From positions 86,114-150,113 of the forward strand of contig DLHY01000007.1 in NCBI GenBank assembly GCA_002483445.1: a stretch of 64,000 bases of DNA. The letters are read 5' to 3'. Below are positions 1 through 64,000 of this stretch, piece by piece (position 1 is the stretch's first letter; the number at the start of each line of letters is the position of its first letter). This DNA comes from Blastocatellia bacterium UBA7656. Its GTDB lineage: Bacteria; Acidobacteriota; Blastocatellia; UBA7656. A model generated the notes under the pieces. That model was not told the origin of the DNA. It worked only from the letters and a program-made list of their open reading frames with translations, and did not search any database. Both the position numbers and the translations under genes were made by a program.

Positions 1-731
1 TCATTGACAGGTATAATCTGGCTCAGGCTCAGGCATTGCTTTATCGCTGCACGGAAATCGATCTGAGAGTCGCCCCCCAGGAGCAGGTGGAGTATCGCCG
101 TTTGTTCGACGCGATAAAAAATTATCGTTTGATTCACCTGATTCGCGGCAGCGCGAAGGAAGGGTATGAGATAAAACTGAGCGGGCCGGTTTCGATTTTT
201 CATCGCTCGCAGAAGTACGGCATTCAGATGGCGGTATTTCTTCCCGCGCTCATCGCGTGTCGGGGTTGGAATATGAGGGCCGAGATCGATTTGAAAGAGC
301 GAGGCAGCGCATTCTTCGAACTAGACAGTCGCCAGAGCAGATTGCGTTCGGATTACTGGATTGAAACTATCGAAGCGAGTCCTGTCGCGGAAAAGTTCGC
401 GGCGCGATGGGCGGATGCGGAATGGAGGTTGGAGCGATGCGGCGAGGTGATCGATCTAGGAGGAGGCGCGTTCATTCCTGATTTCGTTTTGCAACGCAAT
501 GAAGCGGAAAAAGTTTATATCGAGATAATGGGGTTCTGGACGCCGAAATATCTGGCCGAACGATTGAAAGAATTCGAGCGCGCGGGCATGAAGAATTTCA
601 TTCTCGCCGTATCGGATGATCTGCGCGGCAGTCGCGAAGCCCCCCTGAGTCTTCCGCCCAGTGTCGTGACATTCAAGAGCGCGCTCGATCCGAGAGAAGT
701 AAAGTTGGCGATGGAGCGAATATCGGTATAA
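1..731 (+). CDS. DUF790-like (Bax1-type, restriction-endonuclease fold) nuclease, 5'-truncated by window edge
   Basis: The frame stays open back to position 1. The C-terminal motif ...AFIPDFVL...EKVYIEIMGFWTPKYLAERL... resembles DUF790/Bax1 nuclease proteins, which usually pair with an XPB/Rad25 helicase. Confidence 0.5.
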   Translation, partial: IDRYNLAQAQALLYRCTEIDLRVAPQEQVEYRRLFDAIKNYRLIHLIRGSAKEGYEIKLSGPVSIFHRSQKYGIQMAVFLPALIACRGWNMRAEIDLKERGSAFFELDSRQSRLRSDYWIETIEASPVAEKFAARWADAEWRLERCGEVIDLGGGAFIPDFVLQRNEAEKVYIEIMGFWTPKYLAERLKEFERAGMKNFILAVSDDLRGSREAPLSLPPSVVTFKSALDPREVKLAMERISV

Positions 732-778
732 GCTGATGCGCGTCGCTTACGCAATTCACTAGAACAGGGAGAGCATTT

Positions 779-1831
779 ATGACAAACGCGGACGAGCAAC
801 TCCGAAAGGCCGCTTCTGATGGAAATCTGAGCGGCGTAATCGAAGCGTTGATCGGCGGAGCCGACGTGAATGCGCGCGGGCAGTTCGGCGACACGGCATT
901 GAATGAAGCCGCCGAATACGGCCACATCGAAGTCGTGAAGCATCTCGTCGAATCGGGAGCGGACATTCACAACAAGGGCGGGGCCGACAAGACTCCCATC
1001 ATGAACGCCGCTTTCGCCGGCCACGTCCCCGTCGTGCGATTGCTGCTCGAACACGGGGCGACGATCAACAATGACCTCTTGTCGAGCGTTCAACTCAAGG
1101 TCAGCATACTCGAAGAAAACGCAGAAGCGGGAATGGTGAGACCAGAAGCGGTCGATGCATGGAAAGGGTTTCTCAATTTTCTGATCGCGGCGCGGCTCAA
1201 ACAGGACTTGCCGGAAATCATAGAAGGGTTGTCCGCCCAGGACGCGGAAGAAAAAAAGAACGCCCTTGAGCGCATAGAGTCTGCCGCGAATCGCGGGGTC
1301 GATATTTCAGCCGCTGTGTCTCGGCTCAGTGAAATGATTTCGGACGAAGACGCGGAGACGCGAGGCGCGGCAGGCGCGGCGCTATCGATGCACTATGCCC
1401 GGTCTCAGGACTGGGATCGCCTCCGCGAGTTGTTCGGAACCGGAGATCAGGAAGTGAAGATCGGCGCTATCCCTTCGCTGGTTTACTCGGCGCGAGACAA
1501 GCTCGATGTGTCGCCGATGCTATCGACGATGGTGAATCTTTTGAGCGAGAGTTCACTCAATCTGCGGCACGATGCGGCCATCACTTTGGGCTATGCCGCG
1601 ACCAACGGAATCGATGTATCGAGCGCGATTCCTCAGATAACCAATCTGCTTTCAGATGTGGAGTCTGACGCGCGAAAGATGGCGGCGTGGGCTTTATACC
1701 GAATAGCGAAATACATCTGCGATATCTCCGCATCGGTTCCTGCGCTTCAATCGCTCGCCTCGGATGAAGACGAAGGCGTGCGCGAGATGGCAGCGGAAGC
1801 GTTGACTATGAACGAATCACGGCAAGTGTAA
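779..1831 (+). CDS. ankyrin-repeat / HEAT (PBS-lyase-like) repeat protein
   Basis: The N-terminus has three ankyrin repeats (GADVNARGQFGDTALNEAAEYGHIEVVKHLVESGADIHNK...) and the C-terminus has repeated HEAT-like units (DEDAETRGAAGAALS, NLRHDAAITLGYAAT, SDARKMAAWALYRIA, DEDEGVREMAAEALT). A Shine-Dalgarno GGGAGAG precedes the ATG. Confidence 0.8.
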   Translation: MTNADEQLRKAASDGNLSGVIEALIGGADVNARGQFGDTALNEAAEYGHIEVVKHLVESGADIHNKGGADKTPIMNAAFAGHVPVVRLLLEHGATINNDLLSSVQLKVSILEENAEAGMVRPEAVDAWKGFLNFLIAARLKQDLPEIIEGLSAQDAEEKKNALERIESAANRGVDISAAVSRLSEMISDEDAETRGAAGAALSMHYARSQDWDRLRELFGTGDQEVKIGAIPSLVYSARDKLDVSPMLSTMVNLLSESSLNLRHDAAITLGYAATNGIDVSSAIPQITNLLSDVESDARKMAAWALYRIAKYICDISASVPALQSLASDEDEGVREMAAEALTMNESRQV

Positions 1832-1833
1832 AA

Positions 1834-3957
1834 CTACCTCCGCTGAAACTCCGCAGAACCAAGCAGCAAAGAAATCGTCTGAGCCACGCGGCGCGATGCC
1901 GCAGGGTCGAGTTTCGAGCGAGTCATCATCGCCGGATTTGTCTCTCTCGATGCGCGAAGCGCGCGATCATCGACCATCGCGGGTTTAGGTTGCGGAGGAG
2001 GTTCGCTCAGACCTGCGCGCACTGCGCGGCGGCTCTCCGGGGAAAGATCGGTGTGAAGAATCAATGCAGCAAGCTTGTTCGTGAGCAGGTCTGCGTCCGT
2101 TATCGCGTCGGCGGAAACCAGTCGCGCAGGATCGTAACTCGTTCCCGCAACCTGACCCGTAGCCATCGCCGTCAGAAAATTTATTCGGTTGATAAACACT
2201 CCCGCGCTGATCCACGCTTGTGAGTTTTCGCTGTAGCCGGTCGGCGAGGGTTGTTGATAGAGCGGCTGGCCCATGCGACGAATCCATTCGTGAAGCGCAG
2301 GCGAGCCGTTCGTGTCCGCGTCAATCGCCCGAATAGCAGACGCGGCAAGCTCAAGCGGCGATTTCACCTTCGAGCGAAACGACGCGGGCGAATAAAACTC
2401 GGGCGACGCGAAAATCGCGCGCAGCACTTCGCGGATGTCGCCGTCGGTTTTCAAAAATACCTGCGCTATGCGCTCCACGAGTTGCATTGAAGGATTGTCC
2501 GAGATGAATCGCTGGCAGAGTTTTTTAGATATGAATCGCGCAGTCGAAGGATGGCGCGCGAGAATATCTATCACGCGGCGACCGTCAAGGATGCCGCAGC
2601 CCGACTTAATGCTTACGCCCAGCACGGTCTTCGCTCCCGCATCGTGCATCCACGGGCGAAAGAGGAAGCCTCCGCCTTGAAACGGGCGATCAATAGTCCA
2701 GCCCGTCAGACATCGCGCCACTTCCCGAACATCCCGCTCGGTGTATCCGCCATCGACTCCGAGGGTGTGAAGTTCCATCAACTCGCGGGCATAGTTTTCG
2801 TTGATATCCCTTCGTCGCTCAGGCGGGCGAGGCGGTTGATTGATCATCGCCGTGATATCGTTTTGCGGCATCATCGCGGGCGGCGCGGAATTGACTCCCG
2901 GAGCCGGTTGTGCGTTTTGCAGTCTGGGAGGCTGATTGGTCGACGGGCGAGGCTCGCGGGCGTCAGGCGCGGCTGAAAGCCAGTTGTCGAGGTAGTAAAG
3001 CATCGCGGGGCTTTCGGCTACCGCTTGAAGCAGATCGCGGAATCGCCCGAAGGAGTTCGGCCTGATCACGTCTCGCTCGAAGGCGGTGACCATCCAATGC
3101 ACGGCGTCTTTTTGCGCGAAGACGTTGAAGTGATTGAACCAGAAATCCGTCATCACCTCCTGAAGCTGTCGGTTGGCGGACGCGGCGCGAACGAGTTTCT
3201 GTTGAACGAGTTCGACGTAAATCTGAGTCGGGCGACCAAAGACAGGCGGCGGGTTGGGCTGCTTTTCGCGCGCTTCGATGACGTTGGGCGGCGGATAGAA
3301 CTGGTAAAGCTCCGAAGAAGTCATCCTCAGAGTCGAAAGCGCCGAAAGCCTCTGTTCGAGATCGCTGTCGTCTATCGTTTCGGGATTCAACTGCTCTTCG
3401 AGAAATTTGTTTATGCCGATCAATCGCACGCGCTCGGCATCTCCCGGGCGCGGCCCGAAGGTCGCGCGATTGAGCAGATGGATTATCTTTTGATCTTCGG
3501 TCAACCGTTGAGCGCGACCAACTGACGGGATGAGCTTTTCGGAATCGGCGAGAGCCGCGCTCACCGTCGACCGCGCGCGCGGAGCGATGTTGACAGCCAC
3601 GAACGGCGGCGGTATCGGAACAGGCAGGCGGGCGTTGAGAGTTGCGAGTTTGGTTTTCTGCTCGTCTGTCAGATGAGTGGAGAACTCTTCTCGAAATGCG
3701 CGCTGCTCCTGCTCGGCATCCATTTGAAGCTGAGGCGAAAAGGGCTGCGACCGGGCGCGGCGTTGAAGTTCGAAAACCCTGGGCGCGTGAGCGGCGAGAA
3801 TCTGCCGGAGCGCCGCGATCTGATCGGACGTGAGCGCGAGAGCCTGACTGATTCGCGTTATCATAGGCTCGAACAATCGCGCGTCCTGCTGCGCTCTGAC
3901 AGTCGGCGCGATAATCGCGCACGAAAGAATGAAGGGGAGAAGCCATCTCAATCGCAT
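1834..3957 (-). CDS. secreted DUF1800 family protein with N-terminal LTXXQ (CpxP/Spy-like) motif region
   Basis: DUF1800 hallmarks are present: LLNRATFGPRPGD, FWFNHFNVF, ENYARELMELHTLGVDGGYTE. LTxxQ motifs (LTSDQIAAL, LTDEQKTKL) follow a signal peptide (MRLRWLLPFILSCAIIAPTVRAQQ). The start was moved to the ATG at 3957, which has a GGAGG Shine-Dalgarno; the longer ORF-track start at 4215 is probably an over-extension. Confidence 0.8.
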   Translation of the reverse strand: MRLRWLLPFILSCAIIAPTVRAQQDARLFEPMITRISQALALTSDQIAALRQILAAHAPRVFELQRRARSQPFSPQLQMDAEQEQRAFREEFSTHLTDEQKTKLATLNARLPVPIPPPFVAVNIAPRARSTVSAALADSEKLIPSVGRAQRLTEDQKIIHLLNRATFGPRPGDAERVRLIGINKFLEEQLNPETIDDSDLEQRLSALSTLRMTSSELYQFYPPPNVIEAREKQPNPPPVFGRPTQIYVELVQQKLVRAASANRQLQEVMTDFWFNHFNVFAQKDAVHWMVTAFERDVIRPNSFGRFRDLLQAVAESPAMLYYLDNWLSAAPDAREPRPSTNQPPRLQNAQPAPGVNSAPPAMMPQNDITAMINQPPRPPERRRDINENYARELMELHTLGVDGGYTERDVREVARCLTGWTIDRPFQGGGFLFRPWMHDAGAKTVLGVSIKSGCGILDGRRVIDILARHPSTARFISKKLCQRFISDNPSMQLVERIAQVFLKTDGDIREVLRAIFASPEFYSPASFRSKVKSPLELAASAIRAIDADTNGSPALHEWIRRMGQPLYQQPSPTGYSENSQAWISAGVFINRINFLTAMATGQVAGTSYDPARLVSADAITDADLLTNKLAALILHTDLSPESRRAVRAGLSEPPPQPKPAMVDDRALRASRETNPAMMTRSKLDPAASRRVAQTISLLLGSAEFQRR

Positions 3958-4449
3958 AGCGCCCTCCTGCGAATCGATAATCGGGAGATGACCTGATGGT
4001 ATACCAAATTCGCGAATGATGGAACAGCCCCGGCGCGGCTGCCCGAAAGGCTTTATCAACCGAAAAATCTGGCGTATATTAGCTCTGGCTTTTGTCTCAG
4101 GTGTCTTTTGAGCCGTTTGCTCGACACAAGGCGAGAGGGTGCATAAAAGATCGAAGGCGTCACAATGAGCGCAACTCTTCCATAGGCTTCCAATCGTCTC
4201 AACAACGCCTTCCATCAGGAGTACAGATCAGACAGCAGGGAAAAGATAGTCGAATTTTCCCTCTGCCCCCGAAATCAGGATATCTGCAAAGCTACAGCGC
4301 GCGACTACAGCGCTGTCAGGCTGTCGATTCCCCAGGGCTGGTAGACATCTCCCTCTGACATGCAGTTTCACAGCAGTGAAATTGCGCTCAGACGCCAGGT
4401 CTGAAATCAAGGTCAGAGCGTCAGGAAAGAGCAAAGGAAACCTAAGCTT

Positions 4450-7400
4450 ATGACCGGCAGGCATATTCTCATCGTCGAAGACGAAAGCGCGACTGCGGAA
4501 AATCTGAGGGCCAGCCTTGAACAGTTCGGCTATGATGCGGCTGTTGCCCGCACAAAAGAGGAGGCCGTCAGCAAAGCTCAGGAACATCGCCCCGACCTTT
4601 TGCTCATCGATGCCGCGCTGGACGAAGACGATGGGGTAGAGGCGGCGATCAGGGTACAGGCATCGTGCAATGCTCCAGTCGTGTACCTAGCCGATTACTC
4701 CGATGAAAAGTCTCTGGAGAGGATCAGAATCGCCGAGCATAATGGGTATGTCTCCAAGCCTTATGAGGAGAAGGAACTGCGCGTGGCGCTTGAGATGGCT
4801 CTCTATGATCACAGCAATCTGCTGGCGCGGGCGGAGGAAAAGATTGAGGCGAGCGAGAAGAAGTTTCAGAGCCTTTTGGAATCCGCGCCTGACGGAATGG
4901 TGGTGAGCGATCAGCAGGGAATCATCCTGATGGTCAACGGTCAGGCTGAAAAGATGTTCGGATACGGGGCCGATGAATTGCTCGGACAGCCGATTGAAAT
5001 GCTGCTGTCGGAGCGAATCAGACAGGCGCACGTCGAGCATCGCGAAAAATATTACGCCAGCGGCGTCACACGCCCCATGGGAACGGGGCTGGACATCTAT
5101 GCAAAACGCAGGGATGGAAGCAAGTTTCTTGTCGACATAAGTCTCAGCACGCTCAAATCGGACGGCGGTTTTCTCGTCACCAGCACCATCCGCGACGTAA
5201 CCATTCGCAAACGCGTTGAACAAACTCTGCGCAATAGTGAAAAGTTCGTCAGTTCGGTGCTCAATTCGCTCGCGGCCAATATAGCGGTCATAAACAAAAG
5301 GGGTGATATTCTGGCGGTCAATCAGACGTGGGAACAGTTCGCTCGCGATAATGATGGCGCGGATATTTCCCGCATCTGGGTTGGAGCAAATTACCTGGAG
5401 GCAATCCGCAAGGCTGAAGGTACGTTTGCCGAAGAAGCGCCTCGCGCGCTTGCAGGAATTCAGGCAGTGCTCAACGGCGAAACGGAGGAATTCTCTCTGG
5501 AGTATCCGTGTCATTCGGCGGACGAGAAACGATGGTTTCTGATGTACGCAACTCCGCTTGCGACCGAAGAGGGCGGCGCGGTCATCTCGCATTTCAACAT
5601 CACCGAGCGCAAGCAGGCTGAAGAAGCCCTGCGCGAAAGCGAATCCCTCTTTCGCGCTCTGGCCGAGACTTCCTCAGCGGCAATCTACATCTACCGGGGA
5701 TCGAAATACCTGTATGCAAGTCCGAGCGCCGAAACGATGACCGGCTACACGCGGGACGAGTTGCTCTCGATGGATATATCGGGGCCGATTCATCCCGATC
5801 ACCGGGAGCTTGTGAGAAAGCGATCTGAGGCTCGGCAGCGCGGCGAGCAGGTTCCTGCGCGCTATGAGGTCAGGCTGTTGACCAAAACGGGCGAGGAGCG
5901 ATGGGCTGATATAAGCGCGGCTCCCATACTGTTTCAGGGCGAGATGGCGGTGATTGTGACTTCCTTCGACATCACCGAGCGAAAGCAGGCCGAAGAGGCT
6001 ATGCGCAACCTGGTTGCGGGAACGGCTTCGGTGACTGGCGAAGAGTTTTTCGCCACATTCGTCCGGCATCTGGCGGCCTCGCTCGGCGTCCGCTACTCGA
6101 TACTGACCGAAACGGTCGACGACCGGAAAGACAGGCTGCGTATTCTGGCATCATGGGGAAGCGACAAGTTCCTGCCCAACATCGAGTACCAAGTCGCAGG
6201 CACGCCCTGCGAAGAAGTCATCAAAGAGGGCAGAGTAGTTTATTATCCCGACCACCTTCAGCAACTCTTCAGCCAGGACAGCGACCTGGTTGAGATGGAA
6301 GCGGAGAGCTATCTCGCCGCTCCACTCATCAGCCAGGCAGGGGCGACACTGGGCCATCTTTGCATCATCGATGACAAGCCGCTGCTCAACGCCGAGATGG
6401 CCCGTTCTCTGATAAGCATATTCGCGGCGAGGGCTTCAGCAGAGCTTGAGCGCAAGCGAACCGAAGAAGCCCTGCGAAAAAGCGAGGAGCGATTATCGCT
6501 GGCCCTCGATGCTGCAAGCGTGGGAACGTGGGACTGGAATTTAGTCACCGGGAAGATCATCTGGGGCGGTCATCATCACACGCTGTTCGGTTTTTCCGAA
6601 GGTCGATTCGATGGCACTTATGAGAAATTCGAGCTATGCGTTCATCCCGATGATATGGCATCGCTCAACGTCGCAGTCGCGCGAGCCAGAGATAATCACG
6701 CAGAATACGATCACGAATTCCGCGTCGTATGGCCCGACGGTTCGATCCACTGGGTTCACGGCATGGGAGCGTTTCATTACGACCAGCAGGGGCGTCCAGT
6801 AAGGATGGTCGGCGCAGTCGTCGATACGACCGAGCGCAGGAAGGCTGAAGAAGCGTTGCGCAATCTGGTGGAGGGGACGGCTTCGGCCACGGGAGAAGAG
6901 TTCTTCACCACGCTGGTTCGCCATCTGGCCGCCGCGCTCGATGTCCGCTATGCCATGCTGACCGAATCGATGGACAGCGAAGCGAAGAAGTTGCGCATTC
7001 CCGCCTGCTGGGCAGGCGACAGATTGATGCCCGACTTCGAACAAACCAATCCCAACACTCCCTGCGGCGCGGCCATCAGAGAGAAAAAGACCGTCTACTA
7101 CAAGGATCGCCTTCAGCAGCATTTTCCCGATGTCAAAGCGTTCGCTGATATGGGAGCCGTGAGCTATCTCGGCATTCCGCTTGTGAACAGATCGGGAAAA
7201 GCTCTGGGCAGTCTTTGCATTTTCGACGACAAGCCGCTGGCGGATGTCGCGCTTGCCGAATCGATTCTGAGCATATTCGCCGCGCGGGCTTCGGCTGAGA
7301 TGGAGCGCAAGCAGGCAGAGGAGTCTCTGCGACAGGCTGAAGAGCGTTATCGCTCGATCGTGGAAAACGCCGCTTATGGCATATTGCTTTCGACTCCCTC

Positions 7401-8850
7401 GGGCCGATTCCTCGCAGTCAATCCCGCAATGGTCGCGATGCTGGGCTATGAATCAGCCGAAGAATTGATGAAGGTCAACATCTCAACCGACATCTACGTC
7501 AACCCGGAAGACCGGACGCGACTAATCGAGCGTTACGTGCCGGAAGGAAGGATCGAAAACGTCGAAGTTGACTGGAAACGCAAGGACGGCTCGCTGATCA
7601 CGGTCAAGCTCAGAGGTCGCCTGATCGAGGACGAGGAGGGTAAACCCGAAAGCTTCGAGATACTGGTGGAAGATGTCACCGAGCGACGACATCTCGAAGC
7701 TCAGCTTCGCCAGTCTCAAAGGATGGAATCCATCGGTCAGCTTGCGGGCGGAGTGGCTCACGATTTCAACAATCTGCTCACGGCCATCATAGGCTATTCG
7801 GAAATCCTGTTGACGAACGTCAGCAGGGACGACCCGCGAAGAATGAGCGTGGAAGAAATCAGCCGCGCGGGCAAGCGCGCCGCCGAACTCACGCGCCAGT
7901 TGCTGGCCTTCAGCCGCAAGCAGATATTGCAACCCAGAATCATCAGCCTCAATTCAGTCATCAGCGATCTGGAAAGGATGCTCAGTCGTCTCATCGGCGA
8001 GGACGTTGAAATGATAACGCGACTCGATCCCGACCTCGGACTGGTGAAAGCTGATCCGGGCCAGATCGAGCAGGTGATCATGAATCTGGTCGTCAACGCC
8101 CGCGACGCTATGCCTCAAGGCGGCGTGCTTATGATCGAAACCATGAACGCAGAGCTTGACGAGAGCTACGCGCGCCGTCACATAGGCGTCGAGCCGGGGC
8201 CGTATGTGCTGACGGCGATAAGCGACACCGGAATAGGAATGGGCGAAGAAACTCAATCGCACATCTTCGAGCCTTTCTTCACTACCAAAGAACAGGGCAA
8301 GGGAACGGGCCTCGGCCTTTCGACCGTCTACGGCATAATCAAACAAAGCGGCGGCAATATATGGGTATACAGTGAAGCAGACAAGGGAACCACCTTCAAG
8401 ATATACCTGCCAAGAGTAAATGAAGAAGAGACAGACGAGGAGGCGGAAGCGAAGCAGATAGAAACGCCGTGCGGCTCGGAAACCATACTCATAGTCGAAG
8501 ACGAAGACCTTGTGCGCAGGCTGGCGGTTGATGTGCTTGAGGATATCGGCTACAGAGTTCACGAAGCGAAAGACGGTTTTGAGGCGCTTGAAATCTGCGA
8601 GCAGCGCAGCGAGCCGATTCATCTTATGCTCACAGATGTAGTGATGCCGCAGATGAGCGGTCGCGATCTGGCTCGAAGGGTTGCCGGCCTCAGACCTGAG
8701 ATGAAAACGCTTTACATGTCAGGCTACACCGGGACGGCTATCGTCAGTCAAAACATCATCGATGCCGAGAAGGCTTTCCTCCAAAAACCGTTCACGCCTA
8801 AGAGTCTTGCGCAAAAGGTTCGCGAGGCGCTCGATGCCAAAAGCGATTAG
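4450..8850 (+). CDS. hybrid sensor histidine kinase (REC–PAS×n–GAF×2–HisKA–HATPase_c–REC), 1466 aa
   Basis: N-terminal receiver (ILIVEDE...D). Several PAS and GAF blocks, including an internal tandem duplication (ITERKQAEEALRNLV.GTAS.TGEEFF..VRHLAA). HisKA H-box (VAHDFNNLL), HATPase_c (GIGMGEETQSHIFEPFFTTK...GTGLGLS), and a C-terminal receiver (ILIVEDEDLVRR...LMLTDVVMPQMSG). Confidence 0.9.
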   Translation: MTGRHILIVEDESATAENLRASLEQFGYDAAVARTKEEAVSKAQEHRPDLLLIDAALDEDDGVEAAIRVQASCNAPVVYLADYSDEKSLERIRIAEHNGYVSKPYEEKELRVALEMALYDHSNLLARAEEKIEASEKKFQSLLESAPDGMVVSDQQGIILMVNGQAEKMFGYGADELLGQPIEMLLSERIRQAHVEHREKYYASGVTRPMGTGLDIYAKRRDGSKFLVDISLSTLKSDGGFLVTSTIRDVTIRKRVEQTLRNSEKFVSSVLNSLAANIAVINKRGDILAVNQTWEQFARDNDGADISRIWVGANYLEAIRKAEGTFAEEAPRALAGIQAVLNGETEEFSLEYPCHSADEKRWFLMYATPLATEEGGAVISHFNITERKQAEEALRESESLFRALAETSSAAIYIYRGSKYLYASPSAETMTGYTRDELLSMDISGPIHPDHRELVRKRSEARQRGEQVPARYEVRLLTKTGEERWADISAAPILFQGEMAVIVTSFDITERKQAEEAMRNLVAGTASVTGEEFFATFVRHLAASLGVRYSILTETVDDRKDRLRILASWGSDKFLPNIEYQVAGTPCEEVIKEGRVVYYPDHLQQLFSQDSDLVEMEAESYLAAPLISQAGATLGHLCIIDDKPLLNAEMARSLISIFAARASAELERKRTEEALRKSEERLSLALDAASVGTWDWNLVTGKIIWGGHHHTLFGFSEGRFDGTYEKFELCVHPDDMASLNVAVARARDNHAEYDHEFRVVWPDGSIHWVHGMGAFHYDQQGRPVRMVGAVVDTTERRKAEEALRNLVEGTASATGEEFFTTLVRHLAAALDVRYAMLTESMDSEAKKLRIPACWAGDRLMPDFEQTNPNTPCGAAIREKKTVYYKDRLQQHFPDVKAFADMGAVSYLGIPLVNRSGKALGSLCIFDDKPLADVALAESILSIFAARASAEMERKQAEESLRQAEERYRSIVENAAYGILLSTPSGRFLAVNPAMVAMLGYESAEELMKVNISTDIYVNPEDRTRLIERYVPEGRIENVEVDWKRKDGSLITVKLRGRLIEDEEGKPESFEILVEDVTERRHLEAQLRQSQRMESIGQLAGGVAHDFNNLLTAIIGYSEILLTNVSRDDPRRMSVEEISRAGKRAAELTRQLLAFSRKQILQPRIISLNSVISDLERMLSRLIGEDVEMITRLDPDLGLVKADPGQIEQVIMNLVVNARDAMPQGGVLMIETMNAELDESYARRHIGVEPGPYVLTAISDTGIGMGEETQSHIFEPFFTTKEQGKGTGLGLSTVYGIIKQSGGNIWVYSEADKGTTFKIYLPRVNEEETDEEAEAKQIETPCGSETILIVEDEDLVRRLAVDVLEDIGYRVHEAKDGFEALEICEQRSEPIHLMLTDVVMPQMSGRDLARRVAGLRPEMKTLYMSGYTGTAIVSQNIIDAEKAFLQKPFTPKSLAQKVREALDAKSD

Positions 8851-8955
8851 AAAGGCAAAAGGCAAAAACTGAAATCTTCGCGGCAGAAGGCGATTCCCTC
8901 AGAGTGAAAAAGCATCCCTACTTTTTCATTTTGCCTTTTTACTTTGCCTTCCTGC

Positions 8956-9675
8956 TCATGCGCCGAGATAAGCGGCCCTCACCCGTTCATCGTCCAGCAA
9001 CTCTCGGCCCGCGCCTTCCAGAACCACCCGCCCGTTTTCCAGCACGTAAGCGCGGTCGGCCAGTTTCAAACTCTGCTGGACGTTCTGCTCGACGAGCATC
9101 ACGGTGATTCCATCCCTGTTGAGCCTGCGTATTATGTCGAACATTTCGCGGACGATTATCGGCGCAAGTCCGAGGCTCGGCTCATCAAGCATCAGCAGTC
9201 GCGGGCGGGCCATCAATCCGCGCCCTATGGCTACCATCTGCTGCTCGCCGCCCGAAAGCGTGCCTGCCAGTTGTCGCTCGCGCTCTTTGAGTTTAGGAAA
9301 GAGAGAAAAGACCTCATCGATGGTGTCTGAGTGATGACGGCGAGCCGCGGGGCTTATGGCTCCAAGCTCAAGATTTTCTCTTACGGTCATCATCGGAAAG
9401 AGCCTTCGGCCTTCCGGCACATGAGCTATGCCGCGCGCCGCTACTTTGTGCGATGGCAGTTTTTCGATATGTTCGCCGTCGAAAATTATCTGGCCCGATG
9501 CGCAGGCAACCGCGCTCGATATTGTTTTCAGAGTGGTAGTCTTTCCTGCGCCGTTGGCTCCGACGATGGTGGCGATCTCTCCTTCGCGCACAGCGAGCGA
9601 GACTCCCCAGAGTACCTGAACGTCGCCGTATCGAGCGGTCACATCGCGGAGTTCGAGCAGAGTTTTTTCTTTCAA
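8956..9675 (-). CDS. livF: LivF-like branched-chain amino acid ABC transporter ATP-binding protein (orphan)
   Basis: Walker A (GANGAGKTTTLKTISS), ABC signature (LSGGEQQMVAIGRGL), Walker B (LLMLDEPSLGLAP). The probable start is a TTG giving MKEKTLLELRDV..., preceded by GGAGA; the ORF-track ATG at 9807 adds an unlikely 44-aa extension. No LivG/H/M/K partners are nearby. Confidence 0.75.
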   Translation of the reverse strand: MKEKTLLELRDVTARYGDVQVLWGVSLAVREGEIATIVGANGAGKTTTLKTISSAVACASGQIIFDGEHIEKLPSHKVAARGIAHVPEGRRLFPMMTVRENLELGAISPAARRHHSDTIDEVFSLFPKLKERERQLAGTLSGGEQQMVAIGRGLMARPRLLMLDEPSLGLAPIIVREMFDIIRRLNRDGITVMLVEQNVQQSLKLADRAYVLENGRVVLEGAGRELLDDERVRAAYLGA

Positions 9676-9829
9676 TCCATTCTCCGAAAGAGATTGTGTC
9701 GAGGCGGACGAGTCAATATAAGGTGTCGAATGAAAAGACACAAGCGCAGGAGAGAATTGATTCTGCCGCGGTTGACACTTCCCCGCTCGCTTTGCTAGTT
9801 TACCCATTCCTTCGCGAGAAGGAATTTGA

Positions 9830-10147
9830 TCCTGAGTAGCTCAACGGTAGAGCATCCGGCTGTGACGATGGAAAATCGCAGCTTCCACAGGCGACTGTGG
9901 TTGAAAAATCGGGTGAATTCAGGAAACCCTAAACCGACGCGAGTCGGCATGGCAATCCTGAGCGAAGCCTGCTGAAAGGCATCACAGTAAGCAGGAACGT
10001 GCAGAGACTTAGGGATTGAGGAGCCTGACCGATAAAATCCCGTAAGCGCCCGACAACTCTCAGAGTTGATGAGATAGTCCGCGCCTGAGCGAAAGCTCAG
10101 GATAAAGCGTAACCGGAGGGTTGTAGGTTCGAATCCTACCTCAGGAG
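9830..10147 (+). tRNA. tRNA-Thr(CGU) gene interrupted by a group I intron (exon 1 9830-9861, intron 9862-10107, exon 2 10108-10147); no encoded CCA
   Basis: Acceptor 5' tcctgag pairs with 3' ctcagga. D-arm gctc/aacggta/gagc. Anticodon stem tccgg...ccgga. Spliced loop cU|CGUAA with anticodon CGU. T-arm gtagg/ttcgaat/cctac. The intervening 246 nt end in G and contain group-I-like elements. Confidence 0.75.
9862..10107 (+). ncRNA. group I (IC3-like) self-splicing intron within tRNA anticodon loop
   Basis: 5' exon ends in U33 and the intron ends in G. An R-like element (gtgCAGAGACUuagg) and an S-like element (gatgAGAUAGUCcg) can form P7 (GACU/AGUC). A P9 hairpin cctgagc-GAAA-gctcagg sits just before the terminal G. 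A GNRA-capped hairpin gccgac-GCGA-gtcggc is also present. Confidence 0.7.
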
Positions 10148-10154
10148 CTTTTTC

Positions 10155-10196
10155 AAAATCCCTGCGGATCGTTTTACCCGCAGGGATTTTTCTTTG
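10155..10196 (+). terminator. rho-independent terminator after tRNA
   Basis: Hairpin atccctgcgg / ccgcagggat followed by a T-run (tttttctttg). Confidence 0.7.
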
Positions 10197-10209
10197 TCTT
10201 CACCTGATT

Positions 10210-11190
10210 TCATAAATTGACGAATTTCATCATCGCTTCCGGGTAACGTGTTCCCGCTGCTGCTCCCTGCGGCGCAATCTCGTTGATGAGCGCGAGGTCT
10301 TCCTCAGACAGTGTAACTTCTGTCGCGCCCGCATTCTCTTCAAGATACTCGCGCCGCTTGGTTCCGGGGATGGGAACGATGTCATCACCCTGCGCCAGCG
10401 CCCAGGCCAGAGCGAGTTGTGAGGGAGTCGCATTCTTCGACCGGGCCATCTCTGTTATTCGCTCGACCAGTTCGAGATTCTTCTTGAAGTTTTCTCCCTG
10501 AAAGCGCGGCGAGTAGCGGCGATAATCATCCTCGGCAAGGTCATCGAAACTTTTTATCTGCCCGGTGAGAAAGCCTCGTCCCAAAGGGCTATAGGCCACG
10601 AATCCGATTCCTAGCTCGCGCACGACCGCGAGTATCTCGTCTTCGGGGTCGCGGCTCCACAGAGAGTATTCCGTTTGCAATGCGCTGATGGGATAAACCG
10701 CGTGCGCCCGACGTATGGTATCAGGCGCGGCTTCGCTTAGACCGAGGAACGACACTTTGCCTAATCTGACGAGTTCGGCCATCGCGCCGACGGTATCTTC
10801 TATCGGCACACTGGTGTCTACGCGATGCTGATAGTAGAGATCGATGTGATCTATGCCGAGTCGTTGCAGCGAAGCATCACATGCCTCGCGGACGTATGCG
10901 GGATGGCCATCGATCCACCTGAGGTCTCCGCTTCGACGTATGCCGAATTTGGTGGCGACGACGACCTGATCGCGGCGTCCGCGAATGGCTTTGTTTATGA
11001 GTTGTTCATTCGTATAAGGGCCGTACATATCGGACGTATCGAGGAAATCCATACCGAGATCGAGAGCGCGATGAATGGTGGCTATGGATTCGTTTTCATC
11101 CGTCGGGCCGTAGAATTCCGACATGCCCATGCAGCCGAGTCCGATACAGGAAGTAATAAGACCTTGCGTTCCTAACCTGCGCTTTTGCAT
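10210..11190 (-). CDS. aldo/keto reductase (AKR, Tas/YajO-like)
   Basis: [26 protein letters not shown]....[16 protein letters not shown]; typical AKR length of 326 aa. Confidence 0.9.
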
Positions 11191-11284
11191 TTCAGCCTCC
11201 TCTGGAAAACAGTTTTCAGTTTTCAGTTTTCAGTTCTCACCATTTCAGAGCGTCACTGAAAATGACATCGATGACTCCTTCGAA

Positions 11285-11356
11285 GTGGCGCAAGCTGTTA
11301 GCTTGCGCGGCTCCAAATTTCGTACTTTCAAAGAGCGCAACCTGTTAGATTGCGCT
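11285..11356. repeat. REP-like palindromic intergenic element, copy 1 (GTGGCGCAAGCTGTTAGCTTGCGC + second hairpin)
   Basis: A perfect 9-bp stem hairpin gcgcaagct-gtt-agcttgcgc is followed by cgtactttca..gcgcaa...ttgcgc. Near-identical copies lie at 23521-23544 and 39113-39185. Confidence 0.7.
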
Positions 11357-11421
11357 GCATCAATAACTCCTGAATTTGTTTTTGTTTTATTGAGAATATC
11401 AGGTCGACTGACGATTGCGCA

Positions 11422-11871
11422 TCAACTGCCCTCGGCATTTCCCGCTTTCCTTCGCGCGAGCAGATAGTCGATTGAGAATCGATCTTCTTCGCGCGGCAGC
11501 ATGAATATAAAGAGCAGCAATGCGAGACGGGGTATGACGTGCGTGTGGAATTGAAAGAGCGGCTCTTTGAGGAGATGCCCGAATGTCACTATGGCGAGAA
11601 CTCCTCCGAGCGAGACGAGCGCCTCGCGAGTGCGCAGGCCGATGATGACTAAAGCGCCCGCAAGAAGTTCTATGAAAGGGATTGTGACGCCCACCGTCCA
11701 GAGCGACCACACAGGCAGGAAGGTATCGGAGAAAGGCAGGAAATATTTGCGCGCGTGTTCGAGCGGGCCAAGTTGAAAGACCTTCCACCTGCCCGCCATG
11801 AAAAATATCAGTCCGAGCGTGAGTCGGGCGAACAAAAGCGCCCAGCTTCGATTTGTGTCGTGTGGTTTCAC
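11422..11871 (-). CDS. DoxX family membrane protein
   Basis: A 149-aa protein with four TM helices and DoxX-like motifs (RLTLGLIFFMAGRWKV...). Confidence 0.75.
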   Translation of the reverse strand: MKPHDTNRSWALLFARLTLGLIFFMAGRWKVFQLGPLEHARKYFLPFSDTFLPVWSLWTVGVTIPFIELLAGALVIIGLRTREALVSLGGVLAIVTFGHLLKEPLFQFHTHVIPRLALLLFIFMLPREEDRFSIDYLLARRKAGNAEGS

Positions 11872-11877
11872 AATAGG

Positions 11878-12126
11878 CTATTTATGCCTCGCTTTTCTTT
11901 TTGAGCTTTCGGGCAGAGCAGCGACCAGAGCGCGAAGAACGGCATTCACAGATTCGGGAGTAGTGAAAACCTTTGACACTTCAGGGTCGAGAAGCACCAC
12001 GAGGCGTTCTTTACTTATCCGACCAGCGAATCGGTTGGGCTTGGCCTTGCTGTAGTCGAAGCTGTACTCCGCGAGCATTTCTTCTGATTCTTTACTGCGA
12101 GATTTAGAGGTCGGTATTTTCTTCAT
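11878..12126 (-). CDS. brnA: BrnA-type antitoxin (DUF4415 family)
   Basis: AEYSFDYSKAKPNRFAG...VVLLDPEVSKVFTTPESVNAVLRAL. It overlaps the upstream DUF497 toxin gene by 23 nt. The start was placed at MKKIPTSK, which has a GGAAGGA Shine-Dalgarno. Confidence 0.75.
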   Translation of the reverse strand: MKKIPTSKSRSKESEEMLAEYSFDYSKAKPNRFAGRISKERLVVLLDPEVSKVFTTPESVNAVLRALVAALPESSKRKARHK

Positions 12127-12403
12127 AATCCTTCCGTTCTTTCGCTGTTGGCAATCGCGCACTGATAATGCGGATGATTTCTCCGGGCCGTTCGGTGAAG
12201 CAGACCAATAGCAATCGCTTATTTATGGAATACCCGATGATGATCTCACGCCTTTCATTTTTGGAATGCACTTCATCATCAAAGATCACGGCCAATGAAT
12301 TATCAAAGACGGTACTCGCCTCGTCAAAGCTAACCCCGTGCTTGAGTTCATTTGATCTGGCTTTGTTGTCATCCCATTCAAACCGATAGCTCATACAGAT
12401 CAT
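12104..12403 (-). CDS. brnT: BrnT-type ribonuclease toxin (DUF497)
   Basis: YRFEWDDNKARSNELKHGVSFDEASTVF....ERREIIIGYS...LLLVCFTERPGEIIRIISARLPTAKERKDYEE is a canonical DUF497 signature. Confidence 0.8.
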   Translation of the reverse strand: MICMSYRFEWDDNKARSNELKHGVSFDEASTVFDNSLAVIFDDEVHSKNERREIIIGYSINKRLLLVCFTERPGEIIRIISARLPTAKERKDYEENTDL

Positions 12404-12554
12404 CCATTGTGGTTTTCAACGGCTGAGGCTTACAGGGAAGAAGCGGCCCTGTCAATCGCCGCCCTTGGTTCAATCTTGCAATCGAACGCCTGATGGCTTC
12501 GAAACAAGTCGAGCCAACAGCAGTACAAATACGCCTAGATACTGCTTCACTGTC

Positions 12555-13376
12555 TTACCATTGAATATTGGGCCAATGCTCTTTAATTCTTTCGATAAGG
12601 GGGCCGACTATGCCAATCAACTCTCTTGCTTTTGACGCTATACTCGCTAAAGTTTCGATTCCTCTCTTAACTTTTTGCAGCCCCTTTGGATTTTCTTCGC
12701 GATCTGCCAATACAGTAAGTTTCTCAATTCTTTTCAAAGCTTCTTCCTTATCAGCTTTGTCCAATTCTTTCGATTCTTCAAAGGCTTCCCGTAGTTGATC
12801 GATAGTTTGATTGAATTGAGTATTCAGCGAGGCCGTTACTTTGGCCTTATTCTCTTTCCCTCCTACTTGTATAGAGGAACCAACGACGGGCCCACTAATA
12901 TTTAAACCTACAGTTTGCTTCTTTTTCATTTTTCTCTCTTTCTTGAGTTTCTTTCGTTTAAGTTCAGCTTTCGTGATTTCGAACAATAGCTTCTGACGTG
13001 CTTCTCGATTTATCTGTTCAAACTCATTATCTAAATGAGTACTTGTACCATGTCCGCGTTCGCCAGCGTAGTGCATAAAGCTTGTGAGTATGCTCGGATG
13101 AGCCGAGTTTAGTCTGTTAATGAAGTCTTCCACATCAGATTTCTCAAATTTTATTTCATATTGTTCATAAGCTTCCAGCAAACTTTCGACGCGAGCTTGT
13201 ACCAACCTACTCCATCGCTCAATTATCACGTTTAGAATAGCCTGACCCCTTGCCCCACCACGAGGCATCAAGCTTTGCACGCGGTTCATCTCCGGCTGAA
13301 ACCAACGATCAATTTCCGTAGTTCTTCGCCCACAGGCTTGTTGGTAATAACGTTGTGCCTCTTCGCTTAATCTCAT
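12555..13376 (-). CDS. hypothetical protein, AT-rich (about 40% GC) orphan with Lys/Glu-rich coiled-coil C-terminal half
   Basis: Long intact ORF of 273 aa. Its composition differs markedly from the flanking DNA, and it shows no recognisable domain. Confidence 0.55.
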   Translation of the reverse strand: MRLSEEAQRYYQQACGRRTTEIDRWFQPEMNRVQSLMPRGGARGQAILNVIIERWSRLVQARVESLLEAYEQYEIKFEKSDVEDFINRLNSAHPSILTSFMHYAGERGHGTSTHLDNEFEQINREARQKLLFEITKAELKRKKLKKERKMKKKQTVGLNISGPVVGSSIQVGGKENKAKVTASLNTQFNQTIDQLREAFEESKELDKADKEEALKRIEKLTVLADREENPKGLQKVKRGIETLASIASKARELIGIVGPLIERIKEHWPNIQW

Positions 13377-13578
13377 AAGTGCCTATCATAACAAAAGCCC
13401 TCCTGTTTTCCGAAAGGGTCGTTTCCATATTTCTAACCTCTACTCATGCCGCGCCACATTCTCACCCTGCTCTGCGCTCAGTTCAGCGATGTAAGCGACG
13501 CTCATCGGATCAAGCCTCCCGTCTCTGAATTTGATTGCCAGTTGGGAGAACCTGGTCGACGACCTGCGCGCCTGATCG

Positions 13579-13815
13579 TCAGTCAGGCATCACGTCGCGG
13601 CTGCTGGTTTTCGCCACTTTGATCAACAGCCGCAACGCTTCATTTACCGACTCCGAATCCGGGAATGCTTGCGCGACATCCGGCGCAAGCCGTATCAGAT
13701 TCGTGCCTGCTTTGTATCGCTCGGCGTATTTGCCTCTCACCCTGTTCTTGAGTTGAGAAAAATCATACTCCGGGCGCAGATCATCTTCTGTTTCATTATT
13801 GATTTTCTTCTTCAT
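13579..13815 (-). CDS. DUF4415 / BrnA-like antitoxin-family protein (no cognate DUF497 toxin adjacent)
   Basis: PEYDFSQLKNRVRGKYAERYKAGTNLIRLAPDVAQAFPDSESVNEALRLL. The start was placed at MKKKINNE. Confidence 0.7.
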   Translation of the reverse strand: MKKKINNETEDDLRPEYDFSQLKNRVRGKYAERYKAGTNLIRLAPDVAQAFPDSESVNEALRLLIKVAKTSSRDVMPD

Positions 13816-13902
13816 ATTTCTCTTCGTCCCACTCAAATTCCACGGCCAGAGTATAACATCAGGCATTGCTCAATATCTCTTTTGTTGTTGTGAGCGATTC
13901 GT

Positions 13903-14238
13903 TCAGACAGCCGCAAAGTCTGTGTACTTGCGCACGTCGGCTGGATGAAACCCCAGAACTATATCCTCGCGCGGGATGCCCGCTTCCAACAGAGCTTCAG
14001 CCACCGGGCGCGAAGTCCCGTCGTATTGAATCCACACTTTTTCGTTGATGATATCGATATGAATCACTGAGCCGTGAACGCGCCGCACGCCGTCCCACCC
14101 TACATGCATGACCTCATAGTGGTTTCTTTCCGAATCAATGATCGCTTCGGTCTCTATCTGCCCGTGCGAGGGTTTATAGCTGGCGTACTCTCTGATGATC
14201 CGGCTAACGATCTCGCGATAATTACTTAGCTTATCCAT
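13903..14238 (-). CDS. xisI: XisI family protein
   Basis: MDKLSNYREIVSRIIREYAS...ETEAIIDSERNHYEVMHVGWDG.RRVHGSVIHIDIINEKVWIQYDGT...DIVLGFH is a canonical XisI sequence. Confidence 0.85.
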   Translation of the reverse strand: MDKLSNYREIVSRIIREYASYKPSHGQIETEAIIDSERNHYEVMHVGWDGVRRVHGSVIHIDIINEKVWIQYDGTSRPVAEALLEAGIPREDIVLGFHPADVRKYTDFAAV

Positions 14239-14645
14239 TTGACAATCCTTTCCTGCTGCTCATCGAACACGATGAGTCGAATCTTCACGCGCTGAAGAAT
14301 CAACTGGCCGAATCGCTCCGTGAAGATGCCTTCATAGACACGCTGAGGCACTGCAAGAAAGAGCAAACGATCCGGTTCCAATTCCAACAGCACGCTGCGG
14401 TAAACTTCGTACTGACCGACGGCTCCTTCCAGATCGCGCATTATCGAAGGACTCAGAAAACTTTTGATCTCAACGGCTATCTTATACCCGCTCTTCTCGG
14501 CGGCTATCGTGTCCCGCTCTGCTCCAAGATCGACATAAAGGTCTTTGCCGCCGAAGGAGAGCGAAAGTGGATCATCCGTGATCCTCCAGCCCTCCGCCGT
14601 CAGCGCGTGAACAACAACGTCGTGATATATATCCTTTGCAGGCAT
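14226..14645 (-). CDS. xisH: XisH family protein (predicted endonuclease fold)
   Basis: MPAKDIYHDVVVHALTAEGWRITDDPLSL..GGKDLYVDLGAE...AAEKSGYKIAVEIKSFLSPS is a canonical XisH sequence. It overlaps the xisI start by 13 nt. Confidence 0.85.
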   Translation of the reverse strand: MPAKDIYHDVVVHALTAEGWRITDDPLSLSFGGKDLYVDLGAERDTIAAEKSGYKIAVEIKSFLSPSIMRDLEGAVGQYEVYRSVLLELEPDRLLFLAVPQRVYEGIFTERFGQLILQRVKIRLIVFDEQQERIVKWIS

Positions 14646-14743
14646 AAAAGATAGTTTCACCAGAAACGAAACTGTCGGCATCCCGTGTCGAACAGGTTGA
14701 TTGTAAGACCGCAATCAGGTTGCAGCAAGAGAGCAGGCTGAAG

Positions 14744-17527
14744 CTACGAAGACACTATCGGGCCGATCAGAGGAAACAACTCTGAAGCATCAACATCCTT
14801 TTCTTCGCGATTGAAATCAGCGGCAGAGATGCCCTCGCTCTGCTCAATTTCATCATCATTGATCGCCTTTGCGAAAATCGTATGAGCATCGCGCCACCAA
14901 ACAGCAACTTCTCCGCCGGGATACTGAATCGTTTCCGCTCCGTCTTCTTCATCAATCCCAAGCGCGACAGCGAGGCGCGAGAGCCAGTCGTCGCCTTTGA
15001 GCCGTGAGCGTAACGCGCCCGATACGATCAGGTGATCGCGCGCCCGCGTGGCCGCCACGTAAAGCAATCGCTTCTTTTCCGACTGCTCCGCTCTCGCCTC
15101 GATAAACTTCATCATTTTGAAATAAGCGGGCTGCAAATCATCGTCTCCCGCTGTGCTGTCAGCTTTCACCGCGACCGCAAGCCCGAATTCCTGATGCGTC
15201 CTCACTATGTCGCGGTCACGCCCGCCCGCGTAACTCGCATCGACGATCCAGACTATCGGAAATTCAAGCCCCTTCGCTTTATGCACCGTCATTATTCTCA
15301 CCGCGCCCGCTTCTTCGACTGTAGCCTCGCCTTCGCGAGCCTCGCGGAATTTCAAATTCTCTATTCGATCCACCATCTCAAGCAATGTGAGGCGCGGAAG
15401 GGCGCGAGCCTGCTCGACGAATTTTTCGACGTTCGCAACTCTCCGCTCGCCCTTTGGAAGCATCATCAATGTCGCCAGATAGCCTGTCTCTTCAAGCGCA
15501 GAGGAGATCAAATCCGACGCGCTCACCCTTCCGGCCATCTCGCGCAGTCGCGTCAAAACTTCTCGCGCGAATATCACAGCCTCGCACTCATCAACGGGAA
15601 TCTCTACCGACTCATCGCGCAACGCATCCCAGAGCAGGCCGCGACGAAGCCTCAACCTGAGAAGCGTTTCATCCGTGAGCGCGAACATCGGAGACCGCAG
15701 CGCCGCCGCCAGGTGCAGATCATCAATCGGGCTTGCGAGAAATGCCAGCAGGTTGTTCAGGTCGACTATTTCCTGTCGATCATAAAACCCGCGCCCAGCA
15801 GTCGTGACATAAGGAATGCCTTCGTCGGCAAGCGCCTGCTCGTAAATTTCGAAATAAGTCGAAGCCTGAAACAGAAGGGCGAAATCTCCCGGTTCTGCTC
15901 GCTTCAAACATCCGTCCTCATCGCATACAATCGCATCCCCACGGATGATTTCCTTTATCCGAAGCGCTATCAATCTTGCTTCAGCTTCGCGCAACCCGGC
16001 GGCATCGAGCTTTTCTTCCGCGTCTTTCTTCTGAGTGATGAAGTGAAACTCTACGGCAGGTTTCGAATGCAGGGCAGTGCGCGCCGCCTTCATCGATTGA
16101 TAAGGCGTATCGTGTCGGCTCTCGGCGGTGAATATGAAAGGAAACAGATGATTGATGAAATCCACTAGCCGGTCGTGCGTGCGAAAGCAGGCGTCCATTC
16201 CGACTTCGCGACCGCCGGAGGAATTGAACTCCTCGCGGGCATCGTGAAAGATGGTCACGTCTGCGCCGCGAAATCTGTAAATCGATTGCTTGGCGTCGCC
16301 GATGATGAACAACTCCTCCGAACGCGGAGCTATCGCCCAGAGTATTCGTTTTTGAATCGGCGCAGTATCCTGAAACTCATCTACCATAAGCGCGCGAATC
16401 AGTCCCCGCTGAGGGTCGTTGTATCGAAGGCAAACTTCTTCCTGACCCGCAAGCAGCCGTTCAGTCAAGTCTTCGAGATCGTTGAAATCCAGCAAAGCGC
16501 GCTCCCGCTTGAGCGAAGCGAACCGCTCACGCGCTCTTGCATAAAGTCGCGCAAGTCCCGTGATGACTTCCGCCGCCGCCGCGTCCGCTTCGTTGATTTC
16601 CAGTTTGAGCAACGCCTCGCCGCGCACTTCTTCGCGCAATTGGTCGAGGGCCTCGCGAACGGCTCCCAGAGCCTCTTCTGAGGGCCATTTCTTTTTCGAC
16701 CCCCCCCGCAGGTTGATGCTCCGCTCTATTTCGAGCAACGTCTCTGCCGCCTGCTCTCCATCCAGACGAGCGAGCAATGCAGCGACATCAGAACGAACCA
16801 TCTCCATCTTGTCGGTCGGGTCATCAGCGCGAAGGGAAGCGACTATCTGCGCATTGCGTTTCCACGTCTCGCGCTCTATGAGAAGGCGGGCGGCGTCCGT
16901 GCGCGCTCGCTCGAACTGTTCGCGCTGAAACTCTGCGATATCGTTTGCGCTCAGGCCGTCGATGCGACCAACGGCGCGGGCGGCCCGCTCGCCCTGATAG
17001 ATGAGCGAGCGCAAAATGGATCGAACTTCGCGCGAAGAGAGATGATCGAATACCTCGATGCCCGATCCGGTTTTCGCATCGCGCGCGGCATCATCGATAG
17101 CTCCCTCGATGGCGCGATCCATAAGCGCAGCGGCTTCGAGTTCGTCAACGACTTCGAAGGTCGGATCGAGTCCGGCTTCAGCCGGGTGGGCGCGGAGGAT
17201 CGCGGAGCAAAGCGAATGGATCGTGCCTATGCGCGAGGAGTCGAGCGCGTTGCGATGTTCGCGCCATCGGCGACGATCTTCTAATGATTCGCTCTTTTCT
17301 ATGCGCGAGCGAATTTCTTTTCTGATGCGCGAGACCATTTCTCTCGCGGCCTTTTCGGTAAACGTCACTGCCACGATGTCGGAAACTCGCCAGTCCCGGT
17401 TTTCTTCGAGCAGTCGAAGGAACCTCTCGACCAGCACGCGAGTTTTTCCAGACCCCGCGCCCGCCGACACGATCACCCTCCGGCCCCGCGTCTCTACGGC
17501 TTCAAGTTGTGAGTCAGTCCAGTTCAT
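14744..17527 (-). CDS. UvrD/PcrA-family superfamily-1 DNA helicase (927 aa)
   Basis: N-terminal SAGAGSGKT (Walker A), DEFQDT (motif II), and a C-terminal VTRARDHLIV-type motif VI (AATRARDHLIVSG). No nuclease domain was recognised. Confidence 0.85.
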   Translation of the reverse strand: MNWTDSQLEAVETRGRRVIVSAGAGSGKTRVLVERFLRLLEENRDWRVSDIVAVTFTEKAAREMVSRIRKEIRSRIEKSESLEDRRRWREHRNALDSSRIGTIHSLCSAILRAHPAEAGLDPTFEVVDELEAAALMDRAIEGAIDDAARDAKTGSGIEVFDHLSSREVRSILRSLIYQGERAARAVGRIDGLSANDIAEFQREQFERARTDAARLLIERETWKRNAQIVASLRADDPTDKMEMVRSDVAALLARLDGEQAAETLLEIERSINLRGGSKKKWPSEEALGAVREALDQLREEVRGEALLKLEINEADAAAAEVITGLARLYARARERFASLKRERALLDFNDLEDLTERLLAGQEEVCLRYNDPQRGLIRALMVDEFQDTAPIQKRILWAIAPRSEELFIIGDAKQSIYRFRGADVTIFHDAREEFNSSGGREVGMDACFRTHDRLVDFINHLFPFIFTAESRHDTPYQSMKAARTALHSKPAVEFHFITQKKDAEEKLDAAGLREAEARLIALRIKEIIRGDAIVCDEDGCLKRAEPGDFALLFQASTYFEIYEQALADEGIPYVTTAGRGFYDRQEIVDLNNLLAFLASPIDDLHLAAALRSPMFALTDETLLRLRLRRGLLWDALRDESVEIPVDECEAVIFAREVLTRLREMAGRVSASDLISSALEETGYLATLMMLPKGERRVANVEKFVEQARALPRLTLLEMVDRIENLKFREAREGEATVEEAGAVRIMTVHKAKGLEFPIVWIVDASYAGGRDRDIVRTHQEFGLAVAVKADSTAGDDDLQPAYFKMMKFIEARAEQSEKKRLLYVAATRARDHLIVSGALRSRLKGDDWLSRLAVALGIDEEDGAETIQYPGGEVAVWWRDAHTIFAKAINDDEIEQSEGISAADFNREEKDVDASELFPLIGPIVSS

Positions 17528-17808
17528 GAATGAGTGTGGGAGTATGGGAGTCGTGGAAGAAAACTCATCGCTCCCATTCTCTCAGAGCGTGTTTGAAAGT
17601 TAGTGCCGTAGGCACGAAATGTTTATAGAAAGAATGTTGGCTGGCTCAATCAAGCTCCGTAGGAGCGATATGAAGAACATATCGCTCCTACGGAGCTTGT
17701 CTTGATAGAGCATCATCATCTATAAACATCCCGCTCCTACGGAGCTAAAGAGGGAGTCGATTTTCCAAGCATGCTCTTACTCTCCCATACTCCCATACTC
17801 CCATTCAT
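17526..17808. repeat. MITE-like element: about 27-bp terminal inverted repeats (catgaatgagtgtgggagtatgggag / ctctcccatactcccatactcccattcat) enclosing a perfect 20-bp-stem hairpin
   Basis: The outer inverted repeat runs 17526-17553 against 17779-17808. The inner palindrome aagctccgtaggagcgatat-gaagaac-atatcgctcctacggagctt lies at about 17654-17700, with a partial third copy cgctcctacggagct at about 17732. Confidence 0.6.
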
Positions 17809-18692
17809 CTTTCCTCATCCCCCATCAAGCGATAAAGCGGCTTTGCCATTGCGATTATCAAAAGAGTGAGCAGCGCGCCGGCAAAGACATCGATTACGTA
17901 GTGATAGCGCAGATACACGGTTGAGATTATCAGCAAACTTCCGGGCGCAAGCAACAGCCAGAACGTGCGGCGATGAAAGCTATATGAATAATAGAGAACC
18001 AGGAGGGTGAGTTCAGTGTGGCCGCTTGGAAAACAATCGCGCGTTATGCCTTCGGCGCGATCCAGTGTCGAACGGATGAAGTCGAAAAATAATAAGCCTG
18101 TGAGCGGGAAGGTCTGCTCTGAGGCGAGTATGAATCGCGGCCCGATTGCCGGAACTGCGATGTAGCCGAGGTATGAAAGATAAAACCCAAGCACGATGAC
18201 GAAGAGCAGGAATTGAAATCTGTCGAATTCGCGCCTGCGCCACAACACCGCGCCGAGTATGAGCGGCAGGAAATAATATGTCGTGTAAGAGAGTTGAAAA
18301 ATTTCAGTCAGCGCGGGCCAGGTCACGCGCTCAAGCCAGACCGTCGGGTGCGCGCCGAAGATCGCATAATCGATTGCAGCAAGCTCATGGTCGTAGTCTC
18401 TCGGATGAATTCGCGGGATAAGGTATTCAAGCTCCTTGTAGACCAGAGGGATCAGCGCGACCGGATACCACGACCTTATGAAAAACAGGCGCGAAGGCTC
18501 AGGGTTGGTTGCTAGTGGCTGAGAGATTTTCGCGATCATAAAGATGAGCGCGATGGCAAAACCGTGTCCAATCCAAATCACCCACCACAGCGGGATGCGA
18601 TGAGAGAAAATTATCGAGAGAATGACGATCACTGACAGGTAGCCCGCTGTCGCAAGGTCTGCCGGATTGAGGTAGCGTCTGATCCCGCTCAC
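17805..18692 (-). CDS. PAP2-superfamily membrane phosphatase/transferase-like protein
   Basis: Multi-TM protein with PAP2 motifs (...CFPSGHT... and ...RYHYVIDV...). Its start is four-base overlapped with the upstream epimerase gene. Confidence 0.7.
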   Translation of the reverse strand: MSGIRRYLNPADLATAGYLSVIVILSIIFSHRIPLWWVIWIGHGFAIALIFMIAKISQPLATNPEPSRLFFIRSWYPVALIPLVYKELEYLIPRIHPRDYDHELAAIDYAIFGAHPTVWLERVTWPALTEIFQLSYTTYYFLPLILGAVLWRRREFDRFQFLLFVIVLGFYLSYLGYIAVPAIGPRFILASEQTFPLTGLLFFDFIRSTLDRAEGITRDCFPSGHTELTLLVLYYSYSFHRRTFWLLLAPGSLLIISTVYLRYHYVIDVFAGALLTLLIIAMAKPLYRLMGDEER

Positions 18693-19687
18693 AGCCAGCC
18701 CTCGCTGCGATACCAGTTGATCGTCTCTTTGAGTCCTTCCTCTATTGATATCTGTTCGCGATAACCAAGCTCGCGCTTCGCTTTTTCAATCGAACAGCCC
18801 CAGCACTCCTGCGAGAGGTCTTTCACTTTGTCGCGATTGATGACAGGCATTTTTCGCGTGATGGCTGAAAGCATCTCTGCTCCCATCGCGACGGTGTAAG
18901 CGACGGGGCGCGGGATGACAAGGGATCGCACCTTGCGATCAAATATTTTTCCGAGCAGAGCGACCACTGAGCGAAGCGAATAGACTTCCTCGCTTGATAT
19001 GAAATAAGCTTGGCTTGTAGACGCCTCGCTTTCGCCCGCCAGTATTATCCCCTCGGCAAGGTCGCCTGCATGAACGAGGCTCACCTGTTTATCTTGGCGA
19101 CCGATTTCGGGAGAGAGTCCGCGAGCGATGGATTTGAAAAGCTCATAGAGCGCGTAATCGCGCGGGCCGTAGACGGCGGGCGGGCGGACTATGGTTATTG
19201 GCAGAAGATCGGCGACGGCGCGGGCGGCTTCTTCGCCCGCGAGTTTGCTGCGACCATAAGCGGTGATGGGCGCGGGTGTGGTGTCTTCATCGACCGGCTC
19301 ATCCCTGCGGCCAGGCCCCACGGCTGCAAGCGAGCTTATGAGGACGAATTTTTTTATCCGCGAGCGATGTTTGATCGCTGCGGCAAGGATCGTTTCGGTT
19401 CCCTGATGATTGACCGTGAAATAATCCCGACGACGACGAGCGAAAGTCAGGCCCGCGACGTGATAAACCGTATCGACATCGGTGAAGGCTTCATCCCAGT
19501 CGGTCGCGTCGTCCAGTCCGCCGTAGCACAATTCCATCTCAGGATGGTTGAGGTAGCGAAGGTCGCTCGATTGGCGAACCAGACAGCGGACTGCGCGGTT
19601 GCGCTCGATCAATCGCTCGACGAGGTGGCTTCCGACAAACCCCGTTCCTCCCGTCACCAGAACCTTGCCCTGATTGGATTTTGCCAT
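18689..19687 (-). CDS. NAD-dependent epimerase/dehydratase (SDR family)
   Basis: KVLVTGGTGFVGSHLVERL Rossmann motif. The start was re-placed at MAKSNQGKV, which has a GGAGAAGG Shine-Dalgarno; the ORF-track start is probably an over-extension. Confidence 0.85.
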   Translation of the reverse strand: MAKSNQGKVLVTGGTGFVGSHLVERLIERNRAVRCLVRQSSDLRYLNHPEMELCYGGLDDATDWDEAFTDVDTVYHVAGLTFARRRRDYFTVNHQGTETILAAAIKHRSRIKKFVLISSLAAVGPGRRDEPVDEDTTPAPITAYGRSKLAGEEAARAVADLLPITIVRPPAVYGPRDYALYELFKSIARGLSPEIGRQDKQVSLVHAGDLAEGIILAGESEASTSQAYFISSEEVYSLRSVVALLGKIFDRKVRSLVIPRPVAYTVAMGAEMLSAITRKMPVINRDKVKDLSQECWGCSIEKAKRELGYREQISIEEGLKETINWYRSEGWL

Positions 19688-19912
19688 CGCAGTTCCCTTC
19701 TCCCCCTTTTGATCGCCACTGATGATAGCAAACCCCGGAGCGAGTGTGGAGGATCGCACGTTGACTGACTCCCTGAAGGGCGATAGCATTCCTGAGCGTT
19801 GCAGGACGCGCTTGAAATTTTTTTTCACATGGCTGTAATCGCGCCGCGCATTTATTGCATCAATAGCTTTGTGCAAGGCGTTTTGGAACAATTCAATTCA
19901 GGGAGACTGCAC

Positions 19913-22189
19913 ATGGCGGGGGTCGCCGGTATGTATTGCTCAGGCTGCGGAAACAAAGTTGCTGGATCAGTTCGCTTCTGTCCCCGCTGCGGAGCCTCCC
20001 AGACGCCTTACGAAAAGGCGATGCTCGTCTGGCAGCAAAAGCTCATCGGCGCTTCCATCGGCGGCAGATATCGGATAGATGAAAAAATAGGCGCGGGCGG
20101 AATGGGTACGGTCTATCGCGCTCGACGATTACTCATCGGCGATGATGTCGCAGTAAAAATTCTTCACTTTGAAATAATGAGCGATCCGCAGGCAGTCGAA
20201 CGCTTCCGCCGTGAGGCTCAGGCCGCAGCGCGACTCAAGCATCCGAACGCGGTGATGATTTACGATTTCGGCGTGTCCGAAGACGGATTGCTTTATCTGG
20301 TCATGGAACTGGTCGAGGGCCAGAGCCTTCGTCAGATCATACGCGAGCGCGGGCCGCTCTCTCCTCAGACGGCGACGGAAATAGTCAGCCAGGTCTGCGC
20401 CGTGCTTGAAGAATCACACCGGCAAAATATCATTCATCGCGACCTCAAACCCGACAACATCATGGTAAGCACGACGGCGGAAGGCTTCCGCGTCAAGGTG
20501 CTGGATTTCGGCATAGCGAAGCTCAGAGACACGTCGCTTACGTCAGCCAACATCACCAAGACCGGCGCAATGATGGGGACGCCGCATTATATGTCGCCTG
20601 AACAGTGCATGGGCGAAGAGTTGGACGGGCGCTCGGATGTTTACAGCCTCGGCATAGTCCTTTATGAAATGCTGACGGGAGTGGTGCCGTTCAATTCGCC
20701 CGTCTCGTCTGCGGTCGTCGTTCAGCATGTCACTCAGCAGCCTCCGCCGCTGCGGGCGATAAACGTCAGCGTCTCGCCCAAGGTTGAGGCGGTCGTTATG
20801 AGCGCGCTTGAGAAGCAGCGCGAAGCGCGGCCTCAGACGGCGACGGCATTGACCGAACAACTGGCCGCCGCCATCAGCAGCGGGTTTATCACTCAACCGA
20901 ACACGATGCGCTCGGGAACGATGAATGCGCTTCCGCACAGATCGCCATCGGGCGCGGCTCAGGCGTCTTTGCCGGTGACGCGAATATCGACTCCCGCTAA
21001 TGAAGCGATGACGACTGTAGCCGATGCGCAGACTCAGACTGAAACGCCTTCGCGCGCTGCATCGAAGAAACGCGCGCTTTTGATTTTAAGCATTGTGGCG
21101 GCCCTTGCAGTGATCGGAGCGGCGATAGTTCTGATGCTGCGAGCGCGGGCTGGCGAAGTGCGAGGGCAGATCAACGATAATCAGTCGCAGAGCGTCGTGG
21201 AGCAGAGTGAACCGCCTGGGCCGAGTGATCGGGTTGTGTCTACGGTTCCGCCGCCCGGTATGGGTTACGTTGCGGGCGGAGAGTTTTTGATGGGCAATGA
21301 TACGGGCAGCGAAGGGGAGCGCCCGCAGCATAGCGTCGTGGTCAAACCGTTCTTCGTTGATTTGTATGAAGTGACCGGCAGCGATTACGAAAAGTTCATG
21401 GAAGCGACGGGCCACCCGGCTCCGCAGGGATGGACGAGCGGGCATCATCCGCGCGGCGCGGGGAGAAAACCCGTGACCGGAATCAGTTGGGATGACGCCG
21501 CGGCTTATGCGAAGTGGGCGGGCAAGCGATTGCCTACGGAAGAAGAGTGGGAGTTTGCGGCGCGCGGGACGACAGGCTTTCGCTATACGTGGGGCAACGA
21601 TTGGCGTCCTCGTCTGGCTAATGCAGACACTTCGGCGCACGGACACGGAGGAGCGGCTCACGTCGGCGAACACATGGGAGTTTCGCCCTTCGGCGCGTTC
21701 GATATGATAGGCAATGCGTGGGAATGGACGGCCAGCGATTTCGCGGCCTATCCCGGCGGGCAGGCGCAAGCGGAAGCGGGATTGAAGGTGATTCGCGGCG
21801 GTTCGTGGGCGAGCAACAGAAACGAAGCAACGACGACTTTCCGCAAAGGTCTTCCGGCAACAGGAGCCGCCGATTACAGTCAGGTCGGTTTTCGCTGCGT
21901 CAGCGATGCCGTGGTTTCGCAAACCCCGGATACCTCAAAAGCTCCTACGGGGATGAACGTCGTGGGAGTGAGCAGCGAGGCAGCACAGGAGCAAAAGAAA
22001 AAGGTAGCGCCGAAAGCTGTGAAGAAGTCCCCGCCTCCGCGACCGAAAAAGACAGATTCGGATCGCAAAAAACGGCGCAGCGACCGAGAGTTGCGGGAGG
22101 ACGATTCAGACGATTCAGATGATCGAGAGCGATGGTCGTCATCACATTCACGCCGACGACGGGACTTTCAAGATCGAGATCGAAATTAA
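19913..22189 (+). CDS. Ser/Thr protein kinase fused to C-terminal FGE-sulfatase (SUMF1/DUF323) domain; N-terminal zinc-ribbon; charged low-complexity tail
   Basis: CSGCGN...CPRCG zinc ribbon. Kinase motifs (VAVKIL, HRDLKPDNIM, DFGIAK, TPHYMSPEQ). A TM segment. FGE-sulfatase motifs (RGGSW, GFRCV, MIGNAWEWT). Confidence 0.85.
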   Translation: MAGVAGMYCSGCGNKVAGSVRFCPRCGASQTPYEKAMLVWQQKLIGASIGGRYRIDEKIGAGGMGTVYRARRLLIGDDVAVKILHFEIMSDPQAVERFRREAQAAARLKHPNAVMIYDFGVSEDGLLYLVMELVEGQSLRQIIRERGPLSPQTATEIVSQVCAVLEESHRQNIIHRDLKPDNIMVSTTAEGFRVKVLDFGIAKLRDTSLTSANITKTGAMMGTPHYMSPEQCMGEELDGRSDVYSLGIVLYEMLTGVVPFNSPVSSAVVVQHVTQQPPPLRAINVSVSPKVEAVVMSALEKQREARPQTATALTEQLAAAISSGFITQPNTMRSGTMNALPHRSPSGAAQASLPVTRISTPANEAMTTVADAQTQTETPSRAASKKRALLILSIVAALAVIGAAIVLMLRARAGEVRGQINDNQSQSVVEQSEPPGPSDRVVSTVPPPGMGYVAGGEFLMGNDTGSEGERPQHSVVVKPFFVDLYEVTGSDYEKFMEATGHPAPQGWTSGHHPRGAGRKPVTGISWDDAAAYAKWAGKRLPTEEEWEFAARGTTGFRYTWGNDWRPRLANADTSAHGHGGAAHVGEHMGVSPFGAFDMIGNAWEWTASDFAAYPGGQAQAEAGLKVIRGGSWASNRNEATTTFRKGLPATGAADYSQVGFRCVSDAVVSQTPDTSKAPTGMNVVGVSSEAAQEQKKKVAPKAVKKSPPPRPKKTDSDRKKRRSDRELREDDSDDSDDRERWSSSHSRRRRDFQDRDRN

Positions 22190-22223
22190 AGTTCGTAGTG
22201 CGCCACGCGGCGATTCTCTCAGA

Positions 22224-23507
22224 TCATTTTCCGGCGTGCCGCTCAAGATAATCGAGCAAGACGCTCGCCATCACTTTTACCCCGACCACGAGGCTTTCTT
22301 CATCGACATCGAATTCGGCAGTATGCCACGCGGCGGTGATGCCTTTGGCTTTGTTCCCCACTCCGAGGAAGTAAAAAAATCCCGGCACCACTTTCTGATA
22401 ATAAGAAAAATCCTCGGCAGGCATGAAAGGTTTGGGTGTTATGAGATTCGCGTCTCCGATGACGCGGCGGATCGAGGGCAGCGTCTCCGCTACGAGCGCA
22501 GGCTCGTTGTAGGTGACCGGATTCGGGCCATCGAATTTCAAATCGAATTCGGCTCCGTAAGCAGAAGTCACACCCGCAAGAGTTTCTCGAATCAATTCCT
22601 GCGCCCGCTTGCGGACATCTTCACTGAGCGCGCGCATAGTGCCTTCCATGCGCACCTCATCAGCGATTATGTTATTGCGATCTCCGCCGCGGATCGTGCC
22701 TATGGTGATGACCAGAGGTTCGAGCGGATCGATGCGACGGCTGCGAATGGTTTGAAGAGCGAGGACGCACTCCGACGCGACGACCACCGCATCCGTTCCG
22801 AGGTGAGGTTGCGCGCCATGAGATTTTTTCCCGCGAATGGTTATCAGTATGCGATCCGACGAAGCCATGGCGGGGCCTGAGTGATAAGCGATCTGACCGG
22901 CTTCGATGCTCGGCATGGTATGAAGTCCGAAGATGGCCTGCGGGCGAGGGTTTTCGAGTACGCCTTCTTTGACCATCAGCCTTGCGCCTCCTTCTTCGCC
23001 CGACGGCGCTCCTTCTTCAGCGGGTTGAAAGATGAATTTGACGGTGCCTGCAATCTGATCTTTCATGCGCGAAAGGACTTCGGCGACTCCGAGTTGGACA
23101 GTCATGTGAACATCGTGACCGCAGGCGTGTTTGACTCCGGGGTTTTGCGAACGGTAAGGAACATCGATAGTTTCCTGAATCGGCAGCGCGTCCATATCCG
23201 CGCGCACGGCGACGACGGGGCCGGGCTTCGCCCCGCGAAGCAGCGCGATGACGCCGTGGCGGGCGACATTGGTTTTGACTTCCAATCCGAGCGCGCGCAA
23301 TCGTTCAGCGACGACACGAGCGGTTCGTTCTTCGCGGTTGGAGAGTTCCGGGTGCATGTGAAAATCGCGGCGCTGCGTGATGAGTTGCTGGCGGAGTGAT
23401 TCCGCCGTCTGCGCGATTTGCTGATCGCGACCTGTATTTTTTTGCGAGAAGGCAGAGAGCGAGAGCATGAAAATCAAAGCGATGGCGATGATCGAATTTC
23501 GTTTCAT
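22224..23507 (-). CDS. M20-family amidohydrolase/peptidase (secreted)
   Basis: Signal peptide, then an M20D-like core (HACGHDVHM... ...GGDRNNII...). Confidence 0.8.
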   Translation of the reverse strand: MKRNSIIAIALIFMLSLSAFSQKNTGRDQQIAQTAESLRQQLITQRRDFHMHPELSNREERTARVVAERLRALGLEVKTNVARHGVIALLRGAKPGPVVAVRADMDALPIQETIDVPYRSQNPGVKHACGHDVHMTVQLGVAEVLSRMKDQIAGTVKFIFQPAEEGAPSGEEGGARLMVKEGVLENPRPQAIFGLHTMPSIEAGQIAYHSGPAMASSDRILITIRGKKSHGAQPHLGTDAVVVASECVLALQTIRSRRIDPLEPLVITIGTIRGGDRNNIIADEVRMEGTMRALSEDVRKRAQELIRETLAGVTSAYGAEFDLKFDGPNPVTYNEPALVAETLPSIRRVIGDANLITPKPFMPAEDFSYYQKVVPGFFYFLGVGNKAKGITAAWHTAEFDVDEESLVVGVKVMASVLLDYLERHAGK

Positions 23508-23520
23508 CAGGTTTTCCCTC

Positions 23521-23544
23521 GTGGCGCAAGCTGTTAGCTTGCGC
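23521..23544. repeat. REP-like palindromic element, copy 2 (first hairpin only)
   Basis: Exact GTGGCGCAAGCTGTTAGCTTGCGC. Confidence 0.7.
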
Positions 23545-23712
23545 TTTGTATTTATGATCGTTTCAGGGTGATTAGCGAGCTTATGTTTTCCGGCGAGCGC
23601 GGGTCAAGTGATTCGTGTTGACGCCTTTTGCCGAAGAGTGCTGTAATCGAGTTCCTTCGATAGACATCGATTCACGCGACACATTATCGCGGCGCAACGA
23701 GGAGCAAGTATA

Positions 23713-24819
23713 ATGGAAAGCGCAGACACACAGACACAAGGGATATCGAGTATGACAGCGCCTTTGATTTTAGATTCGCTTGAGATTCAGGGCTTCCGAG
23801 GATTTCGCCATCTGAGCATCGAACGGCTGGGCCGCGTCAACCTGATTGTTGGAAAGAACAGTGTCGGGAAGACTGCGCTTTTGGAAGCGTTATGGCTCTA
23901 TGCAAATCAAGGCTCCCTTTCAATAGTTTGGGAAATTCTGGAAGCCCGCGACGAGAGAAGTCACTCATATTCATCTCGATATCTATCTGGGCCAGAAATT
24001 AAAGAATCATTCATAGGATCAGTATCGGCCATCAAACATTTGTTTTATGGACAAAGAGGTGTGAAAAAACAAATCGTCCAAATTCCTCCTATCCGCATAG
24101 GGCCTCTTAATGCTTATGAGCAAATCCTCGAAATGACTTTGATTCACACTGATCCTAACAAGACGGCACGCCTAGTCAGCGAGTTAGGAATGAGATCAAC
24201 AATTTATCTACTGGATGCCGAACCTTCTCCTACTCGCGAATCTGTTACGACAACTTGCATATTCATTCCTGCAAACGGGTTGAATCTTGCGAAGATCGTA
24301 AGCCTTTGGGACAGCATCGGCTTGACAAACTTGGAGCAGGAAGTGGTCAAATCAATGCAAGTCATTGATAGACGGGTTGAGCGTGTGAATCTTTTGAGCG
24401 ACCCCAACCTCAGTCATGACCAAAGCCGCATACCGAAGGCCAGAATATCTGGAGTTGATGAGCCTGTAGCTTTGCGCAGCCTTGGAGACGGGATGAATCG
24501 TCTCTTCGGAATCGCACTCGCACTGGTAAACGCGAAAGACGGAATGCTGCTCATCGATGAAGTCGAAAACGGGCTTCACTATTCCGTGCAGCCTGATGTG
24601 TGGAGATTGATTTTCGAGACGGCGCGCAATCTCAATGTGCAGGTCTTCGCCACCACTCACAGTTGGGATTGCATCGAGGCATTTCAAAAGGCGGCTGAGG
24701 AAAGCCCGGAAGATGGATTGCTCATCAGGCTGGCTGAGAGGAAAGGCGAAATAATCTCTGATGTATTCAGTGAAGAAGAGCTTGGCATTGCTACCAAAGG
24801 ACAAATCGAGTTGCGTTGA
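23713..24819 (+). CDS. ABC-type AAA ATPase (AAA_21/AAA_15, OLD/AriA/AbiLi-like)
   Basis: Walker A VGKNSVGKTALLEAL near the N-terminus. Walker B and D-loop LLIDEVENGLH, and H-loop ATTHS, near the C-terminus. GC is about 47%, well below the surrounding DNA. Confidence 0.8.
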   Translation: MESADTQTQGISSMTAPLILDSLEIQGFRGFRHLSIERLGRVNLIVGKNSVGKTALLEALWLYANQGSLSIVWEILEARDERSHSYSSRYLSGPEIKESFIGSVSAIKHLFYGQRGVKKQIVQIPPIRIGPLNAYEQILEMTLIHTDPNKTARLVSELGMRSTIYLLDAEPSPTRESVTTTCIFIPANGLNLAKIVSLWDSIGLTNLEQEVVKSMQVIDRRVERVNLLSDPNLSHDQSRIPKARISGVDEPVALRSLGDGMNRLFGIALALVNAKDGMLLIDEVENGLHYSVQPDVWRLIFETARNLNVQVFATTHSWDCIEAFQKAAEESPEDGLLIRLAERKGEIISDVFSEEELGIATKGQIELR

Positions 24820-25457
24820 TTATGGCTGACGGAAATTTACTACTTTTCGAGGGCAAGGACGAATGGTTTGTTTTCCGCAGCTTGATGACTCATCACGGCA
24901 TCGACGTAAAAGTAGCCGAATCAAAAAGCTTTGATGGAATAGCAGACCTGTTAGAAAAATTGCCTGTTCAATTGCGCAGCGATGAGGTAAAGCGACTCGG
25001 CATCGTGGTCGATGCCGACACTGATATTTCATCTCGCTGGCAAGCTATCCGAAATATTCTGATAGCGGGCGACTACACGAACGCGCCCAAATCTCCATCG
25101 CCTGAAGGCACAATTGTTGAGTTGGAAAATTTGTCTCTGGTGCGGGTTCCAAAGGTCGGCGTATGGATTATGCCGGATAACAAACTGCCGGGTATGCTGG
25201 AAAATTTTGTCAGCTTTCTCGGAGCGGCAACCGATCCTTTGTGGGATATCGCTGATGAGTGCCTGAAGCATATCCCGGAAGAACATCGTCGATTCAAAGA
25301 GAGCCAGCGAATCAAGGCCCATCTTCATACCTGGCTGGCGTGGCAGAAAAAGCCGGGTACGCCGCTTGGGCAATCCATTACTGCAAAATTCCTTGACGCC
25401 GACGCTCCGCACGCTCAACAACTCATCGGCTGGATTCGCAGATTGTTCGATCTATAA
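24816..25457 (+). CDS. small TOPRIM-like protein (DUF4276/DUF4435-like partner of the ATPase)
   Basis: ATGA start overlap with the ATPase gene. An N-terminal conserved Glu (LLLFEGKDEW) and a downstream DxD (GIVVDADTD) match a TOPRIM catalytic core. 213 aa. Confidence 0.55.
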   Translation: MIMADGNLLLFEGKDEWFVFRSLMTHHGIDVKVAESKSFDGIADLLEKLPVQLRSDEVKRLGIVVDADTDISSRWQAIRNILIAGDYTNAPKSPSPEGTIVELENLSLVRVPKVGVWIMPDNKLPGMLENFVSFLGAATDPLWDIADECLKHIPEEHRRFKESQRIKAHLHTWLAWQKKPGTPLGQSITAKFLDADAPHAQQLIGWIRRLFDL

Positions 25458-25584
25458 CGCAACACGCAGAGATCGCGCAAAGTTTTTCTCTGCACAACCT
25501 CTGCGTGACAGGTTTTCGACTTCTCGCTTCCCGTGAAAAAATTGAGAAGCGACTTTTGCCTTTTTACTTTTTACTTTTGCCTTT

Positions 25585-26448
25585 CTAAGCTGCGCCGTGT
25601 TTCTTGAACCAATCCTGCAATTTTCGCCATCCGTCCTCGGATTGCTGCCGTCGATAGCTCTGACGGTAATCGGCATGAAATCCGTGAGGCGTGTCCGGGT
25701 AGAGAATGATCTCGCTCGGTTTGCCCGCTGACTTGAGCGCCGCCTGCATCTGCTCGACTGTCGGGTTCGGTATGCCTCCGTCGGCCCCGCCGTAAAGACC
25801 AAGCACGGGCGCTTTCAAATCCTTCACCAGATCAATCGGATGCTTTGGATGAAGCTCGTCCGCCTGACCCACCAAACGACCGTACCACGCGACCCCGGCT
25901 TTGAGCTTTGGATTGTGCGCGGCATACAGCCACACGATTCGACCGCCCCAGCAAAAACCCGTGATGCCGAGTTTGTTCGCATTGGCTTTGCCAGTTTTCG
26001 CGGCCCACTCGACCGTCGCGTCGAGGTCTGCCATCACCTGCGCGTCGGGGACTTTCGATACTACATTGGTGATGATCTCGTTGACGTTGGTCATCCGTGA
26101 CACGTCGCCCTGTCGGGCATAAAGTTCAGGGGCGATGGCCAGATGTCCGAGCTTGGCGAACCTCCGACAGATGTCCTTTATATGCTCATGGACGCCGAAT
26201 ATCTCCTGAATGACTAACGCGACTGGAAAGGATTTTCCCTTGTCGGGCATCGCGCGATAAGCGGGAATCTCGCCGCCCTTGACCGGAATTTTCACTTCAC
26301 CGGCTACAAGACCTGCGGTGTCGGTCGTTATCGTTTGCGCCGAGACTGGCTCGACGGCTGCGGCAAAGCCTGTGGCGAGAGTCGTGACGACGAACTCTCT
26401 GCGGGTGAATTCGGTTTTCTCTGTAAGACGGGTCAAGTCCTGATGCAT
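25585..26448 (-). CDS. dienelactone hydrolase family protein (Tat-secreted)
   Basis: Tat-like signal ([18 protein letters not shown]) and a DLH fold (GITGFCWGG nucleophile elbow). The start was re-placed at MHQDL, which has a GAGGAGG Shine-Dalgarno. Confidence 0.8.
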
Positions 26449-26570
26449 CGTGTTCCTCCTCAAAGAAGTCTGGAGTCTGAAGTCGGGAGTCGGGAGTCTG
26501 ATCGCTCGCGGCTCCGCCCACCTGTTCAAATGCTGATGAGTTCCACTGGAAATAGTTTACAGCCCTCGAT

Positions 26571-27553
26571 TCAGCCGCCCGCGCGCCTGCGCCTGCGCTC
26601 GCGGTAGAAGACCGGAAAGGTGTGAATGGTCTGAAAGCCGCAACTCTCGTAGAGATGAACCGCGCCCTTGTTGCCTGCTGTCACGGCAAGCGAGACGGCA
26701 TCTATCCCGCAGCGCGAAAATTTCACGAGCGCCGACTCGATCATCCATCGCCCTATTCCTAATCCCTGAAAAGCCCTGCGCAATGAAATCTGGCTTATGT
26801 GACCCGCGCCCTCTGCTATGCGAGAGGCTATCAGTACGCCGACCATCTGGCCGGTGTCCGCGCTGACGGCCACGCGGGTGACTTCGGGCAGAAAGTCTCC
26901 GCACCATATATGCCCGGTCAGAATCGATAGCGTTTCACTGCAGCCTTCCTCGCGCGCATACTGGCTGTTTACGCGGGCGTCGAGGCTGCCGCGATAAGAA
27001 CTGTGAATGACGCGAGCGGCTTCGTCGAAATCATCTTCTTCCCACGATCTTATTTCGATGTGAGAAAACGAGGGGTCGACTTCAGCGGCGCGCTTGAGAT
27101 GAGTCATCATAAAGCGCCGGTCGCATTGATGAAATCCGAGAGACTGGAACATCTCGCCTGCGCTGTCGTTGCCTATCTGGACGCACTGGCTCTCTATGCG
27201 GCGTATGCGCGTCAGGCGGTCGATCTCTTCGATCATCGCCTCGACTATCCGGCCATCGATTCCGCTCCCGCGCCAATGCTTTGAGACATAAATATCCCCT
27301 ATTGATACGCGGCCCCCTTCCACGACATAAAAACCCAGCCCCGCGTACTGACCTTCGACCGAAGCGGCAAAACCGAGAAGCTCCGATTCGGCCAGAACAT
27401 CGCGGATCATGCGGCTCGGCGCGGAGTAATCCCACCTAAGCAGGGAGAGCCACTCGCGGCATTGCTCTTCGAAGAGAGGCGCAAGCTCCGCCTCATCCGC
27501 CTCCGAGAGCGGGATGATGCGAGGTTCCGAATTTGTCAGCGCAGCGGTAGCCA
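26571..27553 (-). CDS. tandem GNAT-domain N-acetyltransferase
   Basis: Two acetyl-CoA binding blocks (RGSGIDGRIVEAMIE and QGLGIGRWMIESAL). Confidence 0.7.
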
Positions 27554-27950
27554 TAAAACCAATGTGAACGATGATCTTTCGACGGATTATAGAGACAATG
27601 CGCGCGGCGAGCAATGAAGTCAGGTCGCAGGCGACAGGAACTTTCGCAACTTTTTTGCAACCGAAACTTTCAGAAAAATGTGAAGCCGTCAACCGCAGGG
27701 CTGTTGCAATAGTGGAGTGATTCATGGTACATAGCAGCGCGTTGAAGCTTCGCTCAGACGAAGCAACCTGAAAATTTATGGCTCCTGTTCTTTGGTCTTT
27801 TCGCTCGGCAAATTCTCCGCTGTAGACAGACAACAGGATCAGAAATTATGTTTTCATACATGGTCAGCTTAGGAATCGCTTCGAGTTAGCGTCTCTCAGT
27901 CGCCCTGGCTATTAACAGTGGAGATTCTTTCTTGAAAAAGGAGAAAACAC

Positions 27951-29294
27951 ATGGGGGAAAAGAAAAAGTGGACGGTGATGGTCTATCTGAGCGGGGACAA
28001 CAATCTGAGCGAAGAATGCGTGTGGGCGCTCAAGGAGATGTACAGAATCGGAGCGAACGACCGCGTGGCGGTCATCGCTCAGTATGATTCCAAAGCGCGC
28101 AATGTTCCGATCTCTCGTTATATCATCGGGCAGAATCCATCCGACGGCGCTCTTGACGAATATGCCAGGGCGCTCAGGATGAGTTCGCGAAAGTCGAAAG
28201 GCTCGCCTCTCTGGCAGGAAGCTTCGGCGTCGGCCAGGATGCTGAGGGATTTTATAATCTGGGGGGCTGATCGTTTCCCAGCGGATAATTACATGGTCGT
28301 CCTTTCCGGTCACGGCAGCGGGGCCGAAGGCGATTATCTGATAAGAGATGATAATCCGCCTTCCTACCTGAGCATCCCGCGTCTTCGCTGGGCGCTTGAG
28401 GAAGCGAAAAAGAAATTGAAACGGATCGACCTACTCGGTCTCGATGCCTGCCTTATGAGCACAGCCGAAGTCGGTTATGAGGTGAAGAAGACGGTCAGGT
28501 TTCTCGTCGGCGCGGAGGGCTTCGAGCCTGACGCCGGCTGGCCTTATCACAGAATTCTGGAAACGCTCAACGCAAGTCCTGATATAAAGCCGCGCGATCT
28601 GGCCTGCGCGATAGTCGAAAAATATACAGGCTATTATTCGGACTATGCGAGCGCGGGCGTATCGGTCGATTTGTCGGCCTGCGATTCGGAAAAAAGCGAC
28701 GCGATGGCGGAGGCCGTAAATCGATTGGCCAAAGTTCTCCGTTCGAGCATAGAGGCGCGCTCGGTTGAAGACGCTGTTTTGCTGGCGCACTGGCGGGCGC
28801 AGTCTTATAAGTTTGAAGACTATGTTGACCTGTTCGATTTTTGCGATCTTCTGGAAGAAGGCTGCGATAACGAGCAGGTCAAAGAGGCGTGCAGTGCAGT
28901 GAAGATTGCGGTTGAAAGTCTCGTGGTGAAGTCGTGCTACAGCGGGGCGGCGTTTCAATACTCGCGAGGAGTTTCGATCTACTTCCCGTGGGCCGAAGTG
29001 ACAGGCAAGTACAAAAATCTTCTTTTCTCGAAGAAGACGAAATGGGACGAATTTCTTCACAAGTATGTCGAGCAGACGCGCCGGGGGCCGCGCGGGCAGG
29101 AAGCGATACGGGGCAAGCTTCAGGTTCAGGGAGCCTCGTCCGCTTCCGAGGTGCGATCTGTTTCCGGTTCCGGGCGATTTACTCCGCCCTGGAGCAGATT
29201 TACCCCTCCCTGGAGCAGAATGGAATCTGCTGTATCAGTGAAGGTGAAGAATCCGCCTATCACCTTCAACAAGGATGAATGTAAGCCTGAGTGA
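27951..29294 (+). CDS. clostripain-like (peptidase family C11) cysteine peptidase, cytoplasmic
   Basis: WTVMVYLSGDNNLSEE at the N-terminus. Catalytic His in VVLSGHGSG and Cys in LLGLDACLMST. A C-terminal short tandem repeat (RFTPPWS x2). Confidence 0.8.
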   Translation: MGEKKKWTVMVYLSGDNNLSEECVWALKEMYRIGANDRVAVIAQYDSKARNVPISRYIIGQNPSDGALDEYARALRMSSRKSKGSPLWQEASASARMLRDFIIWGADRFPADNYMVVLSGHGSGAEGDYLIRDDNPPSYLSIPRLRWALEEAKKKLKRIDLLGLDACLMSTAEVGYEVKKTVRFLVGAEGFEPDAGWPYHRILETLNASPDIKPRDLACAIVEKYTGYYSDYASAGVSVDLSACDSEKSDAMAEAVNRLAKVLRSSIEARSVEDAVLLAHWRAQSYKFEDYVDLFDFCDLLEEGCDNEQVKEACSAVKIAVESLVVKSCYSGAAFQYSRGVSIYFPWAEVTGKYKNLLFSKKTKWDEFLHKYVEQTRRGPRGQEAIRGKLQVQGASSASEVRSVSGSGRFTPPWSRFTPPWSRMESAVSVKVKNPPITFNKDECKPE

Positions 29295-29374
29295 AGGCCA
29301 GCCGGGCTGTTCGCTGGTTTGCTTCTGAGAGTACATTGCGAAATTCGATCCTCGTTTAGCTCCACAGGAGCAAT

Positions 29375-32300
29375 ATGTTTATAGCTGAAAATGATCTGTT
29401 CAACTCCGTAGGGGCGAAATCGCTTTCCATCTTCATGGCGCATTTGTTAGCTGCCATACGACCCAGTGCCCGATTTATATGTGCTTGCGTTCTTTCATTT
29501 TCGTTTCTCTCCCTCCCTGTCGATATCACAGAGCAGCAAGGCAAATGGGTTTTTGCTTCCGAAACCTTGCTCCCAAAAAGGGATCTCAAAGTCTTGCAAC
29601 CAGCTTGCAGAGCCGGGATCAAATCCGATCAGCATCTCAGGAATGTCAATGAATCATTCGCCAATCGAGGAGTCCTTTCGAGAGACAGACTGCGCAGGGA
29701 GCAGGCCAGATCAGCTAATGTCAATGGCAGGTTCCGCATTGCGGCTGAAAAGGCATTTGCAAACGGAGAGCGGCTGTGGAGGGAATGGAAAGCAAAATCA
29801 ATGGAGGAAGCAATAAATCAATACAAGCAAGCTGTGACGATGTGGAGGATCGCCGCGGACAGGCGAGAAGAGGCCCGCATATTGATAGCCCTGGGCGAGG
29901 CATACTATGTTATGGGAAGACTCCAGGCATCCCTCAAAGTGTACGGCCAGGCATTGCGACTCAGCCGAAGCCTCATGGACTTTAGATTAGAGAGCCGCGT
30001 CCTTAGCGATATAGGGTACATTTTCCTTTTTATGGGAGACGACGAAAAAGCTCTTGAGCATTGCAACAAAGCTCTGGCCATTAATCGGTCTGTTCAGGAT
30101 ATCGAAGGAGAAATTCGCAGCCTCAATAATATAGGAGAAATATATCATTTTTCTGAAGACCTGAAACAGTCGCTCGAATTTCTCAATCAGGCTCTGTCGC
30201 TTTGCGATGGATTGGGTGATGGCCGGATTACGGCGCAAACGCTCTTATACTTGGGATACGCCTATTCAGATTTGAACGATACAGATCGGGTGGCTGAATG
30301 CTATAACAAAGCCCTTCCTCTCTGGAAAGCCGCAAATGACAAACGCGGAGAAACTTTGACATTGATAGCGATTGGACACCATTACTCCAAGCTGGGTCTC
30401 AAGCAGGAAGCCCTCAACCATTACGAACAGGCCATGGCAATATGCCGCCCCAGCGGAGACTTGATATCGAAGGCCATGCTGCTCAACGGAAAGGGATATG
30501 TGCTTGAAGAGATGGGCGTATATCGAAGATCGCTTGAAAGCTATTTAGAGGCGCTGAAGCTTTATGATCGTATTGGCATCCGAAAGGCGCAGATAGAAAC
30601 TCTGCTAAAGATCGGCAGCACGTATCACAGGCTCGAAGAAAACCAAAACGCACTGGCTTACTATCGGAAAGCCCAGCCTTTGATTCAAAAACAAAAAAAC
30701 CGATATTTGGAAGCGATCCTTCTGAAATACATCGGAATGGTTTACGACTCAGCAGGCGACAAAACCAAAGCTCTGGATTACTACAACCGCTCGCTTGCGT
30801 TGAGCCAATCGACAGCAGACCGCAGAGAAGAAGCCTATACGCTCAACCTCATTGGAAATATCTATCGCGCTACGGGCCATAATCAAAAAGCTCTCGACTA
30901 TCATCAAAAGGCTCTCTCCTACAATCGCGCAGCCGGAGACCCATTCGGTGAGACGACCACTCTCTTCAACATCGCCCGCATCCATCGCGATACGCGAAAT
31001 CTTTCAGAAGCCCGCCATAATATCGAGGAGGCTCTCCGTATAGCCGAAAAACTTCGAGCCGATGTCATACGTCAAGACCTGCGCGCCTCATATCTCGCAA
31101 CCGTGCGGCAAAACTATGAGCTTTATATCGACATCCTCATGCAGATGCATAAACAAGCGGGCGGCGAAGGACTCGACTCTCTGGCCCTCGGCGTAAGCGA
31201 GCAGGCGCGGGCAAGAACGCTTCTTGAAACGCTCGTCGAGGCCCGCGCCGACATTCAACAGGGAGCAGACTCGGCGCTTATTAGGCGCGAGCGCGAATTG
31301 CAACGACAGATCGATGAAAAAGCCGAAGCTCAGGCCCGACTGCCCGCAGGCGCACACACCCGCGAACAGGCAGAAGCCGCGGCAAGAGAGATCGATAACC
31401 TTCTCTCGGAGCGCGAGCAGGTTCGCGCGCAAATACGCGCGAAGAACCCGCGCTATGCCGCGCTCGCTCAACCCCAACCTCTCAGATTCGAAGAGATTCA
31501 GAAGCTGCTCGACCGCGACGCCGCGCTTCTGGAATACGCGCTGGGCGATGATCGCAGTTATCTGTGGGTCGTGACTTCAGATTCGCTCGCCTGCCGCGAG
31601 CTTCCGTCGCGCGAGGAAATCGAAAACGCCACGCGAGAAGTTTACTCGCATCTGACAGCACGCAACCGCAGCGTGAAAGGCGAAGCGGCATTTTCAGCGC
31701 AAGCGCGCGCTGATCGGCAATACGCGAAAGCATCGGCGCGGCTGGCGGAAATGATCATCGCGCCCGCAGCATCCGAGATTAAAAAGAAGCGACTCGTGAT
31801 CGTCGCCGACGGTGCGCTCCAATACATCCCTTTTCGCGCGCTGCCCTCTCCACAGTGGTCAGCGGTCAGTGGTCAGTGGTCAGTTGCAGACAGCCGGAGT
31901 CGGACAACGGACAACGGACAACGGACAACGGACGCCTACAGGCCGATGATACTCGATCATGAAATCATCAACCTTCCGTCCGCTTCGGTGCTGGCAGTGC
32001 TGAGAAACGAAACCGCGGGGCGAGCGACGGCTCCCAAAGCGGTCGCGGCGCTGGCCGATCCCGTCTTTTCAAGAAACGATTCGCGGATGCTTAAAAGCGC
32101 GTCTTCGATCAACTCTCGGTCGAATCGCTATACGGGAGTGAAAAGGCAGGAAGAAAACCTCTCGCGACTGAGTTTTTCGAACACAGAAGCCGAAGCCATA
32201 CTTGCGGCGGTCGGCAGGGAAGAATCCCTGATGGCTACAGGCTTCGAAGCAAGCCGCGCCACGGCCCTGAGTCCCGATCTCAGTCAGTACCGAATAATAC

Positions 32301-32737
32301 ATTTTGCGACGCATGGAATTCTGGACAACGAGCGCCCGGAGCTTTCACGCATAATACTTTCGCTGTTCGACCGCGAGGGGAGAGAGCAGAACGGCTCTCT
32401 CAGGCTTCACGAAATATACAACATGAGGCTTGCGGCGGAGATGGTCGTTTTGAGCGCGTGCGAGACGGCGCTCGGTCGCGAGATTCGAGGCGAAGGACTC
32501 GTGGGGCTGACGAGAGGTTTCATGTACGCCGGGGCTGCGCGAGTGGTGGCAAGCCTCTGGAAAGTGGATGATGCGGCGACGGCTGAATTGATGAAAAGAT
32601 TTTACGAAAAGATGTTTCGCCAGGGGCTTAGGCCAGCCGAGGCTCTGCGCGCCGCTCAGATCGAAATGCTCTCGCAGAGGCGTTGGCGCGCGCCTTACTA
32701 CTGGGCCGCCTTCATTATTCAGGGAGACTGGCGGTGA
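29375..32737 (+). CDS. TPR-repeat / CHAT-domain protease (1120 aa)
   Basis: More than ten TPR units, then a CHAT core (HFATHG ... VLSACETALG ... ASLWKVDD). The true start is probably at MAHLLAAI (29435), which may be a signal peptide. Confidence 0.85.
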   Translation: MFIAENDLFNSVGAKSLSIFMAHLLAAIRPSARFICACVLSFSFLSLPVDITEQQGKWVFASETLLPKRDLKVLQPACRAGIKSDQHLRNVNESFANRGVLSRDRLRREQARSANVNGRFRIAAEKAFANGERLWREWKAKSMEEAINQYKQAVTMWRIAADRREEARILIALGEAYYVMGRLQASLKVYGQALRLSRSLMDFRLESRVLSDIGYIFLFMGDDEKALEHCNKALAINRSVQDIEGEIRSLNNIGEIYHFSEDLKQSLEFLNQALSLCDGLGDGRITAQTLLYLGYAYSDLNDTDRVAECYNKALPLWKAANDKRGETLTLIAIGHHYSKLGLKQEALNHYEQAMAICRPSGDLISKAMLLNGKGYVLEEMGVYRRSLESYLEALKLYDRIGIRKAQIETLLKIGSTYHRLEENQNALAYYRKAQPLIQKQKNRYLEAILLKYIGMVYDSAGDKTKALDYYNRSLALSQSTADRREEAYTLNLIGNIYRATGHNQKALDYHQKALSYNRAAGDPFGETTTLFNIARIHRDTRNLSEARHNIEEALRIAEKLRADVIRQDLRASYLATVRQNYELYIDILMQMHKQAGGEGLDSLALGVSEQARARTLLETLVEARADIQQGADSALIRRERELQRQIDEKAEAQARLPAGAHTREQAEAAAREIDNLLSEREQVRAQIRAKNPRYAALAQPQPLRFEEIQKLLDRDAALLEYALGDDRSYLWVVTSDSLACRELPSREEIENATREVYSHLTARNRSVKGEAAFSAQARADRQYAKASARLAEMIIAPAASEIKKKRLVIVADGALQYIPFRALPSPQWSAVSGQWSVADSRSRTTDNGQRTTDAYRPMILDHEIINLPSASVLAVLRNETAGRATAPKAVAALADPVFSRNDSRMLKSASSINSRSNRYTGVKRQEENLSRLSFSNTEAEAILAAVGREESLMATGFEASRATALSPDLSQYRIIHFATHGILDNERPELSRIILSLFDREGREQNGSLRLHEIYNMRLAAEMVVLSACETALGREIRGEGLVGLTRGFMYAGAARVVASLWKVDDAATAELMKRFYEKMFRQGLRPAEALRAAQIEMLSQRRWRAPYYWAAFIIQGDWR
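31853..31936 (+). repeat. two tandem heptanucleotide repeat tracts inside the CHAT-domain coding region: (CAGTGGT)~4 then (GGACAAC)~4
   Basis: cagtggt cagcggt cagtggt cagtggt ... ggacaac x4 ggacgcc. They encode the insert SPQWSAVSGQWSV...TTDNGQRTTD. Confidence 0.8.
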
Positions 32738-32849
32738 TACTCGATCTTTAGCCGAGAGCCGAGGGTCAGTAATTTTTCAAACCTTATCAACTGTCAACCA
32801 TGCCACTCCGATTTTTCTTTTTGCCTTTCAAGCCCGGTTAGAGTAATTT

Positions 32850-33503
32850 TTGTCATTCGCACACTTCTCAGGCGGGAGAGAAATGCCAATTCAGAAAAGA
32901 ATCTGGTCTCTGACTGAGGAGGCTTTCAACAGCCTGCTTGCGCAACTTGACGCCGACGCGGAAGCCGCCGCACAGAAATACGAAATCATACGGGCTGAGA
33001 TAACAAAGCTCTTCGAGTGCCGCGGCTGCGCGTCGCCTCTCGATCTTGCTGACGAAACGATCAACCGGGTCGCGCGCAGAATAATCGAAGGTCAGGAAAT
33101 CCCGCCCCACTCCATCGGGGCATATTTTTACGGAGTCGCCCGCAACGTGATGCGAGAACATCTGCGCGATCCTGAAAGAGATTGGACTTCGATTGAAACG
33201 CTTTCGCCTTCGCATCATCCCGCCGAGAACCCTGAGCAGACGGACAGCCAGCGCCTTGAGCGATACAGCCTTGAACGAAGACTCGAATGCCTGGAAAGCT
33301 GCGTCGAAAAACTCCCGCCCGACATGCGCGACCTCGCCATCTCTTACTACAAGGGCGGAGAAGAAACCAGAATAGAGAATCGCCGACGGATGGCTCTCTC
33401 GCTCGGCATCCCGCTCAACACTTTGAGGATTCGCGTTCATCGAATCCGCGAAAAACTGGAAACCTGTCTCTTCACCTGCCTGAGAGAGTCGACCGAGAGT
33501 TGA
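32850..33503 (+). CDS. ECF-type RNA polymerase sigma factor
   Basis: Sigma-70 region 2-like block (YFYGVARNVMREHLRD) and a region-4 helix-turn-helix (MRDLAISYYKGGEETRIENRRRMALSLGIPLNTLRIRVHRIREKL). The start may be at MPIQKR (32883). Confidence 0.7.
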   Translation: MSFAHFSGGREMPIQKRIWSLTEEAFNSLLAQLDADAEAAAQKYEIIRAEITKLFECRGCASPLDLADETINRVARRIIEGQEIPPHSIGAYFYGVARNVMREHLRDPERDWTSIETLSPSHHPAENPEQTDSQRLERYSLERRLECLESCVEKLPPDMRDLAISYYKGGEETRIENRRRMALSLGIPLNTLRIRVHRIREKLETCLFTCLRESTES

Positions 33504-33542
33504 AATGAAATTCGGTTTTACGCATTACATTATGGAGGAAGA

Positions 33543-34463
33543 GTGAAAGAGGGCGGCGACAACGAGATTTTGACCCGATACCTGCTCGGAGAGTTGAGCG
33601 AACAGGAACAGGAAAGGGTCGAGGAGCGATACTTAGGCGAACGCGAAATGTTCGAGCGATTGCTCGCGGTCGAAGACGAGATCATTGACGCTTACACGAT
33701 GGGAAGTCTCAAGGGAGCGGAGCGCGAAAGATTCGAGAAACATTTTCTTCGCTCTTCTGCGCGGCGCGACCGCGTGGAGTTTGCCGAGACCTGGGCCGTT
33801 TATATTGATCGCCTGCCTGAAACCTCTCCAGATGGAAAAGCTTCCGAGAGTCGGTTTTTCAACCTCTTCAGAAATCGGGCAGCGATGGTTCCGCTGGCCG
33901 CGATTGCGTTGCTCATAATCGTCTCGGCGTGGCTCATCGTCGAGACAGCATGGCTTAAAAACGAACTTGAAGAGGTCTCGTCTGAGCGCGCATCGCTCGA
34001 AAGCAGGCAGCAGGAACTCGAACAGCAAATCGAGGAGCAAACCTCGCGCAACCGCCAGCTTGAAGGCGAGCTTGAATCCGAGAGACAACGCAATCAGCAG
34101 ATTGATTCGAGGCAGGCATCTTCCGAAATCGCTTTTCTTCTTTCATCAAACGTCGCTCGCGGCGCGGGCAGCGGCAAAGAACTTGTCATAACTGCCGGAA
34201 CGGAGCGCGTGCGATTGCAGGCAGTCTTGATAGAAGACCTTCACTCTGGCTACAGGGCTGCGCTGAAAACGGTCGAAGGAGCGATCATCAAAAGCTGGTC
34301 GTCGCTTGCATCTCAGGGCGGGAGAAACGGCAGGATTATCCTTATGACATTGCCCGCCGCCGCGCTCAAATCAGGAGACTACATTCTCACCCTCACAGGC
34401 GTTACGGATTCAGGCGCGACCGAAACGATAGACGAGTATCCATTCAGAGTCGTGAAGAGATAG
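33543..34463 (+). CDS. putative membrane anti-sigma factor (single TM, coiled-coil periplasmic part)
   Basis: Lies directly downstream of the ECF sigma gene. N-terminal LLGELSEQEQERVEERYL...ERERFEKHF anti-sigma-like helix region, a TM segment AAIALLIIVSAWLIV, then a Gln/Glu-rich coiled coil. Confidence 0.55.
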   Translation: MKEGGDNEILTRYLLGELSEQEQERVEERYLGEREMFERLLAVEDEIIDAYTMGSLKGAERERFEKHFLRSSARRDRVEFAETWAVYIDRLPETSPDGKASESRFFNLFRNRAAMVPLAAIALLIIVSAWLIVETAWLKNELEEVSSERASLESRQQELEQQIEEQTSRNRQLEGELESERQRNQQIDSRQASSEIAFLLSSNVARGAGSGKELVITAGTERVRLQAVLIEDLHSGYRAALKTVEGAIIKSWSSLASQGGRNGRIILMTLPAAALKSGDYILTLTGVTDSGATETIDEYPFRVVKR

Positions 34464-34713
34464 CCTGCCTCGCAATCGCATCGTCATAAGGATCAATCTG
34501 AGAGCATCGAGCGAGGCGTAATGTTTTTCCGTGTTTGTCATATAGAAGTGTAGGGGATGATCGACAGATGAAATACCGGCAGCGGATGAGTTTTCCTGAT
34601 CATAAGGGTAAGACCGGGCTTTTCAGGTCATCATAACGGCGTCGCACAGCATCATTTCCGTTCGAGAGCGTCGTCTTTTCACGGTTTCAATTTCTGGAAA
34701 CACGGTTGAATTT

Positions 34714-35064
34714 ATGAGTACAGCCCCGCACGTTCCAAACTGCACGGATGCTCAACTGGCCGCGAGATGCTCCCATCGTCCGGTTGATGAAATGGCCTGG
34801 CAGGAATTCGTGCGCCGCTTTCACACTACGATCCGCGCCAGTGTGCTTAAAACTCTCTCGCTGACCAGCGCGATGGATGATGGCCATATCGTCGAAGAAC
34901 TCACCCAGGCGGTTTATCTGAGATTGATCGAAGATCGGGGTTTGGCGTTGAAAGAAGTAGAATGCGCCCGCGCGGATTCGATGAGCAAATACCTGATGCT
35001 GATCGCGATCAGCGTCGTCCGCGATCACACGCGGAAACAATTTCTTACGAGCCGCCCTAATTAA
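34714..35064 (+). CDS. sigma-70 region-2-only protein (truncated ECF sigma-like; possible gene remnant)
   Basis: The region 2 pattern (FVRRFHTTIRASVLKTL...AVYLRLIED) is present, but the protein ends after 116 aa without a region 4. Confidence 0.35.
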   Translation: MSTAPHVPNCTDAQLAARCSHRPVDEMAWQEFVRRFHTTIRASVLKTLSLTSAMDDGHIVEELTQAVYLRLIEDRGLALKEVECARADSMSKYLMLIAISVVRDHTRKQFLTSRPN

Positions 35065-36173
35065 GGATGAGCTGCAAGCGCGCTTTTCAGAGGCAGCAGG
35101 ACTGATCGCTCGATTTCAAAAACCTTCTGCTCGAATCGTCCGTCGAATAAATCCACGCCTGCCCGCATAATCTCGGCGGGCTTTTCATTCTTTACCGCTA
35201 CGAGATGAAATCTCACTATCCCTGATCGCTCGTTGTAGTCGCGCTTTTCCAACACTCTCGATGCCGCATAGAGAGTGTCTCCCGTCAGCACGGGCGCGGG
35301 ATGAGAGCCTCGATCAAAGCCCATCTCCCATATAGCGTTTGCACTGGTGTCGCGGCTCGCAAGCGAACAGGCCCACGCGAACACAAGCCCGCCCTCGACG
35401 ACTCGCTCTCGCGTGAAGCTGCGCTCGCGGCAATAGACTTCATCGAAATGCAAAGGATGAGAATTGCGCGTCAGCATGGTGAGTTGCATATGCTCGCTGC
35501 CTCCGACCGTCCGGCCCCAGTTGTGCAGAATCACATCGCCCACGTCGAAGTCTTCGAAGAGTCCTCGCGGCCTTCCGTGCCACGCGGGGATTTTCATCTC
35601 CAGAGCCAGATCGCGCGGGAGCGCGCCCGTGACCGGCCCGCGATGCGGCGGCGCGTGATTGACGCTTTCCGGGTGCGCGCGGCCTTCGAGTCGTCCGGCA
35701 GGAATGAGGGCTTTTCTCTCGAATGTGACAATAGGCACGCCGTAGCGATTGACTCCCGTCGTGCGCAGATGAACTATTCCGCGATCAGGCTTCGATTCCG
35801 ACGCGCGCACGCCGAGGATTTCCGAAAAGACGCTTATCGTATCGCCCGGATAAACGACGCTGGGAAATCGGAGATCGATGTAGGCGAGATGCGCGATTGC
35901 CTGCTCGGATATATCGTGAACCGAAAAACTGAGCGCGAGGTTTAGAAGCGCCAGCGGATGAACGACTCTATCCTTGAATCCCATATCGCGAGCGTAACGA
36001 CGGCTCGAATAAAGCGGATTCGCGTCGAGGAAAGAAGCCGCGAACATCGCAAGCATTCCGTCATCGATAGTGACTTCCCACGGATGATGATAAATATCGC
36101 CCGTGTGGAAATCATCGAGCAGTCGCCCGTATTTCGGCTCCATCACTTTCATCTCTTTCGCCGTGCCGCTCAT
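35061..36173 (-). CDS. double hotdog-fold MaoC-like (R)-specific enoyl-CoA hydratase (mesaconyl-/itaconyl-CoA hydratase-like)
   Basis: Two MaoC dehydratase halves in about 370 aa; this size and architecture match the Mch/Ich family. Confidence 0.7.
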   Translation of the reverse strand: MSGTAKEMKVMEPKYGRLLDDFHTGDIYHHPWEVTIDDGMLAMFAASFLDANPLYSSRRYARDMGFKDRVVHPLALLNLALSFSVHDISEQAIAHLAYIDLRFPSVVYPGDTISVFSEILGVRASESKPDRGIVHLRTTGVNRYGVPIVTFERKALIPAGRLEGRAHPESVNHAPPHRGPVTGALPRDLALEMKIPAWHGRPRGLFEDFDVGDVILHNWGRTVGGSEHMQLTMLTRNSHPLHFDEVYCRERSFTRERVVEGGLVFAWACSLASRDTSANAIWEMGFDRGSHPAPVLTGDTLYAASRVLEKRDYNERSGIVRFHLVAVKNEKPAEIMRAGVDLFDGRFEQKVFEIERSVLLPLKSALAAHP

Positions 36174-36189
36174 ATCTTCCTCCTGTGGG

Positions 36190-36461
36190 GAGATGTTAGA
36201 TATCAGATGTTAGATGTTAGTTGTCAGGGCTCACAACATCGTGAACACTTTTTGGCGTTTGGATAGTTGAAGCAGGGCTCACAACATCGTAAACATTCTG
36301 TGCGATGCAACAGCAAATAATGCTTGGTTTTGGGCCAATTCTTGACATTTGTTCACGATGTTCTGAGCCTTCGCTCAACTATTTTGTTCACGATGTTCTG
36401 AGCCTTTTTTGTTCACGATGTTGTGAGCCCTGACAGTTAGTGGGGGAAAGGCTAACATCTG
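36190..36461. repeat. complex repeat array: 5 copies of a 19-mer imperfect palindrome GTTCACGATGTT(G/C)TGAGCC (2 forward, 3 reverse) bounded by about 40-bp inverted repeats
   Basis: Copies at 36227-36248, 36275-36296, 36350-36369, 36386-36404 and 36411-36430. The terminal inverted-repeat arms share tgtcagggctcacaacatcgtgaaca and cagatgttag. It lies directly upstream of the MaoC gene start. Confidence 0.8.
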
Positions 36462-36681
36462 TATTTTATTCAAAACTCCTTTTGCCGCGAAGCGGCGCGA
36501 AGAAGGTAGCCAGATGTGAAACATCTGGAACCGTCGAACAACGAGTCCCGCGTTGAAGACGCGGCAGAAGATTCTGGCGCTCTTTCAGAGCGCGGAAATA
36601 ATCTGCTTGCGTCCAGACGTTGCACGTCTGGCTACCTTCTCGACGCACCTTCGGTGCGAATGTCGAATTACTAAACACGCT

Positions 36682-37095
36682 CTAAACGCTGCGTGACGCG
36701 AAATACCCGAACCAGACAAAGTACCCTCCGACCGTCAGGCACACGAACCAGACGACGTGGATAAAACCTGCGCGGCCAAGTATGCGAACCTTGGCGACGA
36801 CCGCGCGAGGGAACATGATCAGAGCAGATGATTTCACCATTCCGCCCCACGCGATGATTTGAATGAAAATCGCGGCGAGGCTCGAAGTATTTGTGTGCAG
36901 TATGGCCAGCGCGATGCAGGCCATCAGCAAAGCGATGGGGAAAAGCGAAAAAGCCACGGTGTTGATTTCCCGCTCGAGTCCTTCCATCATCGTCGTGAAA
37001 TGTTTGCGATCAAGCAATATCGATACCCCGCGGACGAGTAAGACGGGGCCAATGATTTTCGCGATGAGGATTGTTGTTTCCATAAGGATATTCAA
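36682..37095 (-). CDS. small integral membrane protein (4 TM), unknown function
   Basis: Hydrophobic 137-aa ORF between the lyase and hydratase genes on the same strand. Confidence 0.45.
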   Translation of the reverse strand: MNILMETTILIAKIIGPVLLVRGVSILLDRKHFTTMMEGLEREINTVAFSLFPIALLMACIALAILHTNTSSLAAIFIQIIAWGGMVKSSALIMFPRAVVAKVRILGRAGFIHVVWFVCLTVGGYFVWFGYFASRSV

Positions 37096-37127
37096 CTAAG
37101 AAAGCGCATCAGGCGATCCACCCAACG

Positions 37128-38216
37128 TCATTTTATCCCAAGCTCTTCAGCCAACTTATCATCCACGCGACCGAGCGCGAAGGCGGCCTTCAAAGTCGCG
37201 CGATTGATTCTGTCCGTAGCGCGGTCGGCCATCTTGCCTGCGATCATCGTTGCTCCCTTTCCCTGCGCCTCGGCTTCGAGAAAAAGTTTCGCCTCTTCGA
37301 TTGCGCGCCCTATCTCATCATCAGGAATCTGAAATATCTCGACCGCAAGCGCGGTCTGATCTGGTATGCCTGTCCACTTGCCAGCAAATCCGAAATCACG
37401 AGCAAGCAGGGCATCTCGCCGGAATTCTTCTATCGCCTGTCGGCGTTCTTCTTCGCTCTTGTCCCGCGTTGGGTAGTTCGTGGTCATCTCGGCTATGGCC
37501 GGAATGCCTACGGCGGCAGCGGCGTTCACTATCGCGCATCGCGCCGCGTTGATCAGAGGATGGTCGGCGCGATAACCGACCCCGCGCATTCCGAGCGAGG
37601 CCCAGTAATCAAAAGAGCCGAACACTAAACCGACGAGCCTCCTTGAAGAGCAGGCTATTTCGAAGACGCGCTCCGCGGCTGAAGCGGATTCGATCAAAGG
37701 CTCGATTTTGATTTTTCCCTGGGGGAGTCCGTGCCTATTTTCGAGCGCAGTGAGCGTTTCGTCAATAGAGCGAACCTCGTCCGCGTCTTCGATCTTGGGG
37801 TAGATCAACCCGTCTAGGTTCGCGCCTGCTCGCTCCACTATCACACTGATGTCTTCGTGCGCGGGGTCGAGTTCAAGTCCTCGTGGTCGAAAGAAACGGA
37901 GTTTCTTTCCCCAGCCCAGTTCATTGAAAGCGCGTATGACGTTTGCGCGGCCCTCGGCTAAAAGCACGGCGTTGTCGCGCGGGATAGAATCTTCAAGATC
38001 GAGCATCACCAGATTGGCGACTGACTTTACGACCGCGCCTTCGATGTATTTCCACACGGTCGCGGGAACGGTGAGATGAGCCATCTGAATTAAATACTTT
38101 GGCTCAAGCTCGATCATTTGATTTCGATATCGATCAAGCAATGCTTCGTTGCGCTTTCGTGCGGCAGCGGTTATTTCCGAGTCGGGCGTTTGATTGTCGA
38201 TTGCGTCAGCAGTCAT
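37128..38216 (-). CDS. CitE-like (HpcH/HpaI family) CoA-ester lyase — malyl-CoA/β-methylmalyl-CoA/citramalyl-CoA lyase-like
   Basis: About 360 aa with a CitE/Mcl-type pattern (LMLDLEDSIP...IEPLIESA...), sharing a strand with the MaoC hydratase. Confidence 0.8.
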   Translation of the reverse strand: MTADAIDNQTPDSEITAAARKRNEALLDRYRNQMIELEPKYLIQMAHLTVPATVWKYIEGAVVKSVANLVMLDLEDSIPRDNAVLLAEGRANVIRAFNELGWGKKLRFFRPRGLELDPAHEDISVIVERAGANLDGLIYPKIEDADEVRSIDETLTALENRHGLPQGKIKIEPLIESASAAERVFEIACSSRRLVGLVFGSFDYWASLGMRGVGYRADHPLINAARCAIVNAAAAVGIPAIAEMTTNYPTRDKSEEERRQAIEEFRRDALLARDFGFAGKWTGIPDQTALAVEIFQIPDDEIGRAIEEAKLFLEAEAQGKGATMIAGKMADRATDRINRATLKAAFALGRVDDKLAEELGIK

Positions 38217-38546
38217 TTCCAGGTTCCTTTTTTTATTTGGCGTTGATTAAAAGTAAAGCTGTTTCTGCTGCCGCGTAGCGGCCTCGTGAATTTAGCCCGG
38301 TGTTTCAACGCCGGGAAATGTCGAGCCTGTTTATCCTCGTCGCGCGAGCGACGATTGAATCACTCAACCGTCGCTGACGCGACGAGGATATCTACGCGCG
38401 TTTGTCCGCGCACTAAAGTACGCGGCTACACTCAACCGCCGCTACGCGGCAAAGCCGGAGCAGTCATTTCGCTCCTCAACATTCAGCCCGCCAGTGCAAA
38501 TGAATAATCGAAAGCAGCAGCCGACGCAAGCCTAAGGTCGACCGAG

Positions 38547-39098
38547 TCATCTTTTATGCTCTTCAAGCATATTGCAAAACAGCGCGCCCTGCTCTATCGC
38601 GTCGTCCAATGCCTGATGCGTGTGCGGAAGATCGTCGAACCAGCGACGAGGCATCTGGCGTTTCGTCGATTCGCGGTAGCCGGTTTTCATCATCGCCATC
38701 GCGAAAGTTTTTATGTCGAGCGCGGAATGCGAAAAAGGGTTTTCGCCCGTGAAGCGTATCAAATACCACGCGACGAACATGAAATCGAAAGCCGCGGGGT
38801 AGCCCACGAAGACCGGATCTCCGGGCAGGCGTTTGAGCCACGCGAGATATTTTTTCATAGCGGCCCGCGGCGGCTGAAGGTCTTCGCGGCAGGCTCGCCA
38901 AGCTTCCGGCTGAGTCTGCCACCATCGCATGGTTTTCGGATGGCCCGTGGCGTCGGGCAGCGTTTCGAGATTGGCCGTAAACGTGCTGATCAGAAGCTTG
39001 TCTGCTGTGTACGCAGCCGACGCGAAGCTCAACATCGAGTGCGGCCCCGGTATAGGGCCGTCGGTTTCAACATCCGTGCTGACATAGATTTCTGTCAT
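38547..39098 (-). CDS. DEDDh 3'-5' exonuclease domain protein (DnaQ-like)
   Basis: Exo I motif [10 protein letters not shown], Exo [14 protein letters not shown], Exo III HQALDDA. Confidence 0.75.
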
Positions 39099-39112
39099 AT
39101 TCCTCGAAAAAA

Positions 39113-39185
39113 GTGGCGCAAGCTGTTAGCTTGCGTGACCTTCAATGTTCGTACTTTCAGGGCGCGCAATCTGACCGCATTGCGC
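39113..39185. repeat. REP-like palindromic element, copy 3
   Basis: gtggcgcaagctgttagcttgcg + cgtactttcaggg + gcgcaat-ctgaccgc-attgcgc. Confidence 0.7.
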
Positions 39186-39199
39186 CACAAGGCTCTTTT

Positions 39200-39874
39200 C
39201 TATTTCTCCAGCATCGGGCGAAGATGCCTGTACACATTTTCAACGACCATCTTCGTCCCCTCTCGGTTCGGATGAATGCCGTCCGGTTGATTGAGCCGTT
39301 CCATCCCTCCCACTCCTTCGAGGAAAAACGGAATCAACTCCGTGTCGTGTTCTCGCGCAAGATCGATGAATGCCTGACGGGCTTCCCTGCGATACTCAGG
39401 CCCCGCGTTCGTTGGAGCTTCCATCCCTGCAAGCAGCACTCGCGCCCCCTTCGCTTTGGCGCGAAGTACGATCTGGCCGAGATTTTTTTTCATCTCCGCG
39501 ATGGGCTGAAAGCGAAGGATATCATTTGCGCCGAGTTCGACTATCACAATGCGCACATCGCCATCCATCGCCCAGTCGATTCGTCTCACGCCTCCTGCCG
39601 ATGTGTCGCCTGAAACACCGGCATTGACCACTTCGTATCTGAATCCGTCAGCATCGAGTCGCTTTTGCAAAAGGGATGGATAGCTTTCGGGAGGACTGAG
39701 TCCGTAACCGGCTGTGAGGCTGTCGCCGAAAGCGACTATCTTAGGTAAACTCTTTGCTGGCGCTTTGGACGCCGCTGTTGAGGCGGGCGGCTCGCTCGAT
39801 TCAGTGGGCTGGCTGTTGCACGATGCAAAAGCTGCGGCTCCGATTAAAATAAAAAAGAGCAGAAATTTTTTCAT
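39200..39874 (-). CDS. tesA: SGNH/GDSL hydrolase, TesA-like (lysophospholipase L1/acyl-CoA thioesterase I), lipoprotein signal
   Basis: KIVAFGDSLTAGYG (GDS block) and DGIHPNREG (block V). Start at MKKFLLFF. Divergent from the ybbA-like gene with overlapping start codons (tCATGa). Confidence 0.85.
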   Translation of the reverse strand: MKKFLLFFILIGAAAFASCNSQPTESSEPPASTAASKAPAKSLPKIVAFGDSLTAGYGLSPPESYPSLLQKRLDADGFRYEVVNAGVSGDTSAGGVRRIDWAMDGDVRIVIVELGANDILRFQPIAEMKKNLGQIVLRAKAKGARVLLAGMEAPTNAGPEYRREARQAFIDLAREHDTELIPFFLEGVGGMERLNQPDGIHPNREGTKMVVENVYRHLRPMLEK

Positions 39875-40574
39875 GATAGAACTCAGCAAGGTATCGAAAA
39901 TCGTCCCTTCCGGCTCGGAGATGCTCACCATTCTTCACGCGCTCGACCTCATAATACCCGATGGGCAATTCATAGCGGTAGTCGGAGCTTCGGGCAGCGG
40001 CAAATCAACCCTGCTTGGTCTCATTGCCGGACTCGATGCGCCGACTTCAGGAGTGATCCGAATCGACGGGCAGGCGATCAACGATATGAGCGAAGATAAA
40101 CTGGCCGAGCTTCGCGGCGAAAAAATCGGCTTCGTCTTTCAGTCGTTTCATCTTATGCCTTCGCTCACCGCCTTTGAAAACGTAATCGTGCCGATGGAGA
40201 TCGCTGGAGTCAGAGACGCCCGTGAGCGCGCCCATCAATTGCTCGAAGATGTAGACCTCCTCGGTCGCGCTCATCATTATCCTTCGCAACTTTCGGGCGG
40301 CGAAAAGCAGCGCATAGCCATCGCTCGCGCTTTTGCAAACGATCCTTCCATACTGCTCGCCGACGAACCTACGGGAAATCTCGATTCCCGAAACGGCAGG
40401 CACGTTTTGGAACTGATGACCGAGATGAACAGCCGCCGCAATACTACGCTCATTCTGGTCACGCATGATGCCGAGATAGCGGCGATGGCCGACCGTCAGA
40501 TTTCGCTGCGCGACGGACGGGTGATAAATGACACGGGCGCGCAGACCCCGGAGATGGAGGCTTCCGAAGTATGA
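39873..40574 (+). CDS. ybbA: ABC transporter ATP-binding protein (YbbA/LolD-like)
   Basis: Start at MIELSKV. Walker A GASGSGKST, signature LSGGEKQRIAIARA, Walker B LLADEPTGNLD. Confidence 0.85.
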   Translation: MIELSKVSKIVPSGSEMLTILHALDLIIPDGQFIAVVGASGSGKSTLLGLIAGLDAPTSGVIRIDGQAINDMSEDKLAELRGEKIGFVFQSFHLMPSLTAFENVIVPMEIAGVRDARERAHQLLEDVDLLGRAHHYPSQLSGGEKQRIAIARAFANDPSILLADEPTGNLDSRNGRHVLELMTEMNSRRNTTLILVTHDAEIAAMADRQISLRDGRVINDTGAQTPEMEASEV

Positions 40575-43096
40575 AGTTCATTCTGCAAATGGCGCGACGT
40601 GATTTGAGGGCTTCGTGGAAGAGGCTCCTGTTTTTCTTCATCTGTATAGCCATCGGCGTCTGCTCGATAGTCGCTTTGCGCTCGATGACTCAAAATGTCA
40701 ATCGCGCAATCGCGGGCGAAGCTCGCTCTCTGCTCACGGCAGATGTTCAGGTGGATTCCAATCGCCCGTGGAGTGAAGAAACACTTTCGATCATCGATAA
40801 GACGGCTCGCTCTCCCAGGGCGGTGGGGAAGATCGAAACCATCGAATCCGCGACGATGCTGCGTCCGGCGGGCGAAGATAAAGAGGGCGCGTTGATGATC
40901 GAGCTTAAAGGCATCGATGAGGGATTTCCTCTCTACGGCGATTTCTTGCTTTTGAATGGCGAGAGGTTCGATTACTCGATGCTCGCAAACAGCGGGGCAG
41001 TCGTTCAGTCTGCCCTGCTCGACAGATTGAGCCTTCAGGTCGGCGATGAAGTGAAGATCGGGCTGAAGCTTTTTCAGATTCGCGCAGTGTTCAAAGAGGA
41101 GCCGGGAGGCACGGGCGGCTTTCGCCTCGGCCCGCGAGTCTTCATCGAAAGAGCGGCTCTCGAAGGTGCGGGGCTGACGGGATTCGGCAGTCGCGCAAGA
41201 AGGAAATTTTTGTTCACCGCGCCCGAAGGCGGAATGCCCGCGCTCGTCGCTCAACTGAAAGCTGATCTCAAAAGTCAACTCGTCAACGTGCGCTCGTACA
41301 AAGACGCGCAGGAAAATCTCTCGGATCAAATCAGCCGCGCTGAGGATTATCTGTCGCTTACGGGTTTGATCATTTTAGTCCTGGGAGGGCTTGGCATATC
41401 GAATGTCACGAGAGTGTTTATCGATCAGAAGAAAAAATCCATCGCCGTTCTGAAATGCCTCGGCGGGACGGGGCGAAAGATCACCTTCGTTTATCTCGCT
41501 CAGATTCTCACACTCGGACTTGCGGGAAGCGCCCTGGGGATAGCGATGGCGAAAGGCGTTTTGAAACTCGTGTCGCATTACTTCGCCGACCGCCTGCCGC
41601 AGAATCTTGATTACGGTCTCGACCTGTGGGCGGTGCTTCAGGGGCTTGGCGTGGGAATGCTGATTTGCATACTCTTTTCGGCTCTGCCGCTGCTTCGCAT
41701 TCGACGCATAAAACCGAACGTGCTTCTGCGCGACGAAGACGAAGGGCCGCGAAAGAGATTCGATCTTCTGCGCTGGACTACCGGCGCGATAGTGCTTGCG
41801 GGACTTGTTTTCGTCGTGTCGTGGCAGGCGGGATCGTTCAGAGTGGGAGGACTTTTTCTCGCGGGGCTTGCGGTGACGGCAGGCGCGTTGCAGCTTGCCG
41901 CGATGCTTTTGATATGGCTCGTGCGGAGGATGAAAAACATTTCTTCATTTCCTCTGCGTCAGGCCATCAACAGTATGCATCGACCGGGCAATCAGACTCG
42001 CATCATCGTAACGGTCGTCGGGCTTGGAGTGTTTCTGATCGTCGCCACGCGCTCGATTCAAACGAACCTTCTGTATGAATTCGATTTCGGTCGCCAGAGC
42101 CAGTTTCCGAATCTGTTTCTGATCGATGTTCAAAAAGACCAGCGGCAGGGCGTCGAAGAACTGGTTGCGCGCGAGACGGGCCAGCGCATCAATCTGATTC
42201 CGACCGTTCGTATGCGAATGGTCGAGATCAACGGGCGCGAGATCGATTTCGAGCAATCCGAGATGAGACGCGAGCGCGGGCGGCTGGGGCGCGAGTACGT
42301 CGTGACATATCGCCCGAACCTTGAAGAAAACGAAGATATCGTCGCGGGCGAGTTCTGGAATAATGAGCCTTCCGAGGAGCCTGAAGTTTCGGTCGAAGAG
42401 AGTATGCGAGGGCTTGGAGGACTGGACATCGACAGCACGATCACGTTCGATGTTCAGGGCCGCCGCATCACTGCGCGAGTCACAAGTATGCGTCACGTCG
42501 AATGGAGAAGCTCGCGCACAGGGTTTATGGTGTTATTCCGTCCGGGGTCTCTGGATAATGCCCCGACGATGATGGTCGGCGCGATTGACGGCCCGACCGA
42601 AGAAGGGGAGAGGGCGCGATTTCAGAGCGCATTGCTCGATGTGTTCCCGAACATTTCGGTCATCGACGTGACTGATATTATCAAGAACGTCAAGCGAATA
42701 GTCGGCAACGTGACGCTTGCGGTTTCCTTCGTCGGCTTATTCGTTTTCCTCAGCGGCGCGTTGATACTGGTAGGCTCGATTGCGATGACCAAATTCCAGC
42801 GCATCTACGAAGCTGCTGTGCTGAAGACTCTGGGGGCGAAGAAAAAAGTTCTGCTGATGATTCTGATCGCTGAGTATGGTTTGCTCGGGTTTGTCGCAGG
42901 GGTGATCGGATCGGCAGCCGCGATGGGATTGTCTTACGGAGCTTCGCGGTATGTGTTCGACATCGAGTGGAATTCAACGCCGGAAATAAACCTCGCAGGG
43001 GTAGCGGCGACGATAGCTTTAGTGATCGTTGTCGGTTCGATTTCGACTTTCGATGTGCTTACGAAAAAGCCGCTCGGCATACTGCGGGCGCAGTAG
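40571..43096 (+). CDS. ybbP: FtsX-family ABC transporter permease (YbbP-like, duplicated 4+4 TM with large periplasmic domains)
   Basis: 841 aa with two FtsX modules. ATGA overlap with the upstream ATPase gene. Confidence 0.85.
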   Translation: MKFILQMARRDLRASWKRLLFFFICIAIGVCSIVALRSMTQNVNRAIAGEARSLLTADVQVDSNRPWSEETLSIIDKTARSPRAVGKIETIESATMLRPAGEDKEGALMIELKGIDEGFPLYGDFLLLNGERFDYSMLANSGAVVQSALLDRLSLQVGDEVKIGLKLFQIRAVFKEEPGGTGGFRLGPRVFIERAALEGAGLTGFGSRARRKFLFTAPEGGMPALVAQLKADLKSQLVNVRSYKDAQENLSDQISRAEDYLSLTGLIILVLGGLGISNVTRVFIDQKKKSIAVLKCLGGTGRKITFVYLAQILTLGLAGSALGIAMAKGVLKLVSHYFADRLPQNLDYGLDLWAVLQGLGVGMLICILFSALPLLRIRRIKPNVLLRDEDEGPRKRFDLLRWTTGAIVLAGLVFVVSWQAGSFRVGGLFLAGLAVTAGALQLAAMLLIWLVRRMKNISSFPLRQAINSMHRPGNQTRIIVTVVGLGVFLIVATRSIQTNLLYEFDFGRQSQFPNLFLIDVQKDQRQGVEELVARETGQRINLIPTVRMRMVEINGREIDFEQSEMRRERGRLGREYVVTYRPNLEENEDIVAGEFWNNEPSEEPEVSVEESMRGLGGLDIDSTITFDVQGRRITARVTSMRHVEWRSSRTGFMVLFRPGSLDNAPTMMVGAIDGPTEEGERARFQSALLDVFPNISVIDVTDIIKNVKRIVGNVTLAVSFVGLFVFLSGALILVGSIAMTKFQRIYEAAVLKTLGAKKKVLLMILIAEYGLLGFVAGVIGSAAAMGLSYGASRYVFDIEWNSTPEINLAGVAATIALVIVVGSISTFDVLTKKPLGILRAQ

Positions 43097-43146
43097 TTTT
43101 TTCAGTAAAGTTCAGGCTTTGGGCTGAATCAGAAGAACAGCCGCGA

Positions 43147-43683
43147 TTATTTTTCTTTTGCAGGCGAGGCGATTTTCAGAAACTCCTGCGGCTCAATCAC
43201 CTTGAGCCGTCTGAGCTTTTGTCGAAACTCTTTGCATTCGTTCGTGTGTCCCTTCATGAGATCAAGCAGGTCTTTATCGCGGCTTACGATGTAGTCGGCA
43301 TTTGCGACTATCGCGAGATTGATATAAGGCTCGTCTTTCGGATCGCGTGCATAGGCAAACTTTTTTGGGGCATTTTCAATAACTGAGGCTTTCTTCCTGA
43401 GATTTTCGATAAGTTTGTCAGATCGCTCTCTGGTGAGAAGAGGGTAGCGGGCTTGGAGCTTGGGGCGGGTTAAAACGTCAGAGATTTCGGCAAGGATTTC
43501 ATCGCTTACAAAAAGCTTGACATCTCCTTTTTCAAATAGCTCAAGGCAGGCGACCGCAGGATTAGCTTCCCGGATCAAGCTTTGCAGAAAAATCATACAG
43601 TCGAAGACGACCGACGGAATATTTTTCTTCTCACTCACTCTTCCTCTGTCGTTCCTGATAAGCTTCTTCGCGGGCTTCCTCAA
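43147..43683 (-). CDS. PIN-domain toxin (TIGR00305-type putative TA toxin)
   Basis: VVFDCMIFLQSL...FVSDEILAEI...ADYIVSRDKDLLDL pattern. Confidence 0.65.
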   Translation of the reverse strand: MRKPAKKLIRNDRGRVSEKKNIPSVVFDCMIFLQSLIREANPAVACLELFEKGDVKLFVSDEILAEISDVLTRPKLQARYPLLTRERSDKLIENLRKKASVIENAPKKFAYARDPKDEPYINLAIVANADYIVSRDKDLLDLMKGHTNECKEFRQKLRRLKVIEPQEFLKIASPAKEK

Positions 43684-43906
43684 GAAGCGCGTCTAATTCT
43701 TCTTCAGAGATTCCGCTTTCTTTGATTTGCTCTCTTACTGGCGCAAACAAGACCCGCAGGCTGATGGATGAAGCAAGGTCTTCTTCGATGAGATAGCGGA
43801 CATACTCAGGCGCGGTTGTGCCAACCTCTTCGGCTCTTTCGCGGAGGGCTTGTACGACTGACTCCGGCAGGTTGCTGATCTCAAGTGTAGTTGATTCCAT
43901 TTTCAT
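43631..43906 (-). CDS. putative antitoxin partner of PIN toxin
   Basis: Small 91-aa acidic ORF that overlaps the toxin start. Confidence 0.45.
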   Translation of the reverse strand: MKMESTTLEISNLPESVVQALRERAEEVGTTAPEYVRYLIEEDLASSISLRVLFAPVREQIKESGISEEELDALLEEAREEAYQERQRKSE

Positions 43907-44034
43907 TACCCCCTTCGCCGCTAGCCCACTTTACCACAACTGCTCTCGAATTCTCCTGAATAAAGAATTACGGTCGCAATTCTCGTTGGAGAGAAACATT
44001 TCCAATTCTACTTCTCCGCAAAGCGTAAAAGAGC

Positions 44035-45924
44035 CTAGCGTAACGTCTTCACAAGGCGGAAGCCGACAGTGTGGAATGGTTGATCAGGCTTGCTACGGTT
44101 GCGGAACGCCGACCGCAAGTCCCGCGCGAAGATCGACCAAGCGCCGCCACGTAATACCCGGAGATTTGTATCACCGCCTTCCCAAACGCTTCCATCGTTC
44201 GGCGCACCTTCATAGTTTCCATGCCAGTTGTCCATGCACCACTCCCACACATTTCCATGCATATCGTGCAGCCCGAATCCGTTTGGTTTCTTTTGACCGA
44301 CGGAATGAGTCTTGCTATCAGGGTCGTCGAAGTACCATGCCATATCATCCAGCCTTCCCGCATACGGTACTGTCGTCGTCGCACGGCACGCATACTCCCA
44401 TTCCGCTTCCGTCGGCAATCGATACGTCTTCCCCGTCGCTTTTGACAACCGTTCGCAAAATTCTATCGCTTCTACCCAACTCACCCTCTCAACAGGCAGG
44501 TCGTCGCCCTCGAAATGCGACGGGTCGGGATTCAAGTCAATCTTCACCTTCGTCAATTTCGTCGCAACAGCCCGCCACTGCGCCTGCGTCACTTCGTACC
44601 TGCCCATGTAAAACGACGACACCATCACCTCATGTCTCGGCCCTTCGTTGGGGTGCCGGTGTTTTTCAGTATCAAGCGATCCCATCCAGAATTTCCCGGC
44701 AGGCACGCGAACTATCTCTATCGAAACGCCGTCGATGGTCTCAGTGTAGGTTTGCAGTTCCACATGCTCCTGTTTGCTTTCACTTGATGGAGCAGGTTGC
44801 GTGTTCGTCGGATTGGTCGAAGTCGACTTTGCCACTTCCAGTTGGCGCACCCGGTTTCGAGCAAGCCCCGCGAATCTGCCGTTCGGATACTCTTTCAAAT
44901 ACTCGCGGAAATCCTCCGCGTCCGAACTGTTCTTGATGCTCTCCCAGAATGACAATTCAACCGCAGCAGCATCCACACCTGTCGGATTGCTCGCCGGAGC
45001 AGTCACTCGCACCGTTACTGAAATGACAAGCTCATCAGCCCTGTATCCTTCGATGTAAGCCCACGGGCGTTGCTTTTTCTCCTGCCCAATATCCATCTGC
45101 ACCCGGCGCGGCACTTTCTCCTGAAGATATCGCACAAGCCCCGCAAGCGTCACCTCTCCCCGCTCGTTCGCCGCTTCGCCCTTCAATCCCTCGACCAGAA
45201 ACCATGTGAAGTATCCCTGATTCTTTTCCGTGTACTCATAAGCCCGCTCGCCTACTTCCGTTGCATAAATCGTCGCAAACGCTTCGACCTCACGGTTCCG
45301 CGTATCGAAGTCGAAGCGATAGGCTCTCGACATAGGGTTGACTCCGTCCGCTCGTCCGCCCGGATCGTTGCGGCAGGCATCGAGTATGACGAGTACCTGT
45401 TTCGCGCCCGTCTGTCGAATCAAATCCTTCATCTGTGAAACTGAGATCGAGGTATTTTCGAGAAGCGAGAGGCTGCCGACTCGTACATCCCAGGGCAGGA
45501 GAAAGGCTCGCTCTCCACGTTGCATTCCGTGACCGGCGAATGATACGAGCAGCAACCCGTCTCGCGGCACAAGCCCGTTGAGGTTGATCAAACGCTGAAG
45601 TATGTTTGCCCGCGATGGCTCTCGTTCTTCAGGCTCTCCCGTAGCGAGAAGCGTGACCTGATCAGCAGGAAAGCCCGCATACTTTACGAGAGCTTCGGCC
45701 AGAGTTCGTGCGTCTTTCGCAGCGCCGTAGAGAGGATTGATTTGCTTGTCTCGGTATTCATCGACTCCGATGACGAGCGCATAGCGTTTCGATTTATCGG
45801 GCAGTTTGTGGACGACTTTGACTTCTCTCCCCTGATCACGCGAATGCACTTTTGACAGATATGGAAACGAAATCAGAAAGAGACTGAACAGGATTGCAAA
45901 AACTCGCGGCGGTCCGGTTTTCAT
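44035..45924 (-). CDS. secreted caspase-like (peptidase C14) domain fused to FGE-sulfatase domain
   Basis: Signal peptide (MKTGPPRVFAILFSLFLISFP). Caspase His in SFAGHG and Cys in ILDACRND. C-terminal FGE-sulfatase motifs (HGNVWEWC, RGGAW, GFRLV). The start was re-placed at the ATG at 45924, which has an AGGAGAAGG Shine-Dalgarno. Confidence 0.85.
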   Translation of the reverse strand: MKTGPPRVFAILFSLFLISFPYLSKVHSRDQGREVKVVHKLPDKSKRYALVIGVDEYRDKQINPLYGAAKDARTLAEALVKYAGFPADQVTLLATGEPEEREPSRANILQRLINLNGLVPRDGLLLVSFAGHGMQRGERAFLLPWDVRVGSLSLLENTSISVSQMKDLIRQTGAKQVLVILDACRNDPGGRADGVNPMSRAYRFDFDTRNREVEAFATIYATEVGERAYEYTEKNQGYFTWFLVEGLKGEAANERGEVTLAGLVRYLQEKVPRRVQMDIGQEKKQRPWAYIEGYRADELVISVTVRVTAPASNPTGVDAAAVELSFWESIKNSSDAEDFREYLKEYPNGRFAGLARNRVRQLEVAKSTSTNPTNTQPAPSSESKQEHVELQTYTETIDGVSIEIVRVPAGKFWMGSLDTEKHRHPNEGPRHEVMVSSFYMGRYEVTQAQWRAVATKLTKVKIDLNPDPSHFEGDDLPVERVSWVEAIEFCERLSKATGKTYRLPTEAEWEYACRATTTVPYAGRLDDMAWYFDDPDSKTHSVGQKKPNGFGLHDMHGNVWEWCMDNWHGNYEGAPNDGSVWEGGDTNLRVLRGGAWSIFARDLRSAFRNRSKPDQPFHTVGFRLVKTLR

Positions 45925-45961
45925 AGAATCCTTCTCCTGTTCGCAATCACGATTCGGATTA

Positions 45962-46624
45962 TCATTCGGGCCTGTGCGACTCTGCCCATCGTTGCATAGA
46001 GTCGATTGCCTCATCCTGTCCCTCGGTTTTGGCCTGCTCGACGAAACCAGACATCGCGTCATCGGAGAGAAAAGGAAATGCTCGGCTCGAAGCGGCTTCC
46101 GTGTACTGCTCACCCTCAAGCCTGTAGAAGTGCATCCGTTTTCCGTCATAGCGCCATATCTCAGGCACTCCGAGGGCGACATAGATTGAAAACTTCTCTA
46201 TTGACCCGTGGGTGAGATCGATTTCAACGACGAGGTCGGGCGGCAGGTCGATGGAGAGATCGAGTTTCCTTTTGCCGATCATTCGATCAGCATTCTGCAC
46301 CCAGTAACATCCATCAGGTTCCGCGCCTTTGGCTTTCGCCTCGCGCCTGAGCGTAGCCGACCCACGAGTTTCCATGCGCCATCTCAGCCCGCGAGCAAGA
46401 GACCGCAGCAAATCATGAATGATATCTTTGTATGCTTCGCGTTCAGGCAGCGGACTCATAACTTCAAGCCTCCCGTCGTTGAAACTGACCCGGACGTGAT
46501 AGCCCTCGCCGAGATCCGAGAGCAGTTGCTCGTACTCATCCCAGCCGACATCGAACAGACGAAGATGACCGCCCGCAGGCAATCGTTCGATGACTTCGAT
46601 AAAGCTTTGCATCTCTGCGCTCAT
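45962..46624 (-). CDS. Uma2 family endonuclease (DUF820, PD-(D/E)xK fold)
   Basis: IEVIERLPAGGHLRLFDVGWDEYEQLL ... PDLVVEIDL pattern. Confidence 0.75.
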   Translation of the reverse strand: MSAEMQSFIEVIERLPAGGHLRLFDVGWDEYEQLLSDLGEGYHVRVSFNDGRLEVMSPLPEREAYKDIIHDLLRSLARGLRWRMETRGSATLRREAKAKGAEPDGCYWVQNADRMIGKRKLDLSIDLPPDLVVEIDLTHGSIEKFSIYVALGVPEIWRYDGKRMHFYRLEGEQYTEAASSRAFPFLSDDAMSGFVEQAKTEGQDEAIDSMQRWAESHRPE

Positions 46625-46734
46625 TGATAATTTTCTCCGATCTCACAAGTTGTTCGCAGCTAATAGCCGTTTGACCTTTGGCATTATATCATCTGCTGCT
46701 TCTCTTCTGTCTCTGCATAATTTCTTTGAACTGC

Positions 46735-47652
46735 CTAGCGTAACGCTCTCACAAGGCGGAAGCCGAGGTCGGGCGAGCGATAGCTGGGCCTGTCGCCGGA
46801 GCGGAGCGCCGACCGGCAGTTCCGCGCAGAGTCGCCCCAACCGCCGCCGCGAAACACCCTCTCCGAGCCAGCAGATGGCCCCGTCGGATCAACGATCAGA
46901 ATAGGGGTATAGTAATCCTTCGAAAACCAGTCCATGCACCACTCCCACACATTTCCATGCATATCGTACAGCCCGAACCCGTTTGGTTTCTTTTGACCGA
47001 CAGCGTGTGTCTGGCATCCGTTTTCCAGAATTCGTTTGACATAATTGCTCCGATCCGTCTTCCAAATCTTATCCGCATCAAGACGCAATCTGCCCGAATT
47101 ATTTCCATACCAACTCATCCCATCCAGGCTCCCCGCGTGCGGCCCTCCCGTCCCCGCTCTGCACGCATACTCCCACTCCGCTTCCGTAGGCAGGCGATAT
47201 GTCTTTCCCGTCGTCCCGGAAAGCCTTTCACAAAACTCGACAGCTTCTTCCCAACTTACCCGCTCAACCGGCAGGCTGTCGCCTTTGAAACCCGATGGGT
47301 CAGCGTTGAGGTCGATCTTCACCTTAGGCAACGCGGCGACCGCTCGCCATTCGGACTGCGTCACTTCGTACTTCGCCATGTAAAACGACGACACTGATAC
47401 CTGATGCTGCGGCCCTTCATCGCTGTCGCGGTCTGCTTCACCAGCAGGCGATCCCATCAGGAATTTCCCGGCAGGCACAAGAACCATCTCTATCGCCGCG
47501 CCGCCTGCCGTCTCGCTGTAAGTTCGCGGTTCATCAGGCTCTTTCTTCTGATTGCCGGATTGCGCTTCGAAGACGGGCGGAAACGAAATCGAAAGAATCA
47601 AAAACAGTGTGACCCATGTGGCAAAAGCGATACGCAGGGTCTTCGTTTTCAT
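46735..47652 (-). CDS. secreted FGE-sulfatase domain protein (paralog of the C-terminal domain of 44035-45924)
   Basis: FGE-sulfatase motifs are present. Its leader and Shine-Dalgarno are near-identical to the paralog's (PNRD.EQEKDSMKT). Confidence 0.85.
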   Translation of the reverse strand: MKTKTLRIAFATWVTLFLILSISFPPVFEAQSGNQKKEPDEPRTYSETAGGAAIEMVLVPAGKFLMGSPAGEADRDSDEGPQHQVSVSSFYMAKYEVTQSEWRAVAALPKVKIDLNADPSGFKGDSLPVERVSWEEAVEFCERLSGTTGKTYRLPTEAEWEYACRAGTGGPHAGSLDGMSWYGNNSGRLRLDADKIWKTDRSNYVKRILENGCQTHAVGQKKPNGFGLYDMHGNVWEWCMDWFSKDYYTPILIVDPTGPSAGSERVFRGGGWGDSARNCRSALRSGDRPSYRSPDLGFRLVRALR

Positions 47653-47924
47653 AGAATCCTTCTCCTGTTCATAATCACGATTCGGCTTTGCGGCTATTGA
47701 ATCAGAAGCGGAGGATTTCATCAACGCATCGAGGCGATTGAACTTTAAGCTCAACCTGCCTCATTTCAATCACGATCTTCAATGAAGCGAATAACCAGCC
47801 GCCTCCATTTTTCAGGGCAACACTTCAAACATATCCGCTCATCCCACCCCTGCGCTCGCATCCGGGCAGCAGTCCGAATCCCGTTCAACTTTAACTGAAT
47901 CACCCGGCGAGAAGGGGGACAGAC

Positions 47925-48698
47925 ATGAAAAAAAGATTGCTCACTTTATTCACCATAGCGTTGCTCATCTTTGCCATCGGGGCGGTGGCCGAATCCATGG
48001 CTCTAGCCGCGCAGAAGAAATCCTGCAACTGCAAACCGACGCTTCGCCGGAGAACGGCGAAAAAACCCGTCCGCAAAGTCCGCCCAAAAACTACGGCACC
48101 CAAAACCACGGCAGCCGTTGTCGGGCCGGTAGTGGCCACATACACGCTTCCTGAAAATCAGGTCTTCACGCTCAGGATGAACGACTCGCTCACGTCGAAG
48201 ACCGCCCGCATCGGCGACCGCTTTCGAACGACTGTGATGATTCCAGTCTATGCAAGCGGCGTCGAGGTCGTTCCCGCCGGATCAGTTGTCGAAGGGCGGG
48301 TGACGGCTGTCAGTCCCGCGCGCTCGCGGGGTCGCGCAGGCTCGATAGCCGTGGCTTTCGACAATCTCATTCTGCCTGATGGAACTAAACGTAAAATCGA
48401 AGGCAGCCTGACCGACGTTCAAGGCGACGCGGGCGAAGTCGATTCCGAAAGCTCGGTGAGCGGACGTTCGAGCGAGACTCGACAGGTCGTCTTCGTCGGA
48501 GGCGGAGGCGTAGTGGGCGCAGTCCTGGGCGGCGTTATCGGAGGCGGAAAAGGCGCGGGGATTGGCGCAGCCGTTGGCGCGGGCGCGGGCGTTGCCGGGG
48601 CATTGCTCTCGAAAGGCAAAGAGGCCGAGGTGCGGCGAGGAACCGAAATCTCTATGATGACGACCCGACCCGTCACCTTTACGGTCGAAAAGCCGTGA
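47925..48698 (+). CDS. secreted glycine-zipper protein
   Basis: Signal peptide and a C-terminal GxxxG-rich segment (GGGGVVGAVLGGVIGGGKGAGIGAAVGAGAGVAGALL). Confidence 0.55.
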   Translation: MKKRLLTLFTIALLIFAIGAVAESMALAAQKKSCNCKPTLRRRTAKKPVRKVRPKTTAPKTTAAVVGPVVATYTLPENQVFTLRMNDSLTSKTARIGDRFRTTVMIPVYASGVEVVPAGSVVEGRVTAVSPARSRGRAGSIAVAFDNLILPDGTKRKIEGSLTDVQGDAGEVDSESSVSGRSSETRQVVFVGGGGVVGAVLGGVIGGGKGAGIGAAVGAGAGVAGALLSKGKEAEVRRGTEISMMTTRPVTFTVEKP

Positions 48699-48872
48699 TG
48701 GGAAGCAAAGTCAGGGTCGCGAAAAAAAACTAAAAACCATCAGGCAACGCGAACAGGGGTGGTTGGTTATCTAAGGGACAGGCAACGACCCTAAAATAAA
48801 TAACGCTGGTAGAATCATCCTTTCGAGGCAGTCCGACACCAGGGTCGTTGCCCTTATCTTTTTCGAATCTAC

Positions 48873-49478
48873 TCACTCAAAAAATGTCCGGCGGCCTTCC
48901 ACTCGAAACCCTTTGCTGAGTACGCGCCCGACCGCTTCCGCATAAATCCGGTGTTCCTGTTTGAGAATGCGGGCCGAGAGAGTTTCAACCGTATCGTCGT
49001 CTCGAACCTCGACCGGCTGCTGGAGGACTATCGGGCCATGGTCTAGCTCTTCATCCACGATATGCACGGTGCAGCCCGTCACCTTCACGCCGTATTCGAG
49101 CGCCTGACGTTGCGCGTCGAGTCCGGGGAAAGCGGGCAGAAGCGATGGATGGATATTGAGAATGCGGTTTTTGAATTCCCGCACGAACAGAGGACTGACC
49201 AGTCGCATGTACCCGGCGAGGCAGACGAGTGCGACGCCTCGCCGTTTGAGTTCCTGGGCCATCTCGCGGTCATGTTCTTCGCGCAGTCTTCCTTTGTGAT
49301 TGATGAAGAGGGTTTCGACTCCGCGCTCAGTAGCTCTTTCAAGTCCCGCAGCGGTTTCGATGTTGCTTATAACGAGGGCCGCTTCAGCCTCAAGGCGGCC
49401 CTCGCCGATAGCGTCAAGGAGCGCGACCATATTCGACCCGCGGCCTGAGATGAGAATGCCTATTTTCGGTTTTGTCAT
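48873..49478 (-). CDS. purN: phosphoribosylglycinamide formyltransferase
   Basis: MTKPKIGILISGRGSNM ... HPSLLPAFPG ... HIVDEELDHGPI. Confidence 0.9.
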   Translation of the reverse strand: MTKPKIGILISGRGSNMVALLDAIGEGRLEAEAALVISNIETAAGLERATERGVETLFINHKGRLREEHDREMAQELKRRGVALVCLAGYMRLVSPLFVREFKNRILNIHPSLLPAFPGLDAQRQALEYGVKVTGCTVHIVDEELDHGPIVLQQPVEVRDDDTVETLSARILKQEHRIYAEAVGRVLSKGFRVEGRRTFFE

Positions 49479-49593
49479 CGTGGGCCGAAAATACCTCAGT
49501 GGCGGCTGCGTCGCAAGTGAAAAGGCAAAAAGAACCCTGTATGCGAGCAAGGCGTGAATGCCCACTTTTGCCTTTTACCTTTTTACTTTTGCC

Positions 49594-52383
<2,790 letters not shown>

Positions 52384-52489
52384 GATTTTGCCTCCTGAGC
52401 CTACTGTCCGGCGAAAAAAGTTCGTCGGCGGTTTGTAAACTTAATCATGACTCGACGCGCCGTGTCTACGTCTGGCTTGCAAAGAACGT

Positions 52490-54637
52490 GTGCTTGCCAC
52501 GCGAAAGCAAAACAAGTATCTTTTATCCGCGATGGAGCCTGACCAGTTTCCTGCGGATGACAGATTGAGCGTGACAGACGATCCGGGTGAGCTTGAAGTT
52601 CTGGTTCGCCGGTCGGATGAAGACCTCGCCCTGTTCGATTCGCAGCGCATAGTCGACGCCCTCGTTCGCGAAGCCAGCATCGACCGAGACCTGGCGGCGC
52701 AAATAGGCAAGGAAATAAAACAGGTCATACACAAGCTCGGCCTTCGCACTCTCAGTTCATCTCTCATACGCGGACTCGTAGACGCAAAGCTCCTGGAACT
52801 CGGACTTGAAGAAGCGCATCGCTGGCACACGCGACTGGGAGTCCCTTTTTATGACGTCGACCGGATGATGCACAGCGCGCTGCGAGAATCGACTTCGCAC
52901 CCGTGCGGCCCTGAAGGCACAAGCCTGATGCTGGCCGAATCGATCAAACGCGAGTACGCCATCATAAATGTCTTTTCCGATCAGATCGCCAACGCTCATC
53001 TCGTCGGCGATATTCATATCTCTGCCATAGGCGCAATCGACCGCCCTTACAGCCTGATTTCCGCCATCGATTATATAAAGCAGTTCGGCATCACTCTGCC
53101 GCAGGGGTTTGCAAACTCGCGGCCCGCCCGCCGCGCCGAAGTGCTGATCGCGCACCTGGTAAAATTCTCAGCCGCGCTGCAAGGCTATCTCGCAGGGCCT
53201 GTCGTCTGGGACTCGATCAATTTCGCGCTCGCGCCGTTTTTGACCGACCTCGATGATCGCGCGATGAAGCAACTGGCGCAGACTCTCGTCTTCGAATTCT
53301 CCGCCCCCGCCGTAGCTCGCGGCGGGCAGGTCATACTTGCGGATTTGCATCTCGACTGGGACGCGCCTTTTTATTTGAAAGAACGTCAGGCCATCGCCGC
53401 CGGAGGGCAGAAATTAGAAAAATCTTATGGCGAATTCACGAACGAAGCTCATCGCTTTCTTCAGGCTTTGCTCGAAGTCTACACGGAAGGCGACGGGCAG
53501 GCGCGCGCGTTCGTAACTCCGCGGCTGACGCTTCACATCAATCGACACTTCAACGAAGTGTCGGGCTATCGCGGAGTGCTTGAGCTTGCGAGCCGACTGG
53601 CCGTCGGGCGCGGCGGGCTGACAGTGGCGTTTGATCGCGATGATGAAGGGACGTTTTTCCACCGCTATGGGATCGAGGATGAAAAGGGAGTCAATCGGGC
53701 CGAAAGTCACGCGCTGCGCTCGGCCCAGTTTCAAGTCGTCGCGCTCAACCTCCCGCGAGTCGGCTATCTGGCGGGCGGCAATCAGGTAAAAGTATTCGAA
53801 GAGCTTACGCGATTGATGGAGACTGCCGCTCAGGCTCATCTCGAAAAGCGCGTGTTTCTGGAAAAGCTTCTCGCGCTCGGAGATCGCGGGCCGCTGGCAG
53901 TGCTTTCGACTAAAGCCAGCAACGCGCAGTTCCTCCGTCTCAGTTGGACTACTCACGCGATAAGCATCTGCGGATTGAACGAGCTTTGCCGCGCAGTGCT
54001 TGGCTCGGATTTGCACCAGTCGAAAGAGGCTATGGACTTCGGCCTCAAGGCTCTCACTCACATTCATCACGAAGCCGAGCGACTTACGAATAAACACAAG
54101 GTCAGATTTTTATTGAGCGGTCAGCCGGGAGGCGCGGTCGCGCATCGTTTCGCAAAACTCGATCTGCGTTTCTTCGGCGAGATGGCTGAAAGCGTGATAA
54201 ACGGAAACCCGCAGACGGAAGCGGCCTACTACACGGACGGAGCGCGGCTGTCATCGAGCGGCGATGTGTCGATCATGGATCGCGTGCGGGCGGAAGGGAT
54301 TTTTCATGAGTTCGGGTTCGTCGGCGCGGCGACTGAAATATGGATGGGCGAAGAGGCTCCTGAGCCTGATGATATTGGGCGATTGATCTCGCAGGCATTT
54401 TATCAATCATCGTGCGCGGGTCTTGTCTTCTGTCCCGAATTCACGATCTGCTCGGCCTGCAATCACATTTCACACGGGCTGAACCGCCTCTGCCCGGAGT
54501 GCGGCTCTGATCGCCTTGACGGATTCGCTTACGCGGGCGACCGCTACGGGTTGACCTCCGCTTGGGACGCAAGCCATGTGACTGAGCTTCGCGAAAGAAG
54601 GCGCGTGATCGGCGGAGAGATAAACGTGAGCGGGTGA
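52490..54637 (+). CDS. nrdD: class III (anaerobic) ribonucleoside-triphosphate reductase-like
   Basis: N-terminal ATP-cone, about 715 aa, and a C-terminal zinc ribbon (CSACNH...CPECG) followed by a Gly-containing tail (DRYGLTS). The glycyl-radical motif is atypical. Confidence 0.7.
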   Translation: MLATRKQNKYLLSAMEPDQFPADDRLSVTDDPGELEVLVRRSDEDLALFDSQRIVDALVREASIDRDLAAQIGKEIKQVIHKLGLRTLSSSLIRGLVDAKLLELGLEEAHRWHTRLGVPFYDVDRMMHSALRESTSHPCGPEGTSLMLAESIKREYAIINVFSDQIANAHLVGDIHISAIGAIDRPYSLISAIDYIKQFGITLPQGFANSRPARRAEVLIAHLVKFSAALQGYLAGPVVWDSINFALAPFLTDLDDRAMKQLAQTLVFEFSAPAVARGGQVILADLHLDWDAPFYLKERQAIAAGGQKLEKSYGEFTNEAHRFLQALLEVYTEGDGQARAFVTPRLTLHINRHFNEVSGYRGVLELASRLAVGRGGLTVAFDRDDEGTFFHRYGIEDEKGVNRAESHALRSAQFQVVALNLPRVGYLAGGNQVKVFEELTRLMETAAQAHLEKRVFLEKLLALGDRGPLAVLSTKASNAQFLRLSWTTHAISICGLNELCRAVLGSDLHQSKEAMDFGLKALTHIHHEAERLTNKHKVRFLLSGQPGGAVAHRFAKLDLRFFGEMAESVINGNPQTEAAYYTDGARLSSSGDVSIMDRVRAEGIFHEFGFVGAATEIWMGEEAPEPDDIGRLISQAFYQSSCAGLVFCPEFTICSACNHISHGLNRLCPECGSDRLDGFAYAGDRYGLTSAWDASHVTELRERRRVIGGEINVSG

Positions 54638-54645
54638 GCGGAGTG

Positions 54646-54764
54646 CGCGGAAGAATGGGAGAGTGGGAGAATGGGGGAATGGGTGAAAGAAAAGATCAGG
54701 CGAGCGTGAGTAATTAAGATATATCTCCCACTCTCCCATTCCCCCATTCTCCCACTCTTTACAA
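54646..54764. repeat. long inverted repeat built from GGGAG(A/T)(A/G)T periodic units (agtgggagaatgggggaatggg / complement), about 45-nt loop
   Basis: 54657-54678 pairs with 54732-54753. The G-rich arm has at least four GGG runs. Confidence 0.7.
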
Positions 54765-54766
54765 AG

Positions 54767-55291
54767 ATGCCATCAGCTAACACACATGATTTCATAACCA
54801 TACTGCTGGTTCCGCCAGCGGTTGCTGCCGCTTATTATTTCACTGCTGATTGGACTCTGACTCTGATTGCGACAGGGGCTATGGTCTTCGGCGGTTTGAT
54901 GTTCGGGCCTGACCTCGATATCCAAAGCCGTCAGTATGCCAGATGGGGGCCGCTTCGCTTTTTGTGGTGGCCTTATAAAGCGATGCTGCCTCATCGTTCG
55001 TGGCTCTCGCACAGCATTCTTTTCGGCACGCTGATTCGCGTCGTGTATTTTCTCGTAGTCGTCACACTGATTGTGGCTGTGGGGCTGTATGTGAGGGATG
55101 TGTACGTGAACGGGCAGCAGTGGGGGGCGGGCGAATTGAAAGGCGCGCTGGCGAGAGTGTGGGAGATAATCGCGCCGATCAAACGAGATTATTTGATCGC
55201 GGCCTTCGCGGGGCTGTGGGTGGGCGCGTCTTCTCACACGGTGGCTGACGTACTCGGATCGTTTTTCAAGAGCGTGCGAAAATCCATCTGA
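54767..55291 (+). CDS. integral membrane protein, putative metal-dependent hydrolase (DUF2227/YdjM-like)
   Basis: Four to five TM helices. 174 aa. Confidence 0.45.
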   Translation: MPSANTHDFITILLVPPAVAAAYYFTADWTLTLIATGAMVFGGLMFGPDLDIQSRQYARWGPLRFLWWPYKAMLPHRSWLSHSILFGTLIRVVYFLVVVTLIVAVGLYVRDVYVNGQQWGAGELKGALARVWEIIAPIKRDYLIAAFAGLWVGASSHTVADVLGSFFKSVRKSI

Positions 55292-55425
55292 CTTTGATTT
55301 TTCTGCGACCTTTTTCCTGCCGCGCGCACCAACACGACAGACACAGGGGCGAATTGTAAAAAACTTGTAAAAGCGCCTGTGAATATCGAACTTTCAGTGG
55401 GAACAGCCGTTAAAAGGCTCAACCA

Positions 55426-56163
55426 GTGGACGCTCATTACCGAGCCGGGAAGGAGAAGACAATGCTGAATGCTGGGAAAACAAAAAGCATAATGCTGGGA
55501 ATGGCTTTTGCGGTGGTGAGCCTCGCTTCCGTTTCTGTGACGATTAACTGGAGCGCGAGAGGACAGGCGGCCCTAAGTGCGTGGGATGAGATGGCGGGGC
55601 TGTTCGCCTTCGGCTATCACCCGGTCAGCGCGAGCGAGTGGGCGGCGCTCAACAACACCATCGAGCCTATTTGCCCCGAATCGGATTTACCGGGCCGTCA
55701 GTTATTGGCGGCGAATCGCGCGAGCGAGTGGGCGGCGCAGTCAAAGGAGTCGAATAAAATTATGACTGTGAAAATCGTCCCTGTTCGTAAACAGAGCCGC
55801 AAGGTAAAAGCCCCCACTGTTATCGCGGCAGTGAGCAGAGAAACCATCAGCGATGAATCCCTCGGCCCTTTCGGGAGTGATTCGGAGTTGCCCGTTTACA
55901 ATGTGGATTTCGCCGAACTGGTGAGCTTCGAGCAGGCGGCTGAGGTCGAGGAATTCACCGCTCGCGCAAGCGTGATAGCCCAATGCGAAGTCGATCTCAT
56001 ACACGCATTGCGAGCGCGCGAATACGGATTGAGAGTGAGAACCGCTTTCAGAACAACTCCGGCCTTCGTCGTGGAAAGGCCCGCGGGCTGGATCGATTTG
56101 GTACTGAAACTGCGCCTGCGAAAAGACGCGGTAACACCCGCGCCTGTGACTTGCGGGCCTTAA
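55426..56163 (+). CDS. hypothetical secreted protein
   Basis: Signal peptide at the internal Met (MLNAGKTKSIMLGMAFAVVSLASV). Followed by a terminator. Confidence 0.5.
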   Translation: MDAHYRAGKEKTMLNAGKTKSIMLGMAFAVVSLASVSVTINWSARGQAALSAWDEMAGLFAFGYHPVSASEWAALNNTIEPICPESDLPGRQLLAANRASEWAAQSKESNKIMTVKIVPVRKQSRKVKAPTVIAAVSRETISDESLGPFGSDSELPVYNVDFAELVSFEQAAEVEEFTARASVIAQCEVDLIHALRAREYGLRVRTAFRTTPAFVVERPAGWIDLVLKLRLRKDAVTPAPVTCGP

Positions 56164-56177
56164 ATTCTTTGTGCCTG

Positions 56178-56212
56178 AAAGAGCGCGATCAGATAAGTAT
56201 TGCGCTCTTTTG
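56178..56212 (+). terminator. rho-independent terminator
   Basis: agagcgc...gcgctct followed by tttt. Confidence 0.6.
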
Positions 56213-56420
56213 GGTCAAAGCACCCTGCCTTCTGAAACCACACATCAACACAGCACGATTCGCACGCCTTCTCCATAATCAATCGATAATTCAAAGATCA
56301 TACCCCGGCATCGCCGCACAAAAATCTCATCGCTTCTGAGCCATTTTTTTTGGCTTTTCCGCATGAAGGGTTGAAAGAAGCCAACCAGGCTTCATTGGAA
56401 ATACTACCCAGGAGGATGAG

Positions 56421-58595
56421 ATGGAAAGGAAACCCAAATGGCAATCTTTGATCGCCGTGAGCGTGATTCTGTCGCTGCTCGTATTGACGACCATCGCTGG
56501 ATCACACGCCCTTAACTTCAATCACGAAGAACTATCGTTTCAAGGTGGAGCTATTGAAACGATGGCGAATGTTTCTATGGAGCAGACCTTGCGGCCTCGA
56601 ATCCAACAGGCTTATGAAAAGTCGCCGCTCAGATTCGAAGCCAATCTCGGCCAGTTCGACACAAAGGCGAAGTTTCTCTGTCGCGGCAAGAATTACAATA
56701 TGTTCCTGACTTCTACCGGAGCCACGATCAATCTCAGGCCGGGATCGGAAAGCAGTACAAGAGAACTCATCTCGATGCGAATCGTCGGAGGGAATACGGA
56801 AGCGACAGCCGAAGGACTCGAACAACTCACAACCGTGAGCAATTACTTCATCGGACGTGATCCTTCACAGTGGCGTTCGAACGTGCCAAATTACGCGATG
56901 GCGCGTTTTCATGATGTATACCCCGGCATAGACCTGCTCTACCGAAGCCTCGATCAGTCGGTCTAGTATGACTTCCTTCTGGCTCCCGGAGCCGATTCCA
57001 GCCGGATACGTTTGGCATTCGACGCAAAGGGCGAGGTTCGAATCGATGACGAGGGCGATCTGGTCATCTCGACTTCCCGTGGAGACATACGCCATCATAA
57101 GCCTGTGATCTATCAGGAAGCCGACGGAGTCCGTGAGCAGATTGCAGGGCGTTATGTGATGGTCGGAAAACAAACCGTAGGCTTCGATGTCGGAGAATAC
57201 GATTCCACGAGGGCGCTCATAATCGATCCGGTGCTGACCTATTCGACTTATCTCGGCGGAAGCGGTTCTGATTATCCGCACGGAGTAGCCGTCGATTCGA
57301 GCGGCAACGCGTACATAACCGGAGAAACCGATTCAACCAACTTTCCGCTCGCCGGCCCCATCCAATGGCAGAATGCGGGAGAGTCGGATGCGTTCGTGAC
57401 CAAGCTCAACGCCGCGGGTACGGCGATCATCTATTCGACTTACATTGGGGGCAACGCTTTCGACACCGGGTACAGCATAGATGTAGGCGCGGGCGGAGAT
57501 GCATACATCATGGGATCTACGACGTCGCAGTATTTTCCTACGACTCCGGGCGCATTCGATCAATCATTCAACGGCAACTATGATGTGTTCGTCACAAGGT
57601 TGAATGCAAACGGGAATGGTCTCGTATATTCGACGTTTCTGGGAGGCAACAGTTACGAGGCCGCCTGGAGGATCAGAGTCGCGTTCGGCACCGCTTACAT
57701 TGCGGGGCAGACTTTATCGGTCGATTTTCCCACGACTCCCGGAGCTTATGATCGCTCCTTCAATGTCGGCTCCGATCCGCTCAATCCTCCGGCAGAAAGT
57801 TTCGCCGTAAGGTTGCAGCCGATGGGCAATGCTCTGGTCTTCAGTACGCTGCTCGGCGGATCTTCTTTTGATCATGTCAACGATATGACCGTTGATTCCG
57901 GCGGCAATGTTTATGTGGCGGGAGAAACGCAATCGAGCGACTTTCCGACCAAAAACAGCTTCGACGGATTTTTGAGCGGAACGAGCGACGGCTTCGTAAC
58001 CAAGCTCAACTCATTCGGCAGCGCATTGGTTTACTCGACATATCTCGGAGGCGGCAGTTTCGATTCCGCTTTGGGCGTGACCGTCGATGGCGCAGGAAGC
58101 GCATACGTTACGGGCCGCACTCAGTCAAATAACTTCCCCGCAACGTCAGGCGCTTTCGACACTACGGCGAACGGTTCGGGCGACGCATTCGTGACCAAAC
58201 TCGGTCCCGGCGGCGCAACTCTCATGTACTCCACTCTTTTGGGAGGCAGTAACAACGACGTTGGGGTGAGAATAGTCGTCGACCATTTGGTGACGGCTTA
58301 TGTTGTAGGCTCGACGCTGTCAAACAATTTTCCGTTCACGCCTGACGCTTTGGACAAGTCCAGCGGCACGAATGCCGAAGCGTTCGTAGCAAGGATAGAT
58401 TCGGTTGGCAGTTCTCTGCTTTATTCTTCCTACATCGGTGGCAATGGGTTCGATCTCGGCGCTGATCTCGTGCTGCGAAACGGCAATGTATACATAATAG
58501 GAAGGACAGATTCCTCGAACTTTCCAATCACTCCGGGCGCAGCGGATTCTCAGTTAGTGGGAACAGATGGCTTCGTCATGAGGCTCGGTTTCTGA
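56421..58595 (+). pseudogene. SBBP (beta-propeller) repeat secreted protein interrupted by an in-frame amber codon (TAG at 56964-56966)
   Basis: The two ORFs 56421-56966 and 57012-58595 are in the same frame. Reading through the TAG gives ...DQSV*YDFLLAPGADSSRIRLAFDAKG. The stop sits where a Glu (GAG) is expected in the conserved EYDF.VAPGADP motif. The downstream part carries many YSTYLGG..D......D..GN.Y..G.T.S.NFP repeats. Confidence 0.7.
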
Positions 58596-58677
58596 ATAGT
58601 GAAAAAGGCGCGGAGAGCTTAAAAGAGTCTCCGTGCCTTTTCACTCTCACAGCGATGAGTTATTCGAAGCTCCGCGC

Positions 58678-61050
58678 TCAAACCAGCGCCGCCTTGAGCG
58701 CCTGCCGGACGGATTCGACGAAAATAAAATTCATCTCTCTCAATAACTCTTTCGGCACTTCATCCAGATCGCGGCGGTTCTGCTGAGGCAACACGACTGT
58801 AGTTACGCGGGCGCGGCGCGCAGCAAGCACTTTCTCTTTTATCCCTCCGACCGGAAGCACATTTCCTCTGAGGGTTATCTCTCCCGTCATCGCTACCGAA
58901 CGCTTGATCTGCCTGCCCGATAGCGCGGACACGAGAGCAGTCGCAAGGGTTATTCCCGCCGAAGGGCCGTCCTTAGGTATCGCTCCTTCAGGCACATGAA
59001 CGTGTATGTCGAACTGGCTGAATTTCTCCGGCGCGATGTTCAACTCTTCCGCCTTCGACTTCGCCCACGAGAGCGCGGCCTGAGCCGATTCCTTCATCAC
59101 CTCGCCAAGCTGACCTGTGAGTTGCAATGATCCTTTCCCCGCTGTCAGCAACGCTTCGATGAACAATACATCTCCGCCCGCAGGCGTCCAGGCAAGCCCC
59201 GTAGCCACCCCTACCTGATCCTTCTTCAAAATTTCTTCCGGTCTCGCATGAGGCACTCCCAGAAATTCATGCAGATTGTTCACCGTCACGCGCACAAGTT
59301 TGTTATCGCCTTCCGCCACACGGCGAGCGACCTTGCGGCAGATGGTCGCTATCTCGCGCTCGAACTGGCGAAGACCTGCTTCGTGAGTGTATTGAAGAAT
59401 GATTCCCTTCAGAGCAGTCCGGCTTATCGCGAGATGACGCGAGGTGATGCCGTGCGCTTCCATCTGTTTCGGGATTATGTGACGGCGGGCTATCTCGGCT
59501 TTTTCCTCTTCGGTGTAACCGGCAAGGCGTATGAGTTCCATGCGGTCGCGGAGCGCCGGATGAATCGTGTCCAGCACGTTGGCTGTGGTCATAAACATGA
59601 CGTTCGACAGATCGAACGGCACGCCGAGATAGTTGTCGCGGAATGAAAAATTCTGCTCAGGATCGAGAACTTCCAGAAGCGCCGATGAGGGATCGCCCCG
59701 AAAATCCGATCCGACCTTATCGATCTCATCGAGCATGATGAGCGGATTATGCGTTGCGGCCTGCTGAAGCGATTGAATGATTCTTCCGGGCATAGCTCCT
59801 ATGTATGTCCGACGATGGCCGCGAATCTCTGCTTCGTCGTGAAGTCCTCCGAGGCTGAGTCGCTGAAACTTGCGGTTCAATGCGCGGGCTATCGAACGGC
59901 CAAGACTCGTTTTGCCAACTCCGGGCGGGCCTACGAGACAAAGTATCGGGCCTTTCACTTTGTCTTTGAGTTTGCGCACGGCGAGCGATTCGACTATTCG
60001 CTCTTTGACCTTATCAAGCCCGAAATGATCTTCATCGAGTATGGTCTGAGCGCGCTTGAGGTCGAGATTTTCTTCTGACTTAAAAGACCACGGCAGATTC
60101 ACCATCACGTCGAGATAATTGCGAAGTGTGGCGGCTTCGGCTGCGTCCGGGTGCATACGCTCAAGCTTGCGGATTTGCCGTTCGACTTCTTCTTCTACCT
60201 CTGCGGGCATTCGGGCCTGAAGCATCTTCTCCCGATACTGGGCGATTTCTTCAGCCAGTTCGTTGCCCTCGCCAAGCTCAGTTTGAATGGCTTTGAGTTG
60301 CTGACGCAGATAAAACTCGCGCTGCGAGCGATCAAGCTCGCCTTTGGCCTGGGTGTTTATTTCCTGCTGAACGAGCAGGACTTTGATCTCGCGGGCGAGA
60401 AGCTCGTTGACCTTGCGAAGGCGATCCGCCGGGTCGAGTTTTTCAAGCACGCTCTGCGCGTCTGAAACTTTCAGTTCCAGGTTCGAAGCCGCGACATCAG
60501 CCAAACGACCGGGGTCTTCGAGGTTGGCGACTATCGCCATCACTTCCGAAGAGATGTTTTTGCCGAGCGTTATCGCGCGCTCAAGCGAAGAGCGCACGTT
60601 GCGAATCAGAGCTTCAAGCTCAAGCTCGTCGGTGTCAGGCTCGGCGTCTGAAAGCGGCTCGATGTGCGCGATGAGATGAGGCTGATCGTCCTGATAGCGA
60701 GCCACTCTTGCGCGCGTGAGTCCCTGAACGAGGATGCGCAGGCGACCGTCGGGCATCTTGAGCATTCGCATGATGACGGCGGCTGTTCCGTAATCATAGA
60801 GGTCTTCGCCGAGAGGTTCTTCTTTTTCCAGATCGCGCTGGGCTGCCAGCATGATCATGCGCGATTCGACCAGAGCCTGCTCGACTGCGCGCATGGATCG
60901 TTCGCGCTGCACGAAGAGCGGAACGATCATGAAAGGAAAGATGACTATATCGCGGAGCGGAAGCACGGGGAGCGAATCGGGGAGTTTGAGCGGCTCCTCG
61001 TCTGAGGTGATCTGCACATCCGGCAATTCCAGATTTTCGAGTGATGACAT
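58678..61050 (-). CDS. lon: ATP-dependent Lon protease
   Basis: LON N-domain, AAA+ domain ([11 protein letters not shown]), protease domain (DGPSAGIT...K). Confidence 0.95.
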
Positions 61051-61061
61051 TTATTTTGAAC

Positions 61062-61526
61062 CTATCTGACGCGACCTGTGCGCACGAGCGATTTCAATTC
61101 GCTCATGAATTCCGAAACATCCTTGAAGTCGAGATACACGGACGCGAATCGGACGTAAGCTACTTTGTCCAGTTCCTTGAGGCGACGCATGATCATCTCG
61201 CCCACTTTTTCGGTCGAACGCTCGCGGTCGCGCGACTCCTGAACGTATTTTTCTATCGAGTTCACAAGGGCCTCTATCTTCGACATCGGGATAGGGCGTT
61301 TTTCGCAGGCTTTCAACACGCCCGCCATCACCTTCTCGCGGTCGAAAGGCTCTCGCCGTCCGTCTTTTTTCACAACCATGTAAGGTATCTCATCGATCCG
61401 CTCGTAGCTCGTGAAACGACGCTCGCACTTGAGACATTCGCGGCGGCGACGGATGACATCGCCCTCGCGGCTCTCGCGCGAGTCGACTACCTTATCTTCC
61501 AGATGCCCGCAGAAAGGACATTTCAT
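61062..61526 (-). CDS. nrdR: transcriptional repressor NrdR
   Basis: MKCPFCG...[12 protein letters not shown] zinc ribbon plus ATP-cone. The start was re-placed at the ATG at 61526; the upstream extension is just the translated inverted repeat. Confidence 0.9.
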
Positions 61527-61537
61527 AATCGATTCCC

Positions 61538-61642
61538 TCGTGATGGGTGATGGGTGATAGGTGATGGGGGATAGGAAAAGAGATGATAAATGAGTTGTCT
61601 GACTGCCACCCATTACCCATCACCTATCACCCATCACCCATC
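61538..61642. repeat. long inverted repeat built from GGTGAT(G/A)GG periodic units (about 27-bp stem, about 40-nt loop)
   Basis: gatgggtgatgggtgataggtgatggg pairs with cccattacccatcacctatcacccatcacccatc. Confidence 0.7.
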
Positions 61643-62729
61643 AGACTGCCACCTGCTCTTCGTTTTCCTTTTCCTGCTCAAGGAGGCTGAGTTTATCCAC
61701 TTCTTCGACCTGACTCTCTCCGACGCTGCGAAGTCGGGCGAGCGAGAGGCCGTCTTTCAGAATATAGAACATGCCGAACAGAGTCGCGGGCGCGAATATG
61801 ATCAGATGCAGAATGATCGCGACCGAAGCGGCTTTCATCGATGCGACTCCGAGAAAGGTCAGAGCGGCTGCTGTTGCCGCGTGAAACGGCCCCGTAGCTC
61901 CGCCCGGAGTGGGGACTATCGAGCCGAGCATCGAAAGCCCCATCACGAAAACCGCGCCCGTGAGCGGAACCTGAGCATAAGGGATATCGAACGCCCGCAC
62001 GACTAAAAGATGCGCGACCGATACCATAAGCCATAGCAGAACGGTGTATGAAAGAGTGATCGTCAGGCTCCTCAGATCGTGCAGCACGGCCAAACCTTCG
62101 GATATGTGAAGCAGCAGGCTCAACACCGCTCGTTTTACAGGGCCGGGGAGCCAGTTCAGTTTCTGATCGAGAAAATCCAGCGCGCCTTTTCTGCGCCGAC
62201 GGAAAACCGACAGCCCGTAGATGCCCGCTATCGATGCCATAAGCATCAGCACGCCGATGGCTTTGATCAGTCCGAACACCCGCATCGCTTCCGCGTCCGT
62301 CGAGGTGTATTCGAAGAAGACGAGATTGGCCGCGAAGAAAAAAACCACCATCACCATATCGAATACGCGCTCTATCATCACGGTCGCGTAGCTGGCCGAT
62401 GGATGAATTTTCTCTTTGACCGAAAGCACAGCCGGACGGACTATCATCTCGCCCGCCCGCCCCATCACGAAGAGGGCGGAAAAACCTACGACCGTTGCCC
62501 GAAACAGTCCTCTCAACGGCGGCCTCGCCATAGGTTCGAGCAATGCGCGCCAGCGAAGCACGCGGACGAAATAAGTGCCGACGAAAAGTGAGACGGCAAG
62601 CGCGAGCATCTCCAGATTGGCCTTGCGCGCTTCCCGCCAGACCTCTGCCCAGTCAAGCTTATGAGCGAACCAGTAGACGAAGGCGGCTCCAAGCGCGATG
62701 CTCAGAATGGTTTTGTACCGGGTTTTCAC
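61641..62729 (-). CDS. lysylphosphatidylglycerol-synthase-TM-like (UPF0104/YbhN flippase-like) membrane protein
   Basis: Eight TM helices with the conserved RWR motif (FVRVLRWRALL). Confidence 0.7.
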   Translation of the reverse strand: MKTRYKTILSIALGAAFVYWFAHKLDWAEVWREARKANLEMLALAVSLFVGTYFVRVLRWRALLEPMARPPLRGLFRATVVGFSALFVMGRAGEMIVRPAVLSVKEKIHPSASYATVMIERVFDMVMVVFFFAANLVFFEYTSTDAEAMRVFGLIKAIGVLMLMASIAGIYGLSVFRRRRKGALDFLDQKLNWLPGPVKRAVLSLLLHISEGLAVLHDLRSLTITLSYTVLLWLMVSVAHLLVVRAFDIPYAQVPLTGAVFVMGLSMLGSIVPTPGGATGPFHAATAAALTFLGVASMKAASVAIILHLIIFAPATLFGMFYILKDGLSLARLRSVGESQVEEVDKLSLLEQEKENEEQVAV

Positions 62730-62998
62730 AGTGTAGGTTTCAGTCCTCGTGTTATACTCTTCCCGAAATCATGGACAAAAGTTTGACATCTTGAATCGCC
62801 ATGACCTGCGCGGCACAACCGGTTGAGTCGAGCGGGGATTCTAGCACAAAGCTTAGACCCTTCGCACGCTTTCACGCTCGCTGGCGGCGAAAGGTCTAAC
62901 TTGGTGAAACATCAGGCAACGCAGTCTCGTTAAGCGAGTTTGGACGACTTTACCTTAGAAGGCAGCGTCTAATCTTTGATTTAGCGGGAAGGCGACCA

Positions 62999-63586
62999 GT
63001 GGGAGCAAGACCAGCGTTGACATCTAGCGATGCTGAATTGGTTCAGCGTTGTCAGCAGGGTGACCAGGCGGCCTGGGCCGAAGTAGTGCGTCAGTTTTCG
63101 CGCCGCGTCTACAACCTTGCTTATCGTTTCACGACGAGCCACGCGGCGGCTGAAGACCTCACTCAGGAAGTCTTCATCCGTGTTTATCGCTCGCTCAACC
63201 AGTACGACCCCGCGCTTGGCGATCTGTCGAACTGGCTGATGAGACTGGCGCGCAATCTGATCATTGACGATTACCGGAAGCGTCAGAGGACGCCTACGGA
63301 TTCGAGCGACGATCTGGCCGATCACGAGTATCATCTCCCGGCTGCCAGCGACAGTCCGCAGCGCGCGCTCGAACGCCAGGAACGCCGTCTTCAGGTGCTT
63401 GCGGCGATCAACAAGCTCTCGCCCGATTTGCGCGAGTGCGTCATACTGCGCGACATCGAGGAGTTGAGCTATCAGGATATAGTCGATCTGCTTCAGATAC
63501 CTGAAGGGACAGTCAAGAGCCGCATCAATCGTGGCAGGATCGAACTAGCCAAAGTCCTGCGGAGGATGAAAGTCTCGCCTGAGTAG
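62999..63586 (+). CDS. ECF RNA polymerase sigma factor (RpoE-like)
   Basis: Region 2 (AEDLTQEVFIRVYRSL) and region 4 (ELSYQDIVDLLQIPEGTVKSRINRGR). Confidence 0.85.
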   Translation: MGARPALTSSDAELVQRCQQGDQAAWAEVVRQFSRRVYNLAYRFTTSHAAAEDLTQEVFIRVYRSLNQYDPALGDLSNWLMRLARNLIIDDYRKRQRTPTDSSDDLADHEYHLPAASDSPQRALERQERRLQVLAAINKLSPDLRECVILRDIEELSYQDIVDLLQIPEGTVKSRINRGRIELAKVLRRMKVSPE

Positions 63587-63699
63587 TCGACATCCGCCGC
63601 CGCGCTAGGCCACGTAAAGGTAAAGACTGTCATCGATAGACTGACGGAAGTGTTTGAAAGAATTTTCAGGGAGATCGGGAGACCATTCCCGTTGAAGTT

Positions 63700-64000
63700 A
63701 TGAATTGCAGCAGATTTGAAGAACTACTGAGCGATTACATCGATCAAACGATTGCGCCTCGGCACGCGAGCGATTTCCGCGCGCACTCCTTGCAGTGCCG
63801 CGATTGCCGCGCGCTGCTCGACGACGTGAAAACCGTCGTCAGGGAATGCAGAGCGGACGACGGCCTCGACATGCCGGAATGGCTTGAGACTTCTCTCGTT
63901 ATGATCCCCGCCGAGCATCGCCCGCTTGATTGCTCAGGATTCGAGGATATCATCACTGAATTTCTCGACGGGTTCGTTCCGGCTGCGGTTTATCATCGCT
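63700..64000 (+). CDS. anti-sigma factor, zf-HC2 type (3'-truncated by window edge)
   Basis: MNCSRFEELLSDYID...H..C..C pattern. Lies directly downstream of the ECF sigma gene. Confidence 0.55.
   Translation, partial: MNCSRFEELLSDYIDQTIAPRHASDFRAHSLQCRDCRALLDDVKTVVRECRADDGLDMPEWLETSLVMIPAEHRPLDCSGFEDIITEFLDGFVPAAVYHR

Follow-up and report, generated by a model that had tools for sequence, protein, structure and literature searches.

Organization of the locus

On the forward strand of the window (the whole 64-kb stretch of DNA analysed here), a split tRNA gene occupies positions 9830-10147, over the exact extent given by the initial annotation, and its cloverleaf arms are as described there. 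The gene and the elements that flank it are as follows.

9830-10147, forward strand: split tRNA gene
9830-9863, forward: 5′ exon of tRNA-Asn, positions 1-35, ending in C32 U33 G34 U35 (ARAGORN on the spliced construct, BLAST, invariant CTGT)
9864-10109, forward: group I intron, 246 nt, no ORF, between anticodon positions 35 and 36
10110-10147, forward: 3′ exon of tRNA-Asn, positions 36-73, starting with U36 A37 A38, discriminator G73 (BLAST, intronless homologues)
9772-9801, forward: candidate promoter, TTGACA (9772-9777), 18-nt spacer, TAGTTT (9796-9801) (direct reading)
9806-9825, forward: 5′ leader hairpin, 8-bp stem ATTCCTTC/GAAGGAAT, GCGA loop (direct reading)
10155-10195, forward: candidate intrinsic terminator, stem 10155-10167/10178-10190 (GC-rich core TCCCTGCGG/CCGCAGGGA), 10-nt loop, T-run (RNAfold, -21.2 kcal/mol)
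10210-11190, reverse: aldo/keto reductase ORF, convergent with the tRNA gene, with the candidate terminator in between

CCA is not encoded, and CTTTTT follows directly after 10147. Between the candidate promoter and tRNA position 1 lie 28 nt, and the block 9731-9829 is identical to the related locus L017 at 87/101 positions, compared with 10/31 just upstream of the block. A consensus scanner called neither a promoter nor a terminator at the locus; the promoter was missed because its -10 hexamer matches 3/6 consensus positions, and the terminator because its loop is longer than 8 nt. The leader hairpin, which lies 4 nt before tRNA position 1, has an identical stem and a single loop change (GCGA to GCGT) in L017, and is presumably part of the leader that RNase P removes. 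The stem of the candidate terminator is also conserved in L017, with a divergent loop. From these sequence features we infer that 9772-9801 would function as a promoter and that it and the candidate terminator would serve as the transcription signals of the tRNA gene.

The insert is a group I intron

The initial annotation had interpreted the locus as a tRNA gene interrupted by a group I intron capable of self-splicing and had pointed to Rfam RF00028 as a check. This covariance model matched window positions 9854-10101 with a score of 78.1 bits (E 3.7e-18; gathering score 50) over model positions 1-253/253, a full-length match without truncation, and nine acidobacterial homologues scored 69-93 bits on the same model. 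Moreover, the unconstrained minimum-free-energy (MFE) fold of the insert gives the group I layout (z = -3.8 against shuffles). In an alignment of 57 homologues, 94.3% of helix cells are paired, compared with 35-45% when the 3′ partners are slid, and 61 pairs vary on both sides; the observed values were reached by 0/500 shuffles. The covariance-model match, the helix covariation and the homology to experimentally spliced introns thus uphold the original interpretation. The individual elements, all on the forward strand, are listed below.

9858-9883: P1, exon/intron strand 9858-9865 paired with the internal guide sequence 9876-9883 (Rfam alignment, pair counts)
9885-9900: P2 hairpin, 6 bp, GCGA loop 9891-9894; 6/6 pairs vary on both sides, 99.4% of cells paired
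9909-9915: P3 5′ strand, pairing with 10047-10053; 100% of cells paired, two outer pairs covary
9919-9961: P4-P5-P5a domain (covariation)
9919-9924/9956-9961: P4; 98% paired, three covarying pairs
9928-9929/9951-9952: P5
9934-9947: P5a, GCGA loop 9939-9942; covarying pairs
9962-9964/9998-10000: P6; G9964-C9998 is CG in 31 and GC in 26 family members
9968-9973/9990-9995: P6a; 6/6 pairs covary
10004-10009: P7 5′ strand, the R element within CAGAGACU, pairing with 10076-10080 (direct complementarity)
10012-10041: extra hairpin between P7 and P3′ (P7.1-like), 30 nt, conserved inner UGAGGAGCC...CCGAU; an insertion relative to the Rfam model
10047-10053: P3 3′ strand (GCGCCCGA region), partner of 9909-9915
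10054-10068: P8 hairpin, 6 bp; 5/6 pairs covary, 88% of cells paired
10072-10080: P7 3′ strand, the S element AGAUAGUCC, complementary to the P7 5′ strand
10081-10108: P9.0 (G10081-C10108, C10082-G10107) around P9 (covariation)
10084-10090/10095-10101: P9, GAAA loop; 7/7 pairs covary
10109: ωG, last intron nucleotide; G in 57/57, invariant TAA directly after

All helices of the conserved core (P3-P4-P6-P7-P8, including the P3/P7 pseudoknot) are present and are 88-100% paired in the family alignment, with covariation in the outer pairs of P3 and in P4, P6 and P8. P7 and part of P3 were fixed by the pattern used for retrieval, so invariance there is uninformative on covariation; the inner P3 pairs were set by the search pattern GCGCCC. 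The register that P6 takes in the MFE fold was rejected, as the CG/GC alternation at G9964-C9998 fixed the true one. In P7, the R- and S-like elements noticed at first reading do pair, CAGAGACU (10002-10009) with AGAUAGUC (10072-10079); A10005 is bulged, and we take G10006-C10079 to be the guanosine-binding pair, by analogy with P7 of Tetrahymena. The pairs of the extra hairpin covary, with 61-69% of cells paired in a MAFFT alignment that is poor in this region. Introns of subgroup IA typically have a helix in this place, between P7 and P3′.

The initial annotation had also noticed a GNRA-capped internal hairpin, of which there are in fact two (P2 and P5a), and a GAAA-capped P9. The P9 hairpin (10084-10101) is real, but it does not stand directly before the terminal G: 8 nt (10102-10109) follow it, two of which (10107-10108) belong to P9.0. 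Neither an ORF nor an ORF remnant was found in the window intron, which is therefore incapable of autonomous homing.

Splice sites and tRNA identity

The evidence places the 5′ splice site after U9863 and the 3′ splice site after G10109, rather than after U9861 and G10107 as initially annotated. The discrepancy is a register error of 2 nt that moves both boundaries equally, which is why the proposed length of 246 nt was nevertheless correct. In the RF00028 alignment, the conserved U of the model falls on 9863. All 57 homologues have the P1 wobble U9863·G9878, a Watson-Crick pair between U9861 (U33) and A9880, and the exon end CTGT. The P1 pairs C32-G, U33-A and G34-C are likewise invariant in this set, whereas the two intron-side pairs covary (AU 35, GC 8 and UA 4, among others); the P1 loop of the window intron is 10 nt. 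BLAST alignments to intronless alleles stop at 9863 and restart at 10110, with no gap between the two parts in the subject sequence.

At the 3′ end, the first P9.0 pair (G10081-C10108) is AU in 43 and GC in 14 of the 57 homologues, with 0 mismatches, and the second (C10082-G10107) is AU in 24, CG in 23, GC in 5, UA in 2 and UG in 2, with 1 mismatch. The identity of G10107 reflects this pairing, because a G at ω-2 always faces a C or a U in J7/9; 32/57 homologues have T, C or A in place of this G. The intron is therefore fixed at 35/36 by the conserved U·G wobble together with P9.0 and ωG. A simple P1 scorer, which rated G·U like a Watson-Crick pair and picked spurious guide sites instead of G9878, was used only for the tally of U(-1) and ωG; all other pair counts were taken from the alignment.

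The reading first proposed, tRNA-Thr(CGU) with an intron at 9862-10107 between positions 33 and 34, likewise has U at -1 and an intron ending in G, and its spliced tRNA folds into a perfect cloverleaf whose anticodon loop is cuCGUaa. In addition, ARAGORN, which reported no tRNA in the window in its default mode, called tRNA-Thr(CGU) when run with the intron option. However, spliced constructs in both registers yield perfect cloverleafs in ARAGORN, such that cloverleaf quality cannot decide the register, and the construct spliced at 35/36 was called as tRNA-Asn(gtt). Splicing in the Thr register would occur at a U33 that is paired to A9880 in every homologue, with the wobble at U35, and its terminal G would be a P9.0 base that covaries with 10082. 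This register is even possible in only 29/76 of the Asn-type members retrieved and is barred to 47/76.

The body of the tRNA leads to the same assignment. When intronless relatives were searched with the anticodon given as NNN, all 117 metagenomic tRNAs with the same body carried GTT, U1:A72 and G73, and CGT occurred in 0/117. Three of these intronless genes are identical to the Asn-spliced product at 72/72 positions, and with the Rfam tRNA model intronless genes reach 74 bits. Annotated E. coli tRNA-Asn also has U1:A72 and G73. The U1:A72 pair that the initial annotation had singled out is, on these comparisons, the normal state in bacterial tRNA-Asn. A syntenic intronless allele (an empty site) was not found among the metagenome loci, in which the tRNA alone matched. 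The miscall of Asn as Thr through a 2-nt shift is a documented pitfall (Williams 2020, 10.1101/2020.01.27.920355; Nakagawa 2026, PMC13011429), and the 35/36 position has been confirmed experimentally. We consider a genuine tRNA-Thr(CGU) at this locus extremely improbable.

A weaker form of the same idea is that U33 and G10107 are used as a minor, cryptic pair of splice sites, which would produce an Asn body with a CGU (Thr-codon-reading) anticodon. Both registers are formally available in the Blastocatellia-type clade (window, L017, L010, L024, L043, L054, L079 and L089), in which the ω-2 P9.0 base is always G. We give such a side reaction almost no credence; if it did occur, it would constitute a built-in source of low-level recoding.

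The fold of the ribozyme and the conservation of this fold, the boundaries established to the nucleotide and the identity of the tRNA together lead us to conclude, with high confidence, that 9830-10147 is a functional tRNA-Asn(GUU) gene in which a 246-nt group I ribozyme intron separates U35 from U36 of the anticodon loop. Catalytic activity of the window intron would be expected from its homology to members of the same class that were spliced in vitro (PMC13011429).

Relation to known introns

Introns in tRNA-Asn(GUU) at 35/36 were catalogued as 'Asn.4Ug' (Williams 2020, bioRxiv 10.1101/2020.01.27.920355), and the class was characterized by Nakagawa et al. (2026, mSystems, PMC13011429), who found that two 35/36 members self-spliced in vitro with only GTP. 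A class member from Saccharimonadia self-spliced precisely at 35/36 in vitro (Nakagawa 2026, PMC13011429). The window intron has the same host tRNA and insertion point (U35|U36) as this class, the same invariant exon end CUGU paired to the guide GCAGC, the same core blocks (GGGUGAAUU, CAGAGACU, GCGCCC and GAGAUAGUCC), the same order of helices, including the P7-P3′ hairpin, and the same P9.0/ωG layout; members of the class are equally prone to being annotated as a tRNA-Thr interrupted at 33/34. Over its whole length the window intron can be aligned to the tRNA-Asn 35/36 introns published for Nitrospirota, Bipolaricaulota, Cyanobacteriota and Patescibacteria, and its boundaries coincide with theirs in the alignment. 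It can also be aligned over its full length to the Saccharimonadia intron that spliced in vitro, which has the same architecture; identity is 57% overall but only 52% over intron columns. The window intron differs from the published 35/36 members in its host phylum, in having no endonuclease gene and in its very short P1 loop. The HNH-bearing tRNA-Asn 35/36 introns (Patescibacteria in Nakagawa 2026; L079 and L033 here) have the same ribozyme core and insertion site, but are ~550 nt long and carry in the P1 loop an ORF of ~100-130 aa with an HNH domain (PF01844), which the window intron does not have.

The 'tRNA-type' (IC3-like) label of the initial annotation finds no support in these relationships: IA1 is the label given to the nearest published homologues, and an extra hairpin stands between P7 and P3′. 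Classical IC3 introns lie in tRNA-Leu(UAA) at 34/35 (cyanobacteria, plastids, Acidobacteriota), in tRNA-fMet at 33/34, and at 36/37 in tRNA-Ile(CAU) of Azoarcus and tRNA-Arg(CCU) of Agrobacterium. The window intron resembles them as a small (~200-300 nt), ORF-less anticodon-loop ribozyme with a 5′ U·G, an ωG and a GAAA-capped P9, and presumably uses the same two-step, guanosine-initiated chemistry. By contrast, the host tRNA and the insertion position differ, J3/4-P4 reads GGGUGAAUUCAGG rather than the CUCAAAUUCGGGG/CAGGG of the IC3 entries of Table S5, and the 30-nt P7-P3′ hairpin is absent from those entries. The labels inherited from published homologues (IA1/IA2, Table S5) and the P7-P3′ hairpin are consistent with subgroup IA; homology and this one structural feature would place the intron outside IC3.

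The suggestion that the intron is unusual and possibly new was overstated, given that the class was catalogued in 2020 and its self-splicing shown in 2026. Beyond Williams 2020 and Nakagawa 2026, nothing relevant on group I introns of tRNA-Asn or of Acidobacteria was found in the literature. The window intron belongs to an already described class and represents no new mechanism or kind of element.

Relatives and sequence conservation

The acidobacterial host suggested at first reading agrees with the nearest relative, L017, an Acidobacteriota MAG. Among the matches listed, this syntenic locus is the closest (95.6% identity), and L079 (Blastocatellia) and L033 (Acidobacteriota) are among the closest, at 78-84%; BLAST identity to Nitrospira loci is 71-78%. 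As evidence of selection, the 14 differences between the window intron and L017 comprise 11 at unpaired positions, 2 that are compensatory and 1 junction indel (binomial P = 0.009). One compensatory change lies in P5a, where C9934-G9947 is replaced by U-A in L017.

These data bear on whether the intron might be catalytically dead and the locus a tRNA-Asn pseudogene, with an intronless tRNA-Asn elsewhere in the genome doing the work. Only the 64-kb window was covered, and no other tRNA was found within it, which leaves room for such a gene. However, the covariance-model match is full length with every core helix intact, substitutions relative to L017 avoid helices or compensate, the exons match intronless genes at 72/72 positions, and the promoter-like block and the terminator stem are conserved. 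Furthermore, intron-bearing and intronless copies of one anticodon rarely share a genome (Nakagawa 2026, PMC13011429). We therefore regard decay as highly unlikely and retain the functional tRNA-Asn(GUU) gene as our reading.

Proposed splicing pathway

In the pathway that we propose, the gene would be transcribed as its own unit, from the conserved promoter-like block to the conserved terminator hairpin, and the intron would fold into P1-P9. The guide 5′-AUCGCAGCU (9875-9883) would pair with the exon ...GGCUGU and the first intron bases and so present U9863·G9878, after which an exogenous guanosine bound in P7 would attack after U35. P9.0 (10081-82/10107-08) would then place ωG10109 in the same site, and the 3′-OH of U35 would attack after ωG, joining U35 to U36 and restoring the loop CU-GUU-AA. 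RNase P, 3′ trimming and CCA addition would finish the tRNA.

For many group I introns, splicing in vivo relies on the help of proteins. With the same boundaries and the same tRNA, splicing in the cell might accordingly depend on a host protein, such as an RNA chaperone or a maturase-like cofactor, or might be conditionally regulated. No convincing P10 pairing of the guide sequence with the 3′ exon was found, and P1 and the upper end of the anticodon stem compete for 9858-9859, which both use; these two features, like the general need for such help, would favour a protein requirement. Regulatory roles have been a matter of speculation (Nakagawa 2026, PMC13011429). Against a protein requirement, the two 35/36 members that self-spliced in vitro did so with GTP alone, the window intron has a complete core and stabilizing GNRA-capped peripheral hairpins, and no gene in the window looks like that of a dedicated cofactor. 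Assisted or regulated splicing is thus an unlikely, although not negligible, variant of the proposed pathway.

Distribution and implications

In the complete-genome survey of Nakagawa et al., 35/36 introns were found in Patescibacteria, Cyanobacteriota, Nitrospirota, Bacillota_A, Bipolaricaulota and Pseudomonadota, and the only introns reported for Acidobacteriota were IC3 introns of tRNA-Leu (PMC13011429). Our scan retrieved at least 75 tRNA-Asn loci with this intron lineage across many phyla, with at least 13 acidobacterial species genomes carrying an Asn 35/36 intron and some carriers of HNH endonuclease genes lying outside Patescibacteria. We think it somewhat more likely than not that the Asn 35/36 lineage, HNH-bearing copies included, has many carriers among soil Acidobacteriota and in many further phyla, and that Patescibacteria are not its centre.

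For the organism, the register matters at the level of annotation: with the intron missed or misplaced, the genome would seem to be without a tRNA-Asn and might be credited with one tRNA-Thr too many. For the family, the scan shows the Asn 35/36 lineage to be widespread, a modest extension of a published picture that was based solely on complete genomes.

A tRNA gene split by a group I intron

Window 9830–10147 (+) carries the two halves of a tRNA gene, with 246 nt between them. A search of the 64-kb window against Rfam returned a single match, to the group I intron model RF00028 at 9854–10101, which covers the full model length and scores 78.1 bits (gathering score 50, E = 3.7e-18). ARAGORN in its default mode found no tRNA in the window. 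An unconstrained RNA fold of 9856–10117 yielded P1, P2, P3, P4–P6, P8 and P9, with a stability 3.8 SD above that of dinucleotide shuffles. The Rfam search and the intron fold, both proposed in the initial annotation, thus bear out its central claim far beyond chance: the locus is a tRNA gene interrupted by a group I intron.

Splice sites and identity of the tRNA

Either of two registers gives an intron of 246 nt that follows U(−1) and ends in G, with exons that join into a perfect cloverleaf:

Register A: intron 9862–10107 (+), 5′ splice site after U9861, 3′ after G10107; loop cuCGUaa, tRNA-Thr(CGU), position 33/34
Register B: intron 9864–10109 (+), 5′ splice site after U9863, 3′ after G10109; loop cuGUUaa, tRNA-Asn(GUU), position 35/36

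ARAGORN with introns allowed chose register A, as had the initial annotation. Because cloverleaf quality cannot discriminate between the two, independent tests were applied.

Homologues were retrieved with a core pattern built from published sequences, which gave at least 120 loci; the window and 56 ORF-less tRNA-Asn-type members drawn from these were aligned (n = 57). In the Rfam alignment, the conserved splice-site U of the model is U9863, in a wobble with G9878, whereas U9861, previously taken as the last exon nucleotide, pairs with A9880. The U35·G wobble and the U33–A pair are each present in 57/57 aligned sequences, and the terminal intron G and the TAA after it are invariant. Directly 5′ of the terminal intron nucleotide (ωG), two P9.0 pairs covary almost perfectly: 10081–10108 is AU in 43 sequences and GC in 14, and 10082–10107 is AU in 24, CG in 23, GC in 5, UA in 2 and UG in 2, with one mismatch. 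This covariation makes G10107, formerly read as the terminal G, a P9.0 base, found as G solely opposite a C or U in J7/9; ωG is G10109. Register A is permitted in just 29 of 76 Asn-type members among the matches listed.

Metagenome contigs were also scanned for tRNAs that lack an intron but share the D-arm, anticodon stem and T-arm of the split gene, the anticodon being set to NNN. All 117 matches carried GTT, U1:A72 and discriminator G73, and three of these loci (L150, L159 and L240) are identical to the register B product at 72/72 positions and score 74 bits on the Rfam tRNA model. The BLAST alignment of the window to intronless loci stops at 9863 and restarts at 10110, with both pieces contiguous in the subject, which places the intron at 9864–10109 without assuming any ribozyme rules. 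Annotated E. coli tRNA-Asn has U1:A72 and G73 too; the U1:A72 pair, once singled out as noteworthy, is a plain Asn trait.

ARAGORN and tFind frequently label Asn 35/36 introns as tRNA-Thr 33/34, a 2-base shift reported by Nakagawa et al. (2026, mSystems, PMC13011429), and the earlier Thr call is therefore a documented artefact. The splice-site signals, the 117/117 GTT relatives and this published miscall all point to Asn(GUU): the intron is 9864–10109 and the product is tRNA-Asn(GUU).

Ribozyme architecture and proposed splicing route

The elements of the intron, all on the + strand, are as follows:

9858–9865/9876–9883 (+): P1, with the U9863·G9878 wobble at the 5′ splice site
9885–9900 (+): P2, GCGA loop
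9909–9915/10047–10053 (+): P3
9919–9924/9956–9961 (+): P4
9928–9929/9951–9952 (+): P5
9934–9947 (+): P5a, GCGA loop
9962–9964/9998–10000 (+): P6
9968–9973/9990–9995 (+): P6a
10004, 10006–10009/10076–10080 (+): P7, A10005 bulged
10012–10041 (+): P7.1-like hairpin between P7 and P3′
10054–10068 (+): P8
10081–10082/10107–10108 (+): P9.0
10084–10101 (+): P9, GAAA loop
10109 (+): ωG

Across the 57 sequences, 94.3% of pair cells hold standard pairs, as opposed to 35–45% after a shift of the 3′ partners by 1–3 columns. Both-sided changes occur in 61 of 89 pairs, and the observed values were matched by 0 of 500 shuffles. The P7 and inner P3 pairs carry no covariation information because the retrieval pattern held them constant; the P7–P3′ helix aligned poorly in MAFFT and is 61–69% paired. 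The analyses as a whole show the fold and the boundaries, as well as the identity of the tRNA.

The window intron most likely follows the steps of the Asn 35/36 class. The precursor transcript would fold, P1 would display U35·G, and exogenous guanosine would attack 3′ of U35. P9.0 would carry ωG10109 into the P7 site, and U35–U36 ligation would restore the GUU anticodon before standard end-processing and CCA addition; the split gene encodes no CCA. We infer catalysis by the window intron from its homology to experimentally spliced members. With the experimentally spliced Saccharimonadia intron (PMC13011429), it shares its architecture and 52% identity over intron columns. Nitrospirota, Bipolaricaulota, Cyanobacteriota and Patescibacteria introns from Table S5 of that study align with it end to end, with matching boundaries. 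In the same study, 25 of 28 introns at 35/36 belong to subgroup IA, and the homologues compared here are labelled IA1 or IA2. The additional P7–P3′ helix of the window intron is in keeping with IA rather than with IC3, the classical subgroup of tRNA introns.

Host and transcriptional context

The closest relative among the matches listed is L017, a contig of 'Acidobacteriota bacterium MAG146' (JBFMAU010000119.1), with 95.6% identity over the 318-nt split gene. Upstream genes, encoding a PAS/GAF hybrid histidine kinase and an ABC ATPase (Pfam), are syntenic with L017 at 80–85% nucleotide identity. The kinase (4450–8850 (+), 1466 aa) has three PAS regions, GAF, HisKA/HATPase and two receiver domains, with no apparent tie to the intron. 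Next among the matches listed are Pyrinomonadaceae and Blastocatellia genomes (80–84%). These relatives identify the host as an acidobacterium, in agreement with the initial annotation, probably in or near Blastocatellia.

Of 14 differences from L017 within the gene, 11 fall at unpaired positions, 2 compensate each other in one P5a pair, and the last is a junction indel (binomial test, P = 0.009), the pattern expected of a ribozyme under selection. The upstream block 9731–9829 is identical to L017 at 87/101 positions, compared with 10/31 just beyond. Three candidate signals are kept in L017, whereas the adjoining sequence is not:

9772–9801 (+): candidate promoter, TTGACA-18-TAGTTT
9806–9825 (+): leader hairpin, 8 bp, GNRA-type loop, ending 4 nt before tRNA position 1
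10155–10190 (+): candidate terminator stem, −21.2 kcal/mol

A consensus scanner called no promoter or terminator signals around the split tRNA. The conservation suggests that the gene is a stand-alone transcription unit.

Endonuclease genes in related introns

Among the matches listed, 17 tRNA-Asn 35/36 introns are 536–578 nt long, and in the P1 loop of about 10 of them lies an intact ORF of 92–166 aa whose product bears the motif C..C...HH...CANCHREVH. Long-intron loci noted are L079:4429–5052 region (Blastocatellia), L033 (Acidobacteriota BP_34), L056 (Heliobacteriaceae), L071 (Nitrospiria), L030, L085, L007, L086, L112 and L117. The ORFs of L079, L033 and L056 match Pfam HNH (PF01844) at or above the curated cutoff; the fourth tested, from L071, matched no Pfam family. 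HEG-bearing IA introns at 35/36 were confined to Patescibacteria in a complete-genome sample, and draft genomes were predicted to add possible further cases (PMC13011429). Two mid-sized introns, L054:2358–2734 (−; 304 nt) and L116:5690–6085 (+; ~320 nt), retain in their P1 loops an apparent 3′ end of the HNH ORF (...TGCGCCAATTGTCATAGAGAAGTTCATGCTGGA, CANCHREVHAG; alignment A2 columns ~60–115), and these remnants appear to be endonuclease genes in mid-deletion. Every trace of the ORF is gone from the window intron.

Distribution of the family

The core pattern also occurs in 19 loci among the matches listed, mostly from Burkholderiales and Planctomycetota/Isosphaeraceae and including Singulisphaera acidiphila and Comamonas testosteroni (L003, L005, L006, L026, L028, L036, L041, L046, L049, L055, L058, L066, L097–L099, L105 and others). 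In these, the sole U(−1)/ωG-compatible candidate site lies at 36/37, in a tRNA with the anticodon CAU (Ile2 or Met); almost all are miscalled by ARAGORN, chiefly as tRNA-Gln. In five Myxococcota tRNA-Leu(UAA) genes (L004, L060, L061, L063 and L077), the sole compatible candidate site is 33/34, in contrast to 34/35 in classical IC3 tRNA-Leu introns.

A tRNA-Asn 35/36 intron of the family is also present in a contig labelled 'MAG: Klebsiella pneumoniae' (L100, CAMBFS010000088.1), which, given the distribution of the family, is probably mis-binned. In a Pyrinomonadaceae MAG, an Acido-Lenti-1 sRNA match (L024:3051–3097 (+), 40.5 bits, gathering score 37) precedes the split tRNA-Asn gene by ~1 kb; the 64-kb window has no Rfam match to Acido-Lenti-1.

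Williams (2020, bioRxiv 10.1101/2020.01.27.920355) reports widening the settings of group I introns in bacterial tRNAs from 4 classes to 21, among them 'Asn.4Ug', at times miscalled 'Thr.2Ug' by its pipeline (per PMC13011429). In the complete-genome table of the latter, Acidobacteriota have IC3 tRNA-Leu(UAA) introns only and none at 35/36. In our scan, at least 13 acidobacterial species-representative genomes carry the Asn 35/36 intron, which also occurs, among the matches listed, in Nitrospirota, Myxococcota/'Deltaproteobacteria', Binatia, Bacillota, Ignavibacteriota, Bacteroidota, Planctomycetota, Elusimicrobia, Omnitrophota, Cyanobacteria and Patescibacteria. The element, initially regarded as unusual and possibly new, is of a known kind, and acidobacterial tRNA genes were already known to harbour group I introns. 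The worth of the result lies in the corrected tRNA identity and splice sites; on this distribution, the window copy is a further member of a widespread, poorly annotated lineage.

Follow-up and report, generated by a model that had tools for sequence, protein, structure and literature searches.

A candidate switch controlling an ECF-type sigma factor by regulated proteolysis in Acidobacteriota, built around a TPR-CHAT protease predicted to be exported

Genes and domains at the locus

The locus occupies positions 27951–34463 of the 64 kb window, by which we mean the whole stretch of DNA that was analysed, and comprises four genes, all on the + strand. The first-pass annotation had described them as co-directional genes for a cytoplasmic C11 peptidase, a TPR-CHAT protease, a sigma factor and an anti-sigma with a single TM helix, both proteases possessing an intact His/Cys dyad, in surroundings devoid of CRISPR-Cas. 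An ORF check located the four reading frames at the coordinates given below, and the other parts of this description were likewise borne out.

The first gene (27951..29294, +) encodes a clostripain-family (C11) cysteine peptidase of 447 aa matching Pfam PF03415 (Peptidase_C11) with 140 bits (E 1.9e-40; cut-off 25.8). Alignment to clostripain (PDB 9cip) places the catalytic residues at His121 (nt 28311–28313) and Cys167 (nt 28449–28451), both invariant among 11 aligned homologues, and with profile match and dyad present the protein belongs to peptidase family C11. Clostripain has a secretion signal, whereas the window protein lacks one: the gene leaves no space for a signal peptide at its 5' side, and an N-terminal hydrophobic stretch is absent in 63 of 65 homologues, which predicts a cytoplasmic location. 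A low-complexity C-terminal tail (29076..29291, +; TRF and homologue alignment) contains the tandem peptide repeat RFTPPWS x2 (nt 29176–29219; TRF) and, near its end, the conserved motif VKNPP (nt 29244–29258; homologue alignment).

The second gene (29375..32737, +) encodes a separase/Csx29-like TPR-CHAT cysteine protease of 1120 aa, recognised by Pfam CHAT with 223.7 bits and by many TPR matches; PDB sequence searches with the whole protein and with the CHAT domain returned only TPR or marginal matches. The protease domain spans residues 787–1118 (31733..32728, +; Pfam), and alignment identifies His980 (nt 32312–32314, +) and Cys1029 (nt 32459–32461, +) as its catalytic dyad, which is invariant in 60/60 CHAT homologues. 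Among sigma-linked CHAT domains the dyad is strictly conserved as well (62/62), and catalysis therefore matters. Within the CHAT domain, a disordered loop (model segment 810–833, pLDDT < 50) is encoded by two tandem arrays of in-frame heptanucleotides, CAGTGGT x4.6 and CGGACAA x4.7 (31853..31933, +; TRF); locus L001 shares both arrays and L084 has another heptamer, GGCAGCA, at the same site. Ahead of the protease domain lies a TPR superhelix (residues ~140–580, 29792..31114, +; Pfam TPR, with helices 96–542 in the model), presumed to be a sensor that binds a ligand or partner. Many TPR-CHAT relatives carry an N-terminal PPC-like domain.

Residues 34–48 of the TPR-CHAT protein (FICACVLSFSFLSLP; 29474..29518, +), preceded by RPSAR, form a hydrophobic segment of the signal-peptide or membrane-anchor type. 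Scoring a signal/anchor as a hydrophobic 12-mer with KD >= 2.0 within the first 70 aa, a hydrophobicity heuristic and not SignalP, we found one in 48 of 60 CHAT family members versus 0/85 cytoplasmic controls, consisting of 32 sigmas (0/32) and 53 anti-sigma N-termini (0/53). The n-region of the window protein is unusually long (33 aa) and has no clean AxA cleavage site; ATG 29375 and the coding sequence after it are conserved in L001 and L084. Due to this N-terminal signal/anchor, the TPR-CHAT protein is predicted to be exported and to act outside the cytoplasm. The segment had been overlooked in the earlier annotation.

The third gene encodes what is probably a divergent ECF-type sigma factor; its ORF opens at 32850, and the true start is probably ATG 32880, as in homologue P0001, giving a protein of 206 aa (32880..33503, +). 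The assignment is carried by TIGR02937 (44.5 bits, cut-off 42.9); the Pfam region-4 match of 19.2 bits stays below its cut-off of 25.7, and a profile search against the PDB matched sigma factors at E 0.05–0.16 only. The protein has four conserved cysteines (CxxxC ... CxxxC), and its 1001 homologues stem mostly from Blastocatellia/Pyrinomonadaceae. In three-way alignments a block of ~75 nt is conserved 5' of the sigma gene, in which no ECF -35/-10 elements were recognisable. Enumeration of dyad motifs 5' of 47 CHAT genes gave clade-specific footprints only, namely GTAGCTTAGCGCGAAACCCGCCGCGTTT and TGGAAyG-N16-GGTAAAAT in Thermoanaerobaculia, and a scan for sigma-70 and terminator consensus sequences stayed at chance level. 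No ECF-type promoter or regulon was thus definable from these three approaches.

The fourth gene (33543..34463, +) encodes an anti-sigma of 306 aa, assigned by a weak Pfam zf-HC2 match, by alignment and by an AF2 model (pLDDT 85.4). The zf-HC2 match falls into a cytoplasmic anti-sigma domain (aa 1–95) without zinc ligands, which is followed by the only TM helix (aa ~113–135, nt 33879–33947; alignment and model), an extracytoplasmic coiled coil or variable linker (aa 136–190) and an Ig-like beta-sandwich (aa 195–305, nt 34125–34457). The predicted topology is thus N-in with the C-terminal domain on the extracytoplasmic side. Foldseek with this C-terminal domain returned only generic Ig-like folds; its Arg206, situated in a disordered loop, is near-invariant. 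The anti-sigma family comprises 5,231 clusters (50% identity, E <= 1e-30).

Downstream, an ORF of 116 aa (34714..35064, +) shows weak similarity to sigma-70 region 2 (Pfam Sigma70_r2, E 1.3e-3, under the cut-off) and is kept in the closest strains only; it may be a sigma-70 remnant, and its membership in the module is doubtful. A PDC-M38 pair is also found near the module in the window and is not kept beside it at other loci. The 64 kb window contains no CRISPR array, cas gene or tRNA-linked island and no gene for a site-2 protease (S2P, RseP-type), and PADLOC returned only a generic TPR match for the four genes.

Conservation, sister architectures and a divergent cassette

Synteny was compared across 80 loci with sigma homologues, taken from different Acidobacteriota genomes. 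The TPR-CHAT gene lies directly upstream of the sigma gene on the same strand at 52 of these, after the anti-sigma gene at 3 and nearby in another arrangement at 4, and an anti-sigma gene follows the sigma gene at 73. The arrangement holds across Acidobacteriota classes at 39–56% sigma identity, and CHAT stop and sigma start lie a median of 50 nt apart, with overlap between some of the genes. TPR-CHAT, sigma and anti-sigma therefore constitute a conserved module that is probably co-transcribed, its operon structure being proposed from the short intergenic gaps only. Beyond this trio and C11, clustering of neighbours at the 80 loci found no further conserved partner gene and no recurrent cas neighbour; CRISPR-like periodic repeats were seen at 3/162 loci. 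Several paralogous modules occur per genome.

Conservation of all four genes, suggested as a check in the first-pass annotation, holds for the trio and fails for C11, which is present at only 9/80 sigma-anchored loci. Approached from the peptidase, the association is tight: in 22 of 25 C11-anchored metagenome loci TPR-CHAT lies immediately downstream. All C11 homologues carrying a tail motif of the [MLIV][KR]NPP type have a TPR-CHAT gene downstream (34/34); among 14 homologues lacking the motif, 8 have no such gene (Fisher p 8e-6, phylogeny-uncorrected). Judged by these neighbourhoods, C11 is an optional fourth part of the module, yet one whose subfamily is tied to it.

The form of the anti-sigma follows the presence of the protease. 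Among 38 loci with a C-terminal domain of the window type, 36 have a CHAT gene and the remaining 2 are cut short on the upstream side. In the sigma clades without CHAT, the anti-sigma is instead short and soluble, and the sigma is extended at its N-terminus. At three loci of the same sigma family (L033, L054 and L077) a single protein of ~1200 aa unites anti-sigma domain, TM helix, TPR and CHAT. The L054 fusion aligns to the window anti-sigma over aa 5–120 (E 4e-17) and to the window CHAT protein over aa 265–1117 (E 4e-36), and it matches DdvA (8rot_B, E 1.4e-6). At a further locus, L055, the place of CHAT upstream of the sigma gene and an anti-sigma of the window type is taken by a subtilase that is exported and has a P-domain.

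The 5' two-thirds of the TPR region and the C11 tail form a cassette that diverges locally between near-identical strains. Between the window and L001, nucleotide identity drops to 76–87% over 28995–30800, compared to 93–100% in the flanks, while dS reaches 0.58–0.82 in the cassette against 0.03–0.08 elsewhere. High dS together with a dN/dS of 0.18–0.25 in the cassette indicates import of alleles by recombination. Positive selection on the TPR region was ruled out by the raised dS and this low ratio.

A proposed split DdvA-like switch and competing explanations

With moderate confidence we interpret the locus as a regulated-proteolysis switch for the ECF-type sigma, a split version of DdvA/DdvS from Myxococcus xanthus, in which a transmembrane anti-sigma with a periplasmic TPR-CHAT part is paired with an ECF sigma (PDB 8ROT/8RW5; PMC11506125, PMC6061681). 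The interpretation builds on the gene content, the conserved arrangement, the intact dyads, the predicted compartments and the fused and protease-swapped sister architectures; substrate, order of cleavages, signal and regulon are what we infer. The cytoplasmic N-terminal domain of the anti-sigma would hold the sigma factor at the membrane, and the exported TPR-CHAT protein would work with the coiled-coil linker and Ig-like domain of the anti-sigma on the extracytoplasmic side. The TPR region, joined by the PPC-like domain in many relatives, would sense a signal and thereby activate the His980/Cys1029 dyad, which would then clip the extracytoplasmic part of the anti-sigma as site-1 cleavage. 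An RseP-type protease encoded in the genome could subsequently cleave the TM helix, which would set the sigma factor free. In the subset of modules that have it, the cytoplasmic C11 with its module-specific tail might plausibly remove the freed anti-sigma fragment, comparable to the ClpXP step for RseA; we infer this role purely by analogy, and most modules do without C11.

The competing explanation that survives best, albeit an unlikely one, regards TPR-CHAT (and C11) as outputs of the sigma factor: co-transcribed effector proteases that would degrade or remodel envelope or foreign proteins once the Ig-like domain of the anti-sigma has sensed a signal. Genes conserved next to an ECF gene frequently belong to its regulon, CHAT shares an operon-like unit with the sigma gene, and the anti-sigma possesses a folded extracytoplasmic domain of its own; the subtilase standing in for CHAT at L055 would equally fit a generic exported effector protease. 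Against this, targets are usually located downstream of a sigma gene and CHAT is found on its upstream side, and the type of anti-sigma C-terminal domain co-varies with the presence of CHAT. At the three fused loci, TPR-CHAT and anti-sigma are one covalent chain, which places TPR-CHAT in the sensing machinery and not among the outputs.

Still less probable in our view is a role of TPR-CHAT as an RseB-like sensor or co-anti-sigma partner, which would sit on the extracytoplasmic domain of the anti-sigma while its protease is aimed elsewhere, at a signalling pro-peptide or at itself, and another protease performs site-1 cleavage. The invariant dyad argues against this, and the most parsimonious substrate is the partner encoded alongside or fused to the protease. 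So does the structure of DdvA, whose active site is turned towards the linker of the anti-sigma (PMC11506125).

In the model of the first-pass annotation, a Craspase-like axis without CRISPR that we take to be cytoplasmic, C11 would activate or join TPR-CHAT, the anti-sigma would be cut by CHAT within the cytoplasm, and the whole would belong to an NTP-dependent conflict system. We consider this very improbable. In Craspase, Csx29, Csx30 and CASP-sigma reside in the cytoplasm (PMC10028731), whereas the predicted topology here does not fit: the CHAT family has a signal/anchor (48/60), the C11 family has none, and the anti-sigma is a membrane protein. The NCBIfam models for Csx29 (NF041237) and CASP-sigma (NF041236) yielded only 17.9 and 19.6 bits, far under their cut-offs of 300 and 100. 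The module has no NTPase as a member and no analogue of Csx30/Csx31, and the PDC-M38 pair is not kept beside it at other loci. A cascade from C11 to CHAT is likewise unlikely, given that the predicted compartments of the two proteases differ and that C11 is missing from most modules. A CRISPR-free Craspase is therefore disfavoured by predicted export, membrane anti-sigma and model scores. Adjacency by chance of functionally unrelated genes is effectively refuted by the synteny across Acidobacteriota classes at 39–56% sigma identity and by the gene fusions.

Significance and comparison with known systems

CHAT proteases are already known to be coupled to sigma factors in two systems, Craspase and DdvA. 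That CHAT clips the anti-sigma, the central claim for DdvA, has stayed a proposal, one reason being that protease and substrate are one polypeptide. In the split form they are two proteins that can be separately expressed, mutated and mixed, which makes the hypothesis directly testable. Given 5,231 anti-sigma clusters and several paralogous modules per genome, the switch may represent a major signalling route of soil Acidobacteriota that has so far gone unstudied. More tentatively, one might envisage a very large and hitherto unrecognised class of acidobacterial ECF switches in which the exported, stand-alone TPR-CHAT protein is both sensor and site-1 protease and, in a subclass, C11 with its module-specific tail finishes the anti-sigma, so that the relay over three compartments would be self-encoded; cassette exchange between near-identical strains would then reflect the reading of variable biotic ligands, for instance derived from phages or competitors. 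A dedicated cytoplasmic C11 in anti-sigma disposal would, if true, be a new role for this peptidase family.

In the sigmaE system of E. coli, RseA is cut by DegS, then by RseP and then by ClpXP. The switch proposed here resembles it in the single-pass anti-sigma and in sequential proteolysis in three compartments, with the module encoding candidates for the periplasmic (TPR-CHAT) and the cytoplasmic (C11) step. E. coli employs serine and AAA+ proteases, whereas those of the module are unrelated clan CD cysteine proteases and are encoded together with the sigma factor. By gene neighbourhood, the locus also recalls ECF54, which is described with carboxypeptidase, subtilase or CHAT neighbours and without an anti-sigma (PMC8999054): CHAT or subtilase genes flank the sigma gene, and the swap of CHAT for a subtilase at L055 echoes this mix, but nearly all loci here (73/80) encode a dedicated membrane anti-sigma.

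Two clan CD proteases encoded beside a sigma factor are shared with the SAVED-CHAT/PCaspase cascade of type III-B CRISPR, which is cytoplasmic and cA3-activated and whose second protease is a C14 caspase activated by the first (bioRxiv 10.1101/2023.06.23.546230). The proteases of the window are instead predicted to occupy different compartments, and neither a SAVED domain nor a cyclase is present. The TPR-CHAT fold of the Csx29/separase type is present in the window protein as well, but type III-E Craspase has Cas7-11/gRAMP and a CRISPR array and the module has neither. Furthermore, the protease of Craspase is cytoplasmic and its inhibitor is the soluble Csx30, whereas the window has a TPR-CHAT protein predicted to be exported, a single-pass membrane anti-sigma as inhibitor and no Csx31.

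For DdvA, the proposal is that it cuts its own linker as a site-1 protease, with RseP acting afterwards (PMC11506125). The module shares with DdvA/DdvS this proposed logic and a TPR-CHAT part with intact His/Cys dyad on the extracytoplasmic side, as predicted here, and some loci of this acidobacterial sigma family encode fused proteins of the DdvA type. The two systems differ in that DdvA is fused to its anti-sigma, whereas the TPR-CHAT of the window is a separate protein predicted to be exported and fusion is seen at the sister loci L033, L054 and L077; the window anti-sigma retains its own Ig-like domain and lacks the CHCC zinc site of the DdvA anti-sigma domain. Fused DdvA forms were described from Myxococcota and one Comamonas only (PMC11506125), whereas the module belongs to Acidobacteriota, has an optional cytoplasmic C11 partner and shows no evident CBASS/CRISPR regulon. 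Judged by analogy of parts, compartments and proposed logic, DdvA/DdvS is a closer functional analogue of the module than Craspase.

The four genes and their conservation

The four co-directional open reading frames recorded by the first-pass annotation are all present as it gave them, and the catalytic dyads it described as intact in both proteases are conserved on alignment with homologues; this observation was confirmed, while its interpretation proved only partly right. The first gene (27951-29294, + strand) encodes a C11 peptidase (Pfam Peptidase_C11, 140 bits), in which alignment places the clostripain dyad (PDB 9cip) at His121 and Cys167, both invariant in 11 homologues. The TPR-CHAT protease follows (29375-32737, +; Pfam CHAT, 223.7 bits, plus many TPR models) with His980 and Cys1029 invariant in 60 homologues, and the CHAT dyad is likewise invariant in 62 of 62 extracted sigma-linked CHAT domains. 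The next gene product (32850-33503, +) scores 44.5 bits with TIGR02937 against a cut-off of 42.9, stays under threshold for Pfam region 4 and reads as a divergent ECF-type sigma factor; its true start is probably 32880, giving 206 aa as in P0001, the form used for residue numbering. For the anti-sigma (33543-34463, +), alignment and model give a helical N-terminal domain that has no zinc ligands, followed by a single TM helix, a region that is either coiled coil or variable linker, and a C-terminal Ig-like beta-sandwich, the latter modelled with confidence. As had also been noted, the 64-kb window holds neither cas genes nor a CRISPR array. It is part of a metagenome contig from an uncultured, Blastocatellia-like member of the Acidobacteriota.

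The sigma alignment A1 (window sigma 32880-33503) contains four conserved cysteines, CxxxC ... CxxxC, located before region 4 and at its end; C136, C140 and C199 (P0001 numbering) are invariant, C195 is at least 90% conserved, and together they may form a metal or redox site within the sigma itself. Downstream, a 116-aa ORF (34714-35064, +) kept in the closest strains only resembles sigma-70 region 2 weakly and below the cut-off (E 1.3e-3) and may be the remnant of a second sigma gene.

The first-pass annotation had raised the question whether the cluster is conserved, and its TPR-CHAT, sigma and anti-sigma genes are. A1, comprising 32 homologues, was used to scan one genome per GTDB species, yielding 80 loci (sigma identity 39-56%) from Blastocatellia/Pyrinomonadaceae, Thermoanaerobaculia, Holophagales and Solibacter-like MAGs, in which module genes were scored by tblastn with the window proteins. 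TPR-CHAT lies directly 5' of sigma on the same strand in 52/80 loci, downstream past the anti-sigma in three and nearby in another arrangement in four; five loci are truncated upstream and 16 show no CHAT. The anti-sigma N-domain is encoded directly 3' of sigma in 73/80. CHAT stop and sigma start are a median of 50 nt apart (≤35 nt in 23 of the 52 loci, with some overlaps), and such short or overlapping gaps suggest co-transcription. The window-type anti-sigma C-domain was seen in 38 loci, 36 of them with CHAT and the other two cut off upstream. Clustering of all neighbouring ORFs in the 80 loci gave no further recurrent partner beside C11. In several genomes the module is present two or three times, in some cases in tandem. 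A search with the anti-sigma profile reaches 5,231 clusters (50% identity) at E ≤ 1e-30, rising to 11,818 at E ≤ 1e-10.

Most of the 16 loci lacking CHAT belong to two distinct sigma-tree clades. In these clades, sigma (L011, L012, L014, L015, L017, L020, L023, L024, L067) is extended by ~130 aa at its N-terminus (total length 335-373 aa) and is followed by a 91-120-aa soluble protein consisting of the anti-sigma domain alone, with a ~800-aa Trans_reg_C + PD40 beta-propeller protein encoded divergently. Thermoanaerobaculia CHAT genes (L028-L030, L034-L036, L042, L046, L049, L062, L063) are preceded by conserved non-coding elements, GTAGCTTAGCGCGAAACCCGCCGCGTTT and then TGGAAyG-N16-GGTAAAAT, the second of which looks promoter-like.

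C11 linkage, sister loci and compartments

Counted from the sigma side, C11 is optional: 9/80 loci have it, as do the close relatives L001, L084 and L085, and its carriers are spread over at least three clades. Counted from the C11 side, it is tightly linked to the module: in a metagenome scan with the C11 alignment, 25 loci extend 4.3 kb or more past C11; TPR-CHAT comes immediately after C11 in 22 of these, and sigma is also within range in 16. Linked C11s share a repetitive C-terminal tail ending in [MLIV][KR]NPP; TPR-CHAT lies downstream of 34/34 motif-bearing C11s and is missing from 8/14 motif-less ones, counts that ignore phylogeny.

Three loci (L033, L054, L077) are surrounded by split modules on the sigma tree. 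Right after sigma, each encodes a ~1200-aa protein that joins the family anti-sigma N-domain and a TM helix (~110-145) to TPRs and, at the C-terminus, to a CHAT domain (Pfam E 1e-60 to 1e-63) in which both catalytic residues are present. The L054 protein matches the window anti-sigma over aa 5-120 (E 4e-17), the window CHAT protein over aa 265-1117 (E 4e-36) and Myxococcus DdvA (8rot_B, E 1.4e-6). By sequence, these are Rosetta-stone fusions of anti-sigma and TPR-CHAT with the DdvA architecture, hitherto reported in Myxococcota and one Comamonas only (PMC11506125). In L055, an exported subtilase with P-domain (1103 aa) takes the CHAT position, 5' of sigma and a window-type anti-sigma, which argues that the conserved requirement is an exported protease. 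About 4 kb upstream of this subtilase (6421-9732), L055 also contains a short CRISPR-like periodic repeat of five copies (2480-2700).

In the window CHAT protein, residues 34-48 form a hydrophobic segment of 15 residues that follows a basic stretch. A hydrophobic 12-mer within the first 70 residues is found in 48/60 CHAT family members, compared with 0/32 sigmas and 0/53 anti-sigma N-termini as controls; most of the 12 exceptions are apparently 5'-truncated gene calls. In many relatives a PPC-like beta domain follows the signal. These N-terminal segments lead us to predict, by this heuristic rather than SignalP, that TPR-CHAT has an extracytoplasmic site of action, shared with the anti-sigma linker and Ig-like domain, and not the cytoplasmic one that the Craspase-like first-pass reading implied. 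C11 and sigma are predicted, likewise heuristically, to be cytoplasmic: 63/65 C11 homologues lack a hydrophobic stretch ahead of the first strand, and no complete homologue has room for a signal peptide.

Strain divergence and neighbouring features

Outside a locally divergent cassette, the window and L001, a near-identical strain, share 95-100% nucleotide identity. Within the cassette (28995-30800), which takes in the tail of C11 and, in the CHAT gene, the half encoding the N-terminus and TPRs, identity drops to 76-87%. Positive selection by point mutation was set aside, as dS is 0.58-0.82 (0.03-0.08 elsewhere) and dN/dS 0.18-0.25; the same values point to allele import by recombination. The other divergent island (64-81% identity) is the candidate defence pair PDC-M38A/B (23713-25457, +; AAA_15/AAA_21 ATPase and DUF3226 protein; PADLOC, E 7e-96 and 6e-55), which is not conserved beside the module in other loci.

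The window has heptanucleotide tandem repeats at 11210-11239, 31853-31933, 61540-61575 and 61607-61643. The two arrays at 31853-31933 lie in frame within a disordered loop of the CHAT domain, recur in L001 and have their place taken in L084 by another heptamer (GGCAGCA). Phase variation is conceivable here, because the frame would shift with the gain or loss of a single unit.

A group I intron (Rfam RF00028 at 9854-10101, 78 bits, E 3.7e-18) splits a tRNA gene at 9830-10148 (+). ARAGORN calls no tRNA in the window by default and, with introns allowed, tRNA-Thr(CGT) of uncertain anticodon whose anticodon loop holds a 246-nt intron. FGE-sulfatase domains (44035-46182, -; 19799-22189, +; 46735-47754, -) are fused to a Peptidase_C14 (caspase) domain, a third clan CD protease in the window, or to a Ser/Thr kinase, and also form a stand-alone protein.

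Proposed mechanism and comparison with known systems

The most economical reading of the locus is RseA-like regulated proteolysis. The exported TPR-CHAT would sense a signal via its TPR (and PPC-like) part and clip the extracytoplasmic linker or domain of the anti-sigma, with the near-invariant Arg206, placed in a disordered loop by alignment and model, as candidate cleavage site. Cleavage after Arg is known from several clan CD proteases, among them separase, clostripain and gingipain R. The TM helix would then be cut by an RseP-type protease with its gene elsewhere, and C11, where present, would degrade the released anti-sigma fragment. RseA itself is processed by DegS, RseP and ClpXP (as cited in PMC10028731), and the same route was proposed in cis for DdvA (PMC11506125). 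It is also possible that CHAT is an output of the sigma, or that it is a partner of the anti-sigma that does not cleave it. A Craspase-like cascade running in the cytoplasm is unlikely given the predicted compartments.

As modelled by AF2 (pLDDT 82.6), the CHAT protein consists of a long superhelix of TPRs, a middle part made of helices and a domain of caspase-like fold. Foldseek matches it to separase (4e-15), DdvA (6e-15) and Csx29 (1.6e-13); as these are not told apart, the modelled enzyme does resemble Csx29, as first proposed, while its cellular context resembles that of DdvA. With curated Csx29 and CASP-sigma models, the window proteins score far under the cut-offs. Compared with DdvA, the window form is split, whereas L033, L054 and L077 provide the fused form in Acidobacteriota. 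ECF54 reportedly has CHAT and subtilase neighbours but lacks an anti-sigma (PMC8999054), which is present here. None of the four papers that mention both CHAT domain and ECF in the literature searched describes the split module of Acidobacteriota. Judged by its sequences, this module appears to vary the TPR-CHAT/anti-sigma/ECF theme in a new, split form that is very abundant and for which a putative dedicated C11 partner is unexpected.
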